DNA of 32,000 nt from Haloquadratum walsbyi C23 (GTDB taxonomy: Archaea; Halobacteriota; Halobacteria; Halobacteriales; Haloferacaceae): the NCBI RefSeq assembly GCF_000237865.1, contig NC_017459.1, positions 1,710,001 to 1,742,000 of the forward strand. Direction: 5' to 3'. Positions within the stretch are counted from its first letter, which is position 1. Every line of letters starts with the position of its first letter. Under the pieces are notes generated by a model that saw nothing but the letters and a program-made list of their open reading frames with translations, searched no databases and was not told the origin of the DNA. The translations under genes were made by a program, and so were the position numbers. Positions 1 to 32,000 of this stretch are shown here, piece by piece.

Positions 1-170
1 CATGACGGATCAAATATAATTGTCATATCAATCTCGTCTAAGAATCTCATACTTATGATTACACAATTTCGAATATAAAACTAGTCAATGTTGAGGGAGC
101 AATGGAATGAGTCAGATATAATAAGACATATGAATCCGGAAGAATTTCAGCATTTAGTAGCTAAATCCTA

Positions 171-1229
171 ATGGCAACAGACGTACGATTGCAGTATTAC
201 GGTGCGCAGTACGGTCAGATTATCAGCGTGTTACTTGTTGTGTCTGCAATCGCTGCGTTTGCTGCCGCAGGGTTTGTTTACACTAACCCACCAATCGAAC
301 AGACAAGCCCAGAGGAGACAAATGTGCAGTCATTCTCATTTGATACGGACCATCGTGCAACAATAACCGGTCAAAGTCAGCTTTTTGACCGTGGGCGGAC
401 GCTCCAGAACTATCCTGTCTATTTTCGGAATTCCTCACCCGATGTTACCTTCGCTACAACAATTTCTGTCCCACAAGATCGGTCAGTCGATGTCTCCTAT
501 CGAGTCATTGCAAATTATGAAGCAACGTTTCGTGGTGAAGTGTTCTGGGACCAACAGGAAGTCGTTGCAACTAATAAATGGACAGTGCAAGATGGGCAAG
601 TTCAACATAATACAACATTAACAATTTCAGAATATCTATCACGAATTGACCCATTTGAATCAGCAGTTGGGAGTACGGGAACACTATCACGAGATCTACA
701 GTTCGTTGTAACATACAGTTCACCGGTTGATGGGGGGAACAGATATGAGGGACAGTTGCGCTCGACGACGACAATTCAATCATCATCCGATGCATATTGG
801 GTAAGTTCTGAGATTGGAGATAGCACAACAAAAAGCCAGACACAGTCATCAGAGCAGTATGTCGGACAGCCAAATATGCAGCAAGTGCGATTGTTAGCCG
901 GGAGTGGTGGTATATTATTAATCGCTGGGGCAAGTGTATTCGTCTGGACGCGTCGACAGGATGACCCAGCTGAATTGGAACTTGCCGTTGTTCGCGACCG
1001 CTATGACGAGTGGATCTCAGAGGGTGAACTCCCAACCGGTGCAGCGAGTGAGTACGTATATATAAACTCACTTGAGGGGATTGTCGACATTGCAATCGAC
1101 ACCAACAAACGCGTCATTTATGACGCTGATCTTGAGACCTACAGCGTTGTTGATGAGAATATTATTTACTACTATGCGCGTGACCCGACCGCTGTCTCAT
1201 CGTGGCTGAATCTTTCTGTTGATGAATAA
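171..1229 (+). CDS. Two-pass membrane protein, DUF5305-like: N-terminal TM, ~200-aa T/S/Q-rich ectodomain, second TM, ~90-aa acidic cytoplasmic tail
   Basis: ATG-started 352-codon ORF. Hydrophobic segments are IISVLLVVSAIAAFAAAGFVY and LLAGSGGILLIAGASVFVW, the latter followed by TRRQDD. The tail motif RYDEWISEGELP...LEGIVDIAIDTNKRVIYD matches my memory of the DUF5305 family found beside SipW-type signal peptidases. The gene is convergent with, and 6 nt from, the peptidase gene. Family name is from memory, not searched. Confidence 0.7.
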   Translation: MATDVRLQYYGAQYGQIISVLLVVSAIAAFAAAGFVYTNPPIEQTSPEETNVQSFSFDTDHRATITGQSQLFDRGRTLQNYPVYFRNSSPDVTFATTISVPQDRSVDVSYRVIANYEATFRGEVFWDQQEVVATNKWTVQDGQVQHNTTLTISEYLSRIDPFESAVGSTGTLSRDLQFVVTYSSPVDGGNRYEGQLRSTTTIQSSSDAYWVSSEIGDSTTKSQTQSSEQYVGQPNMQQVRLLAGSGGILLIAGASVFVWTRRQDDPAELELAVVRDRYDEWISEGELPTGAASEYVYINSLEGIVDIAIDTNKRVIYDADLETYSVVDENIIYYYARDPTAVSSWLNLSVDE

Positions 1230-1235
1230 TATCGC

Positions 1236-2390
1236 TTATTCAAGCCATTGACGGATTTTAACCAATAATGGCACATCGCGTTGTCGGCGACCAATTCGAA
1301 TCGGGTCAAGTCCAACCAATGTCGTTGAAATAATAAATGATGCAGCACCGACAGCAGTGTTGATCGCAATGAGTGGTGCCCATGGATGAATACGATATAA
1401 TCCACTAATCATTTCACGCGGGAGAAAGGCAAGATATCGATGTTCAACAATTGCATCGACATACACACCGGTTGAGGGTGGCGCAGAAATCGTCACATTT
1501 GTTTCCGCTGTTGTCTGTGCGGGAACAACCAACTCTGTATCAGAGACAGCAACATTATCACTTGCTGGTTCAATCATCACAATAACCGGGATCCATCCAT
1601 TACTTGGGACTTGATAGCTCACTGTTTCATTTGACCCCTGTCCAATAACGGAAATCCCAGCAGAATCACTCTCCGAACTCACATACTGAAATTGATGGAC
1701 ACCACCGGGGAGGATCATACTCATAGTGAGGGTGGCTGTCAGAAGCAATATCAAGATAGTGATAATGAGTGTTGGATTGATTTTTCCTGCGGAGCGTGAG
1801 GTGTCTCGGCGGCGGGTTGATCGGGTATTTTCTGCATATGCTGACAGTGCGTATGCAATCCCACCAAAGCCAATAAGGATATATGACAGTCCTTGCCCAC
1901 CAAGGATTGCTCGTGTTCCAAGTAATACTGCTAATTCTTCCTGTGCTGTTGTTGTGAGTGATCCCATTGTGGTGACTGCAGTTCCAAGATTAGGAATCAC
2001 AACAACAAAATCACCAATCGCGAGTGCTTTTGCAACAACCTGTGACTCACTGACTGGTGGTTCAGACCCATCCTGATCGGTGACAACATTCGCATCACCA
2101 CGGGTGATATATCCATCTGATGTTGTCCCAACGACTCGATGTGTGACTAACCCACCACCGTTGAGATTAACAGCGTCAAAGGTAACAATATCACCCTCCT
2201 CAATTGGTCCAGCTAATGCTGTTGGAATCGCAATAAACCCATCACCAGCGCTAATGGTCGGAGCCATACTCCCCGTTTCAACATATGCCGGACCAACTGG
2301 CTGTCCGAGAAGTGCCCCGGCGAGCATTGAAATAACAAATAATAGTGCTAGCGCGCCGCCAACCCGTTTGAGTACCTGTACTAGCACCAT
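1236..2390 (-). CDS. Signal peptidase I, archaeal/ER (Sec11/SipW) type S26B, with a long multi-TM C-terminal extension
   Basis: ATG start. N-terminal anchor is ALALLFVISMLAGALLG. Catalytic motifs are the Ser box VETGSMAPTISAGD, the His box LVTHRVVG (Ser/His type, not the bacterial Ser/Lys type) and the Asp box ITRGDANVVTDQDG. About 200 extra residues carry three further hydrophobic segments (LSYILIGFGGIAYALSAYA, LIITILILLLTATLTMSMIL, LIAINTAVGAASFIISTTLVGL). Confidence 0.85.
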   Translation of the reverse strand: MVLVQVLKRVGGALALLFVISMLAGALLGQPVGPAYVETGSMAPTISAGDGFIAIPTALAGPIEEGDIVTFDAVNLNGGGLVTHRVVGTTSDGYITRGDANVVTDQDGSEPPVSESQVVAKALAIGDFVVVIPNLGTAVTTMGSLTTTAQEELAVLLGTRAILGGQGLSYILIGFGGIAYALSAYAENTRSTRRRDTSRSAGKINPTLIITILILLLTATLTMSMILPGGVHQFQYVSSESDSAGISVIGQGSNETVSYQVPSNGWIPVIVMIEPASDNVAVSDTELVVPAQTTAETNVTISAPPSTGVYVDAIVEHRYLAFLPREMISGLYRIHPWAPLIAINTAVGAASFIISTTLVGLDPIRIGRRQRDVPLLVKIRQWLE

Positions 2391-3252
2391 GGCTCTGATA
2401 CATAATTATACTATCTCAATCATTTAGTGTCTTTCAATCATACAAAAATCAAAAATCAAAAATCAAATTAATTGAATATGCTGGAGGAACCATGCTCAGA
2501 TACTGTCGATAGCAGCGTCAATCGCTTATGAACGTATTATCCACCTGGTTCAACGTCATACGTTCATTATTTTGCAATGACGCACTCCTGTTTGATGCGT
2601 TACTCAGGGAGTGATAGCAAGCGTTTTGTGTCTGATGTTAACTGATGACGCTGGTGATGCAGTAATCCGAGCGTCAATTCCACCGGTGATTACTCCGATC
2701 AACTCGTGTCTTCTCGTATGATCTATACTGATAGAAGAAGTCGAATACAACGACCCCCATCGCTAGATCGGTCAACTTCGGTATTGTATCTAGTGATAAA
2801 AATGCCTTAGATAACTGCGAGTGCTGCGGTTGAGAAAATAATTGGACATTGTCCCGTAAAAAGCAACTGACGACAAAGACGTGTTCACTTCTCATGAAGA
2901 GGAAAATAGCGTTTATGTAAACTGTATACCGTATAAGAAAATACTACAGGGTATTTTTCGGATTATCCGATTATCATATTTCCCCACATTTTCCTCCAAA
3001 GTCATTTAATTCTGATTTTGACTCATCAAAAGGTCATAGTTTTGAATAAGTTTCCGGGAGAAGCCCTGAAAAAGAAAAATATATTCTCTCTATACAATAA
3101 CTGGTCACGATCTTATCATTTCGGTAATACGAAACTATGACTATATCCTCATAGGTTATATAGACAATGTAGCTGATTGGTCCCTTATTTGTCGTCAGAC
3201 TCGCGTATTTGAGGTGTGTCTGCGGAACTGATATGACTTCGAATATCTAAAT

Positions 3253-3744
3253 ATGATAATATCACGCTTCATGTGGCGAGGAATTATTTTTGCAATTGTA
3301 ATTGCACTTGGGGGAGCGGTTCTACTTGGATGGGCACCCTCTCCAACATCAACAGGAGCCGCATCACTCACGACCGATCAGGGAAACACCGATTTTGACG
3401 TAATGGTAACGACACAAGGGCGGTGTGGTCCAACATGTCTCAACGTCGCGACAGTAGTAACAAACCAACAGACAACACAAGCAACAAATATAGAAATCAC
3501 AGCTCAAGTGTTCCCTGGATACGTGGAATCAGCAAACAGCGCCACAACAACAGTAGTCTATCGAACAGAAGAACAAGTTGGGACACTTGCCCCAGGGGAG
3601 CGAAAAAGTATTGACCGGTCCGTTCGGTGGGGTAGTGCAGAGGCTCTGTCGGTCAAAGACCAGGGTGGACGCGTGACTATTCTCATTGAGATCCAATCCA
3701 CAGATACAGAAGTGACCTTCCGCGAGCATTATGATCTTATATAA
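3253..3744 (+). CDS. Small N-terminally anchored or exported protein, unknown function
   Basis: ATG start. N-terminal hydrophobic segment is GIIFAIVIALGGAVLLGW, followed by a T/Q-rich beta-type sequence (NIEITAQVF, RVTILIEIQSTDTEVTF). No family recognised. Coding call rests on length, composition and its position in the surface island. Confidence 0.55.
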   Translation: MIISRFMWRGIIFAIVIALGGAVLLGWAPSPTSTGAASLTTDQGNTDFDVMVTTQGRCGPTCLNVATVVTNQQTTQATNIEITAQVFPGYVESANSATTTVVYRTEEQVGTLAPGERKSIDRSVRWGSAEALSVKDQGGRVTILIEIQSTDTEVTFREHYDLI

Positions 3745-4147
3745 CAAATACGAAACGTGAGTGGTAACGAATCTTATCATAAGCACACGTTCACCCATCG
3801 TGCATCAGAATAATCACGAACTGAATGTGTCTGACCCTTTCGACGTGACAAGAGTGTTATCTGTTTATATTTTATATTTCACTTTCGCACTAGCACTACC
3901 ACTACCACTGCCACTTCTACTGAGATACCCAGTTACACATTAGCGATCTTTTCGCCTATAGGTGCACAAGATATCATAAATAAGTGATACAACGACGCAA
4001 TATTTCGTCGTCATGCGATTATCTAATATATTAATGATAAGTCATAATTGTATTAATCCTTCTTTTGAATCATCAATACGCATTAGCTCTAAGATTATAT
4101 CAATAATTAGCAGTAAATAACAACGGATATACCTTCACAAAACCAAT

Positions 4148-5483
4148 ATGATATATCGCATCTTATACACGCCGAGGAGCTCTTGCCCTGTTCATCACAG
4201 GAGGTGTCTGGTGGATAACTGAGACAGACGCATTTAGCTCTGCGAAGACAAGCCGATCAGCCACTGTCGGCGCCGGCTCCGATGATGTTGCACTCCTCGG
4301 AATCGGGGGTATTGATTCACGAACGGCGTTTAATGAACCACACGCAATTACACTTACAAATCAGACTCAAACCCCAGTTGAGGTGACTATTGAGAGCCGG
4401 AATGGTCGATTCAATTTCAACACATCTCAAATTAATTTATCATCTGGGGAGAACAGAGAGATTTCTGCTTCCACCGCCAGCACTGAGACCGGCGAAGTTT
4501 CAGACTTTCTCCGATTCGTTGCGACGTCACTTGAGTACGGAACGAATATTGAGGCAACTCGACGACTCACGCTGAAGTCCGAGTCTGCTGGAGCTGACAG
4601 AGGGCTCCTCATCTATGCGGTCAAGACTTCACAGTCGAATGGCGATATCAGAGTGTACAATCCAGCCACCGATACAGTCAGTAACCCGCCACAGAGTCGC
4701 CCTGCATCTGCTCTTGGAGACACAGCAGATATCGTCGGCGACAGTGCGGTCGACATTCCGTACCTCACTAAGCAAGGCAAAAATCGAGTGTATGCTACAA
4801 CTGTAGGGGAGAGTTCGGACACACAAATCCCGAAGCAAAACAGTGCTAAACCAAAAATTGACCCGAATAAGCCAACACGGATCGCAGTTGGTGAGTGGCA
4901 ACCAGCAGATCTGTCGGGGAAACTTATTCTTGCCGAGAGTAATCAAGGAAACATCGCGGGCATTGATGCGGACGGAAACGCTGAGGTGATCGCCAGACCC
5001 GGAAACGGCTGTAGTGCTGTCATGGGTGTTGCTGACGTTGACGACGATGGGAGCGATGAGATAATCTTCTTTGATGGGTCCCAAGAAATCCGGTATCTCA
5101 ATCAGGATGATAGTACAGAAAAAGTCCCAACCGGAGGCGTAGGAAGCAACAACGGGAGTGGAATCGGTCCGCCTGCAGATTTTGACGGTGATGGCGTTCC
5201 ACGAGTTCCATTCATCGACGGGAGTCAAAATCCGACTCTTATTACGAGTGATGGGGTAAAAACACGACTGAATAAGAATGGTGTTGCAAAAAAAGCCGGC
5301 GTCGCACCCGTTGATATCGACGCTGACGGCGATCTCGAATTGTTATTCTTTGGCAATGATGAGGGGAAGGTACAATATGTCGATGATGTTCTGGGGTCCA
5401 ACACGATTGAAACACTCAAAGTAGAGGGAAGCACGATCTCGCCTGAGGAAAAAATTGGCTTAGGATTCGGCAGACAGCCATAG
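4148..5483 (+). CDS. Secreted FG-GAP/VCBS-like beta-propeller protein with a TasA-like leader module; start region disrupted (possible pseudogene); paralog of 10890..12770
   Basis: The ORF track starts at GTG 4383, but the frame stays open back to a TGA at 4149-4151. The 77 upstream codons (YIASYTRRGALALFITGGVWWITETDAFSSAKTSRSATVGAGSDDVALLGIGG...NEPHAITLTNQTQTPVEV) align with the N-terminus of the 10890 paralog. The only nearby ATG (4148) is one nucleotide out of frame. The C-terminal two thirds carries repeated Asp-rich loop plus beta-strand motifs: DVDDDGSDEIIFFDG, DFDGDGVPRVPFIDG, VDIDADGDLELLFFG. Confidence 0.6.
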
Positions 5484-5879
5484 ATCGCTCCTGTGGGACC
5501 GTCTGTCGATACGTTATTCTTTCACTTCACGTATTGAGTTTCGCTCTTAATTGAACGTCTAGCACATTTGAACACACGTTCCTCACCCTCTTTGCATTGT
5601 AATAAACACTAGTTGAGGATGGCATATATGTCTACTCTGCCCAAATACTGAATCCTTGCAGACCGGGGTAGATTCTTTATACGACAGTGCAATATACAAG
5701 ATCCTTGCATTCAGTGATTATTTTTGTACTGTCCAAGCACAGGGAAGGCTGAGAGAAAATATCACAAACAGCAGAGAACTCACAAGAGAGATTACATACG
5801 TATCTAATTAAAGTTGGGTCACAGGGGACACGATAATCACTAACAGATTGATTGAGTTGATGATTTGGTAAGTACGAGT

Positions 5880-8189
5880 TCACACATCGAGGGTAAATTC
5901 TCTCGTGTGTTCCGTCGCGGTTTTCTCTTTTTCATTCACAGTCTTCACCGCAATCGTGTATGACTCTGTGTCATTAATTGAGAGAGTTGGTGGGACATAC
6001 AGTGTCGCCGGGGTCAGCTCATATCGATATGACCCGATTTCTGTTGTTCCTGTCCCGTCGGGCGTGATCTCTTTCGTGAGGAGCTCGTCTCCGTCATCGT
6101 CCACAATTGAGAGTCTGATGGCGATGATTGGGCGATTGTCATCCTCGACCACGAGTGAGTCGACACCGAGACATCGATTATCATGCTCATAGAACGGGGT
6201 CCCGAGTTCGACAATTCGTGGGTTGCGACGAATGCGGGTCATGATCGTCGCCCATGGAAAGACGCGATACCCAGCAACGGACCCCAGAATTCCAATCAGT
6301 GACAGGATCCCTGGCATAAGCACCTGCTGTGGGACGACTCGTTGATTGATCAGCGTCTCTTCGGGTGGAATCACAATCGTCTCAACTGTTGATGCCTCGC
6401 CACCATACTCATCTTCGACACGTACTTGGACTGTATATTGTGTCTCTTGGGTTGGATACGTGACCGTCTGTCCGGTCTTAATCGTCCCATCAGGGAATTC
6501 CCATCGCACGGAGACATCGCCGATTTCATTTGAGATATTCGCAGTCAGTGTTGTCTCATTTCCATCGGTTTCAACTTGAGTTTGCGTCTGCGTTTGCGTT
6601 TGTGTCTTGGTCACGTTATCGATGGCTGGAATATCATTCACCACAATCGTTTGAGTTGTTGTATCTGACTGTCCAAGGCTGTTCGTCAGTTTCAATTTAG
6701 CCTCATAGATCCCTGGTTCATTGAATTCTGTTTGAATATTCCTGCCAGTTTTTGTTGATCCATCCGGAAGTGTCCAGGTGTATCGAACATCAGGATCAGC
6801 GAAGATTGCAAATGGGGAGAACCCAGGTGTTCCCGCTTCAAGAACAACAGAGTCCTCTCGAACAGTCACATCAGTGTCCAATACCTGCCATCCGTCATCA
6901 GTCAACCGCCCGACAACAGCCTCATCAGGGTCAACCTCTCCCAGCGTCGATCGGTCTGTATTCAATTCGATCGTTGTCTCGGTATCTCCTTCTGACGATG
7001 GCACATCAATATCGACTGCTGCTGATACCTGTTGTGAGGGAGACACTGCATCAGTTGATCCAACTGTTGACTGACCTCCATCCAGTTCAACCTCCTCATC
7101 TGTTGTTGTGACGATTGCGTTCGAGTCAATGTCGAGATCAGATGTTTCAGACTCTATCCCGCTACTCGAATCCGAATCTGCTGTGCTTGTGGCTGTCTCT
7201 CCGCTTTGATCACTTTCACTCGCAGCTGTTGTCTCAGTCTCAGTCTCAGTCCCAGAGCCTTCAGTCTCCTCCTCGGCAGGTGAGTTGATAACAGCAGTCG
7301 GTCGGGACTCTCCTTCCGGAAGTGACTCCGTCGAAATAGGGTCAACATCAACAATACTCTGTCCCTGCTGTTGCTGTGACTGTGATTGTGATTGCTCTTG
7401 TCCCTCTGCTTGTCCTTGTTGCTCTATGGTTGTATCCTGTGTTTGCTGCTCTTGAGCAGACTCAATATCGACTGCTATCTCTGGCTGTTCAACCTCAGGG
7501 GCAGTTGCTGTTTGTTGTGGTTGCTCTTGTGGGGCAGTCGCCGTTCCCTCCGGTTGTTGCTGTTGTTCAGTTTCGGGGACAGAATCGGGAGTTTGTTCTG
7601 CGGGTTCATCCGAATCATCATCATCATCATCATTCTCACCTAATCCTGTGTCCGTGTCCGTGTCCGTTTCAGGCACCTGTGTTCTGATCGTGATCGTCGT
7701 GGTAAGTGTGTCTCCAACATCCACATCAAGTGTATTAATCTCAATTCCCAGCGTTTCAGACTCTCCAGGCGCGAGTGTCAGGTTTCTGCCAGTCGCTCCA
7801 ACGCCGCTGTCGGGCTCACGAAATGTGAGGTTCTGCCCAACTGTGAGTCGGGAATCTTGCTGTTCAACGGTGACGGTGACAGGTCCATCGGTGGTATTGT
7901 CTGTGTGGGTAATGACGAGTAACTCTTCGAATTCGGTAATGGCATCCGCATTGACACCTGGATTGGCAATCTCAATCGAGACGTTTGTGACGTTTGTGTT
8001 CTCGCCTGCGGTCTCTGTCTTCGTGATGTGCTGCTCGGCTCCAGAAGCCGGTTTGACTGTGATCTCCGGAGCCTCTTCGGGGAAGAGTTCATCCTCAACG
8101 ACACCTGGCGTGCCGACAATCGCCCCTGGAATCACAACGAATGCTGCACATACGACTACGAGTATCGGGCTTACCGAATTAATTTTCAT
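5880..8189 (-). CDS. Large surface protein: signal/anchor, N-terminal beta-sandwich module, acidic low-complexity spacer, PGF-pre-PGF-type motif, two PKD-like domains, TM helix, ~130-aa cytoplasmic domain
   Basis: ATG start 11 nt downstream of the stop of the 8201..8818 gene. Leader is MKINSVSPILVVVCAAFVVIPGAIVG. The N-terminal module reads VSIEIANPG...LVITHTDNTTDGPVTVTV. Low-complexity runs include TDTDTD, D8, SQSQSQQQQ and TETETE. The PGF-pre-PGF-type motif is DGWQVLDTDVTVREDSVVLEAGTPGFSPFAIFA. PKD-like repeats are VRYTWTLPDGSTKTG...YEAKLKLTNSLGQSDTTTQTIVV and VRWEFPDGTIKTG...YTVQVRVEDEYGGEASTVETIVI. The TM is LMPGILSLIGILGSVAGY, followed by RIRRNPR. Confidence 0.8.
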   Translation of the reverse strand: MKINSVSPILVVVCAAFVVIPGAIVGTPGVVEDELFPEEAPEITVKPASGAEQHITKTETAGENTNVTNVSIEIANPGVNADAITEFEELLVITHTDNTTDGPVTVTVEQQDSRLTVGQNLTFREPDSGVGATGRNLTLAPGESETLGIEINTLDVDVGDTLTTTITIRTQVPETDTDTDTGLGENDDDDDDSDEPAEQTPDSVPETEQQQQPEGTATAPQEQPQQTATAPEVEQPEIAVDIESAQEQQTQDTTIEQQGQAEGQEQSQSQSQQQQGQSIVDVDPISTESLPEGESRPTAVINSPAEEETEGSGTETETETTAASESDQSGETATSTADSDSSSGIESETSDLDIDSNAIVTTTDEEVELDGGQSTVGSTDAVSPSQQVSAAVDIDVPSSEGDTETTIELNTDRSTLGEVDPDEAVVGRLTDDGWQVLDTDVTVREDSVVLEAGTPGFSPFAIFADPDVRYTWTLPDGSTKTGRNIQTEFNEPGIYEAKLKLTNSLGQSDTTTQTIVVNDIPAIDNVTKTQTQTQTQTQVETDGNETTLTANISNEIGDVSVRWEFPDGTIKTGQTVTYPTQETQYTVQVRVEDEYGGEASTVETIVIPPEETLINQRVVPQQVLMPGILSLIGILGSVAGYRVFPWATIMTRIRRNPRIVELGTPFYEHDNRCLGVDSLVVEDDNRPIIAIRLSIVDDDGDELLTKEITPDGTGTTEIGSYRYELTPATLYVPPTLSINDTESYTIAVKTVNEKEKTATEHTREFTLDV

Positions 8190-8200
8190 AATTTCCCCTG

Positions 8201-8818
8201 TTATCCTGTCTGTCTGATATGAACGTGTGCAGTCGCAGTGATTGTCGAACTCGTTGCTTCAGTTCCGGCTCCGGTTCCAGAAATAGATGCAGATGCAGAA
8301 TCGTCAGCAACGACTCCGACAACACGCTCTTCACCCGGCTCAAGCGTCACAGTGACATCAGTGCCGCTTAATCGCTCACCAGTCTCAGCATCACGATATT
8401 GTAGATCTGTGGATCCAGCGTTTGCATCCGTCTCTGTCTTCGTGTCGACATTTGTATCCTCGTGTGTGATCCAGACGGTCACCGTCTGTGTGTCAGTGTT
8501 CGTGATCGTGAACACTGGCTGGGATGGATTCGGTTGTGTCGGGATCGCTTGTGGTGGCGTAATATCAACACGTGTGATTGCCCCATCACGCAATGTGTTC
8601 TGGGCAGTGAGTGCCCCAGGGGCATCCCCAGCAGGTTCGATCATCACTGCCTGTGGATTCCCCCCTGTATTGGGGGCGGGTGTTGATGCTGCTGATGCTG
8701 ATGCTGTTCCACTAAGGCTAGGACTGGAAGCGTCTAACGCCGAGACCAACCCGCTTGAGGCGATGATCGCGGCGATGACGACTGCGAGTGCGAGCGTCTT
8801 GACTAATCGGGGTGTCAT
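8201..8818 (-). CDS. Small secreted protein, divergent paralog of the TasA-like proteins
   Basis: ATG start. Sec-type leader is MTPRLVKTLALAVVIAAIIASSGLVSA, followed by an A/S/T/P linker. The core motif VFTITNTDTQTVTVWITHED matches IFNITNNGEEDVDVWINTEG and IFNITNNGESTVTVWIATQG of the two larger paralogs. It is co-directional between the 8952 gene and the 5880 gene. Confidence 0.7.
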   Translation of the reverse strand: MTPRLVKTLALAVVIAAIIASSGLVSALDASSPSLSGTASASAASTPAPNTGGNPQAVMIEPAGDAPGALTAQNTLRDGAITRVDITPPQAIPTQPNPSQPVFTITNTDTQTVTVWITHEDTNVDTKTETDANAGSTDLQYRDAETGERLSGTDVTVTLEPGEERVVGVVADDSASASISGTGAGTEATSSTITATAHVHIRQTG

Positions 8819-8951
8819 TGGTCGAACTATTGAAATATCGACGAATATCGGCTGAGAAACTATTCGCTAGGTCCCCTAGAGAAATATATTCGACTGTTCG
8901 TCAGTAGGGGGAAAGGAGTTCAGTTATGTATCAGATCTGATACTCTGTTGG

Positions 8952-9698
8952 TTATGATCCTGGTCCTGTGGTTGTTCCCCCATCTATTGCGTTGTCACCT
9001 TCCTCATCATTCACTGCTGAGATGGTGATATCCTCGAGGATTGGCTCATCAGTGTTGTCGAGATTGAGTGTACCGCTGCTCACAGCTTCAGGCTCGATTT
9101 CGATTGCCATACTGACTGTCACTGTCTCACCAGATTCAATATTAACCGCTATAGCGTTGTTATCCGGTTGTTCCGAGAGACTACTTGAGTCCTCAGAGAT
9201 AACGACATCGTCGGAATCAATCATCGCGTTGAATTCGTTGATTCTGTTGTCTATACTCACTGAAGAATCACTACTTGTCTCGTTGATCTGAGAGCCAAGC
9301 TGATTATCATCAATATAGAATGTCGTATTGACGCTGCTATTACCGTCTTGTGCACCGCCTTCTGTGTTAATCCAGACGTCGACATCCTCTTCGCCGTTGT
9401 TTGTAATATTGAATATGCCCTCAGCAGTTGTCGTTGCGTTCGCATTCACTCCATTATTGCCATCATTTCCATCTAGGACGATCTCGAAGGTCGAATCATC
9501 AGTGTCATCTTGATTAATGAATGAACTATTCTCCGGATCTTCAGTCGGCTGGATTGCGAGGAGTGCATTCGCGTCGCCAGCAACGTCGACATCAGCTGTA
9601 CGCTCTGCTTCAACAGTTGTGAACGCGCCCGTGGCCGCGAGGGTGCCCACGGCACCAAAGACCAGCACAAGCGCGAGGAGTTTTCCTTTTGGAATCAT
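8952..9698 (-). CDS. Secreted TasA/camelysin-like protein (possibly DUF1102 family), candidate major fibre subunit, paralog 1
   Basis: I prefer ATG 9698 over the upstream GTG 9752 because it gives a canonical leader, MIPKGKLLALVLVFGAVGTLAATGAFTTVEAERTADVDVAGD. This parallels the paralog at 13830 and the SipW-dependent TasA leader as I recall it (...LVGGGTWAAFNDIKSKDATFASGTLDL). The core motif FNITNNGEEDVDVW resembles TasA FQFENNGSLAIKEV. The protein is N/T/S/D-rich with many N-x-S/T sequons. Confidence 0.85.
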   Translation of the reverse strand: MIPKGKLLALVLVFGAVGTLAATGAFTTVEAERTADVDVAGDANALLAIQPTEDPENSSFINQDDTDDSTFEIVLDGNDGNNGVNANATTTAEGIFNITNNGEEDVDVWINTEGGAQDGNSSVNTTFYIDDNQLGSQINETSSDSSVSIDNRINEFNAMIDSDDVVISEDSSSLSEQPDNNAIAVNIESGETVTVSMAIEIEPEAVSSGTLNLDNTDEPILEDITISAVNDEEGDNAIDGGTTTGPGS

Positions 9699-9805
9699 AG
9701 TTTGAATTTCTGTGATTATGATGTGAGTTCCCCCGATCAGAGGGGTTCTCACTTACATGTACACAAACACCCTTCCCCCTTTGTTATCCCCCTCTACTAA
9801 ATCAG

Positions 9806-9965
9806 TAGGAGATAATAACGTCACCCCGGGACTCACATAGGTGACGCTAAATTGCCCCGGCAATTCGAATAGGAGATGCTAAACTCACCCTGAAAATATG
9901 ATAGGCGACGCTAAATAATCGCAAAAATCGAGTTAGTCTTGTGTAAAATCACCGTTAGACCCGCC
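9806..9965. repeat. Phased tandem array with exact 32-bp spacing: four clear units and one degenerate unit, consensus TAGGnGAYGCTAAA
   Basis: Units start at 9806 (taggagataataac), 9838 (taggtgacgctaaa), 9870 (taggagatgctaaa), 9902 (taggcgacgctaaa) and 9934 (tagtcttgtgtaaa). The array lies 108-267 bp upstream of the 9698 start, in the 1.19-kb divergent intergenic region. Confidence 0.7.
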
Positions 9966-10889
9966 TAATATGGCGAATATAGTGAATCCAGGATGATTTG
10001 TGCACACCACTCAGTGATATGCATACAATCTCAATTCGATGAAATACTTGGAACCCCCACTCTCGATCGGGGATGGTTCCTCCGACATCGATTGTCTCGG
10101 ATATGTGACCTCGCGCGAGTCTTTCATTAGTGATCCCTCGATATTCGGAATCGCGAGCGCAATCGTTGATCGAATGGACTGTCTATTCAATTCTCATCGG
10201 TCAGGATTCACCTGTGAATCTAATTTAGTCAGATATTCCCACCACGGTGATCAGTCTGAGAGTTTCGAGCAGCCAGATGGGCCGCGGTCGGATCATCTAT
10301 CGGTCTCAATAGCTCCCTGACATGAGGAGAATAATGGGTTTCTTGATGCTATGATTGAGAGCAGAACGATTGTCATCAGATTCTCATGTGTTTCTTACTG
10401 ATGATACGTAGCGATATAGCTATATGATGATATAGCACTCTGTCGACCAACTGGTCAACGGTGATGATCAGAAGCATTGTCCTGTATATTCAACCGGGTG
10501 CAAGATAGATTGTTGATATCGACATTGCTGAACGGGTCATTCTCGCTGCGACTGTTTCGGGCGAGAGCGAGTCAATGCCGGTGTCAGGTGATTATATAAA
10601 ACATATTCGACGTATGCATCGTTTTGTCTGTGATTTACGCTAGAAACTGGGTATGGCTTGTGTGCGCAATCACGTAGACAACGATGACAAACAACGTCGG
10701 ATCGAAAAGATGAATCACACGCTGTTACTCGTCTCATCTCCATTCATGAATATAGATATAAACATACGATAGATTTCATGATATACTGACGCTCTACGGA
10801 ATTGTGAATTGTGGGGAGAGATATGTACCCTGAAAGCAACGTAATTGATTTATTCACTCGTATTGAACATGTAAGCAACAAATCAAATA

Positions 10890-12770
<1,881 letters not shown>

Positions 12771-13125
12771 TTCTTTTAATTTTCTACATTATTAACAATC
12801 ACAGCGAATAGATAGGAATTAGCTTTCGCTGACTCAGTCTTCATTATTCGTCAATTCAGTGACGACGCTTACGCACACCTCTGTGACAACCATGAGGTCA
12901 TTAAATAAGTAGACATTACGCAATAAGAGCGCGCGACTGCGAGAGTCACATTAATTTAATTATAATATCATAAAAGGGATTACTCTGAGTATTTTCTGTA
13001 CTACTGGAAGCAATAGAGCTATCTATACGTGCGTACCTAAGCCAGAGAATTTCTCCTGGATTATCGAGGATTAGAATAAGGGTACACGTTCATTCCCACC
13101 TCATATGCAGATAACTCAAACGTCT

Positions 13126-13830
13126 TCAGTCGACTTCGAGTCCAGCTTCTGATTGATCAGGGTCTGCAATAGCAAGTATCGTAATCCGATTGAGGACCGC
13201 TTGATTGGAGTCAGGATCAATCCCATCGATTTCGACGGCAATACTAATATGAACACTCTGACCTGGAGTAATACTAATCCCAATTCCCTCTGTTCCTGGA
13301 GTGTCACCAGTGATTTCCGGCTCCGAGATGACGTAGTCCTGACCCGGATCGATGAATGCGTCAAAGGTAGTAATTCGTCTATCGATACTGACACCGCGAT
13401 CTTCAATTTCAGTCACATTCGCATTTTGAGAACTGCCGATATCGTCAATGTAGAATGTCGTATTAACATTATCTGACTCATTTTGTAAGCCGCCTTGTGT
13501 TGCTATCCACACTGTTACTGTTGATTCCCCGTTATTTGTAATATTGAAGATATTCGCTGCGGTTGTTGTTGCGTTTGTATTTAATTGTGCATTGTTTCTT
13601 CCACTCACATCAATCGCAAAAGTGCTATCGGCAGTGTCAGACTGCTGAATAAACGCACTTTCATCTGGGTCAACTGCCGGTTGAATTCCTAACAGTGCAT
13701 TAGCGTCCCCGGCGACGTCCACATCTGCGGTTCGCTCAGCCTCAACTGTACTGAATGCCCCTGTTGCGGTCACTCCAATTGCTCCACCAAAGAGCAGCAA
13801 AACAGCCACTACTCTAAGGAGTGATATCAT
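13126..13830 (-). CDS. Secreted TasA/camelysin-like protein (possibly DUF1102 family), paralog 2
   Basis: ATG start. Leader plus first strand is MISLLRVVAVLLLFGGAIGVTATGAFSTVEAERTADVDVAGDANALLGIQP, nearly identical at protein level to paralog 1. Shared core motifs are NATTTA, IFNITNNGESTVTVW and VNTTFYIDD. Confidence 0.85.
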   Translation of the reverse strand: MISLLRVVAVLLLFGGAIGVTATGAFSTVEAERTADVDVAGDANALLGIQPAVDPDESAFIQQSDTADSTFAIDVSGRNNAQLNTNATTTAANIFNITNNGESTVTVWIATQGGLQNESDNVNTTFYIDDIGSSQNANVTEIEDRGVSIDRRITTFDAFIDPGQDYVISEPEITGDTPGTEGIGISITPGQSVHISIAVEIDGIDPDSNQAVLNRITILAIADPDQSEAGLEVD

Positions 13831-13945
13831 AATGGGTTCTCATTATTATAAGAACTCTGGGTATATCATCTTATTGACTCAACGTTATGAGGAGTATGTT
13901 CACAGAAGAAGTCAAGATAATACTTATGATACCCTGCATGTGACC

Positions 13946-14003
13946 CATTGAGATTCATTCCCGCGCTGAAGCGCGAGGCTTTCTCCTCGATTCTCCGTAA
14001 GTA
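13946..14003 (-). repeat. GC-rich hairpin element in AT-rich spacer, possibly a remnant of an IS1341-type tnpB 3' end / right end; loosely related copies near 13037-13098 and 28283-28347
   Basis: The hairpin is CGCGC-TGAA-GCGCG at 13962-13975, flanked by ttcattccc and gaggctttctcctcgattctccgtaag. Related strings are gagaatttctcctggattatcgagg...cgttcattccc at 13046-13096 and attctcct...gagcgaggttttc at 28295-28323. The shared 10-mer ctatctatac precedes both of the other two copies. Similarity is weak and was judged by eye. Confidence 0.3.
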
Positions 14004-14065
14004 ACAACTCAAAATTCGTTGGTTTGATATTGATTGGATTGTCAGTATATGTACGAATAACCCTG

Positions 14066-14638
14066 ATGATGATAGCCGACGCTGCCGAACAACAAAACAG
14101 TGTAAAGGCGTTATCGACGGATGAGGCATATGATATTCTTTCTGATCAGCGCCGGCGATATGCCATTCATCATCTCAAGCAATTAGACACGGCAGTAAGC
14201 GTTCAGGACCTTGCTGAACAGGTAGCCGCATGGGAGAATGAAAAACCGATTGAACAGTTAAATTCACAGGAGCGAAAACGGGTTTATATCTCGTTATATC
14301 AATCACATCTTTCAACACTTGATGATGAAGGGATTGTTGAATACGATGAAGAAAACGGAATGGTCAGTCTCACTGACGCTGCCGATGAATTAAATATCTA
14401 CTTTGAGGTTGTGGCAGGCGATGATATTCCATGGAGTATATTTTATATTGGTCTAACGGCCGCTTTCAGTGCACTTGTCGGACTTACATACACTGGAATC
14501 GGTGTTCTCCAGCGAAGTCAACTTATCTTCGTGACAATTGGAATGCTTGTTTCGTATACTGCTGCAGGAGTTATCCAGACAATCCAACGAAAACGGATGG
14601 AATTGGGCGACTCTGGACCACCACCAGAATTGCAGTGA
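14066..14638 (+). CDS. Membrane-tethered winged-helix (ArsR-like, haloarchaeal DUF7344-type) putative transcription regulator
   Basis: The motif AYDILSDQRRRYAIHHLKQLDTAVSVQDLAEQVAAWENEKPIEQLNSQERKRVYISLYQSHLSTLDDEGIVEYDEENGMVSL matches the haloarchaeal HTH family I recall as DUF7344. Two C-terminal TM helices are WSIFYIGLTAAFSALVGLTY and LIFVTIGMLVSYTAAGVIQTI. I prefer ATG 14066 over TTG 14024. Confidence 0.75.
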   Translation: MMIADAAEQQNSVKALSTDEAYDILSDQRRRYAIHHLKQLDTAVSVQDLAEQVAAWENEKPIEQLNSQERKRVYISLYQSHLSTLDDEGIVEYDEENGMVSLTDAADELNIYFEVVAGDDIPWSIFYIGLTAAFSALVGLTYTGIGVLQRSQLIFVTIGMLVSYTAAGVIQTIQRKRMELGDSGPPPELQ

Positions 14639-14766
14639 GTATTTTGTTCAATTAAATAATCATCACCGTCTCCGATTAATCACAGATCATTTTATCTGCG
14701 GATAATCAGTCGATTTTACTCAGATATCAAGTAAGCTATTATCGCTGGTTCACTCTGAGAACCGGG

Positions 14767-16071
14767 TCACGTCTCAATGACGGTGTCAAATATTGGTCGA
14801 AGTGTATTGATTGTGCGGTCTCCATCTGACGGTGTCATTAGATAGGTTGTCTCAATATCTGCAGATTGGAGACGTCGACTGAGTGTATATAAAAACTGGA
14901 ATACTTTCTGTGGGCTAAGATACTGCAGGAACGCCTGAAGCGTATGAACGCTGCAGACTGTATTTTGATCTGGGTTCTGCCAGTTATCAAGTACCTGTGT
15001 AATGAGAATACCAAGTCGGGACAGATCAGTTTGATCGGATATCTGGTGTGTTTCAATTGATTCATCCATCCCATCACCAGATAGTTCTGCAACTGACATG
15101 TCTCCAGGAACACTTGCTCCGACTTTGATAATGATAATCTCACCACCGTCCCAACTCGGATGTTCCTGACACGCACGGAGTATATCGATCGTCTCACCTG
15201 CTGGAACAAGTAATAATAGATTCTGTGGGTACTGTGTTTCTAGTATATGATTAAATCCAGCATTCCATGTTTGTGAGTTATCCTCTCCAAGCAGAAGCGC
15301 TTGTGACCCATCAGAGACGGTGCTACTATCACTCTGAATACTCTCAGCAGAGGTACTGTCCGTCAGTGATGACGATTGCTGTGACTGTGACTGTGACTGT
15401 GACTGTGACTGCGGGGCAACCGGAGAGTCAGTCTGACCAGTATTCACGGACGTATTCTCGTTCTGGTTACTATCAGTGATGATTTCTTCAGGGATGTCTG
15501 TTTGACCGATATTCACAGAGCTATTTTTATTTTGATTACTAGATGTGCTTGCCTCATTTGATGAATCTGAACCAGAGGGCTGGTTCCATATACGCTCCGA
15601 GTCACGCTGAGATCTGTCAGCCGCAGGCTCAGTTGAGTGTTGATTTGAACCCGTAGATACGGCAGAATCAGACATATCATCAGAATTTTTCAGACGATCA
15701 TCGCTTGATAGTCCAGTTTTGATACTGTCAGAGTCAGTATCAGTTGCATCCGTAATTGCCGCATCGGACCAGACGCGAGTAGAGCGGGAGTCATTCGTTA
15801 TGTGCTCTTCTGGATCTGGCGTGGTTGTATCGGTATCAGTATCAGTATCGCTAGCGAAATCTGAACTTGAGTCTGCGTCCGCAGTTGTCTCATCGTCTGA
15901 GAGGGCATCATCATCATCGTTATTAATATTGTTATCTGCTGATTCGTCTGTATCTATATCATCAGGAGATTCAAACTTAGCAAACCGGGATCGGACAGTG
16001 GTACTCGTCTCTGCTTCATCATCCATGTCATCTTCCTCGGTCATGAGAAGAGAACAAATACCGAGTGACAT
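14767..16071 (-). CDS. Highly acidic protein with a disordered D/S/T-rich N-terminal ~270 aa and a C-terminal degenerate KaiC/RecA-like domain with no Walker A
   Basis: ATG at 16071, with an alternative ATG at 16044. Dipeptide repeats TDTDTDTDT and SQSQSQSQSQ are present. The C-terminal part (NLLLLVPAGETIDILRAC...VCSVHTLQAFLQYLSPQKVFQFLYTLSRRLQSADIETTYLMTP...LRPIFDTVIE) resembles the haloarchaeal inactive KaiC-like family. No GxxxxGK[ST] is present. Confidence 0.65.
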   Translation of the reverse strand: MSLGICSLLMTEEDDMDDEAETSTTVRSRFAKFESPDDIDTDESADNNINNDDDDALSDDETTADADSSSDFASDTDTDTDTTTPDPEEHITNDSRSTRVWSDAAITDATDTDSDSIKTGLSSDDRLKNSDDMSDSAVSTGSNQHSTEPAADRSQRDSERIWNQPSGSDSSNEASTSSNQNKNSSVNIGQTDIPEEIITDSNQNENTSVNTGQTDSPVAPQSQSQSQSQSQQSSSLTDSTSAESIQSDSSTVSDGSQALLLGEDNSQTWNAGFNHILETQYPQNLLLLVPAGETIDILRACQEHPSWDGGEIIIIKVGASVPGDMSVAELSGDGMDESIETHQISDQTDLSRLGILITQVLDNWQNPDQNTVCSVHTLQAFLQYLSPQKVFQFLYTLSRRLQSADIETTYLMTPSDGDRTINTLRPIFDTVIET

Positions 16072-16112
16072 ACCGTTTGTACACTATGCAATTGATATCC
16101 AATAATCATCAA

Positions 16113-17219
16113 TTAGCTCAGTCCGTTTTCATCCGTCTCTTCATCTAGAAATGGACTAAAATCTTCTGACTCATCAGCTGATAGATTCCGTGGGGCACCG
16201 GTAAGGACATCTGAAGTGAGTGGATTCCATCCGCTCGGGTCAATATCATTGAACGGAGTCTCACAAAATGGACATGCTGGTGAGGCTAACATTGAGATAT
16301 TTATATCCTCATCACAGTAGTCACATTTTGCATGTTCTATCCCTTCTTGGAGAGCTGTTTGTCTGATTGCTTCTAAGGTTTCTTTATCCTCACTTATAGA
16401 GCTAATCATGTCAGTGTTATCCTCAATTTGATTTGTTAGCTGACTCCGGCGTGTCTCAAACTCCTCTTGTCGATTGAGTGCTGTTTCAAACGCACTTTCA
16501 ATTGAGTCAAACTCATCATCAACCCGTGATTGGATTGTTTCTTGGGATCTCTCAAGCTCTTCAATCCTCGATTTGAATTCCTGTCGTAATTCAAGAGATT
16601 CTTCATATGACTGGTTGAGTTGCTCAATTTCTTCTTTCAGTAATTCGATTTCAGATTGTACATTAGCCATTTTCGCATCATTCTCAGATGAATTGCGTGA
16701 GCCCCGATTTTCATTCTCCATTATATTCACTTCTTGTTCGATACTCTTGACACGGTCTTGAAGTCGGACCCAACGCTCAGTCTGGCTTCGGCGGTTCTGG
16801 TCAATCTTATCTGATAAGTCGTACAATCGCTGCCACAACTCCTTTTCAGACCGTTCATCTGACATTTTCCTGAGTCCATCATTATAGTCCGGACCGCTTT
16901 CAGAGACGCCACTCTCTTCAGATTTAGACGTTGATACAGATTCCCGCTTTCCTACCGGTAACGGCTGTTCTTTTTGATCAATCGTATCATTACCGCCGGT
17001 GGATGCACCAGTTTCCTGGTCATGATTTGACTGGTTGGCAGTTGTTGTGTCTGTAACAGAGTTCAGCGTGCGTTGTAATTCAGTATATACCCAATATGCA
17101 GAAACAGTCTGATCCAATATTTCATTTGTTGATACTCCCTCGGACTCAGCCATCTCCTCAGCCCACTCTAAGAATTCATCTGTATCAAACTCAATATCTT
17201 TATCTGATGTATTATTCAT
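16113..17219 (-). CDS. Acidic coiled-coil protein with a C-terminal zinc ribbon
   Basis: ATG start. There is a long heptad-like E/Q/R/L-rich stretch (residues ~120-290, e.g. EIELLKEEIEQLNQSYEESLELRQEFKSRIEELERSQETIQ). The C-terminal CxxC...CxxC motif is CDYCDEDINISMLASPACPFCETPF. No family name recognised. Confidence 0.7.
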   Translation of the reverse strand: MNNTSDKDIEFDTDEFLEWAEEMAESEGVSTNEILDQTVSAYWVYTELQRTLNSVTDTTTANQSNHDQETGASTGGNDTIDQKEQPLPVGKRESVSTSKSEESGVSESGPDYNDGLRKMSDERSEKELWQRLYDLSDKIDQNRRSQTERWVRLQDRVKSIEQEVNIMENENRGSRNSSENDAKMANVQSEIELLKEEIEQLNQSYEESLELRQEFKSRIEELERSQETIQSRVDDEFDSIESAFETALNRQEEFETRRSQLTNQIEDNTDMISSISEDKETLEAIRQTALQEGIEHAKCDYCDEDINISMLASPACPFCETPFNDIDPSGWNPLTSDVLTGAPRNLSADESEDFSPFLDEETDENGLS

Positions 17220-17788
17220 TGATGATACTCTAATAGTTTATTTTTCAAGCGTTTTCTATCAACTCCGGTTAGTATAATAATCTCAGATATAGATTTCTTC
17301 TCGCGATCATGAGGACAGCAGCGAAGTAATTTAAACTGATGTGTAATTAGATATAGAATACGTATCATTATCGGTGTACCTGTACAATTATTATGTTTTT
17401 CAGATGAACGGATTGAATAACTCGAATTATTACGTCTGCTATAATCATATAATCACTGTATACCTATATTCTTTCTGTTGTCTAAAATCTATATTATGTT
17501 TGATATGATTTCCGAATAGAACTTAATACGTCATCAATATAACAAATGTTTAATTATATTCATTTTATAACGCAGTCTTTTCATCTGGGTACGGGCTTTT
17601 GTGAGCACAACTCTACATGACTCCAGGATATAGTAATTAAATCGATAATAAGCAGGGTGTTAGCACAGCGAATAGTAAAAAAACAATATTTGATATGTTG
17701 AGGAACCGATTTACTTAATTCTCTATATCAATAATCGATGTGATACTTTCCACAATATTATTGAGGTGGGAATATCCAATACACACTT

Positions 17789-19945
17789 GTGAATCACATC
17801 TGGATAGCCTATCTATCCGTCTTTGGATTCGCCACTGTAGCCTGCTTCACTGGAGCATATCGAGCTCGTCGCGCCGTTGATAATGACTTTCGAACCGGTC
17901 TCATGTGGCTGTTCATCCTTGCCGGAGTGTGGTCATTGACGACGGCAGCACGGATTGCGGTTCCAGATATGCGCGTCGACATCGCACTTCGGATTGGAGG
18001 ATTGATTATCGGTCTTGCAAGTATTGGCGCATGGCTATATGTTGCCTCAGCATACGCAGGATTTAGTTATCATCAGAGCACGATCAATCGCGCTCTGGCA
18101 CTGGCGGTATATCTGGTTATTGTCATTGCAAAGATTACCAATCCGATTCACAATCTCTATTTTATCTCAGCGCAAAAGTCGCTTCCATTTTTACACCTTT
18201 CATTTAATCCAGGACCGTTGTATTGGTTTGTTGCGGGCATTGCATACACGGCTGTCTCAATCGGATTATACTGGTTATTTACCACGGCTCCACAAGCACG
18301 CGTTGATACCACCCGATTTCGAGCGGTGCTCGCGTTAACCGCCGCACCAGCGCTTCTTGATGTGCTTGTTTATGCAGATGCCATTCCAACAGTGCTTATT
18401 GAAGTGAGTTATGCACCACTTGGCATGGCTTTCTTTGCGCTTGGAACCGCAACTGTCACCAATAAAGAATTATATTCCGTTTCACAATCGTGGCGCCGGC
18501 AGGCACTTGATGATATTGCTGATGCAGTTGTCCTCACTGATGCAGAAGGGCGGATTAGATATCTTGGATCCAACGCTACTGCCGTATTTTCAACACTCGC
18601 TGGATCAGAAGGACAGTTGTTTGAAACCGTCGCACCACAATTATCTAATCTTACACATAACAGCGAATCATTCCAGTGGGATCAAGATGGCGCCACAAAA
18701 TATTATAATATCATCAAACGTGATATCCGATCATCAGGCTCTCAATCGGGGACAGTATTTGCATACATTGACGTAACAGAGTCACGAGAAGCCAGATTAC
18801 AGCTCGCTGAGACTGAAATTAAGCGTCAACGATTCCAGCAGGCTATTGAGGCAGTCGATCACTCTGTATTCATGACTGATGTCCGTGGGACAATTGAATA
18901 CATTAACCCAGCGTTCGAGAAGAACACTGGGTATGACCGTTCAACACTCATCGGGCGCTCACCAGCGATCTTGAACGCCCCAGATGCCCCCAATGCGTAT
19001 CCTGACGATCTCTGGGAACAGATACAAGATACTGGTGGAAGAGAGACGGAGGTTATCCAACAACGTCAGGATGGAACAACATACTATACACAACAGACGA
19101 TTACACCAATTAATTCACAAGACGCGTCGACGACATCATATGTGGTGATTCTCACAGATATTACAGAATTGAAAGAACATCAACAACATCTTGAATTATT
19201 AAGTCGCGTCCTTCGACATAACCTACGAAATGATATGAATATTGCTCGTGGATATGCAGAAACAATGATTAGTAATACGACTGACAGCAATGAGAATTAT
19301 ACTGCTAATATCGTTACGACAGCTAACGATGTCATAACGCTCGCTGAGCAATCAACAACAATTACTGATTTAATTATTGACCCGCCTGAGTCTCAAGAGA
19401 TTAATCTGAGCGATGTTGCACAACAGACAGCCGAGCGTATCTCAGAAACATACACACGGGCGTCTATCGACATTAACTGTAAAGAGACACCACCGGTGCG
19501 AGCAATTCCACAGGTCCGTACCGCAATAGAGGAGTTAATCAATAATGCTATTATTCATTCTACCAGTGACACTGTCTCAATGACTGATGAATTCAACAGA
19601 GACACCACAGTAGCTCATAGTGCAGATGATGAATCGATGCAATCGTTATCACTGGTATCGTTACCGCGATCACCTGACGCTGCTAAGACACAGGTGTCAA
19701 TCACGGTTGAGAGACTTCCAACGGAGAATGAGGTGGTAGTACGCGTCGAAGATGAAAATCAGCCAATTCCAGGCATGGATAGACAAATACTCCAGCGTGG
19801 GACCGAGATTCGATCTGTCTATCATGGAAGTGGGCTTGGATTGTGGCTCGTATACTGGGTTGTGATGCGGTCTAATGGGACGGTTGACGTTGAGACACGC
19901 GACCCATCTGGAAATCGAATTGAGATGCGATTCAACCAGTGCTGA
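17789..19945 (+). CDS. Sensor histidine kinase: N-terminal 7TM domain, two PAS domains, HisKA-like H-box, HATPase_c
   Basis: GTG start. There are about seven hydrophobic segments in residues 1-225. PAS-like regions are DDIADAVVLTDAEGRIRYLGSNA and AIEAVDHSVFMTDVRGTIEYINPAFEKNTGYDRSTLIGRS...VILTDITELK. The H-box is LSRVLRHNLRNDMNIARGY, the N-box is ELINNAIIHS and the G2 box is GSGLGLWLV. Confidence 0.9.
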   Translation: MNHIWIAYLSVFGFATVACFTGAYRARRAVDNDFRTGLMWLFILAGVWSLTTAARIAVPDMRVDIALRIGGLIIGLASIGAWLYVASAYAGFSYHQSTINRALALAVYLVIVIAKITNPIHNLYFISAQKSLPFLHLSFNPGPLYWFVAGIAYTAVSIGLYWLFTTAPQARVDTTRFRAVLALTAAPALLDVLVYADAIPTVLIEVSYAPLGMAFFALGTATVTNKELYSVSQSWRRQALDDIADAVVLTDAEGRIRYLGSNATAVFSTLAGSEGQLFETVAPQLSNLTHNSESFQWDQDGATKYYNIIKRDIRSSGSQSGTVFAYIDVTESREARLQLAETEIKRQRFQQAIEAVDHSVFMTDVRGTIEYINPAFEKNTGYDRSTLIGRSPAILNAPDAPNAYPDDLWEQIQDTGGRETEVIQQRQDGTTYYTQQTITPINSQDASTTSYVVILTDITELKEHQQHLELLSRVLRHNLRNDMNIARGYAETMISNTTDSNENYTANIVTTANDVITLAEQSTTITDLIIDPPESQEINLSDVAQQTAERISETYTRASIDINCKETPPVRAIPQVRTAIEELINNAIIHSTSDTVSMTDEFNRDTTVAHSADDESMQSLSLVSLPRSPDAAKTQVSITVERLPTENEVVVRVEDENQPIPGMDRQILQRGTEIRSVYHGSGLGLWLVYWVVMRSNGTVDVETRDPSGNRIEMRFNQC

Positions 19946-20088
19946 GATACGAGCTCACATATGAGCGAGTGTTTTTATTTGTGCCTATGATTATCATTGT
20001 TGATCGGTGTAAGTACCACTTGCAACATAACCGATGAACACCGCGTGACAGCAATCATGATTTGAGCATCCGGTTCAATAATAAAGAT

Positions 20089-20346
20089 ATGGAATGGCAT
20101 CGGCGTCGAGATCTTGAGGGTGGAAAAGAACTGGGAGTCTGGCTTTGTCAGGATGAAACAGGAACTATCACAGAGGAACTCTATGTTGAGTCACACGAAT
20201 ATCGTGGCGATGATTTTGATACGTACACAGCGACGCCAACTGGTGAATGGACGCATCTTGGCTCATTTAAAACGCCAAAAGAAGCGTTCGCTGCTGCTCG
20301 TGAGCATATTGACTCAACTGCTGGCTCTCTTGTGACAGAACCGTAG
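20089..20346 (+). CDS. Small acidic hypothetical protein (85 aa)
   Basis: ATG at 20089 within the TTG-started track ORF. Composition is acidic and typical of haloarchaeal cytoplasmic proteins. No motif recognised. Confidence 0.45.
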   Translation: MEWHRRRDLEGGKELGVWLCQDETGTITEELYVESHEYRGDDFDTYTATPTGEWTHLGSFKTPKEAFAAAREHIDSTAGSLVTEP

Positions 20347-20453
20347 TGCGACAACGTCCACGCTGATCATCAGTGGGTGCTGTGTCGCGATGATTTACGC
20401 AGAGCATGAACTATATGAAGTACCCCGCGCACGGTAGTGCAATGCGTCCGTGT

Positions 20454-21738
20454 TTAATCTTGCATCACTGACGCAACGGATTTTAATTTCTCTCGTGCTC
20501 CCTGTGACAGTTGCGCCGACATTCCGTGTCGGTCAACACCCGAATCCAAGGATGTGTGAGAGTCGGGGTCTCCACCAGCCCTCGATACCGCCCGTCTCAC
20601 CGTCTTCACGCGAGGGAGGGTTTCGAGAGACGGCACATTCTCATTGTCCTGTTGCTCGAACTAGTTCTGTATCACGCACACCGTCACCTTTCTGTCGCTA
20701 TCGTCTTGGAACTTGCACTGCTGGTATTTGAACCGCTTCTTGTCTCGATTCCCCCGTTCTGTGTGCTGGCACTCCGTTCTCGGGCATCGCTGGCTCGTGT
20801 ATTCTGGGTCAACCTCATCTGACGGGATCCCGTTCCACGCAGGCTTGTACTCCACCATCTCTCTGAGGGAATGAAATGCGAGTGAGTGGAGGCAACAATT
20901 AATCCGCGTACCGTAGTCGATGGACTCCCGCATATCCTTGAGGTATTCAAAGACGATGACCGGACTCGAAAACTGCGAGACTTGTGTAGACAGTCATGAA
21001 CGTAGTCGGGTTCTACGGTTGGACGACTGTCTCGAACGCAGTCTGTTTGGCTTTCTGCATCCGCTTACGTTTGGTGAAGAACTCGTGGCGTTGTTCTTTC
21101 ACCGAGACGTTTCGACTCATCGCAGCGAGTGCGATGCAATCCTCGTTCACATTCACACCAACAATTGTGTCTGCATTGTTCTTGCTGGCGACTTGATGAG
21201 ACTCACATATGACCATGACGTGGAGTCGCCACTCGTGTGGTTGTGAACGACTTCAGCGGTCCCAACCCGCTACTTCATCGCTGAACGCAGTCCGTAGACG
21301 GTCGAAGTGGTCGACGTGGTCGAGGCTACCACGGAGTTCAGCTTTGAGGTGCCTGCCTCTCGTAGCAATGATACGGAACCGAACCGTCCTGTCGTCTTCG
21401 AGGAACAGGTGGTAGCCTTCGCCGTGGTTCATTACCATCGAGTACGACTGGTCAATGTACGGGTAGGACCATCCTCAGCCGTCATCTTTGTTGTCGTGAT
21501 ACGTTTCGATTTCACCGAGTACTCTGTCAACGATGAGTTGACTGGTGTTTTTGAGGTGATTAGCGTTGTCAACGACACTTGATTTGATCTTACTCCAGTC
21601 CCAACCAGCTCGACCGAGTCGGTTGGTTTCGTTGCGGATGCGTCGGGCTTCGAGACAACCGGTTAGCAAGTTGTCGTCACTCCCTGTGTAGATGTCTAGT
21701 CCGAACAACATTGTCTGGGTGAGCTTGGACGATTGCAC
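20454..21738 (-). pseudogene. tnpB: Decayed IS200/IS605-family (IS1341-type) tnpB RNA-guided endonuclease gene
   Basis: The minus-strand reading is reconstructible across four in-frame stops: TGA 21475-77, TGA 21253-55, TAG 21013-15 and TAG 20661-63. One frameshift lies near 20985-20995. Hallmarks are ...IVGVNVNEDCIALAA (RuvC-I region, first Asp replaced by Asn), PVIVFEYLKDMRE (RuvC-II Glu), VDPEYTSQRCPRTECQHTERGNRDKKRFKYQQCKF (zinc ribbon with one Cys lost), SDRKVTVCV (RuvC-III) and the C-terminal LETLPRVKTVRRAVS. The region is visibly GC-richer than its flanks. Confidence 0.85.
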
Positions 21739-21935
21739 TGTATTTTGTTATGGTTCGCTATCTCTCAGAAGCTCGTGTTTTGACGCGCTTCACCCCGCCC
21801 ACGGTGAGTCGGGGCACTTGCGCTATTCTTTTCTGATAGATGGTTTTGATAGATATTGTTCAAGAATCATCAGCATATATACATACAAAACGGATACCGA
21901 CACCGGTATTTCCTTGCGGTCGAATTGAGACATGT

Positions 21936-22145
21936 ATGAGTTCGAATGATGATACTCCAGTCGAGCAGACAAACAACTGGCCTGAACTCGTTGCAATGGT
22001 GTACGAAGAGATGAGCGGTGGTGACGGGTCGACCACACTCCGACTCCGCAATATGGAGATTCAGGTTCCGAGTAAGACTGGACCCGATGCAGACCATGCA
22101 CATTGGACTGTTGACGGAACAATTGATCTTAATCCCGAAGAGTAG
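21936..22145 (+). CDS. Small acidic protein (69 aa), possibly amphi-Trp-domain type
   Basis: Internal ATG of the track ORF. The sequence is MSSNDDTPVEQTNNWPELVAMVYEEM...LRLRNMEIQVPSKTGPDADHAHWTVDGTIDLNPEE, with Trp near both ends. The domain assignment is a weak recollection. Confidence 0.45.
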   Translation: MSSNDDTPVEQTNNWPELVAMVYEEMSGGDGSTTLRLRNMEIQVPSKTGPDADHAHWTVDGTIDLNPEE

Positions 22146-22341
22146 TTCAAACCAAAGTCAAACCCAGAAATATTGGACTCTGTTCGACTCGGATCTGAAT
22201 CGACATTTGATATCGATATCAATATCAAATATCAAACACCGATTACAGAGCTGAAGTCTCTCTCACGATCAATGGGAGGAATAACAGATGAATCCTGGCT
22301 CGACATTTTTTACGTGTATGATTGGATGAGAACAACTATTA

Positions 22342-23280
22342 CTATGAGTGACGTGTCGGTGTCTGATATAATATATCATACCGATGACCAACATAACTGA
22401 GTAGTCCATCGGATATCTGCTGACGTCGCGATGTAATCCATTCATTAATTTCAGGAACGACATCACTTGTCACAGTCTCCTCAACAAACGCGAGTAACTG
22501 CTGAAGATAATACTGTTCATCACCTTGATATGTATTCCCTTGCGGATAGACGATTGCATCAGCAGCATCAACCGCACGCACCGTTCCAGGTCGATCGCGG
22601 AGTGCATCTAAGAGGTGTCGTCCTGCATGGCTATCTCGATCCGGGATAGCATCAATCGCATCGTGATACGCTGTCTCAACCGCATTATCTGCGGGATGGT
22701 CTGGCTGAAAAACAGTCGTCCCATCAAATGTGAGCGGAAAGTACGCCAACCCGCCCGGACGAAGTGCATCTAAGAACACATCTAGTGCATCTTCAATCGA
22801 AACAAGATCCATGAATTGCTGCGCCATCAGAAGGTCGATATCATTACTATTCGTCACAGCAGTGAGTGCATCAGCCGTTTCAAAGGCAACAGTAAGCGTT
22901 GATTCAGCATCAGATTGAGTATCAGTGTCTATATTTGATGTGTCATTAACAGTAAACATCCCATCGGGGCTTGTTGTGACATCATATCCCCGAAACCGGA
23001 GTTCACGAGAGCGAACAGCGCGGGCATATGCAGTCAATCGCTCAGATGAGTCAATACCGCGGTATGATCCACCGATTCCAGAGTCGAGTAACCGTGGAAC
23101 CGTCGCCCCTGTCCCAGCACCAACATCAATGATTTCTGGTTCTGAAGGGAGCAATTCATGAAGTGTTTCTCTCACCCGTCGTGAGAACGACCGATTGTCG
23201 ACGGTTCGTTTTGCTTCGAGATATCGAACGAGTGCATGATCAACAGCCATTGTTATACTGTCCGTGTATGGCTCGCCCAT
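22342..23280 (-). CDS. Class I SAM-dependent methyltransferase
   Basis: Motif I is IIDVGAGTGATVPRLLD, the post-I acidic residue sits in YRGIDSS, and a later motif is LRPGGLAYF. ATG 23280 overlaps the upstream gene by 28 nt. The alternative ATG 23250 lies 2 nt after the upstream stop. Confidence 0.85.
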   Translation of the reverse strand: MGEPYTDSITMAVDHALVRYLEAKRTVDNRSFSRRVRETLHELLPSEPEIIDVGAGTGATVPRLLDSGIGGSYRGIDSSERLTAYARAVRSRELRFRGYDVTTSPDGMFTVNDTSNIDTDTQSDAESTLTVAFETADALTAVTNSNDIDLLMAQQFMDLVSIEDALDVFLDALRPGGLAYFPLTFDGTTVFQPDHPADNAVETAYHDAIDAIPDRDSHAGRHLLDALRDRPGTVRAVDAADAIVYPQGNTYQGDEQYYLQQLLAFVEETVTSDVVPEINEWITSRRQQISDGLLSYVGHRYDILYQTPTRHS

Positions 23281-23657
23281 GCTGCATCGTCTTCCCAGAT
23301 TTGCACTCGGAGTTGATCAGGCGTGGTTTCACCAGCAACACTCAGCCTCTCTGCGACATGATCGCCGAATATCCGTGAGAAATTCTCAACACTTGGGTTT
23401 AGTCCTTCAAACTCAGGAAGGTCATTAAGTACTGAATCACGATATCGCTCAACGAGATCTTCAAGTATTGATTCAACAGTAACGATATTTAACAGATATC
23501 CATACTCGCCGAGTGAGTCACCTGCAAAGTGAAGTTCAACCTCAAAATGGTGACTATGTATCTGTCCCTCTGGAGGCTCCGGATCTGGCACTGTGAGAAC
23601 GTGTTGTGCGATGAAGTCACGCTGGACAGCAAGTTCATATGAGTACGCTGTTGTCAT
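23253..23657 (-). CDS. 6-pyruvoyl-tetrahydropterin synthase / QueD-like (COG0720) family protein
   Basis: Size is 134 aa. The His-rich motif GQIHSHHFEVELHFAGD corresponds to the HGH-x-[YF]-x-[LV] zinc site of the T-fold PTPS family. I saw no Cys at the usual C-x3-HGH position. Confidence 0.75.
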   Translation of the reverse strand: MTTAYSYELAVQRDFIAQHVLTVPDPEPPEGQIHSHHFEVELHFAGDSLGEYGYLLNIVTVESILEDLVERYRDSVLNDLPEFEGLNPSVENFSRIFGDHVAERLSVAGETTPDQLRVQIWEDDAAWASHTRTV

Positions 23658-23917
23658 TATTTATTTTCACGCTCTATCGGCTTATTATCATTTGTTTCTG
23701 CTGATAGTCCTCTGTTAATCATATCGTAGTTTTTCTGATTTTGTCTTTTGATTGTGTCTCAAAGCCACTGTCACACAGTTTGAGTGTATACTGCGAGTGC
23801 GCTGGTTACGACTATGAATCTGCGCCTGCGTCTGCGTCCGAGTCCGAGCTAGGATCATAACCACTGCCAATGTAGTTTCGTGTATTGTGTGCTACGCATT
23901 GCATGTAGTATGTTCAC

Positions 23918-24991
23918 TCATTGATACGTCAGTAATACTTGAAGTGTTGACTCAGGTGTTTCTGTCAGTCGGTTGTATGCACTTGGGGCGTCAGTAAATG
24001 GAACTCGATCAGTAATGAGTGCTTCAACGTCAATGGTATTGAGTTGCTCAATTGCGACGGATAATCGACGGTCAGTCGTCCATCGCCCTCGGAGGTCAGG
24101 GTCAATCGTACTCACTTGACTCGATGTAATTGTAATGCGGTCACGGTGGAAATCACCACCAAGTCCAAGCTCTGTTGGTTTATTACCGTACCATGAGCCG
24201 ACGATGATCCGACCATCATACCCGACAAGATCAATTGCAGCATTCAGCGCGGCTGGCTGACCCGATACCTCATAAATGAGGTCTGCACCGGGTGGGTCAT
24301 GAGAACTAAATATATCCTCACTTGCTGATGGGTCAAGCGCACGATCTGCACCAAATGAGCGTGCTAACTCTCTCCGAGCAGGGATTGGCTCAACGACAAC
24401 AAGTTCGCTGATTGGAAGATCGGCGAGTAACTGTATTGTACACAGCCCAATAACACCAGCTCCGAACACAACAACGCGTTCACCAACACGAGGTGATCCA
24501 TCAAGTAGAAAATTCGTTGCTGTTTCAGCGGTCGGTAATAATGCTGCAGTCTCAGCGTCTAAGTTATCTGGGACCGCAATAAGTGCATCTGAATCAACAG
24601 AAAACCGATTTTGATGCGGATGGAATGCAAAGACCTGCTCGCCAAGTCGGTCAGTTGCTTGTGTCCCCGTTTTGACAACATCACCAACAGCAGCATACCC
24701 ATATGCTGTCGGATATGACAAATCACCATTGAGTGTTTCGAGTGTTGCGTCAGCAGCCATCTGCTCAGGAACCTCTCCGTTATATACGAGTAATTCTGTT
24801 CCAGGGCTGATTGCTGAGACGGTCGTCTCAACGATAACACCGTTTGGGTCAAGATCTTCTATTGAAACTGACTGTAGACTGACATCACGGACGTCAGTAA
24901 AAACAAGTTTGTCTGCCGTATCCGTCTCAACACCTGCATTCACATCTGAGTGCACGCGCGTACCGGAGTCTACATCAGAGCTATCAGTCAT
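23918..24991 (-). CDS. Medium-chain dehydrogenase/reductase (zinc-type alcohol/threonine dehydrogenase-like) family oxidoreductase
   Basis: The Rossmann motif is RVVVFGAGVIGLCTIQLL. An N-terminal GroES-like region is present (ISPGTELLVYNGEVP). Length is typical at 357 aa. Confidence 0.85.
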   Translation of the reverse strand: MTDSSDVDSGTRVHSDVNAGVETDTADKLVFTDVRDVSLQSVSIEDLDPNGVIVETTVSAISPGTELLVYNGEVPEQMAADATLETLNGDLSYPTAYGYAAVGDVVKTGTQATDRLGEQVFAFHPHQNRFSVDSDALIAVPDNLDAETAALLPTAETATNFLLDGSPRVGERVVVFGAGVIGLCTIQLLADLPISELVVVEPIPARRELARSFGADRALDPSASEDIFSSHDPPGADLIYEVSGQPAALNAAIDLVGYDGRIIVGSWYGNKPTELGLGGDFHRDRITITSSQVSTIDPDLRGRWTTDRRLSVAIEQLNTIDVEALITDRVPFTDAPSAYNRLTETPESTLQVLLTYQ

Positions 24992-25193
24992 ATTTTTCTC
25001 CGATTTCTGTCTGTGTCGTCTGATTGTTAGCCGTATTAGACAGCGCGCTGTGCATGCTCAGATATACGCGTGTATCCATACCGGATTGAGTTATATCAGT
25101 ATCCATATCTGATGTACGTGTTTATTACACTGTTCGTCTCAACACCACTGGCGGCAGTTACATCACTGAGAGATACTGATTGTCTCATCGTCA

Positions 25194-26054
25194 CTACTCG
25201 CCAACCCACTCAGACTCAACCGTGTCACGGCCATGACCGCTTTTCATACTGTCAGTCTCATCGTCTGCGGTATGATCTGTGCTATCGACTTCATATGCGG
25301 AGATACCCGATTCGCGACACACCTCAAGTGCATGTTTTGCATCACTTCCAGCATCGTGTGCTGTCTGCCCCCGCCCAATGCCAACTTGATACTCAACGCC
25401 AGCTTCTGCGCTAACATGTTCAAGAATCGTCTCAAACGTATCATATGATAGCTGTGGGCAGACTGCAATGACATTGTCACCACCAACAAATTGTGCAACA
25501 CTATCGTGTTCTGATCGGAGATGCTTTCTGAGCGTCATAGCGGAATCACGGATTGCTAACTCAGTATCAACAGCATTGGTATCATCAGTGTATGTCCCCG
25601 TCACATCGATAATATCAAAATGCGCAACTGTCATCTGTGGCGATGTTGTTGTTCCTGAGACCCCACCATACCGAAGTGCTTCGCGCCGATTAGAGTCTTG
25701 AGCGCTACCAGCCTGTTGTAGCTGTTCACTTGCCCGGCGAACCGCCTCAACAGGTGTCGTTGCTTCGCCAATACCAACACTAGCAGTGACAGGATATCGA
25801 TTCCGGATCCGTTCTTGAAACCGAGCGAATTCCTCTGGTGAAATATCATTGACAACCCCGAGCATATTATCAAATCGATTATAAAATGCATATCCATCGC
25901 TTCGACCGACAAAGTCGGCAAAGTCGGCATAAATTCGAGCCTGTAATGCCTGGAGATCTGTCTCTCGGCGTGGAGCCGGTGTGACCGTCCATGGCCCGTA
26001 GTCATCGAGTTGCACAAGCGAAAATCGAACCGTCTCATCGAAGGTGTTCGACAC
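25194..26054 (-). CDS. gch3: GTP cyclohydrolase III (archaeal, FAPy-forming; riboflavin/F420 branch)
   Basis: The N-terminal LVQLDDYGPWTVTPAPRRETDLQALQARIYADF and later RFDNM...IRNRYPVTASVGIG...AGSAQD, FVGGDN and GIGRGQTAHDA closely match the Methanocaldococcus MJ0145 sequence as I recall it. The start is GTG at 26054. Confidence 0.9.
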   Translation of the reverse strand: MSNTFDETVRFSLVQLDDYGPWTVTPAPRRETDLQALQARIYADFADFVGRSDGYAFYNRFDNMLGVVNDISPEEFARFQERIRNRYPVTASVGIGEATTPVEAVRRASEQLQQAGSAQDSNRREALRYGGVSGTTTSPQMTVAHFDIIDVTGTYTDDTNAVDTELAIRDSAMTLRKHLRSEHDSVAQFVGGDNVIAVCPQLSYDTFETILEHVSAEAGVEYQVGIGRGQTAHDAGSDAKHALEVCRESGISAYEVDSTDHTADDETDSMKSGHGRDTVESEWVGE

Positions 26055-26376
26055 AACATATTGACGATGTGCCCCTTCAGATTAAATCCTCACATTTAGT
26101 TACGGGTATAAATATATATACGTCAATTGAATGCACAGAAGACGAAATGAGCATAATCTAACATTTAATAAACACATCGAACTGTGCTCCCTCGCCTAGT
26201 CGGTACCATCACTTTTTGTTTCATCTCACCTAGATGTTCTATTTTGCTACCGCGACGATCAAAGCGGTAATAATAATCAGACAGACGCAATCATATAACA
26301 TATGAAAAATATGCTCAGAGTTTCAAGAGATATATCCGGCACCACCACATTCACTATATGAGTATCTAATAATCTT

Positions 26377-27807
26377 ATGAGTAATATTGCAGTCGTCGTT
26401 CTTGACACGGTGCGAGCGGACGCATTTGATCGACATTTCGAATGGCTTCCTGGATCGCGATTTACACACGCATGGTCAACGAGTCACTGGACCGGTGCTG
26501 CCCATGCATCGCTCTTTACTGGGCGATACCCGAGTGAGGTGGGCGTGACAGTTCATGATTGGACATTGTCAACGTCAGTCCCAACGCTCGCTGAGCGACT
26601 GCAAACAGCTGGCTATGATACGAACGCATTTTCTGCAAATATCAATGTCTCGCCGGCGTACGATTATGATCGGGGGTTTAATTCATTTGAGGGAACATGG
26701 CGTCTTTCACTCCCTGAACCAGAGATATTCAATTGGTTTCGACATATGGAGGAGAACGATTCATCAGCATCAATAGCGTATGCAGATGGTGTACGTCAGA
26801 TACTGTCTGGTAAGTATGATGTTCAGCAGTCACTCCAACTTGGCGTCAAACATGCACGCCACGCATATGACATTGGAGACGTTGACAGCGGTGCTACAGC
26901 ATTTCAAGACTATATCAACCGTGATGGGGCGAATGTCACCGATACCGATGAGCACTCTACATTTTTGTTTGCAAATCTCATGGAAGCTCATCAACCATAT
27001 CGTGTCCCATCATCACATCGCTCGGTTAAGCCGTATGCAATGGGTCCAGCATTTGAGGCAACATTCCGGACAAGATTCACTGATCCGGCGGATGCGGTCG
27101 CTGCTGGGATCGATCCGAATGAACTTGACACACCTGAGATAACTCTCGATAGCGATCATGCAACCGCAGCATACGATGATTCAGTCTCATATCTCGCGGA
27201 TATCTATCGTGATATCTTTGAAACGTTACGCGAGGATTTCGATTACGTGATTACAATCGCTGACCATGGTGAATTATTCGGGACATATGACGTATGGGAG
27301 CACGGATATGGGGTCTATCCTGAACTGCTTCAAATTCCATTGGTGATTACAGGTCCAGGGTTTCCCAATACCTCACGTGATGATCTTGTATCATTACTTG
27401 ATGTGCATCAGACGATATTATCAATCGCAACTGGGAGTGATGGCACTGACATGAGCGCAAGCCGTGGTCGAGATCTTCGGACATACGGTAGTAGTGCACC
27501 TGTGCGAACTGAGTATCATGGGATTGCAACGATGCGGCGTGACACGCTGCTCGAGCGTGGATATGACCCATCAGCTATCGATACCGTTGACACAGATTAC
27601 TGTGGTGTTGTGACAGACACTGCGTATGGATATGAAACAGATGAGGGATTCCGTATCGCAGGTGATGAGACAGATGTCACTGCTGATGAGCTGAAATCAG
27701 TACTACAGTCTCTTGACGATCAGATTCCAGATAACCGATCAGACAGCAATGCTGTTGAGGTGACAGCAGCAACACGAAGTCAGCTTGAAGATCTTGGCTA
27801 TACCTAG
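26377..27807 (+). CDS. Sulfatase-like hydrolase/transferase (alkaline phosphatase superfamily)
   Basis: The N-terminal NIAVVVLDTVRADAF, then STSHWTGAAHASLFTGRYP and the later ITIADHGELFG, fit the sulfatase fold metal and nucleophile region. I did not see a canonical C/S-x-P-x-R. Confidence 0.8.
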   Translation: MSNIAVVVLDTVRADAFDRHFEWLPGSRFTHAWSTSHWTGAAHASLFTGRYPSEVGVTVHDWTLSTSVPTLAERLQTAGYDTNAFSANINVSPAYDYDRGFNSFEGTWRLSLPEPEIFNWFRHMEENDSSASIAYADGVRQILSGKYDVQQSLQLGVKHARHAYDIGDVDSGATAFQDYINRDGANVTDTDEHSTFLFANLMEAHQPYRVPSSHRSVKPYAMGPAFEATFRTRFTDPADAVAAGIDPNELDTPEITLDSDHATAAYDDSVSYLADIYRDIFETLREDFDYVITIADHGELFGTYDVWEHGYGVYPELLQIPLVITGPGFPNTSRDDLVSLLDVHQTILSIATGSDGTDMSASRGRDLRTYGSSAPVRTEYHGIATMRRDTLLERGYDPSAIDTVDTDYCGVVTDTAYGYETDEGFRIAGDETDVTADELKSVLQSLDDQIPDNRSDSNAVEVTAATRSQLEDLGYT

Positions 27808-27924
27808 TGATTTGAGTTATTTTGCGGTGACACTCGAGCAATCACGCGTATTCAACGGGCATCTTCGTATCAACTATGAGACGGTCAAGCCCCGACTACT
27901 GAGAATATGTCGCCAACTATTATT

Positions 27925-28164
27925 TCAGTCGTCTGTGAAAGCAATCTCATCAATTTCGTGACGAGGGTTTTCGTCATCGTCATCCTCATATTTATAACTC
28001 ACATCTTCCTCTTCATCTGCCGTTGCATTATGTGACCCATCGCAGTACGGCTTGTTATTTGAGAGACCGCAAGCACAAAGATATGCAGTTCCGCCCTGCT
28101 CTTCAAGATCATCTTCATCAAGCGGTGTCGGTCCATTTGCCTCGTGTGTGACTTCTCGTGACAT
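27925..28164 (-). CDS. CDGSH-type iron-sulfur domain protein
   Basis: The motif [19 protein letters not shown] is the C-x-C-x2-[ST]-x3-P-x-C-D-G-[SA]-H signature. The tail is acidic. Confidence 0.85.
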
Positions 28165-28379
28165 ATATTATATATCGACATCAAGACACAAGAGTCCTCC
28201 GCGGCATATAATCTATGGTTATAATATCAATATATAACACACCCGTAATGAGATTCGAAATGATACTATCTATACAATAGTTCGGTATCTTAGCATTCTC
28301 CTTGCCCTGGAGAGCGAGGTTTTCGGCTTGCATCCCCGATAATGGAGATTACGACAGGATTCAACAGCGATAGGCGCAG

Positions 28380-29327
28380 TTATGTATCAGTATGATCAAG
28401 ATGCTCAGCGACAATTTCAAGCACTTCATATCCGTCATGCCCGGCGATTAACGGAATTGTCGTCACTGGTTGGTCGAACTGCTCTTGAGTCCGTTGTAAC
28501 ACCTTTTGTTGGCTTTCTCGGCGGGTACTACAAAGCGTACATGATGTATCAATATCGGTGAGCACTTTATTGACGACAATTTGATCAACATGGACCGAAG
28601 CACTCTCAAGTCGTTCGAGTAATCGTTCAGTCTCAAGTCGTGAGAGTCGTTCAGGTTCCATGACAACTCGAAAGCGGGTCTGATCTGGGTTCTGAAGAAC
28701 CGTAGCAACACGCTCAATACGGGATTTTGTTGAGTCAACATCGATATCTGAGAGTCCACGCTCTCGGTCGTCACTCCCACCGGTAAAAAATCCACTCACC
28801 GCGTTTGTCACACTTTCAACCTGCGATTTTACCTGCAATGCTTTGCCAAATGTTGAATCAAGGATATCGGGAAGTTGGAGAAGTTTAAGTGTATGTCCGG
28901 TTGGAGCTGTATCGAAGACAACGTGATCCCATGTATCATCGCCAATATACTGACTGAATGCGTCGACGACAGCAAGTTCATCGCTGCCAATAACATCACC
29001 AGCGTCAATTCCAAATGTATCACCAATATCGACGCCGAGATTCTCAATCTCATTTGTCAACGCGTCAATCGTATCTGCATAATTATCATCAAGTCGCTGT
29101 TGAGGGTCAATCTCAGCAGCATACAGCGGGTACGTGTCGTGAACCGATGTTGGTGTAGCACCGACACTCATCTCAAATCGGTCTCCGACTGAATGGGCAG
29201 GGTCTGTTGAAACCACAAGTGTCCGCTTCCCATGGCGGGCGTTGGCGAGTGCTGTTGCCGACGCACAAGTGGTCTTGCCGACACCGCCCTTTCCACCATA
29301 TAAAGTAAATTCGGGCATTACCATCAC
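28380..29327 (-). CDS. arsA: ArsA/Get3-family ATPase
   Basis: The deviant Walker A is YGGKGGVGKTTCASATA. The ArsA signature is VVSTDPAHSVGD and the switch region is VVFDTAPTGHTLKLLQLP. The track start is GTG 29327, with ATGs at 29324 and 29318. Confidence 0.9.
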   Translation of the reverse strand: MMVMPEFTLYGGKGGVGKTTCASATALANARHGKRTLVVSTDPAHSVGDRFEMSVGATPTSVHDTYPLYAAEIDPQQRLDDNYADTIDALTNEIENLGVDIGDTFGIDAGDVIGSDELAVVDAFSQYIGDDTWDHVVFDTAPTGHTLKLLQLPDILDSTFGKALQVKSQVESVTNAVSGFFTGGSDDRERGLSDIDVDSTKSRIERVATVLQNPDQTRFRVVMEPERLSRLETERLLERLESASVHVDQIVVNKVLTDIDTSCTLCSTRRESQQKVLQRTQEQFDQPVTTIPLIAGHDGYEVLEIVAEHLDHTDT

Positions 29328-29640
29328 ATGGACCCCAGTGTGTATATGTCACGCGGACCAGCCGTGATGACATATTTAGAATATGATACGATGTAATCAA
29401 ATATAGTACTACGTAGTATATTCTACTTTTTACGCCAAACCGTGAATTGAATCATAGATATATGCCACAAATGCCTGAGAGTATACTCATATTCACGTTC
29501 CACACACGGGATAAAGTACCTCTACTTCTGGGACGCTTGCCGTATTTTATCTACAGAATCCTCACAGGCGAATTGATACTCCCACTATCGTTGATATCAG
29601 AATATGCACCTAGATATCCGGTTATCGGGATAGTCAGAAG

Positions 29641-31209
29641 TTATAGCGTCCCTGCGCGTTCCATTTCGCGAAGATCCGAAACACGTTCTCTGATATTCTC
29701 CATCTCGCCATCCTCGCGTTTGTTATCCACATGGCTGTACATCAGCCCCATTCGATGGTTGCTTCGAAGGGTCTCCTCATTTCGATCAAGGAAGTCCCAG
29801 TATAGTGCGTTAAACGGACAGGCACCATCGCCCGTATCTTTTGTCTTATAATACTTACATTCACCACAGTAATCACTCATTTTATCGATATAATTCGCTG
29901 AGGAGACATACGGCTTGGTCGCAAAGACTCCCTCTCCGTATTGTCCCATTTCAACGACATTTGGCGTCGTAACCCAGTGGTATGCATCAACATATGTTGC
30001 GTTAAACCATTCATTCAATTCGCTTGGGTCAGCACCCCACAGCGTTGCAAAGTTTGCAAGCACCATCAGTCGCTGTATGTGATGTGAGTATCCGCGTTGT
30101 TTGACATCATCAACCGTTTCGCCAAGGCAAGCCATGTTTGTTTCTCCTGACCAATATGCTGATGGAAGATCATGCTGCGCATCAAGTTGATTTGCTGAGC
30201 CAAGTTCAGGCATTGTATGGCGGTAAACATGTCGCATGAATTCTCGCCATCCAAGCATTTGTCTGATGACGCCTTCAACCGAATTCAGTGGAATATCGTC
30301 GCGATTATGATATGCAGTTTCGATTTCTTGGATTACCTCAACAGGATGGAGCAATCCAAGGTTTATTGAACTGCCTAACAATGCATGTGACATTGCCCAA
30401 TCTTCACGTCGCATTGCATCCTGATACGGACCAAATGATGGAATCCGCTCAGAGATAAAATGATGCAGTTTCTCAAGTGCCTGTTCGCGAGTAACTGGCC
30501 AGATGAGTGAGTCTGTGTCTCCCCATGTATCAAACGTTGATTCGACCCATGACATGGTTTCTGTTGTGAGCTCATCATGCTCTGGGTCATATACTGGCGG
30601 TGACTCCCAATCATCTGGAGGGAAGTCCCTGTTTTCATCATCATAATTCCACTCGCCGCCAACAGGATCTCCATCATTCATCAATACACCGCTTTTCCCT
30701 CGCATCCATCGATAGAATGTCTCGTGTCTGAATGGATCGGTATCTGAATTATTCGCCCACTCATCAAAAGCTGTTGTTGTCCCAACAAAGAGTTCGTTCT
30801 CGACAGATCGATACTGCCCACCAACATCTTCAACGAGTTCATCAAACCGCATCGCGCTATTATAGCTTGGTGAGCGCATCTGTATGAGTTCATCATCAGG
30901 ATACCGTTCAAAATACTCCGCAAGAGCATCGCTGAACGTGGGTGCTTTGAAATAAACGACATCATATCCCGCATCCTCAAGTTCATCTCTGAAATGTCGC
31001 ATCCCACTAAACATGATTGCGAGTTTATCATGATGATACGATTTTCGTCGTGCAAAATTATGTGCCTCAATCAACAAAACACGGGATCCAGAAGGTGCCC
31101 GTGCGAGCGGACCAACATCAGGATGGAGTTGGGTGCCAAGAATCCACGGCACTGTTGTCTTACCATCCACCTCATATGTCGGGGTCTCCCCGACCAGTGG
31201 TTGTATCAT
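29641..31209 (-). CDS. Cryptochrome/photolyase-family protein of the FeS-BCP (PhrB/CryB, (6-4) photolyase-like) class
   Basis: The Cys pattern C...CGEC-x12-C (NMACLGE; DYCGECKYYKTKDTGDGACPFNALYWDF) has the x2 and x12 spacing of the [4Fe-4S] ligands in PhrB-type enzymes. LGWREFMRHVY and GYSHHIQRLMVLANF are typical of the family. Confidence 0.9.
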   Translation of the reverse strand: MIQPLVGETPTYEVDGKTTVPWILGTQLHPDVGPLARAPSGSRVLLIEAHNFARRKSYHHDKLAIMFSGMRHFRDELEDAGYDVVYFKAPTFSDALAEYFERYPDDELIQMRSPSYNSAMRFDELVEDVGGQYRSVENELFVGTTTAFDEWANNSDTDPFRHETFYRWMRGKSGVLMNDGDPVGGEWNYDDENRDFPPDDWESPPVYDPEHDELTTETMSWVESTFDTWGDTDSLIWPVTREQALEKLHHFISERIPSFGPYQDAMRREDWAMSHALLGSSINLGLLHPVEVIQEIETAYHNRDDIPLNSVEGVIRQMLGWREFMRHVYRHTMPELGSANQLDAQHDLPSAYWSGETNMACLGETVDDVKQRGYSHHIQRLMVLANFATLWGADPSELNEWFNATYVDAYHWVTTPNVVEMGQYGEGVFATKPYVSSANYIDKMSDYCGECKYYKTKDTGDGACPFNALYWDFLDRNEETLRSNHRMGLMYSHVDNKREDGEMENIRERVSDLREMERAGTL

Positions 31210-31486
31210 TATATCTTATACTGGCTAGACAGCAATATCAGTTATCCAATCTTGCATTTGCGTACTGCAATTCTTACTTTAATATGAAACAGTCATGAAT
31301 TAAACTGAGCACTACCCAAGTTGATGAACTGACGCAAGATCATATCCGCCTTGTACTGCGCATGAGTGTGGAGTAGCTCATACCATCAGGTAACGTATCT
31401 TCTCAAATATCATTATTCTCTGATTCGTATTCTGATAGATACTATCCAGTTTTCAAATAACAGAAAGTTATTATCGATGTTTCAGT

Positions 31487-31990
31487 TTATGCCCCAGGAC
31501 CAAGTCCGGCAATATCAGCACTCACTGTTGCAAGTGCATCGGCAGGATTTCGCTCAGCGTCTACAACATGCGTCCAGTGATGATCTGGAAATTCACCAAG
31601 TAACGTATTAATCACACGTCGGTAGTCTGTGAATTCTTCCCGAGTCGCACCCTGCCAGATGTCACCAATGACTGTCATCGAATCAATCCGAATCTCAAGC
31701 GGCGATACCCCATATCGTGTGAGAACACAGGCAAGTCCAAGATGAAGTGCAGCGTACTCAGCGGTGTTATTCCCTGTTCGTGACCCAACTGGTCGTCCAA
31801 CTCGACATAACACCGTTTCATCCGGCGTTTCAACGACAGCCCCTGCTCCTGCTGGTCCTGGGTTCCCCCGAGAACTGCCGTCTGTATACAGTATGAGCTT
31901 CTCAAAATCATGATCACCTAACTGATGAGACGCCTGGATATCGACGGTCGTCTCAAGAACGGTGTCGATTGCATTTCGTCGCTCATCCAT
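31487..31990 (-). CDS. rnhA: Ribonuclease HI
   Basis: The motifs are ILYTDGSSRGNPGPAGAGAVV (first catalytic Asp), NNTAEYAALHLGL (Glu) and a C-terminal ...NPADALA (Asp). The N-terminal extension is short. Confidence 0.85.
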   Translation of the reverse strand: MDERRNAIDTVLETTVDIQASHQLGDHDFEKLILYTDGSSRGNPGPAGAGAVVETPDETVLCRVGRPVGSRTGNNTAEYAALHLGLACVLTRYGVSPLEIRIDSMTVIGDIWQGATREEFTDYRRVINTLLGEFPDHHWTHVVDAERNPADALATVSADIAGLGPGA

Positions 31991-32000
31991 CGTTGTTCCT

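Follow-up and report, generated by a model that had tools for sequence, protein, structure and literature searches.

Tafi filaments were described in Haloarcula hispanica (preprint 2023; then Galeva et al., iScience 2025, PMC11821415), and the Natrinema filament has been solved by cryo-EM (Sonani et al., PNAS 2025, PMC12337348). In Har. hispanica, mature TafA begins at Phe30 as determined by mass spectrometry, TafD has the residues Ser40/His83/Arg84, and TafF has three predicted C-terminal transmembrane helices (TMs) (PMC11821415). The canonical cluster on Hfx. mediterranei pHM500 has the gene order tafD-C-B-A-E-F-G. A comparable principle operates in the AbpA filament of Pyrobaculum calidifontis (7UEG) and in the Bacillus subtilis TasA-SipW system, where the subunit is a beta-sandwich whose N-terminal donor strand is released by a signal peptidase with its gene close by; AbpA loci are without the tafD and tafG pair (PMC11821415). 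The DUF1102 clusters of Thermococcales and Archaeoglobales combine Sec-type pilin leaders with DUF5305 and a two-domain peptidase resembling TafD (PMC11821415). According to a 2026 preprint, Tafi belongs to the TasA superfamily and DUF5305 is an accessory of the signal peptidase (10.64898/2026.01.04.697558).

We analyzed 32,000 nucleotides of Haloquadratum walsbyi C23 (NC_017459.1, 1,710,001-1,742,000, forward strand), hereafter the window, whose positions serve as coordinates throughout. Judged by its sequence, the stretch from 171 to 17219 is a taf (Tafi) pilus cluster specifying a putative thin filament of the cell surface, assembled by strand donation (Table 1). The original prediction held that no halophile locus of this type had been characterized, a claim of novelty that fails in view of the published Tafi loci of Haloarcula (2023/2025) and Natrinema (2025). 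What sets the H. walsbyi copy of this known system apart is the export signals, the tip protein and the anchor.

Gene content and the peptidase pair

The locus contains the same seven roles as the Har. hispanica tafA-tafG and pHM500 clusters, and its counterparts of tafB, tafD, tafE and tafG, along with the tafC leader, match the pHM500 cluster directly. A TafA-type major pilin is present in the Har. hispanica-type cluster and absent from the H. walsbyi locus, which, like that of Natrinema, has only TafE-like pilins and no TafA ortholog. Between Natrinema and H. walsbyi, TafB, TafD and TafG are conserved and the tip and anchor are variable.

Table 1. Features of the H. walsbyi locus (window positions). 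NCBIfam scores for TafE, TafC and TafF lie far under the equivalog cut-offs.
Feature	Position	Strand	Evidence
tafG-like: DUF5305 two-pass membrane protein, proposed signal-peptidase accessory	171..1229	+	Pfam DUF5305, E 1.7e-37
tafD-like: dedicated Ser/His signal peptidase, 384 aa, extra TM helices	1236..2390	-	TIGR02228, E 1.2e-13; Peptidase_S26, E 1e-5
Small membrane or secreted protein, membership in system uncertain	3253..3744	+	N-terminal hydrophobic span
tafC-like paralog 1: Tat leader, donor strand, Taf N-domain, FG-GAP beta-propeller	4152..5483	+	NCBIfam TafC, E 4.3e-7
tafF-like: putative PKD-stalk anchor, 769 aa	5880..8189	-	PKD, E 4e-18
Small Taf-core paralog, 205 aa, N-terminal hydrophobic helix	8201..8818	-	hhalign to TafE family
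tafE-like pilin 1: Sec-type leader, predicted cleavage between A25 and F26, donor strand FTTVEAERTADVDVAGD	8952..9698	-	NCBIfam TafE, E 4e-14
tafC-like paralog 2: Tat leader MGKYTRRAALG, predicted tip adhesin	10890..12770	+	NCBIfam TafC, E 5.7e-8
Microsatellite in tafC-like 2: (AACAATAAT)3.6 then (AACGAC)18	11739..11874	+	TRF, 99-100% matches
tafE-like pilin 2: Sec-type leader, predicted cleavage between A25 and F26	13126..13830	-	NCBIfam TafE, E 3.3e-13
tafB-like: DUF7344 winged-helix regulator, two C-terminal TM helices	14066..14638	+	Pfam DUF7344, E 3.5e-30
DUF7504 protein, acidic low-complexity N-terminal half	14767..16071	-	Pfam DUF7504, E 1.3e-19
Coiled-coil protein, possible zinc ribbon	16113..17219	-	NCBIfam coiled-coil matches; weak Zn_ribbon match

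The tafG-like protein has hydrophobic spans at residues 12-39 and 239-260 and aligns with Hfx. mediterranei TafG (24.8% identity over 363 aa; BLAST E 6e-14). Its gene converges on tafD-like with 6 bp between them, an arrangement repeated in five other loci, whereas the two genes occupy opposite cluster ends in pHM500. The tafD-like protein matches Hfx. mediterranei TafD over its full length (34.5% identity; BLAST E 2e-66) and shares with Har. hispanica-type TafD four TM helices, two outside domains and matching Ser/His/Arg positions. Among 31 aligned sequences, S41, H84, R85, D99, N101 and D105 are invariant, the catalytic Ser, His and Asp included; the protein has a second extracellular domain, its C-terminal domain is conserved, and its more than 500 homologs are about 385 aa long among the matches listed. 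These results confirm the original prediction of a Ser/His peptidase with a multi-TM extension, which belongs to the S26/archaeal signal peptidase I group, and of a convergent DUF5305-like two-pass protein.

The tafB-like ORF opens at TTG 14024, with ATG 14066 the likely start. Its product (TM spans at 144-162 and 166-185) is 39% identical to Hfx. mediterranei TafB over 175 aa (BLAST E 1e-42), and the gene adjoins tafE-like genes in 9 of the 14 surveyed loci. The DUF7504 gene adjoins tafB-like in eight loci; the coiled-coil gene, co-conserved with both, is syntenic in seven, and the NCBIfam matches of its product are exclusively of the coiled-coil type (Rad50/SMC arms, E 3e-8). All ORFs listed earlier, up to 13830, exist in the window, but the end of the cluster had to be moved, since these two co-conserved genes continue to about 17219. 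The protein at 3253..3744 has no match in Pfam or NCBIfam, is unrelated to the TafE family (hhalign probability 2.9%), and is limited to close Haloquadratum relatives (95-99% identity, position unchanged). A degraded TnpB element lies close to the locus.

The proposed gene-linkage check shows the peptidase, DUF5305 and subunit families to be co-conserved across relatives. The set of tafG-tafD, tafB-like, tafE-like and the PKD protein recurs, completely or partially, in five or more other genera, with occurrences in Natronomonas, Halobaculum, Halobellus, Halopenitus and uncultured Halobacteriales, as well as in Haloquadratum-type metagenome contigs.

Pilins, tip proteins and candidate anchors

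The two pilins are paralogs (51% identical) with near-identical TGAF[TS]TVEAERTADVDVAGDANALL modules, as had been predicted of two small secreted proteins sharing a leader and first strand. Their family profile matches the cryo-EM Natrinema pilin 9P0A end to end (E 5e-21), and each also matches individually (phmmer E 3.7e-11 for pilin 1 and 2.4e-6 for pilin 2). The family is common to Natrinema sp. J7-2 and H. walsbyi, with a donor strand of the form TGAF..VEA[DE]RT..V.VAGD and a core motif ..INNG..V.., at about 22% identity in structural alignment; identity to Hfx. mediterranei TafE is 27-28%. Residues A25, F26, V29, R33, A35, G41 and D42 are invariant among 62 aligned sequences. Cleavage before the conserved Phe, as in the Har. 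hispanica-type system, is predicted in H. walsbyi, and the 9p0a chain, with 188 of 215 precursor residues, would begin at F28, directly after TGA, if only its N terminus is missing. The pilin leader is of the Sec type (MIPKGKLL.., without RR), in contrast to the Tat signal (RRNVL) of the Natrinema pilin. The DUF1102 clusters likewise have Sec-dependent pilins, a two-domain TafD-like peptidase and DUF5305; the H. walsbyi pilins differ in belonging to a highly acidic, haloarchaeal branch, and their locus has kept tip proteins of the Tat type. Some of the homologs of these pilins carry the annotation DUF1102/PF06510, and the pilins themselves have no match to PF06510. Pilin 1 is 100% identical to a Haloquadratum walsbyi protein. 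In its AlphaFold2 (AF2) monomer model (pLDDT 77.8), the donor segment, residues 26-41, is unstructured (pLDDT <50).

The leader and donor-strand module is common to the pilins and both propeller proteins (hhalign probability 97.5%, E 7.8e-12). The original prediction of one leader module throughout thus holds for the shared module and not for the route of export, because the propeller proteins have twin-arginine leaders and the pilins Sec leaders. Leader identity to Hfx. mediterranei TafC is 34-38% (38%, E 2e-9, for paralog 2), and the TafC N-terminal module is likewise shared with the Har. hispanica-type system, in which the extra domain is a LamG lectin rather than a propeller. The NCBIfam TafC match covers residues 5-142 of paralog 1, which also matches FG-GAP_3 (E 7e-6), and residues 2-170 of paralog 2, whose R6 and R7 show conservation of 90% or more among 21 homologs. 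Paralog 2 comprises a predicted cleavage site between G26 and F27, the donor strand, an Ig-like N-domain, an (N/ND)n linker and a beta-propeller. Its C-terminal part is modeled as a propeller (AF2 pLDDT 74.1), in agreement with the original call of two propeller proteins, and Foldseek returns propellers (9bfq, E 9.5e-6; the lectin 6rfz, TMt 0.43) together with pilin and chaperone Ig folds. The microsatellite encodes the poly-N/(ND)n linker (pLDDT <50), and homologs vary in length (579, 609 and 626 aa). For paralog 1, the start earlier placed at 4383 gives way to an opening at 4152 that includes the Tat leader: the frame-0 ORF reads YIASYTRRGALALF..DAFSSAKTSRSATV, there is no in-frame ATG, GTG or TTG upstream of 4383, and the ATGA configuration is seen again in four metagenome contigs.

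The tafF-like protein combines a Sec signal and a Taf-core-like N-domain that has no donor strand with an acidic, Q-rich linker, a PGF-pre-PGF-like domain, two PKD domains, one TM (618-641) and a C-terminal domain of about 130 aa, matching the PKD-domain membrane protein originally described. Its NCBIfam matches to TafF (E 4e-4) and PGF_pre_PGF (E 4e-6) are both under the cut-off, and residues 70-172 align with the TafE family (hhalign probability 87%, E 3.9e-6). It has no BLAST match to Hfx. mediterranei TafF; the TafF of that system is 369 aa with a TGAF motif and, in Har. hispanica, three predicted C-terminal TMs, in contrast to the PKD protein with a single TM and cytoplasmic domain here. 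Orthologs adjoin tafE-like genes in at least 10 loci. The small paralog, first seen as a third, cryptic family member, is a distant relative of the pilin core (hhalign probability 91%, E 9.5e-7, FTITNTDTQTVTVWITHEDT included), and has no donor-strand motif or module. It is kept upstream of the PKD gene in J07HQW1, J07HQW2 and the environmental locus L015 (65-87% identity), and its architecture resembles that of Natrinema TafF1 and TafF2, described in PMC12337348 as a jelly-roll-like domain joined to a single TM helix.

Probable and alternative readings of the locus

The probable product of the locus is a surface pilus of the Tafi type, TafE-like and put together extracellularly through donor-strand complementation. 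Against a pilus stand the absence from the pilins of the twin-arginine signal after which Tafi is named, the NCBIfam TafE, TafC and TafF scores far under the equivalog cut-offs, the PKD protein's lack of BLAST similarity to canonical TafF and its link to the Taf core at an hhalign probability of 87%, and the one tip gene without a canonical start. A short, nonpolymeric complex, in which a propeller adhesin, one or two TafE-like adapters and the PKD/acidic membrane stalk use the same strand donation without open-ended polymerization, is unlikely, even though the PKD protein alone would give a stalk of more than 600 residues, tip genes equal pilin genes in number, and Sonani et al. predict some haloarchaeal Sec-type TafE homologs to form nonfilamentous assemblies (PMC12337348). 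Both TafE-like proteins have the donor strand and a full core aligning with a proven polymerizing pilin, the residues that never vary belong to the donor strand, and the largest Sec-type clade is predicted in the same source to form filaments. That the locus is a decaying, nonfunctional remnant is very improbable: an in-frame canonical start is missing from tafC-like 1, its Tat motif is changed from RR to RP in one environmental allele, and a degraded TnpB element lies in the vicinity, yet every other ORF is intact, several metagenome contigs keep synteny, and all tested genes are under purifying selection against an environmental relative (dN/dS 0.06-0.27), tafC-like 1 included (0.079 against L015, 443 codons).

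True orthology to bacterial tapA-sipW-tasA, with TasA/camelysin subunits and a SipW peptidase, is extremely improbable and, at the family level, largely refuted; the TasA/SipW-type assignment of the original prediction is not supported as family membership. The peptidase does match the SipW model (E 1.7e-6), but at 27.7 bits against a cut-off of 190 and below the archaeal model; mature TasA likewise starts directly after its signal peptide (AFND following ..WA), but the original line-up of motifs has no statistical support (hhalign against TasA, probability 0.5%). No Peptidase_M73 or other TasA-family Pfam match occurs at E<=10, a PDB sequence search with the family profile retrieves no chain of TasA, camelysin or AbpA, and the locus, unlike that of B. 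subtilis, has no TapA-like gene. The superfamily assignment in the 2026 preprint and the modeled fold favor a relationship: in the proposed Foldseek check, the pilin 1 model matches only AbpA (7ueg, probability 0.99, the best E-value, 2.7e-4) and TafE (9p0a, probability 1.00) at E<=0.001. TasA is absent from the best 50 matches, sequence similarity to AbpA and TasA is undetectable, and PMC12337348 gives TafE a 3+5 strand topology unlike theirs and distinct from the jelly roll. As far as the model indicates, kinship with TasA is visible at the fold level only.

Proposed assembly and distinctive features

As a Tafi-type pilus, the system would export its pilins unfolded through Sec and its propeller tips folded through Tat. 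TafD and its DUF5305 partner TafG would cut every precursor directly before the conserved Phe (after TGA in ..TGAF..), freeing the strand F-T-T-V-E-A-E-R-T-A-D-V-D-V to enter the open groove of the next subunit. The order would run from propeller tip through a polymer of TafE-like pilins, possibly long, to an acceptor-only Taf-core domain, a role suggested for the PKD-stalk N-domain and/or the small paralog because both align with the TafE core without a donor strand; this last step would end the fiber and tether it to the membrane. TafB, a membrane-tethered HTH protein, may regulate the genes, perhaps with the DUF7504 and coiled-coil proteins. The original functional reading, of a dedicated peptidase with a DUF5305 partner, small secreted subunits with an N-terminal strand directly after the cleavage site, and large adhesins or anchors, fits the published Tafi model (PMC11821415; PMC12337348), and the filament may act in adhesion or aggregation. 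Compared with Natrinema Tafi, the H. walsbyi tip is a Tat-leader beta-propeller and the candidate anchor a 769-aa PKD-stalk protein; pilin and anchor alleles are strongly divergent between co-occurring strains. What is distinctive in this organism is the presence of Sec-type pilin leaders beside Tat-type propeller tips, a putative PKD anchor, and divergent alleles of pilin and anchor.

Pilins and their relation to Tafi and TasA

The locus belongs to a kind of system already known, here in a new host and with a distinct parts list. All of the open reading frames (ORFs) listed in the original prediction, which had proposed a TasA/SipW-type fibre island at 171-13830, are present in the window, and NCBIfam yields specific but sub-threshold matches to the models TafE, TafC, TafF, and TafA among the window proteins. 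The tafA-tafG cluster and the "Tat-fimbriae" (tafi) that go with it come from Haloarcula hispanica (Galeva et al., iScience 2025, preprint 2023, PMC11821415), and the Tafi pilus of Natrinema sp. J7-2, made of TafE, has a cryo-EM structure, PDB 9P0A (Sonani et al., PNAS 2025, PMC12337348). In these papers, TafC is the tip, TafE and TafA are pilins, TafF is the anchor, TafB is a membrane-bound regulator, TafG is a DUF5305 protein, and TafD is a signal peptidase with four transmembrane (TM) spans and two domains (PMC11821415, PMC12337348). The taf genes of Har. hispanica have been expressed in Haloferax volcanii. As this kind of system is already published, the locus is not the discovery of a new class; a literature search on Haloquadratum and tafi returned no paper. 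Filament formation and function of the locus are predicted by homology.

Features of the tafi-like locus and of the ORFs that follow it, in window coordinates
Feature	Coordinates	Strand	Description
DUF5305 protein, tafG-like	171-1229	+	Pfam E 1.7e-37; two hydrophobic spans
Signal peptidase, tafD-like	1236-2390	-	TIGR02228 E 1.2e-13; Peptidase_S26 E 1e-5; extra membrane spans
orf163	3253-3744		
Propeller protein, tafC-like 1	4152-5483		
PKD protein, tafF-like	5880-8189	-	Two PKD domains; C-terminal TM
Small paralog	8201-8818		205 aa
Pilin 1, tafE-like	8952-9698	-	
Propeller protein, tafC-like 2	10890-12770		
Pilin 2, tafE-like	13126-13830	-	
tafB-like	14066-14638		DUF7344; two TM helices
DUF7504 protein	14767-16071	-	Co-conserved with tafB-like
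Coiled-coil protein	16113-17219	-	Possible zinc ribbon; co-conserved with tafB-like
Sensor kinase	17789-19945		HisKA_7TM-PAS-HATPase
Fragmented ORFs	~20450-21740	-	Cas12f1-like/TnpB TNB zinc-finger domain in one of them (20661-20933, E 7.7e-15)

The two pilins are 51% identical and have in common a near-identical segment, TGAF[TS]TVEAERTADVDVAGDANALL. Pilin 1 has 100% identity to a protein of Haloquadratum walsbyi. Each matches the TafE structure 9p0a as a single sequence (E 3.7e-11 for pilin 1 and 2.4e-6 for pilin 2), and a profile built from 62 members of the pilin family aligns with it over the whole length (E 5e-21). The NCBIfam TafE match (E 4e-14) is under the equivalog cut-off, and blastp against the TafE of Haloferax mediterranei pHM500 gives 27-28% identity for pilins 1 and 2 (E 5e-5 and 2e-4). 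Residues 26-41 are unstructured in the monomer of the AF2 model of pilin 1 (pLDDT 77.8). A Foldseek comparison of this model with the PDB, a check put forward with the original prediction, gave only two matches at E<=0.001, the Pyrobaculum bundling pilin AbpA (7ueg, E 2.7e-4) and 9p0a (E 5.9e-4, TMt 0.53), with the Sulfolobus thread 7pnb ranked next (E 1.3e-2). PF06510 (DUF1102) has no match to either window pilin at E<=10 and is carried by more distant homologs. As a candidate fourth paralog, orf163 was ruled out (hhalign probability 2.9%).

The relation of the pilins to TasA is at the superfamily level only. A motif line-up with TasA had been put forward in the original prediction, but hhalign between the pilin family and TasA, the sequence of which was verified against 8aur, returned a probability of 0.5%, and the alignment is therefore rejected as sequence evidence. 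The window pilins have no Pfam match to TasA/camelysin (Peptidase_M73) at E<=10, the pilin profile search of the PDB found no TasA, and TasA is absent from the top 50 Foldseek matches of the pilin 1 model. The tafD-like product scores 27.7 bits with the SipW model, against a cut-off of 190; no TapA-like ORF was found in the locus, where the partner of the peptidase is DUF5305. A fold match to TLP-1a was not counted as one to a "TasA-like protein"; TLP-1a, which comes from the CryoSeek work, is a fibril of pond water. Likeness at the superfamily level, which spans TasA, AbpA, threads, cannulae, and Tafi, is seen in the matches of the pilin 1 model to AbpA, 9p0a, and the thread. In a preprint, Tafi has been placed in the TasA superfamily, and DUF5305 has been read as a signal-peptidase accessory subunit (10.64898/2026.01.04.697558).

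Proposed processing pair, candidate anchors, and extent of the locus

The tafG-like and tafD-like genes are convergent and lie 6 bp apart, and this pair is adjacent and convergent in the window and in five other loci. The cluster on pHM500, with the order tafD-C(LamG)-B-A-E-F-G, served as the canonical comparison: identity is 34.5% over the full length for the tafD-like product (E 2e-66), 25% for the tafG-like product (E 6e-14), and 39% for the tafB-like product (E 1e-42). In TafD-like proteins, S41, H84, R85, D99, N101, and D105 (full-protein numbering) are invariant in 31 sequences, and the counterparts of the first three in Har. hispanica TafD are Ser40, His83, and Arg84. The tafD-like sequence has no match in the PDB.

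Two proteins are candidate anchors. The PKD protein matches NCBIfam TafF (E 4e-4), its position as a neighbor of tafE is conserved, and its N-domain (amino acids 70-172) aligns to the TafE core with no donor strand (hhalign probability 87%); BLAST against the pHM500 TafF gave no match. An alignment to the TafE core, one that takes in FTITNTDTQTVTVWITHEDT, is likewise obtained for the small paralog, which has no donor-strand motif (hhalign probability 91%); having one N-terminal helix, it resembles Natrinema TafF1/F2. BLASTP between the PKD protein and the small paralog is not significant, and they are linked solely via the family profile.

The DUF7504 and coiled-coil proteins accompany the tafB-like protein in at least seven loci, across several genera, and the locus is therefore extended to ~17219. 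Pfam and NCBIfam offer no informative family for either beyond generic coiled-coil matches, and neither gene is among the members in the passages that define the Tafi cluster as tafA-tafG (PMC11821415, PMC12337348). These two proteins may constitute a regulatory or signalling module. Immediately beyond the cluster comes the sensor kinase; in a Natronomonas locus (L008), the PKD gene is followed by an ORF with an N-terminus that by eye is response-regulator-like, maybe by coincidence. The fragmented ORFs further downstream appear to be a degraded IS200/IS605-type tnpB, and G+C content in that stretch is slightly higher (0.50-0.51). The window as a whole, at about 0.44-0.52 G+C, is AT-rich for a haloarchaeon, and an Rfam scan of it found no RNA family.

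A survey of a genome collection with a narrow peptide pattern found 14 loci, and owing to that narrow pattern and small number it is biased toward the Sec-type clade. Within it, tafG-tafD, tafB-like, one to two tafE-like genes, and the PKD protein co-occur in Natronomonas aquatica, Halobaculum saliterrae, Halobellus captivus, and uncultured Halobacteriales, and the Halopenitus loci carry subsets of the gene set. Synteny is preserved in metagenome contigs of Haloquadratum relatives, and dN/dS ranges from 0.06 to 0.27 for all genes compared with an environmental relative. Haloquadratum-type genomes have several separate tafE-like/PKD loci, as in J07HQW2 (L002, L009, L013) and J07HQW1 (L001). Neither tafD nor tafG lies within 10 kb of the J07HQW1 locus, and several pilin loci may therefore share a single peptidase pair.

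Tip proteins, export signals, and cleavage

The large propeller proteins and the pilins share only the leader and donor strand (35 columns, hhalign probability 97.5%). NCBIfam TafC matches the first ~145-170 residues of tafC-like 2 (E 5.7e-8) and tafC-like 1 (E 4.3e-7), and the matches to pHM500 TafC are confined to the leader region (E 2e-9 and 5e-6). An AF2 model of tafC-like 2 (pLDDT 74) consists of an Ig-like N-domain and a propeller, and its Foldseek matches include Sevenless, the lectin PLL2, and pilin/chaperone folds. The C-terminal domain of the tip is a propeller in the window whereas it is LamG in Haloferax TafC, and tip proteins in related loci of other genera have beta-helix-type domains (Bactofilin, DUF4097). 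Since this domain differs by lineage, it is a swappable module; variation in the TafC C-terminal domain is already described in the published comparisons. Within tafC-like 2, a microsatellite at 11739-11874, composed of (AACAATAAT)3.6 followed by a perfect hexanucleotide repeat, (AACGAC)18, encodes a poly-N/(ND)n linker. The lengths of tafC-like 2 homologs differ, and the linker may therefore vary by slippage.

Tat tips and Sec pilins occur together in this one locus. The propeller protein leaders contain YTRRAALG or YTRRGALA, with the RR at least 90% conserved in the family and found in most representative clusters having the leader-plus-N-domain-plus-propeller architecture; tip-like proteins in related loci of other genera are Sec-type, like the pilins. 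A Tat (twin-arginine) signal was sought on the window pilins and is absent, RR in the window being found only on the tip proteins: the pilin leaders, MIPKGKLLAL.. and MISLLRVVAV.., contain no RR, and leaders without RR (M-x-PKGKLLAL-type) are likewise found in all 14 related genome loci. Sonani et al. (PMC12337348) report Sec signals in 71 haloarchaeal homologs of TafE, and thus the family as now drawn there includes Sec-type pilins.

The mature N-terminus of Har. hispanica TafA is given as Phe30 in the published account (PMC11821415). The 9p0a chain, with 188 of 215 residues, corresponds to a cut after ..TGA and a start at Phe28, assuming that only the N-terminus is missing from the model. 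The window pilins would be cut between A25 and F26, and the intact tip protein between G26 and F27, as judged by alignment. Canonical TafF (pHM500 locus L026, 13593-14702) has ..ATGAF.. where its signal peptide ends and no VEA.R donor strand; this motif suggests that TafD cuts TafF too. Unlike canonical TafF, the window PKD anchor is without the ..ATGAF.. motif.

The tafC-like 1 ORF, which has a Tat leader, begins just behind a TGA, with which an ATG in another frame overlaps (ccaatATGAtatatc), and its start region (4140-4400) contains no in-frame ATG, GTG, or TTG before 4383. A non-canonical start (ATC 4155), a +1 slip, and a recent, shared loss of the start are each possible. The same ATGA arrangement is present in 4 of 4 environmental contigs (L015, L017, L024, L025), one allele of which has RR changed to RP, and the dN/dS of the gene is 0.079 over 443 codons, despite the absent canonical start. 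Orthologs elsewhere have normal starts (MGTFTRR.., MSYTRRGA..); no start-codon variant of the gene came out of a search of metagenomes, in which the 19-mer matches were unrelated chance matches.

Allele divergence and significance

Between this strain and the environmental relatives on contigs L015 and L024, TafG, TafD, orf163, and tafC-like 1 are 97-99.7% identical. Far more divergent in the same comparison are the PKD anchor (68-76%), pilin 1 (65-69%), and tafC-like 2 (80-92%). The dS of the PKD anchor and pilin 1 is 0.97-1.27, versus 0.14-0.26 for the other genes compared. The anchor and pilin genes appear to have been replaced by divergent alleles and not simply to have evolved fast.

The locus may be an undescribed mixed-pathway assembly line, a reading that is plausible though short of probable. 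Folded, lectin-like beta-propeller tips would be exported via Tat and the pilins carrying them via Sec, one TafD/TafG peptidase would trim both at a common ..GAF.. site, between A and F, and the tip domains (propeller, beta-helix, LamG) would be interchangeable from one lineage to another. The genes for pilin and anchor, whose products are surface-exposed, would be deeply divergent alleles among co-occurring Haloquadratum strains, a pattern that would fit a filament diversifying under pressure from viruses or predators, in an organism for which no pili are known.

Haloquadratum walsbyi is the dominant square archaeon of salt-saturated brines, and Tafi-type pili are here extended to it by homology. 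The locus further suggests that there is a widespread uncharacterised subtype, in which Sec-type pilins and a PKD-stalk anchor go with a conserved trio of tafB, DUF7504, and coiled-coil genes. The split between Tat tip and Sec pilin in one locus is a test case supplied by nature for the question of why the pilins of haloarchaea changed their export route, and the allelic divergence of pilin and anchor may bear on surface variation in Haloquadratum populations.

Follow-up and report, generated by a model that had tools for sequence, protein, structure and literature searches.

A tafi-type donor-strand cassette probably shared by pilins and propeller-like tip proteins in Haloquadratum walsbyi C23

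The closest described relatives of the gene cluster considered here are the tafi (Tat-fimbriae, or TafE bundling pili) of two haloarchaea. In Haloarcula hispanica (TafA-TafG), the proteins TafA, TafE and the tip protein TafC have a common N-terminal region, the cluster encodes a signal peptidase of its own (TafD), and mature TafA was found by mass spectrometry to begin at Phe-30, after an Ala, and not at the site predicted by SignalP; TafC is modelled at the tip, where it donates its N-terminal strand (Galeva et al., iScience 2025, PMC11821415). In Natrinema sp. J7-2, cryo-EM of TafE (9P0A) revealed N-terminal strand donation, with strand B, which has one hydrophobic and one polar face, filling the groove of the neighbouring subunit beside strand B', and the same study documented a reversion from Tat to Sec leaders among TafE homologs (Sonani et al., PNAS 2025, PMC12337348). 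The system is thus already known, having been described in 2023-2025, and the concept of a dedicated peptidase together with a shared donor strand was published in 2025.

We analysed a window of 32,000 nucleotides (the whole stretch of DNA under study) from Haloquadratum walsbyi C23. This species is the dominant archaeon of crystalliser ponds and, to our knowledge, is not known for surface filaments. An earlier note on the same DNA had proposed that a conserved N-terminal module combines the recognition site of a dedicated peptidase with a donor-strand N-terminus, and that propeller proteins follow the same route; this proposal is supported, and is essentially the published tafi model, with a matching gene set at this locus. 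In our view the conserved block is very probably an N-terminal cassette common to all subunits that donate a strand in a fimbria of the tafi type. Exact protein look-ups placed the genes among CCC40526-CCC40535, mostly annotated as hypothetical, and the main text of both tafi papers (PMC11821415, PMC12337348) leaves Haloquadratum unmentioned.

The module is present in four open reading frames (A, B, C and D) and, in a six-frame motif scan of the window, in these only; the four N-termini quoted for them in the earlier note are exact in the translations. Pilin A (8952..9698, minus strand; 248 aa, CCC40532) is a TafE-like putative donor-strand pilin with a leader lacking the twin-arginine pair (RR). 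Its module occupies 9540..9698 on the minus strand, which corresponds to the first 53 codons and comprises the leader and the putative donor-strand block. The Sec-type leader MIPKGKLLALVLVFGAVGTLAATGA (9624-9698, minus strand) is predicted to be cleaved between A25 and F26, so that Phe26 (codon at 9621-9623, minus strand) would be the first mature residue, and the conserved mature N-terminus and likely donor strand FTTVEAERTADVDVAGDANALL (9558-9623, minus strand) aligns to TGAFSSVEADRT of Natrinema TafE (9P0A). Pilin B (13126..13830, minus strand; 234 aa, CCC40535) is a paralog of A with the leader at 13756-13830, the Phe26 codon at 13753-13755 and the conserved block at 13690-13755, all on the minus strand.

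Both small proteins are homologous to TafE. The NCBIfam TafE model matched A with E 4e-14 and B with E 3e-13, neither score reaching the equivalog cut-off of 155 bits, and since the NCBIfam scores generally lie far below such cut-offs (e.g., 52.7 vs 155 bits), A, B, C and D are to be regarded as relatives, not orthologs, of the named Taf proteins. When isolated as 60-aa segments, the modules matched the N-termini of TafE, TafA and TafC and no other NCBIfam model. By sequence, A aligns with the Natrinema Tafi pilin 9p0a_C over residues 7-119 (E 3.7e-11), pairing TGAFTTVEAERT with TGAFSSVEADRT and LAATGAFTTVEAERTADVDVAGDA with LGTGAFSSVEADRTVSVAVAGDA, and the R-T-A-D-V-D-V-A-G stretch of A alternates hydrophobic and polar residues as in Natrinema strand B. 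The 9p0a chain comprises 188 modelled residues out of 215, which fits a start at Phe28, right after TGA. An AF2 model of A reached medium confidence (pLDDT 64), and its top three PDB matches in Foldseek were 9p0a, 7ueg (Pyrobaculum bundling pilus) and 7pnb (Sulfolobus thread). Each of these three structures is an archaeal donor-strand filament.

The pilins of Natrinema and Haloquadratum share a TGA/F[ST][ST]VEA[ED]RT...V.V.GD N-terminus (a slash here and below marks the predicted cleavage site), which forms the donor strand in Natrinema. TafD, TafG and a TafB-like protein are encoded at either locus, and the tip and anchor proteins are variable in both. They differ in that the Natrinema pilin has a Tat leader with RRNVL whereas the leaders of A and B are of Sec type, in insertions of ~30-60 aa in A and B relative to the Natrinema pilin, and in the beta-propeller-like C-terminal region of the Haloquadratum tip proteins. 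In Haloarcula, whose gene set likewise matches that of Haloquadratum, ~40 N-terminal residues are common to the pilins and to larger proteins with unrelated C-termini, and the same model applies, in which the tip protein TafC donates a strand and the anchor TafF accepts one. Haloarcula has a TafA-type major pilin, whereas no TafA ortholog was found at the Haloquadratum locus; since such an ortholog is missing in both Natrinema and Haloquadratum, the TafE-type pilin is probably the major subunit. Moreover, all three Haloarcula subunits are Tat substrates, while in Haloquadratum RR is found on the tip proteins only.

More distant relatives may be the Sec-dependent taf-like clusters with DUF1102 proteins in Thermococcales and Archaeoglobales, where small pilins with Sec-type leaders are likewise encoded next to TafD- and TafG-like genes, although the cluster described here has a haloarchaeal host and has retained Tat leaders on its tip proteins. 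Pfam searches at E <= 0.01 gave no match for A, B or C, and A and B were accordingly unmatched by DUF1102 (PF06510) at this threshold. As PF06510 was matched by 4/14 members of the A homolog alignment (A1; best E 3.2e-7) and by neither A nor B, the relation to DUF1102 is distant.

The two remaining module proteins are larger. Tip protein C (10890..12770, plus strand; 626 aa) is TafC-like with a twin-arginine leader (MGKYTRRAAL...), and its module contains the Phe codon at 10968-10970 (plus strand), with cleavage predicted between G26 and F27. The leader and module are followed by a beta-sandwich N-domain, which a poly-N/(ND)n linker connects to a C-terminal region resembling a beta-propeller, and a tandem repeat was detected in the protein. 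Its paralog, tip protein D (frame 4152..5483, plus strand; ~442 aa), also combines the module (Phe codon at 4233-4235, plus strand) with an RR leader, but has ATC at 4155-4157 where the ortholog has an ATG start; D may therefore be a pseudogene or use a non-canonical start codon. The NCBIfam TafC model matched the N-terminal part only, in C with E 6e-8 over residues 2-170 and in D with E 4e-7. In the AF2 model of C (pLDDT 75), residues 1-41 are disordered and precede a beta-sandwich and then a propeller-like region; Foldseek matched this model to the propellers of LRP6, DDB1 and teneurin as well as to the Ig-like folds of Saf, Fim, Caf and Csu (E ~1e-3). For D, Pfam FG-GAP_3 scored 23.9 bits, under the cut-off. 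A propeller-like tip domain was seen in Haloquadratum alone among the loci sampled, and it contrasts with the laminin-G-like C-terminal domain of Haloarcula TafC.

When the A and C families were compared profile to profile, the match (E 3.5e-11) was limited to 35 columns (A16-50 vs C17-51), and hhalign found no extension past the module. The likeness lies far beyond chance, and because it is confined to these 35 columns the block can be described, at the sequence level, as a cassette common to otherwise dissimilar proteins. As the likeness stops at the module, it is the weak NCBIfam TafC match and the Foldseek results that suggest a pilin fold for the N-domain of C. The second element of the earlier description, an x-I-T-[IL]-T-N motif ~25 aa after the block, was recovered at that distance in C (EITITNN, residues 67-73) and D (AITLTNQ), while in A and B the corresponding FNITNNG (residues 96-102) lies ~50 aa past the block. 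FTITNTD also occurs in a neighbouring 205-aa protein without the module, and the second motif is therefore a marker of the beta-sandwich core and not of the leader.

Surrounding the four genes is a set of further Taf-like genes. The TafD-like two-domain S26 signal peptidase (1236..2390, minus strand; 384 aa, CCC40527) exhibits GSM with Ser41, His84-Arg85 and four hydrophobic segments including a C-terminal extension, as seen from hydropathy and motifs, and scored 26 bits against Pfam S26 (over the cut-off of 22.9) and 51.2 bits against TIGR02228 (cut-off 51.85). Convergent with it, and ending 7 bp away, is the gene of a TafG-like DUF5305 membrane protein (171..1229, plus strand; 352 aa, CCC40526; PF17231 E 1.7e-37). 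A TafF-like candidate anchor (5880..8189, minus strand; 769 aa) combines a Sec-type leader, PKD domains and a C-terminal hydrophobic segment with an N-terminal pilin-like core (hhalign E 5e-6) but no donor-strand module, and its match to NCBIfam TafF is weak (E 4e-4). The 205-aa protein (8201..8818, minus strand) has a hydrophobic segment at its N-terminus, followed by a pilin-like core (hhalign E 9e-9 against the A1 core), and is a candidate acceptor-only subunit, like TafF1/F2; cores without the module, as in these two proteins, are compatible with an acceptor-only role. A candidate TafB-like regulator (14024..14638, plus strand), a DUF7344 winged-helix protein (PF24035 E 3.5e-30) with two C-terminal hydrophobic segments, is divergent from pilin B, and its homologs lie ~0.5 kb 5' of the pilin in 51 related loci.

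This gene set bears on the possibility that the same cassette serves a non-filamentous or matrix assembly (short oligomers, a TasA-like network or a junction between the square cells) and not tip-to-base fimbriae. Some single TafE homologs that had reverted to the Sec type were predicted to be non-filamentous or not to oligomerise, Natrinema tafi bundle and favour biofilm formation, and in the literature searched on Haloquadratum no filament, mature N-terminus or expression data were found. However, the locus has the full set of tip, pilin and candidate anchor genes, the clade of Sec-type leaders to which the A family belongs is large and well conserved, and filament formation was predicted with confidence for the largest Sec-type clade (PNAS study, PMC12337348). 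We therefore consider a non-filamentous assembly improbable, and favour the fimbria.

To define the distribution of the module, one genome per species was scanned, yielding 78 loci. A regular expression was then applied to these loci, and a few low-complexity false positives (e.g., L038 at 3571 and L060 at 7338) were removed by h-region composition and length. In 62 of the loci there remained 92 credible ORFs with the module, 70 with RR and 22 without, and 80 small (mature <= 260 aa) and 12 large. Near-invariant across these ORFs are +1 F, +8 R, +17 D and +20 A, of which the first two had been imposed by the search pattern; near-invariant at unconstrained positions are -3 T, -2 G, +6 A, +17 D, +20 A and +22 L. 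The motif T-G-A/F...R...V.V.GD is conserved among the homologs, and among the 120 homologs of A examined, all intact N-termini are of the M-x-P-K-G-K-L-L-A-L...A-T-G-A/F-T-T-V-E-A-E-R-T type, none with RR. TafD homologs (E 1e-40 to 1e-127) adjoin module genes in 41 other loci, and homologs of TafG and TafD co-occur in related loci. Where the sequence was fully flanked (>= 9 kb, i.e., at least 9 kb, on each side; n=35 haloarchaeal loci), a TafD or TafG homolog lay within 10 kb of the module in 23, at a median distance of 3.3 kb, compared with roughly 1-2% expected by chance, which is our own estimate given the few S26 genes in a genome of 3-4 Mb.

The earlier note had envisaged, as an outcome that would speak against it, a module that is ubiquitous and unlinked to this peptidase type, and the observed linkage is the opposite of this. 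In such a case the block would be a generic haloarchaeal secretion signal followed by ancestral residues, with no role for a dedicated peptidase or in assembly. Small residues at -3 and -1 are indeed universal in signal peptides, and 12 of the 35 fully flanked loci contain neither TafD nor TafG inside 10 kb. Yet the strongest conservation falls past the cleavage site, at the +1, +8, +17 and +20 positions given above, the 9P0A homolog uses the segment as a donor strand, and the linkage to TafD and TafG is far over chance, which argues that the module is not a generic signal; we regard this explanation as very unlikely, and retain that of a fimbrial cassette.

The conservation itself can be assigned to the protein level. 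Over the 22 codons TGAF[T/S]TVEAERTADVDVAGDA, codon alignment of A and B gave 17 nucleotide differences in 66 nt and 1 amino acid change, against the ~16 nucleotide changes and the same single residue change first reported. The segment of B then cited, 13702-13766, is 1-2 bases off register, and the 65-mers as quoted differ at 55/65 positions, so that the statement is valid only after codon alignment. The block is under strong purifying selection: synonymous sites are saturated (pS = 0.87; 15.5/17.8 synonymous sites), whereas pN is 0.031 compared with 0.37 over residues 48-248 of the same alignment. This comparison along the paralogs, which the earlier note had recommended in the form of dN/dS, bears out its view that selection and not recent gene conversion keeps the block, and the saturated synonymous sites together with the low pN indicate that the conservation is old. 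Across 102 homologs, mature residues 1-22 are on average 81% identical between pairs, vs 29-44% elsewhere. That the identity of the A and B blocks should stem from recent gene conversion or duplication, or from a nucleotide-level element, for instance a regulatory site or a structure in the 5' mRNA, is hardly credible: the paralogs are 4 kb apart on the same strand and could exchange sequence in principle, but the synonymous divergence, with nearly all of the 17 differences being synonymous, refutes both gene conversion and conservation at the DNA or RNA level, and the amino acid block is kept in >100 homologs from other lineages and genera.

A more complicated picture emerges for the export of the four proteins. 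RR is missing from the leaders of A (MIPKGKLLAL...) and B (MISLLRVVAV...), while those of C and D contain YTRR, so that the Tat leader on fimbrial subunits, a trait of Tafi, is absent from A and B and present on C and D. Hydropathy of the h-region is 2.51 for A, 2.44 for B, 1.86 for C and 1.21 for D, and the means across loci are 1.66 for RR vs 2.58 for non-RR leaders (p = 3e-10). From hydropathy and from whether RR is present, we predict that A and B have Sec-type and C and D Tat leaders. As Sec-type TafE revertants are documented, the missing RR leaves the locus inside the wider family. Within the sample, mixed Sec and Tat leaders in one locus were found in Haloquadratum only (window, L001), other Sec-type loci (L009, L014, L015) having large module proteins that are likewise without RR, and no mention of mixed routes within one locus was found in the tafi literature searched. 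We tentatively suggest that one fimbria could be built from two routes, with pilins A and B exported unfolded via Sec and propeller adhesins C and D exported folded via Tat, all of them having a common TafD site and donor strand.

Reasoning from the published relatives, the exact cleavage site, the strand donation, the order of the filament and the secretion routes may be envisaged here as follows. The n- and h-regions would pick the translocon, Sec for A and B and twin-arginine for C and D, and TafD, probably with TafG, would cut the c-region T-G-A (or T-A-G, T-D-A) just before the invariant Phe. The mature F-[TS]-[TS]-V-x-A-E-R-T-x-V-x-V-x-G-D would then be the donor beta-strand filling the groove of the next subunit, and the A-L-L segment after it would probably be strand B', beside the incoming strand. 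A propeller tip protein (C or D) would give its strand to the first pilin, pilins A and B would chain head to tail, and the TafF-like proteins, which have a core and no donor strand, would take up the final strand at the membrane. That A, B, C and D have the cassette while the TafF-like proteins lack it agrees with the polarity proposed for Haloarcula tafi.

Comparable arrangements are found in bacteria. In Bacillus, TasA/TapA and SipW likewise combine an S26 peptidase gene beside those of the fibre subunits with donor-strand beta-sandwiches, and an accessory protein provides the first strand of the fibre, as the tip protein may do here. However, unlike SipW, TafD is extended by a C-terminal membrane/Ig-like domain and is paired with a DUF5305 protein, and the SipW model NF046067 scored 27.7 bits against a cut-off of 190. 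The TIGRFAM model of the SipW-cognate signal (TIGR04088), to which the earlier note had looked for a relation, found no match at E <= 10 in any of the four N-terminal 60-aa segments, so that this system and SipW/TasA are analogous. Chaperone-usher pili (Fim, Pap, Saf, Caf) are also alike in N-terminal donor-strand exchange and in a two-domain tip adhesin, but tafi have no chaperone, usher or outer membrane, and the domain order of C and D, with the pilin domain first and the adhesin domain after it, is opposite to that of FimH.

As a whole, the result bears out known biology and opens no new field; the points that may be new are the combination of Sec pilins with Tat tip proteins in one locus, and a propeller instead of a laminin-G domain at the tip. 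For H. walsbyi, ~10 genes annotated as hypothetical gain a function, and the locus is predicted to encode an adhesive fimbria whose pilins are hypervariable and whose tip adhesins bear propellers. If the proposal of two export routes were true, neither processing nor assembly by strand exchange would depend on the translocon, both being set wholly by the ~25-residue cassette. With Sec- and Tat-type leaders on one cassette, the locus offers a natural test of export-route dependence.

Two proteins encoded beside the TafE-like pilin A (8952..9698, minus strand) combine a pilin-like beta-sandwich core with the absence of the donor-strand cassette, the common leader cleavage site and donor-strand N-terminus of the tafi subunits. 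Profile comparison with the A family gave hhalign E-values of 9e-9 for the product of 8201..8818 (minus strand) and 5e-6 for that of 5880..8189 (minus strand), and the leaders of both are of the ordinary type. The latter protein, of 769 aa, additionally carries PKD domains and a long acidic/Gln-rich spacer, with one more domain beyond its C-terminal hydrophobic segment. We regard both products as candidates for acceptor-only, TafF-like base subunits. A further small beta-sandwich component of the locus may be the 163-aa protein CCC40528 (3253..3744, plus strand), encoded between the signal peptidase gene tafD and the gene for the tip protein D; it shows a hydrophobic segment at its N-terminus together with the motif V-A-T-V-V-T-N-Q, and matched no family.

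The two genes for TafC-like tip proteins, C (10890..12770, plus strand) and D (4152..5483, plus strand), each show a peculiarity. A codon-level comparison of the 5' end of D (4147-4160) places an ATC in C23 where the J07HQW1 ortholog (MGTFTRR...) has its ATG start, the C23 reading being Y-I-A-S-Y-T-R-R, and since a stop codon lies two codons upstream of this position, D is left without a canonical in-frame start ahead of its signal peptide. The rest of the frame is open for about 440 codons. Three explanations suggest themselves: D has become a pseudogene through a recent loss of its start codon, translation begins at a non-canonical codon, or the sequence contains an error. Within the propeller-like region of C, the perfect tandem repeats (AACAATAAT)x3.6 and (AACGAC)x18 at 11739-11874 code for a poly-Asn/(Asn-Asp)n linker; C measures 626 aa as against 560-609 aa in its homologs, and the length of the tract therefore probably varies among strains. 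The divergent genes A and C are separated by 1.2 kb without a long ORF (9699-10889), the sole ORF there being a mechanical one of 93 aa (10039..10320), and this gap is unusually long as a promoter region.

Copies of the cassette were also found elsewhere. A Candidatus Methanofastidiosia MAG (L046, L048, L052) has the TGA|FTSV.AERS form on small proteins with lysine-type leaders and no RR, and an RR version is present on a contig binned as Planctomycetia (L059), which is probably haloarchaeal and mis-binned. Haloquadratum MAGs hold additional PKGKLLAL...TGA|FTTV copies (L001 at 5149, L010 at 896 and 2747, all plus strand); these are cut short by a stop codon or enter masked sequence, and they suggest pilin gene remnants or multiple pilin cassettes per genome.

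At 90% identity pilin A forms a singleton cluster, and the clusters of TafD and the DUF5305 protein TafG (171..2390) have about 40 members and are found on many metagenomic contigs. Homologs of A in saltern metagenomes occur at all identity levels from 92% to 38%, with an invariant N-terminus. Across Haloquadratum populations, the pilins look hypervariable, and the machinery and the cassette look fixed.

Follow-up and report, generated by a model that had tools for sequence, protein, structure and literature searches.

What is the purpose of an array of regularly spaced DNA boxes in front of an archaeal fimbrial operon? In Haloquadratum walsbyi C23, such an array precedes the first gene of an operon (8952..9698, minus strand), which encodes a 248-aa TasA/TafA-TafE-like fimbrial subunit with a SipW-type signal peptide. 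The locus lies within the 32,000-nucleotide stretch of contig NC_017459.1 (positions 1,710,001 to 1,742,000) that we analyzed as a whole and refer to as the window. Taf/TasA-like fimbriae of haloarchaea were described only in 2023-2025 (PMC11821415, PMC12337348), and a term search of these two papers returned no mention of a repeat or box element, with promoters appearing only as cloned native regions. A preliminary description of the window had reported five boxes and suggested that a cooperative regulator occupies them on one face of the DNA. Upon comparing the locus with its relatives, we consider it likely, from sequence comparison, that the array is a helically phased operator on which a dimeric regulator assembles cooperatively, in front of a taf-like operon, that is, one for TasA-like fimbriae, and at its promoter.

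As its TafB-, TafD- and TafG-like members, the surrounding cluster encodes a DUF7344 protein with two transmembrane helices, an S26 signal peptidase and a DUF5305 protein, and it yields weak matches to TafE, TafA, TafC and TafF, a gene set as in the Tat-fimbriae clusters of Haloarcula hispanica and Natrinema sp. J7-2 (PMC11821415, PMC12337348). The subunit at 8952..9698 matches the NCBIfam TafE family at 4e-14, below the family cut-off, and its homologues are DUF1102/TafE-like proteins. Unlike those of the Tat-fimbriae, the subunits in the window combine a SipW-type signal peptide with N-termini (MIPKGKLLAL... and MISLLRVVAV...) in which the twin-arginine motif is absent, and their Taf scores are far below the NCBIfam cut-offs (52.7 and 49.8 bits versus 155). 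We therefore call the cluster taf-like rather than a certified Taf member. A search for a PDB relative of the DUF7504 neighbour found none. In Haloquadratum, the array sits beside a hypervariable subunit cassette.

Seven dyad boxes are spaced by whole helical turns

The five boxes reported initially start at 9806, 9838, 9870, 9902 and 9934 with an exact 32-bp period, and their distance of 108-267 bp from the ATG at 9698, inside the 1192-bp intergenic region, was also given correctly. Read directly from the window, their letters are TAGGAGATAATAAC at 9806, TAGGTGACGCTAAA at 9838, TAGGAGATGCTAAA at 9870, TAGGCGACGCTAAA at 9902 and TAGTCTTGTGTAAA at 9934. Two boxes had been missed, at 9785-9796 and at 9956, and the array thus comprises seven boxes with core starts at 9785, 9806, 9838, 9870, 9902, 9934 and 9956 on the minus strand, with start-to-start steps of 21, 32, 32, 32, 32 and 22 bp along the array. 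Since spacings of 21 and 22 bp also occur, the rule is one of integral helical turns rather than one of 32 bp.

The core of each box is a 12-bp dyad, TAG-N6-CTA, which reads TTAG-N5-Y-CTA-A-C on the gene strand, and it is this dyad (TTAG-N6-CTAA in its extended form) rather than the 14-mer TAGGnGAYGCTAAA proposed earlier that we regard as the functional unit. Its symmetry is dimer-sized: the TTAG/CTAA ends are kept, while the centre is variable and G+C-rich, and the base preceding TTAG may be T, A or G. On the gene strand, the promoter-proximal box 0 (9785..9796) has the core TAGAGGGGGATAAC, running as TAGAGGGGGATA into AC-AAAG, and is degenerate, with ATA in place of CTA. At a distance of 21 bp follows the degenerate box 1 (9806..9817, TTATTATCTCCTAC), then box 2 (9838..9849, TTAGCGTCACCTA), box 3 (9870..9881, TTAGCATCTCCTA), box 4 (9902..9913, TTAGCGTCGCCTA), the degenerate box 5 (9934..9945, TTACACAAGACTAAC) and, another 22 bp away, the palindromic distal box 6 (9956..9967, (CATA)TTAGGCGGGTCTAAC(GG)), all on the minus strand. 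This distal box, TAGACCCGCCTAAT at 9956, shows the highest cross-lineage conservation of all boxes. The earlier count of four well-conserved boxes and one degenerate one was right about the degenerate box at 9934, which keeps only TAG...TAA, and too generous to the box at 9806, which carries three mismatches to the 14-mer and hence is not well conserved; only three boxes fit that consensus with zero mismatches.

The boxes measure 12-15 bp and are separated by an 18-bp spacer. Conservation is confined to the boxes, with whole 47-nt repeat units being just 64-74% alike, which explains why the array went undetected by Tandem Repeats Finder at a minimum score of 30. As side observations, the units resemble old duplications, and phased T-tracts occur 6-10 nt after each box in the Haloquadratum units and inconsistently in other genera.

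Other classes of repeat were considered and rejected. The box and spacer sizes, the promoter-tied position and the lack of a cas gene among the window ORFs speak against a CRISPR array, and replication iterons or ORB elements were dismissed on the promoter-tied position of the repeats and the lack of an orc gene among the window ORFs. In the window sequence, the boxes contain neither GATC nor CTAG sites, so nothing suggests a methylation-based epigenetic switch of the pap type.

The proximal box merges into a predicted promoter

The promoter-proximal box adjoins a promoter block that is shared across genera, xTWACAAAG, with GTAAG following 27-28 bp downstream. This fusion of an anchor box with the xTWACAAAG block recurred in 17 lineages from 5 genera, and the corresponding anchor pattern TAS-N6-NTWACRAAG, with its TAG invariant, has a single occurrence in the window and, in the 17 lineages, one for each taf promoter. 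We assigned the predicted TATA box to 9780..9787 (minus strand; ATAACAAA on the gene strand, CTTACAAA in other genera) within this block, which is invariant across the 17 lineages and accompanied by an A/T dinucleotide at about -10. Transcription is predicted to start within 9754..9758 (minus strand), at the G of the conserved GTAAG at 9756, which would leave a 5' leader of ~58 nt. The GTAAG stands at a fixed distance from the xTWACAAA block in 10 of the 17 lineages, most of the others having a purine there. We hold this sequence-based assignment of TATA box and start with moderate confidence; an alternative TATA, GTTTGTGTA, lies at 9760-9768. A palindrome or hairpin in the leader (9723..9752, minus strand, GTGAGAACCCCTCTGATCGGGGGAACTCAC) is conserved in Haloquadratum lineages.

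Box 0 extends over the predicted BRE and into the TATA box as predicted here, at its 5' edge. In a rival reading, every box might be a BRE/TATA-like core promoter or a TBP/TFB decoy, such that tandem starts or titration of basal factors would set expression; reiterated TATA-like promoters had indeed been offered as an alternative in the preliminary description. The proximal box resembles the upstream ones and merges into the predicted TATA (TAG-N6-ATAAC-AAAG), and the box ends read TAA/TAAA, as such a reading would have it. However, the upstream boxes lack the conserved ACAAAG-GGG block, A/T patch at -10 and GTAAG that follow the proximal box; they are G+C-rich at the centre, with at most 4-5 A/T at one end, and are preceded by a varying base. 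Whole-turn spacing, furthermore, would be meaningless for independent promoters. Tandem promoters or decoys are hence very unlikely in our view.

An action of the repeats at the RNA level, where a small RNA or a long upstream transcript covering the array would contain them as binding sites or structural elements, has in its favour that the whole 1.19-kb intergenic region, despite being non-coding, shows 92-98% conservation among Haloquadratum lineages. Against this, exact 10.6-bp phasing and a dyad-symmetric box are features that belong to duplex DNA, transcription is predicted to start downstream of the array, and Rfam, scanned over 9000-11500 at E up to 10, yielded only a chance-level match outside the array and no family at the array. 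We give this reading almost no credence. Two candidate features of the same region were also discarded: an ORF at 10039-10320, considered as a divergent small gene served by the array, has a broken or absent frame in lineages L001, L008, L017 and L010, and the idea that the distal box (CTAATATGG) holds a divergent promoter was given up because the upstream neighbour is co-directional in Halopenitus and Halorarius.

Box ends and helical phasing persist across genera

Within the window, the dyad is concentrated in the array. Four of the six TAG-N6-CTA sites in the 32 kb lie inside the 130 bp from 9838 to 9967, and the motif derived from other genera, TTAG-N5-YCTA, matched the window only inside the array (5 matches at 4 sites versus 0.87 expected). 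The earlier 14-mer was enriched over shuffled sequence at up to one mismatch, with 3 matches in 32 kb versus 0.03 expected and none of 100 shuffles reaching 3, and showed no enrichment in the window at up to three mismatches (13 observed versus 10.5 expected).

Upon extending the count to the 240 nt upstream of the anchor in 15 promoters, taken from the 17 collected and covering Haloquadratum lineages, Halopenitus and Halobellus, we found 26 strict boxes compared to 0.72 +/- 0.84 in 500 dinucleotide shuffles (maximum 5). The 15 promoters are not fully independent, since homology links many of the Haloquadratum arrays. Box offsets from the anchor in these promoters were 21, 42, 53, 64, 75, 85, 107, 117 and 171, and their phasing reached a Rayleigh R of 0.89 at a period of 10.6 bp, dropping to 0.2-0.3 at 9.5-10 bp and 11.5 bp and lower still at 12 bp. 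Conservation extended to positions that the search pattern had left free, namely T at -1 in 26 of 27 boxes, Y at position 8 in 23 of 27, and C at +13 in 22 of 27.

Comparison of the orthologous intergenic regions, which had been proposed as a check, showed the box at the same promoter in at least five genera. Across these, the spacings of 21/22 and 31/32 bp and the box ends are kept while the sequence between them diverges; likewise, metagenome and genome loci with 41-82% identical subunits share the TTAG/CTA ends and differ in the N6 and the spacers. Scanning genome contigs with the subunit alignment retrieved five Haloquadratum MAG loci only, and the other genera were reached through exact-protein look-ups. 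Halopenitus persicus and Halobellus rubicundus, reached through the subunit, and Halorarius halobius and Halorarum halobium, reached through TafB (see below), carry the same anchor and, before the first subunit gene, one or more in-phase boxes upstream of it. The two loci reached through TafB, of 18 kb each, have their only strict box at the subunit promoter, and the two 14.5-kb loci contain one or two strict boxes each, one of them at the subunit promoter. On a Haloferax larsenii plasmid, a taf-like cluster that encodes a TafB-like protein of 40% identity shows a pair of TTAR-N5-CTAA boxes at the equivalent promoter, with a distance of 21 bp between them. The box is absent from a Halorientalis plasmid cluster that includes a TafB-like gene.

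The number of boxes varies from 2 to 7 among lineages, and among Haloquadratum lineages the array length differs in steps of ~32 bp, differences of ~64 and ~96 bp corresponding to 2 and 3 units. A box at offset 21 or 22 was tabulated in 15 of 16 lineages (lineage L009 being without one there), in a table whose offsets were assigned by hand and many of whose boxes are degenerate. The degenerate box 5 has a counterpart (TTAC/TTAA) at the same place in L006 and L036, with a more degenerate copy in L010, and box 6 recurs almost unchanged in L004, L036 and L055 and in similar form in L010, L009 and the Halopenitus lineage L060.

These comparisons also bear on whether the array might be a functionless tandem duplication or, as the preliminary description had allowed, a decayed fragment of a repeat-bearing mobile element. 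The resemblance of the units to old duplications, the long intergenic regions of H. walsbyi, and a TnpB-like ORF near one related locus (L036) would fit such an origin. It would, however, leave unexplained that spacers decay while box ends and spacing persist, and that five genera with unalignable flanks keep the same box equally far from the promoter. Moreover, the array region resembles no phage or plasmid record, the only match of the intergenic region to phage and plasmid DNA being a weak one of 94 nt outside the array, and it contains no Rfam family. Hence, we judge a functionless origin to be highly improbable. The suggestion of a cooperative regulator bound to one face of the helix, by contrast, gained support from the comparative conservation of the spacing.

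TafB is a candidate for the protein that binds the array

The gene at 14066..14638 (plus strand), which had been named earlier as the protein to test, encodes the best candidate regulator as judged from sequence, a TafB-type protein of 190 aa with an N-terminal winged helix (Pfam DUF7344 at 3.5e-30) and two C-terminal transmembrane helices. In its AF2 model, the winged helix-turn-helix spans residues 18-108 and the helices residues 123-143 and 150-174. TafB has been described as a membrane-anchored, putative regulator of taf clusters (PMC11821415, PMC12337348), with two transmembrane helices predicted in the former work too, and literature searches returned no mention of DUF7344. Among the 20 larger ORFs scanned, it was the sole DNA-binding-type protein detected in the cluster of the window, and its orthologues across genera are 50-60% identical. 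A TafB homologue and boxes share a contig in L033, L035, L055 and L060, a co-occurrence that is expected anyway because both belong to taf clusters. Sequence searches found no PDB relative of TafB, and Foldseek returned only generic winged-helix matches (E ~0.05 or weaker), which allow no conclusion on specificity. The box is missing from the intergenic regions that flank tafB itself, both in the window (13831-14065), where its absence upstream of the second paralogue had already been reported, and in Halopenitus, giving no sign of autoregulation there. No TafB homologue was found within 7 kb on either side of the Halobellus rubicundus boxes. Taken together, we propose TafB only tentatively as the protein that may bind the array, at a likelihood that we place somewhat below even.

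The same phased operator could instead be bound by a soluble oligomerising regulator encoded elsewhere, for example an Lrp/AsnC-type octamer, with TafB not being the binder. Such octamers wrap DNA so that dimers follow each other about every 31 bp, of which E. coli pap and ilvIH are examples, and six Lrp sites precede the pilus subunit operon in pap. Lrp sites (pap, ilvIH and archaeal FFRP) share with the taf boxes the layout of multiple imperfect palindromes about three helical turns apart, and they are bound cooperatively, as we propose for the taf array. The spacings of 31-32 bp match wrapped Lrp-type assemblies. The box-free promoter of tafB itself and the Halobellus boxes that lack a nearby TafB also favour a binder encoded elsewhere. 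On the other hand, the 20 larger window ORFs include no gene for an Lrp/AsnC or other soluble regulator, the 21-22 bp spacings at both ends of the array are not predicted by a uniform disc-like wrap, and the box was essentially confined to taf promoters across the loci examined. In addition, the box centres are G+C-rich, whereas archaeal Lrp sites, imperfect inverted repeats of 13-17 bp, have A/T-rich ones (PMC6396743). We therefore regard a soluble binder as unlikely, though as an alternative to be taken seriously.

Comparison with known regulatory systems

The closest analogue of a TafB-bound array is the ArnR system. In ArnR and ArnR1, an HTH at the N-terminus is paired with two transmembrane helices at the C-terminus (PMC6396743; Lassak et al. 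2013, cited therein), and these regulators require two 15-bp inverted-repeat boxes, TCGAC-N5-GTCGA, at -43 to -84 of the Sulfolobus acidocaldarius flaB promoter (PMC6396743). Both systems would combine an HTH regulator that has two transmembrane helices with multiple short inverted-repeat boxes, placed immediately before the BRE/TATA of a gene for a surface-filament subunit, and ArnR binding needs more than one box (PMC6396743). They differ in that the taf boxes read TTAG-N6-CTAA, number up to seven and reach to about -205, that the 190-aa TafB lacks the HAMP/sensor domain of the ArnR type, its transmembrane helices directly following the winged helix, and that the ArnR filament is a type IV pilus and the taf filament a TasA/Taf-type fimbria. 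The likeness that we draw is one of architecture and box layout.

EarA likewise acts through several short motif copies before the promoter of an archaeal surface-appendage operon, with four TACATA copies upstream of the Methanococcus maripaludis fla promoter being required for activation (PMC6396743). EarA is soluble, however, and its sites are 6-bp repeats rather than dyads, for which whole-turn phasing has not been reported. Compared to Lrp sites, the taf boxes have G+C-rich centres and spacings of 21-22 bp as well, and no Lrp/AsnC gene was found in the cluster. ToxR of Vibrio cholerae is a membrane-tethered winged-helix regulator, and the TTTTGAT heptad repeats upstream of ctxAB vary in copy number between strains. 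A membrane-tethered winged helix and a tandem array of variable copy number are shared by analogy only, as the bacterial ctx repeats are contiguous 7-bp direct repeats and the taf boxes spaced dyads.

Proposed mechanism and implications

In the model that we propose, each (T)TAG-N6-CTA(A) dyad would be the site for one dimer of a helix-turn-helix protein, and since the boxes lie two or three whole helical turns apart, the bound dimers would sit on the same face of the DNA. We infer that binding is cooperative and may extend to an oligomer or filament. The well-matched upstream boxes would recruit the regulator, whereupon lateral, cooperative contacts would load the weak promoter-proximal boxes. 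As the proximal box touches the predicted BRE/TATA, occupancy of the array would set the frequency of TBP/TFB-dependent initiation at ~9756, and the number of boxes (2-7 by lineage) would tune cooperativity and threshold. The regulator may be TafB, which would then constitute a one-component system of the kind that ArnR and its boxes form at the archaellum promoter in Sulfolobus. Regarding the sign of regulation, we lean slightly to activation because of the analogy with ArnR and EarA, and repression would fit the overlap of the proximal box with the BRE/TATA equally well.

A more speculative extension, which we think rather doubtful, is that the same-face rule follows from a membrane-tethered binder, such that the array zips the taf promoter to the inner face of the membrane and forms an assembly-feedback switch. 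TafB dimers anchored by their C-terminal helices could reach the DNA from one side only, the transmembrane helices would couple occupancy to the fimbrial secretion/assembly machinery or to the pool of unprocessed subunits, and the number of boxes (2-7) would set the gain of the switch.

The analysis adds a conserved DNA target, TTAG-N5-Y-CTA-A-C, a predicted promoter and start, and natural variants with two to seven boxes, by which the function of TafB and cooperative regulation become directly testable. It also provides a clear archaeal example of predicted binding sites whose spacing is conserved in whole helical turns across genera. Lying beside a hypervariable cassette, the conserved control region would drive interchangeable surface antigens. 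If the membrane-tethered reading were true, the widespread haloarchaeal DUF7344 family would have its first defined operator in this array, which would also represent, in archaea, a tether of DNA to the membrane at multiple sites.

Seven box cores upstream of the subunit gene

Upstream of the gene for a 248-aa secreted protein (8952-9698, minus strand), we found seven box cores, starting at 9785, 9806, 9838, 9870, 9902, 9934, and 9956 and spaced by 21, 32, 32, 32, 32, and 22 bp. The preliminary description had reported five TAGGnGAYGCTAAA boxes at an exact 32-bp phase, and the starts and the step of these five (plus-strand readings TAGGAGATAATAAC at 9806, TAGGTGACGCTAAA at 9838, TAGGAGATGCTAAA at 9870, TAGGCGACGCTAAA at 9902, and TAGTCTTGTGTAAA at 9934) proved exact, but it overlooked a box 22 bp past the 9934 box (TAGACCCGCCTAAT at 9956) as well as a degenerate core 21 bp from the 9806 box (9785-9796; TAGAGGGGGATAAC on the gene strand), which runs directly into a conserved block, ACAAAGGGGGAAGGG. 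Its tally of four well-conserved boxes and one degenerate box held in part: three of the five match its consensus perfectly and the 9934 box retains only the ends, but the 9806 box carries three mismatches. Allowing at most one mismatch, those three boxes were the only matches in the 32 kb, against 0.03 expected. As whole 32-bp units are only 64-74% similar to one another, Tandem Repeats Finder did not report the array in the window. Comparison with related contigs and extracted loci (L-numbers) located the constrained part of the unit in a dyad, TAG-N6-CTA, which occurs six times in the window (G+C ~45%), 4/6 within 9838-9967.

Near-identical arrays were present in the metagenome contigs L001, L003, L008, and L017, even though their subunits are merely 82%, 65%, and 48% identical to that of the window. 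The preliminary description had proposed a check of orthologous intergenic regions, and this check supported it: in more distant Haloquadratum lineages (L004/L005, L006, L010/L047, L028, L031, L036, and the J07HQW1 MAG, L055), the N6 differs and the spacers are unrelated, while the TTAG/CTA ends are kept, as is the layout. The two most distal boxes are separated by 22 bp, 32-bp steps follow, and the last step, to the proximal box, is 21 bp. Core numbers ranged from seven in the window (proximal included) through five (L004, L055, L010, L006, and L028) and four (L036) to three (L031), and in BLAST comparisons with the window L010 was shorter by ~64 bp, or two units, and L036 by ~96 bp, or three units. 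As near-identical lineages have equal box numbers, this points to slow evolutionary variation and not to a hypermutable tract. Some Haloquadratum contigs carry two complete tandem modules of array, promoter, and subunit, ~1.9-2.8 kb apart and with differing box numbers (at 659 and 3470 in L004, 1410 and 4221 in L010, and 4060 and 5912 in L058). On the distal side, ~900 bp of noncoding DNA (9970-10889) is 92-98% identical among Haloquadratum lineages and may be a noncoding RNA or a further regulatory region; in relatives, an ORF within it (10039-10320) is either interrupted or absent, and 10519-10612 matches an unannotated site on a Haloterrigena turkmenica plasmid at 74.5%. In L036, an ORF starting MRYTYRYQLEPTDTHREQLDFYRDTCRQLYNHALKEF lies upstream of the array, ~160-370 bp upstream of the subunit gene and on the opposite strand (870-1076 of the extracted upstream stretch), and presumably resembles the N-terminus of an IS200/IS605 TnpB-type protein.

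The box and its spacing recur across genera

Two loci from other genera, in Halopenitus persicus (L060) and Halobellus rubicundus (L061), were found via subunit homologues; TafB orthologues led independently to two more, in Halorarius halobius (L062) and Halorarum halobium (L063), and a metagenome lineage of higher G+C (L034) provided an additional case. In each locus, TAG-N6-CTTAC-AAAG immediately precedes the first subunit gene and is joined by one to three boxes. Listed from the distal box to the promoter, the spacings are 31 and 21 bp in Halopenitus, 21 bp in Halobellus, 43 and 21 bp in Halorarius (where the middle box is degenerate, leaving the strict box 64 bp from the anchor, the proximal box joined to the promoter block), 21 bp in Halorarum, and 32, 32, and 21 bp in L034. 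In the two 18-kb loci reached via TafB, the sole strict TAG-N6-CTA stands at the subunit promoter, and the 14.5-kb loci hold one (Halopenitus) or two (Halobellus), one of which is at the subunit promoter in each.

Upon counting strict boxes within 240 nt on the upstream side of the anchor at 15 promoters, which are not fully independent as many Haloquadratum arrays are mutually homologous (although the flanks in other genera are unalignable), we obtained 26, compared to 0.72 ± 0.84 (maximum, 5) in 500 dinucleotide-preserving shuffles. Their offsets from the anchor were strongly phased at a period of 10.6 bp (Rayleigh R = 0.89), with R falling to 0.2-0.3 at 9.5-10 and 11.5 bp and to ~0.1 at 12 bp. 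Positions outside the search pattern were conserved as well, namely a T before TAG (26/27 boxes), a pyrimidine before CTA (23/27), and a C two bases past CTA (22/27), which yields the gene-strand motif TTAG-N5-Y-CTA-A-C; its matches in the window are confined to the array. The box is a strongly enriched dyad with whole-helical-turn spacing, and in all genera compared it keeps its place with respect to a conserved core promoter. The array is real and conserved, and almost certainly cis-regulatory. The initial reading of a phased, same-face regulator array was broadly right, if incomplete. The conservation pattern and the DNA-type phasing contradict a stack of reiterated tandem promoters, a functionless duplication or decayed mobile-element remnant, and an RNA-level role of the repeats, as does the absence of phage, plasmid, or Rfam matches in the array region. 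A separate conserved element, CCCGAATTCGGCATAT, lies immediately upstream of the distal box in L009, L036, and L060 and partly in the window (9968-9985); the Halopenitus copy flanks the distal box as an inverted repeat (CCGAATTCGGCA ... TGCCGAATCCGG).

Predicted promoter and sign of regulation

Archaeal promoters have a TATA box centered near -26/-27 with the BRE just upstream, and those of haloarchaea an A/T element near -10. When we aligned 17 promoters at the proximal box, an octamer, xTWACAAA, was followed by a G-rich stretch and an A/T patch ~10-11 bp before a conserved GTAAG, which is present in 10/17 promoters (with a purine at the same position in most others) and lies 27-28 bp from the octamer center. 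As this spacing fits the archaeal layout, we predict the TATA box at 9780-9787, the BRE at 9788-9793, and the transcription start near 9756. The leader would then be ~58 nt long, with box centers at approximately -34.5, -55.5, -87.5, -119.5, -151.5, -183.5, and -205.5. Alternatively, GTTTGTGTA (9760-9768) could serve as TATA, which would shift all positions by ~20 bp and place the proximal box just upstream of the BRE. With the octamer as TATA, the overlap of the proximal box with the predicted BRE/TATA suggests repression. ArnR and EarA, which act at archaeal appendage operons, are activators on repeated sites upstream of the BRE (PMC6396743), and sequence alone cannot give the sign of regulation. 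At the beginning of the predicted 5' leader, a 30-nt palindrome (GTGAGAACCCCTCTGATCGGGGGAACTCAC; 9723-9752, minus strand) is conserved in Haloquadratum lineages, with no compensatory changes among them; it may fold into a hairpin in the mRNA or serve as a second operator close to the start.

TafB as a candidate binder

The genes around the array form a taf-like cluster, comprising a DUF5305 protein (171-1229), an S26 signal peptidase (1236-2390, minus), a TafF-like PKD protein (5880-8189, minus), the first subunit, a TafC-like protein (10890-12770), a second TafA/E-like paralogue (13126-13830, minus), and the DUF7344 winged-helix protein TafB (14066-14638). The first subunit shows weak TafE similarity (NCBIfam, 4e-14, under the family cutoff), and its homologues are DUF1102/TafE-like. 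Taf ("Tat-fimbriae") clusters are known from Haloarcula hispanica and Natrinema, where TafB, a protein with a cytoplasmic wHTH and two transmembrane helices, is regarded as a putative transcription regulator; on term search, neither of the two papers (PMC11821415, PMC12337348) mentions a repeat or box element. As the subunits in the window lack a twin-arginine motif, we call the cluster taf-like. In the TafC-like gene, an in-frame hexanucleotide repeat (AACGAC x 18, 99% matches; 11766-11874) would encode an Asn-Asp repeat.

We tentatively regard TafB as the best candidate for binding the boxes. It is the sole DNA-binding-type protein found in the cluster and its most conserved one (50-60% identity across genera), a homologue occurs on the box-bearing contig wherever the flank suffices (L033, L035, L055, and L060), and its layout of an N-terminal wHTH and two C-terminal transmembrane helices (AF2 model, pLDDT 77.5) is ArnR-like. 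Furthermore, the Haloferax larsenii plasmid pHl5678-1 (L065) encodes a TafB-like protein of 40% identity in a taf-like cluster and has, at the equivalent promoter upstream of the subunit gene (8017-8141), the boxes TTAGCTGGGCTAAA and TTAAGGGGGCTAAT, 21 bp apart, which read TTAR-N5-CTAA with a central spacer one base shorter (N5). Against TafB, there are no boxes near tafB itself, Halobellus has boxes and no TafB within 7 kb, no such box accompanies the TafB-like gene of a Halorientalis marina plasmid cluster (L064), and the fold matches are generic only. A soluble Lrp-type oligomer would account for the 31-32 bp steps, but neither for the G+C-rich box centers nor for the 21-22 bp spacings, and the cluster contains no such gene. 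In Haloquadratum (14066-17219), Halopenitus (L060, 2474-6220), and Halorarum (L063, 9001-11738), synteny extends over TafB, a DUF7504 protein, and a coiled-coil protein, which may form a regulatory module; our literature search found no paper on DUF7344, and DUF7504 has no PDB relative.

A predicted operator array before a variable subunit

In the mechanism we propose, each box would bind a dimer of a helix-turn-helix protein, with the bound dimers touching one another on one DNA face, such that strong distal boxes load weak proximal ones, array occupancy governs TBP/TFB access, and the number of boxes sets the cooperativity. In an attractive but unproven variant, the boxes would share one face because their binder is tethered to the membrane. 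The array would work like the ArnR-box/ArnR system and Lrp-phased fimbrial promoters, but belongs to neither: consensus and composition of the sites are different, and so is the domain content. It is a predicted phased operator array.

The subunit gene (8952-9698, minus strand) behaves like a hypervariable cassette (8823-9590). Relative to the window, identity in L011, L014, L015, and L017 is 83-94% on the upstream side as far as 9306-9589 and returns to 96-100% from ~8810-8823 downstream, while the stretch between these flanks is unalignable in L014, L015, and L017; the subunit proteins of the latter three are 48-51% identical to that of the window, compared to 57% for L011 and 65% for L008. 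Variable surface islands are known from H. walsbyi (PMC9684190), and the cassette is in line with them. With its flanks conserved and the middle of the subunit unalignable, the locus appears to be one in which a conserved control region drives interchangeable surface subunits.
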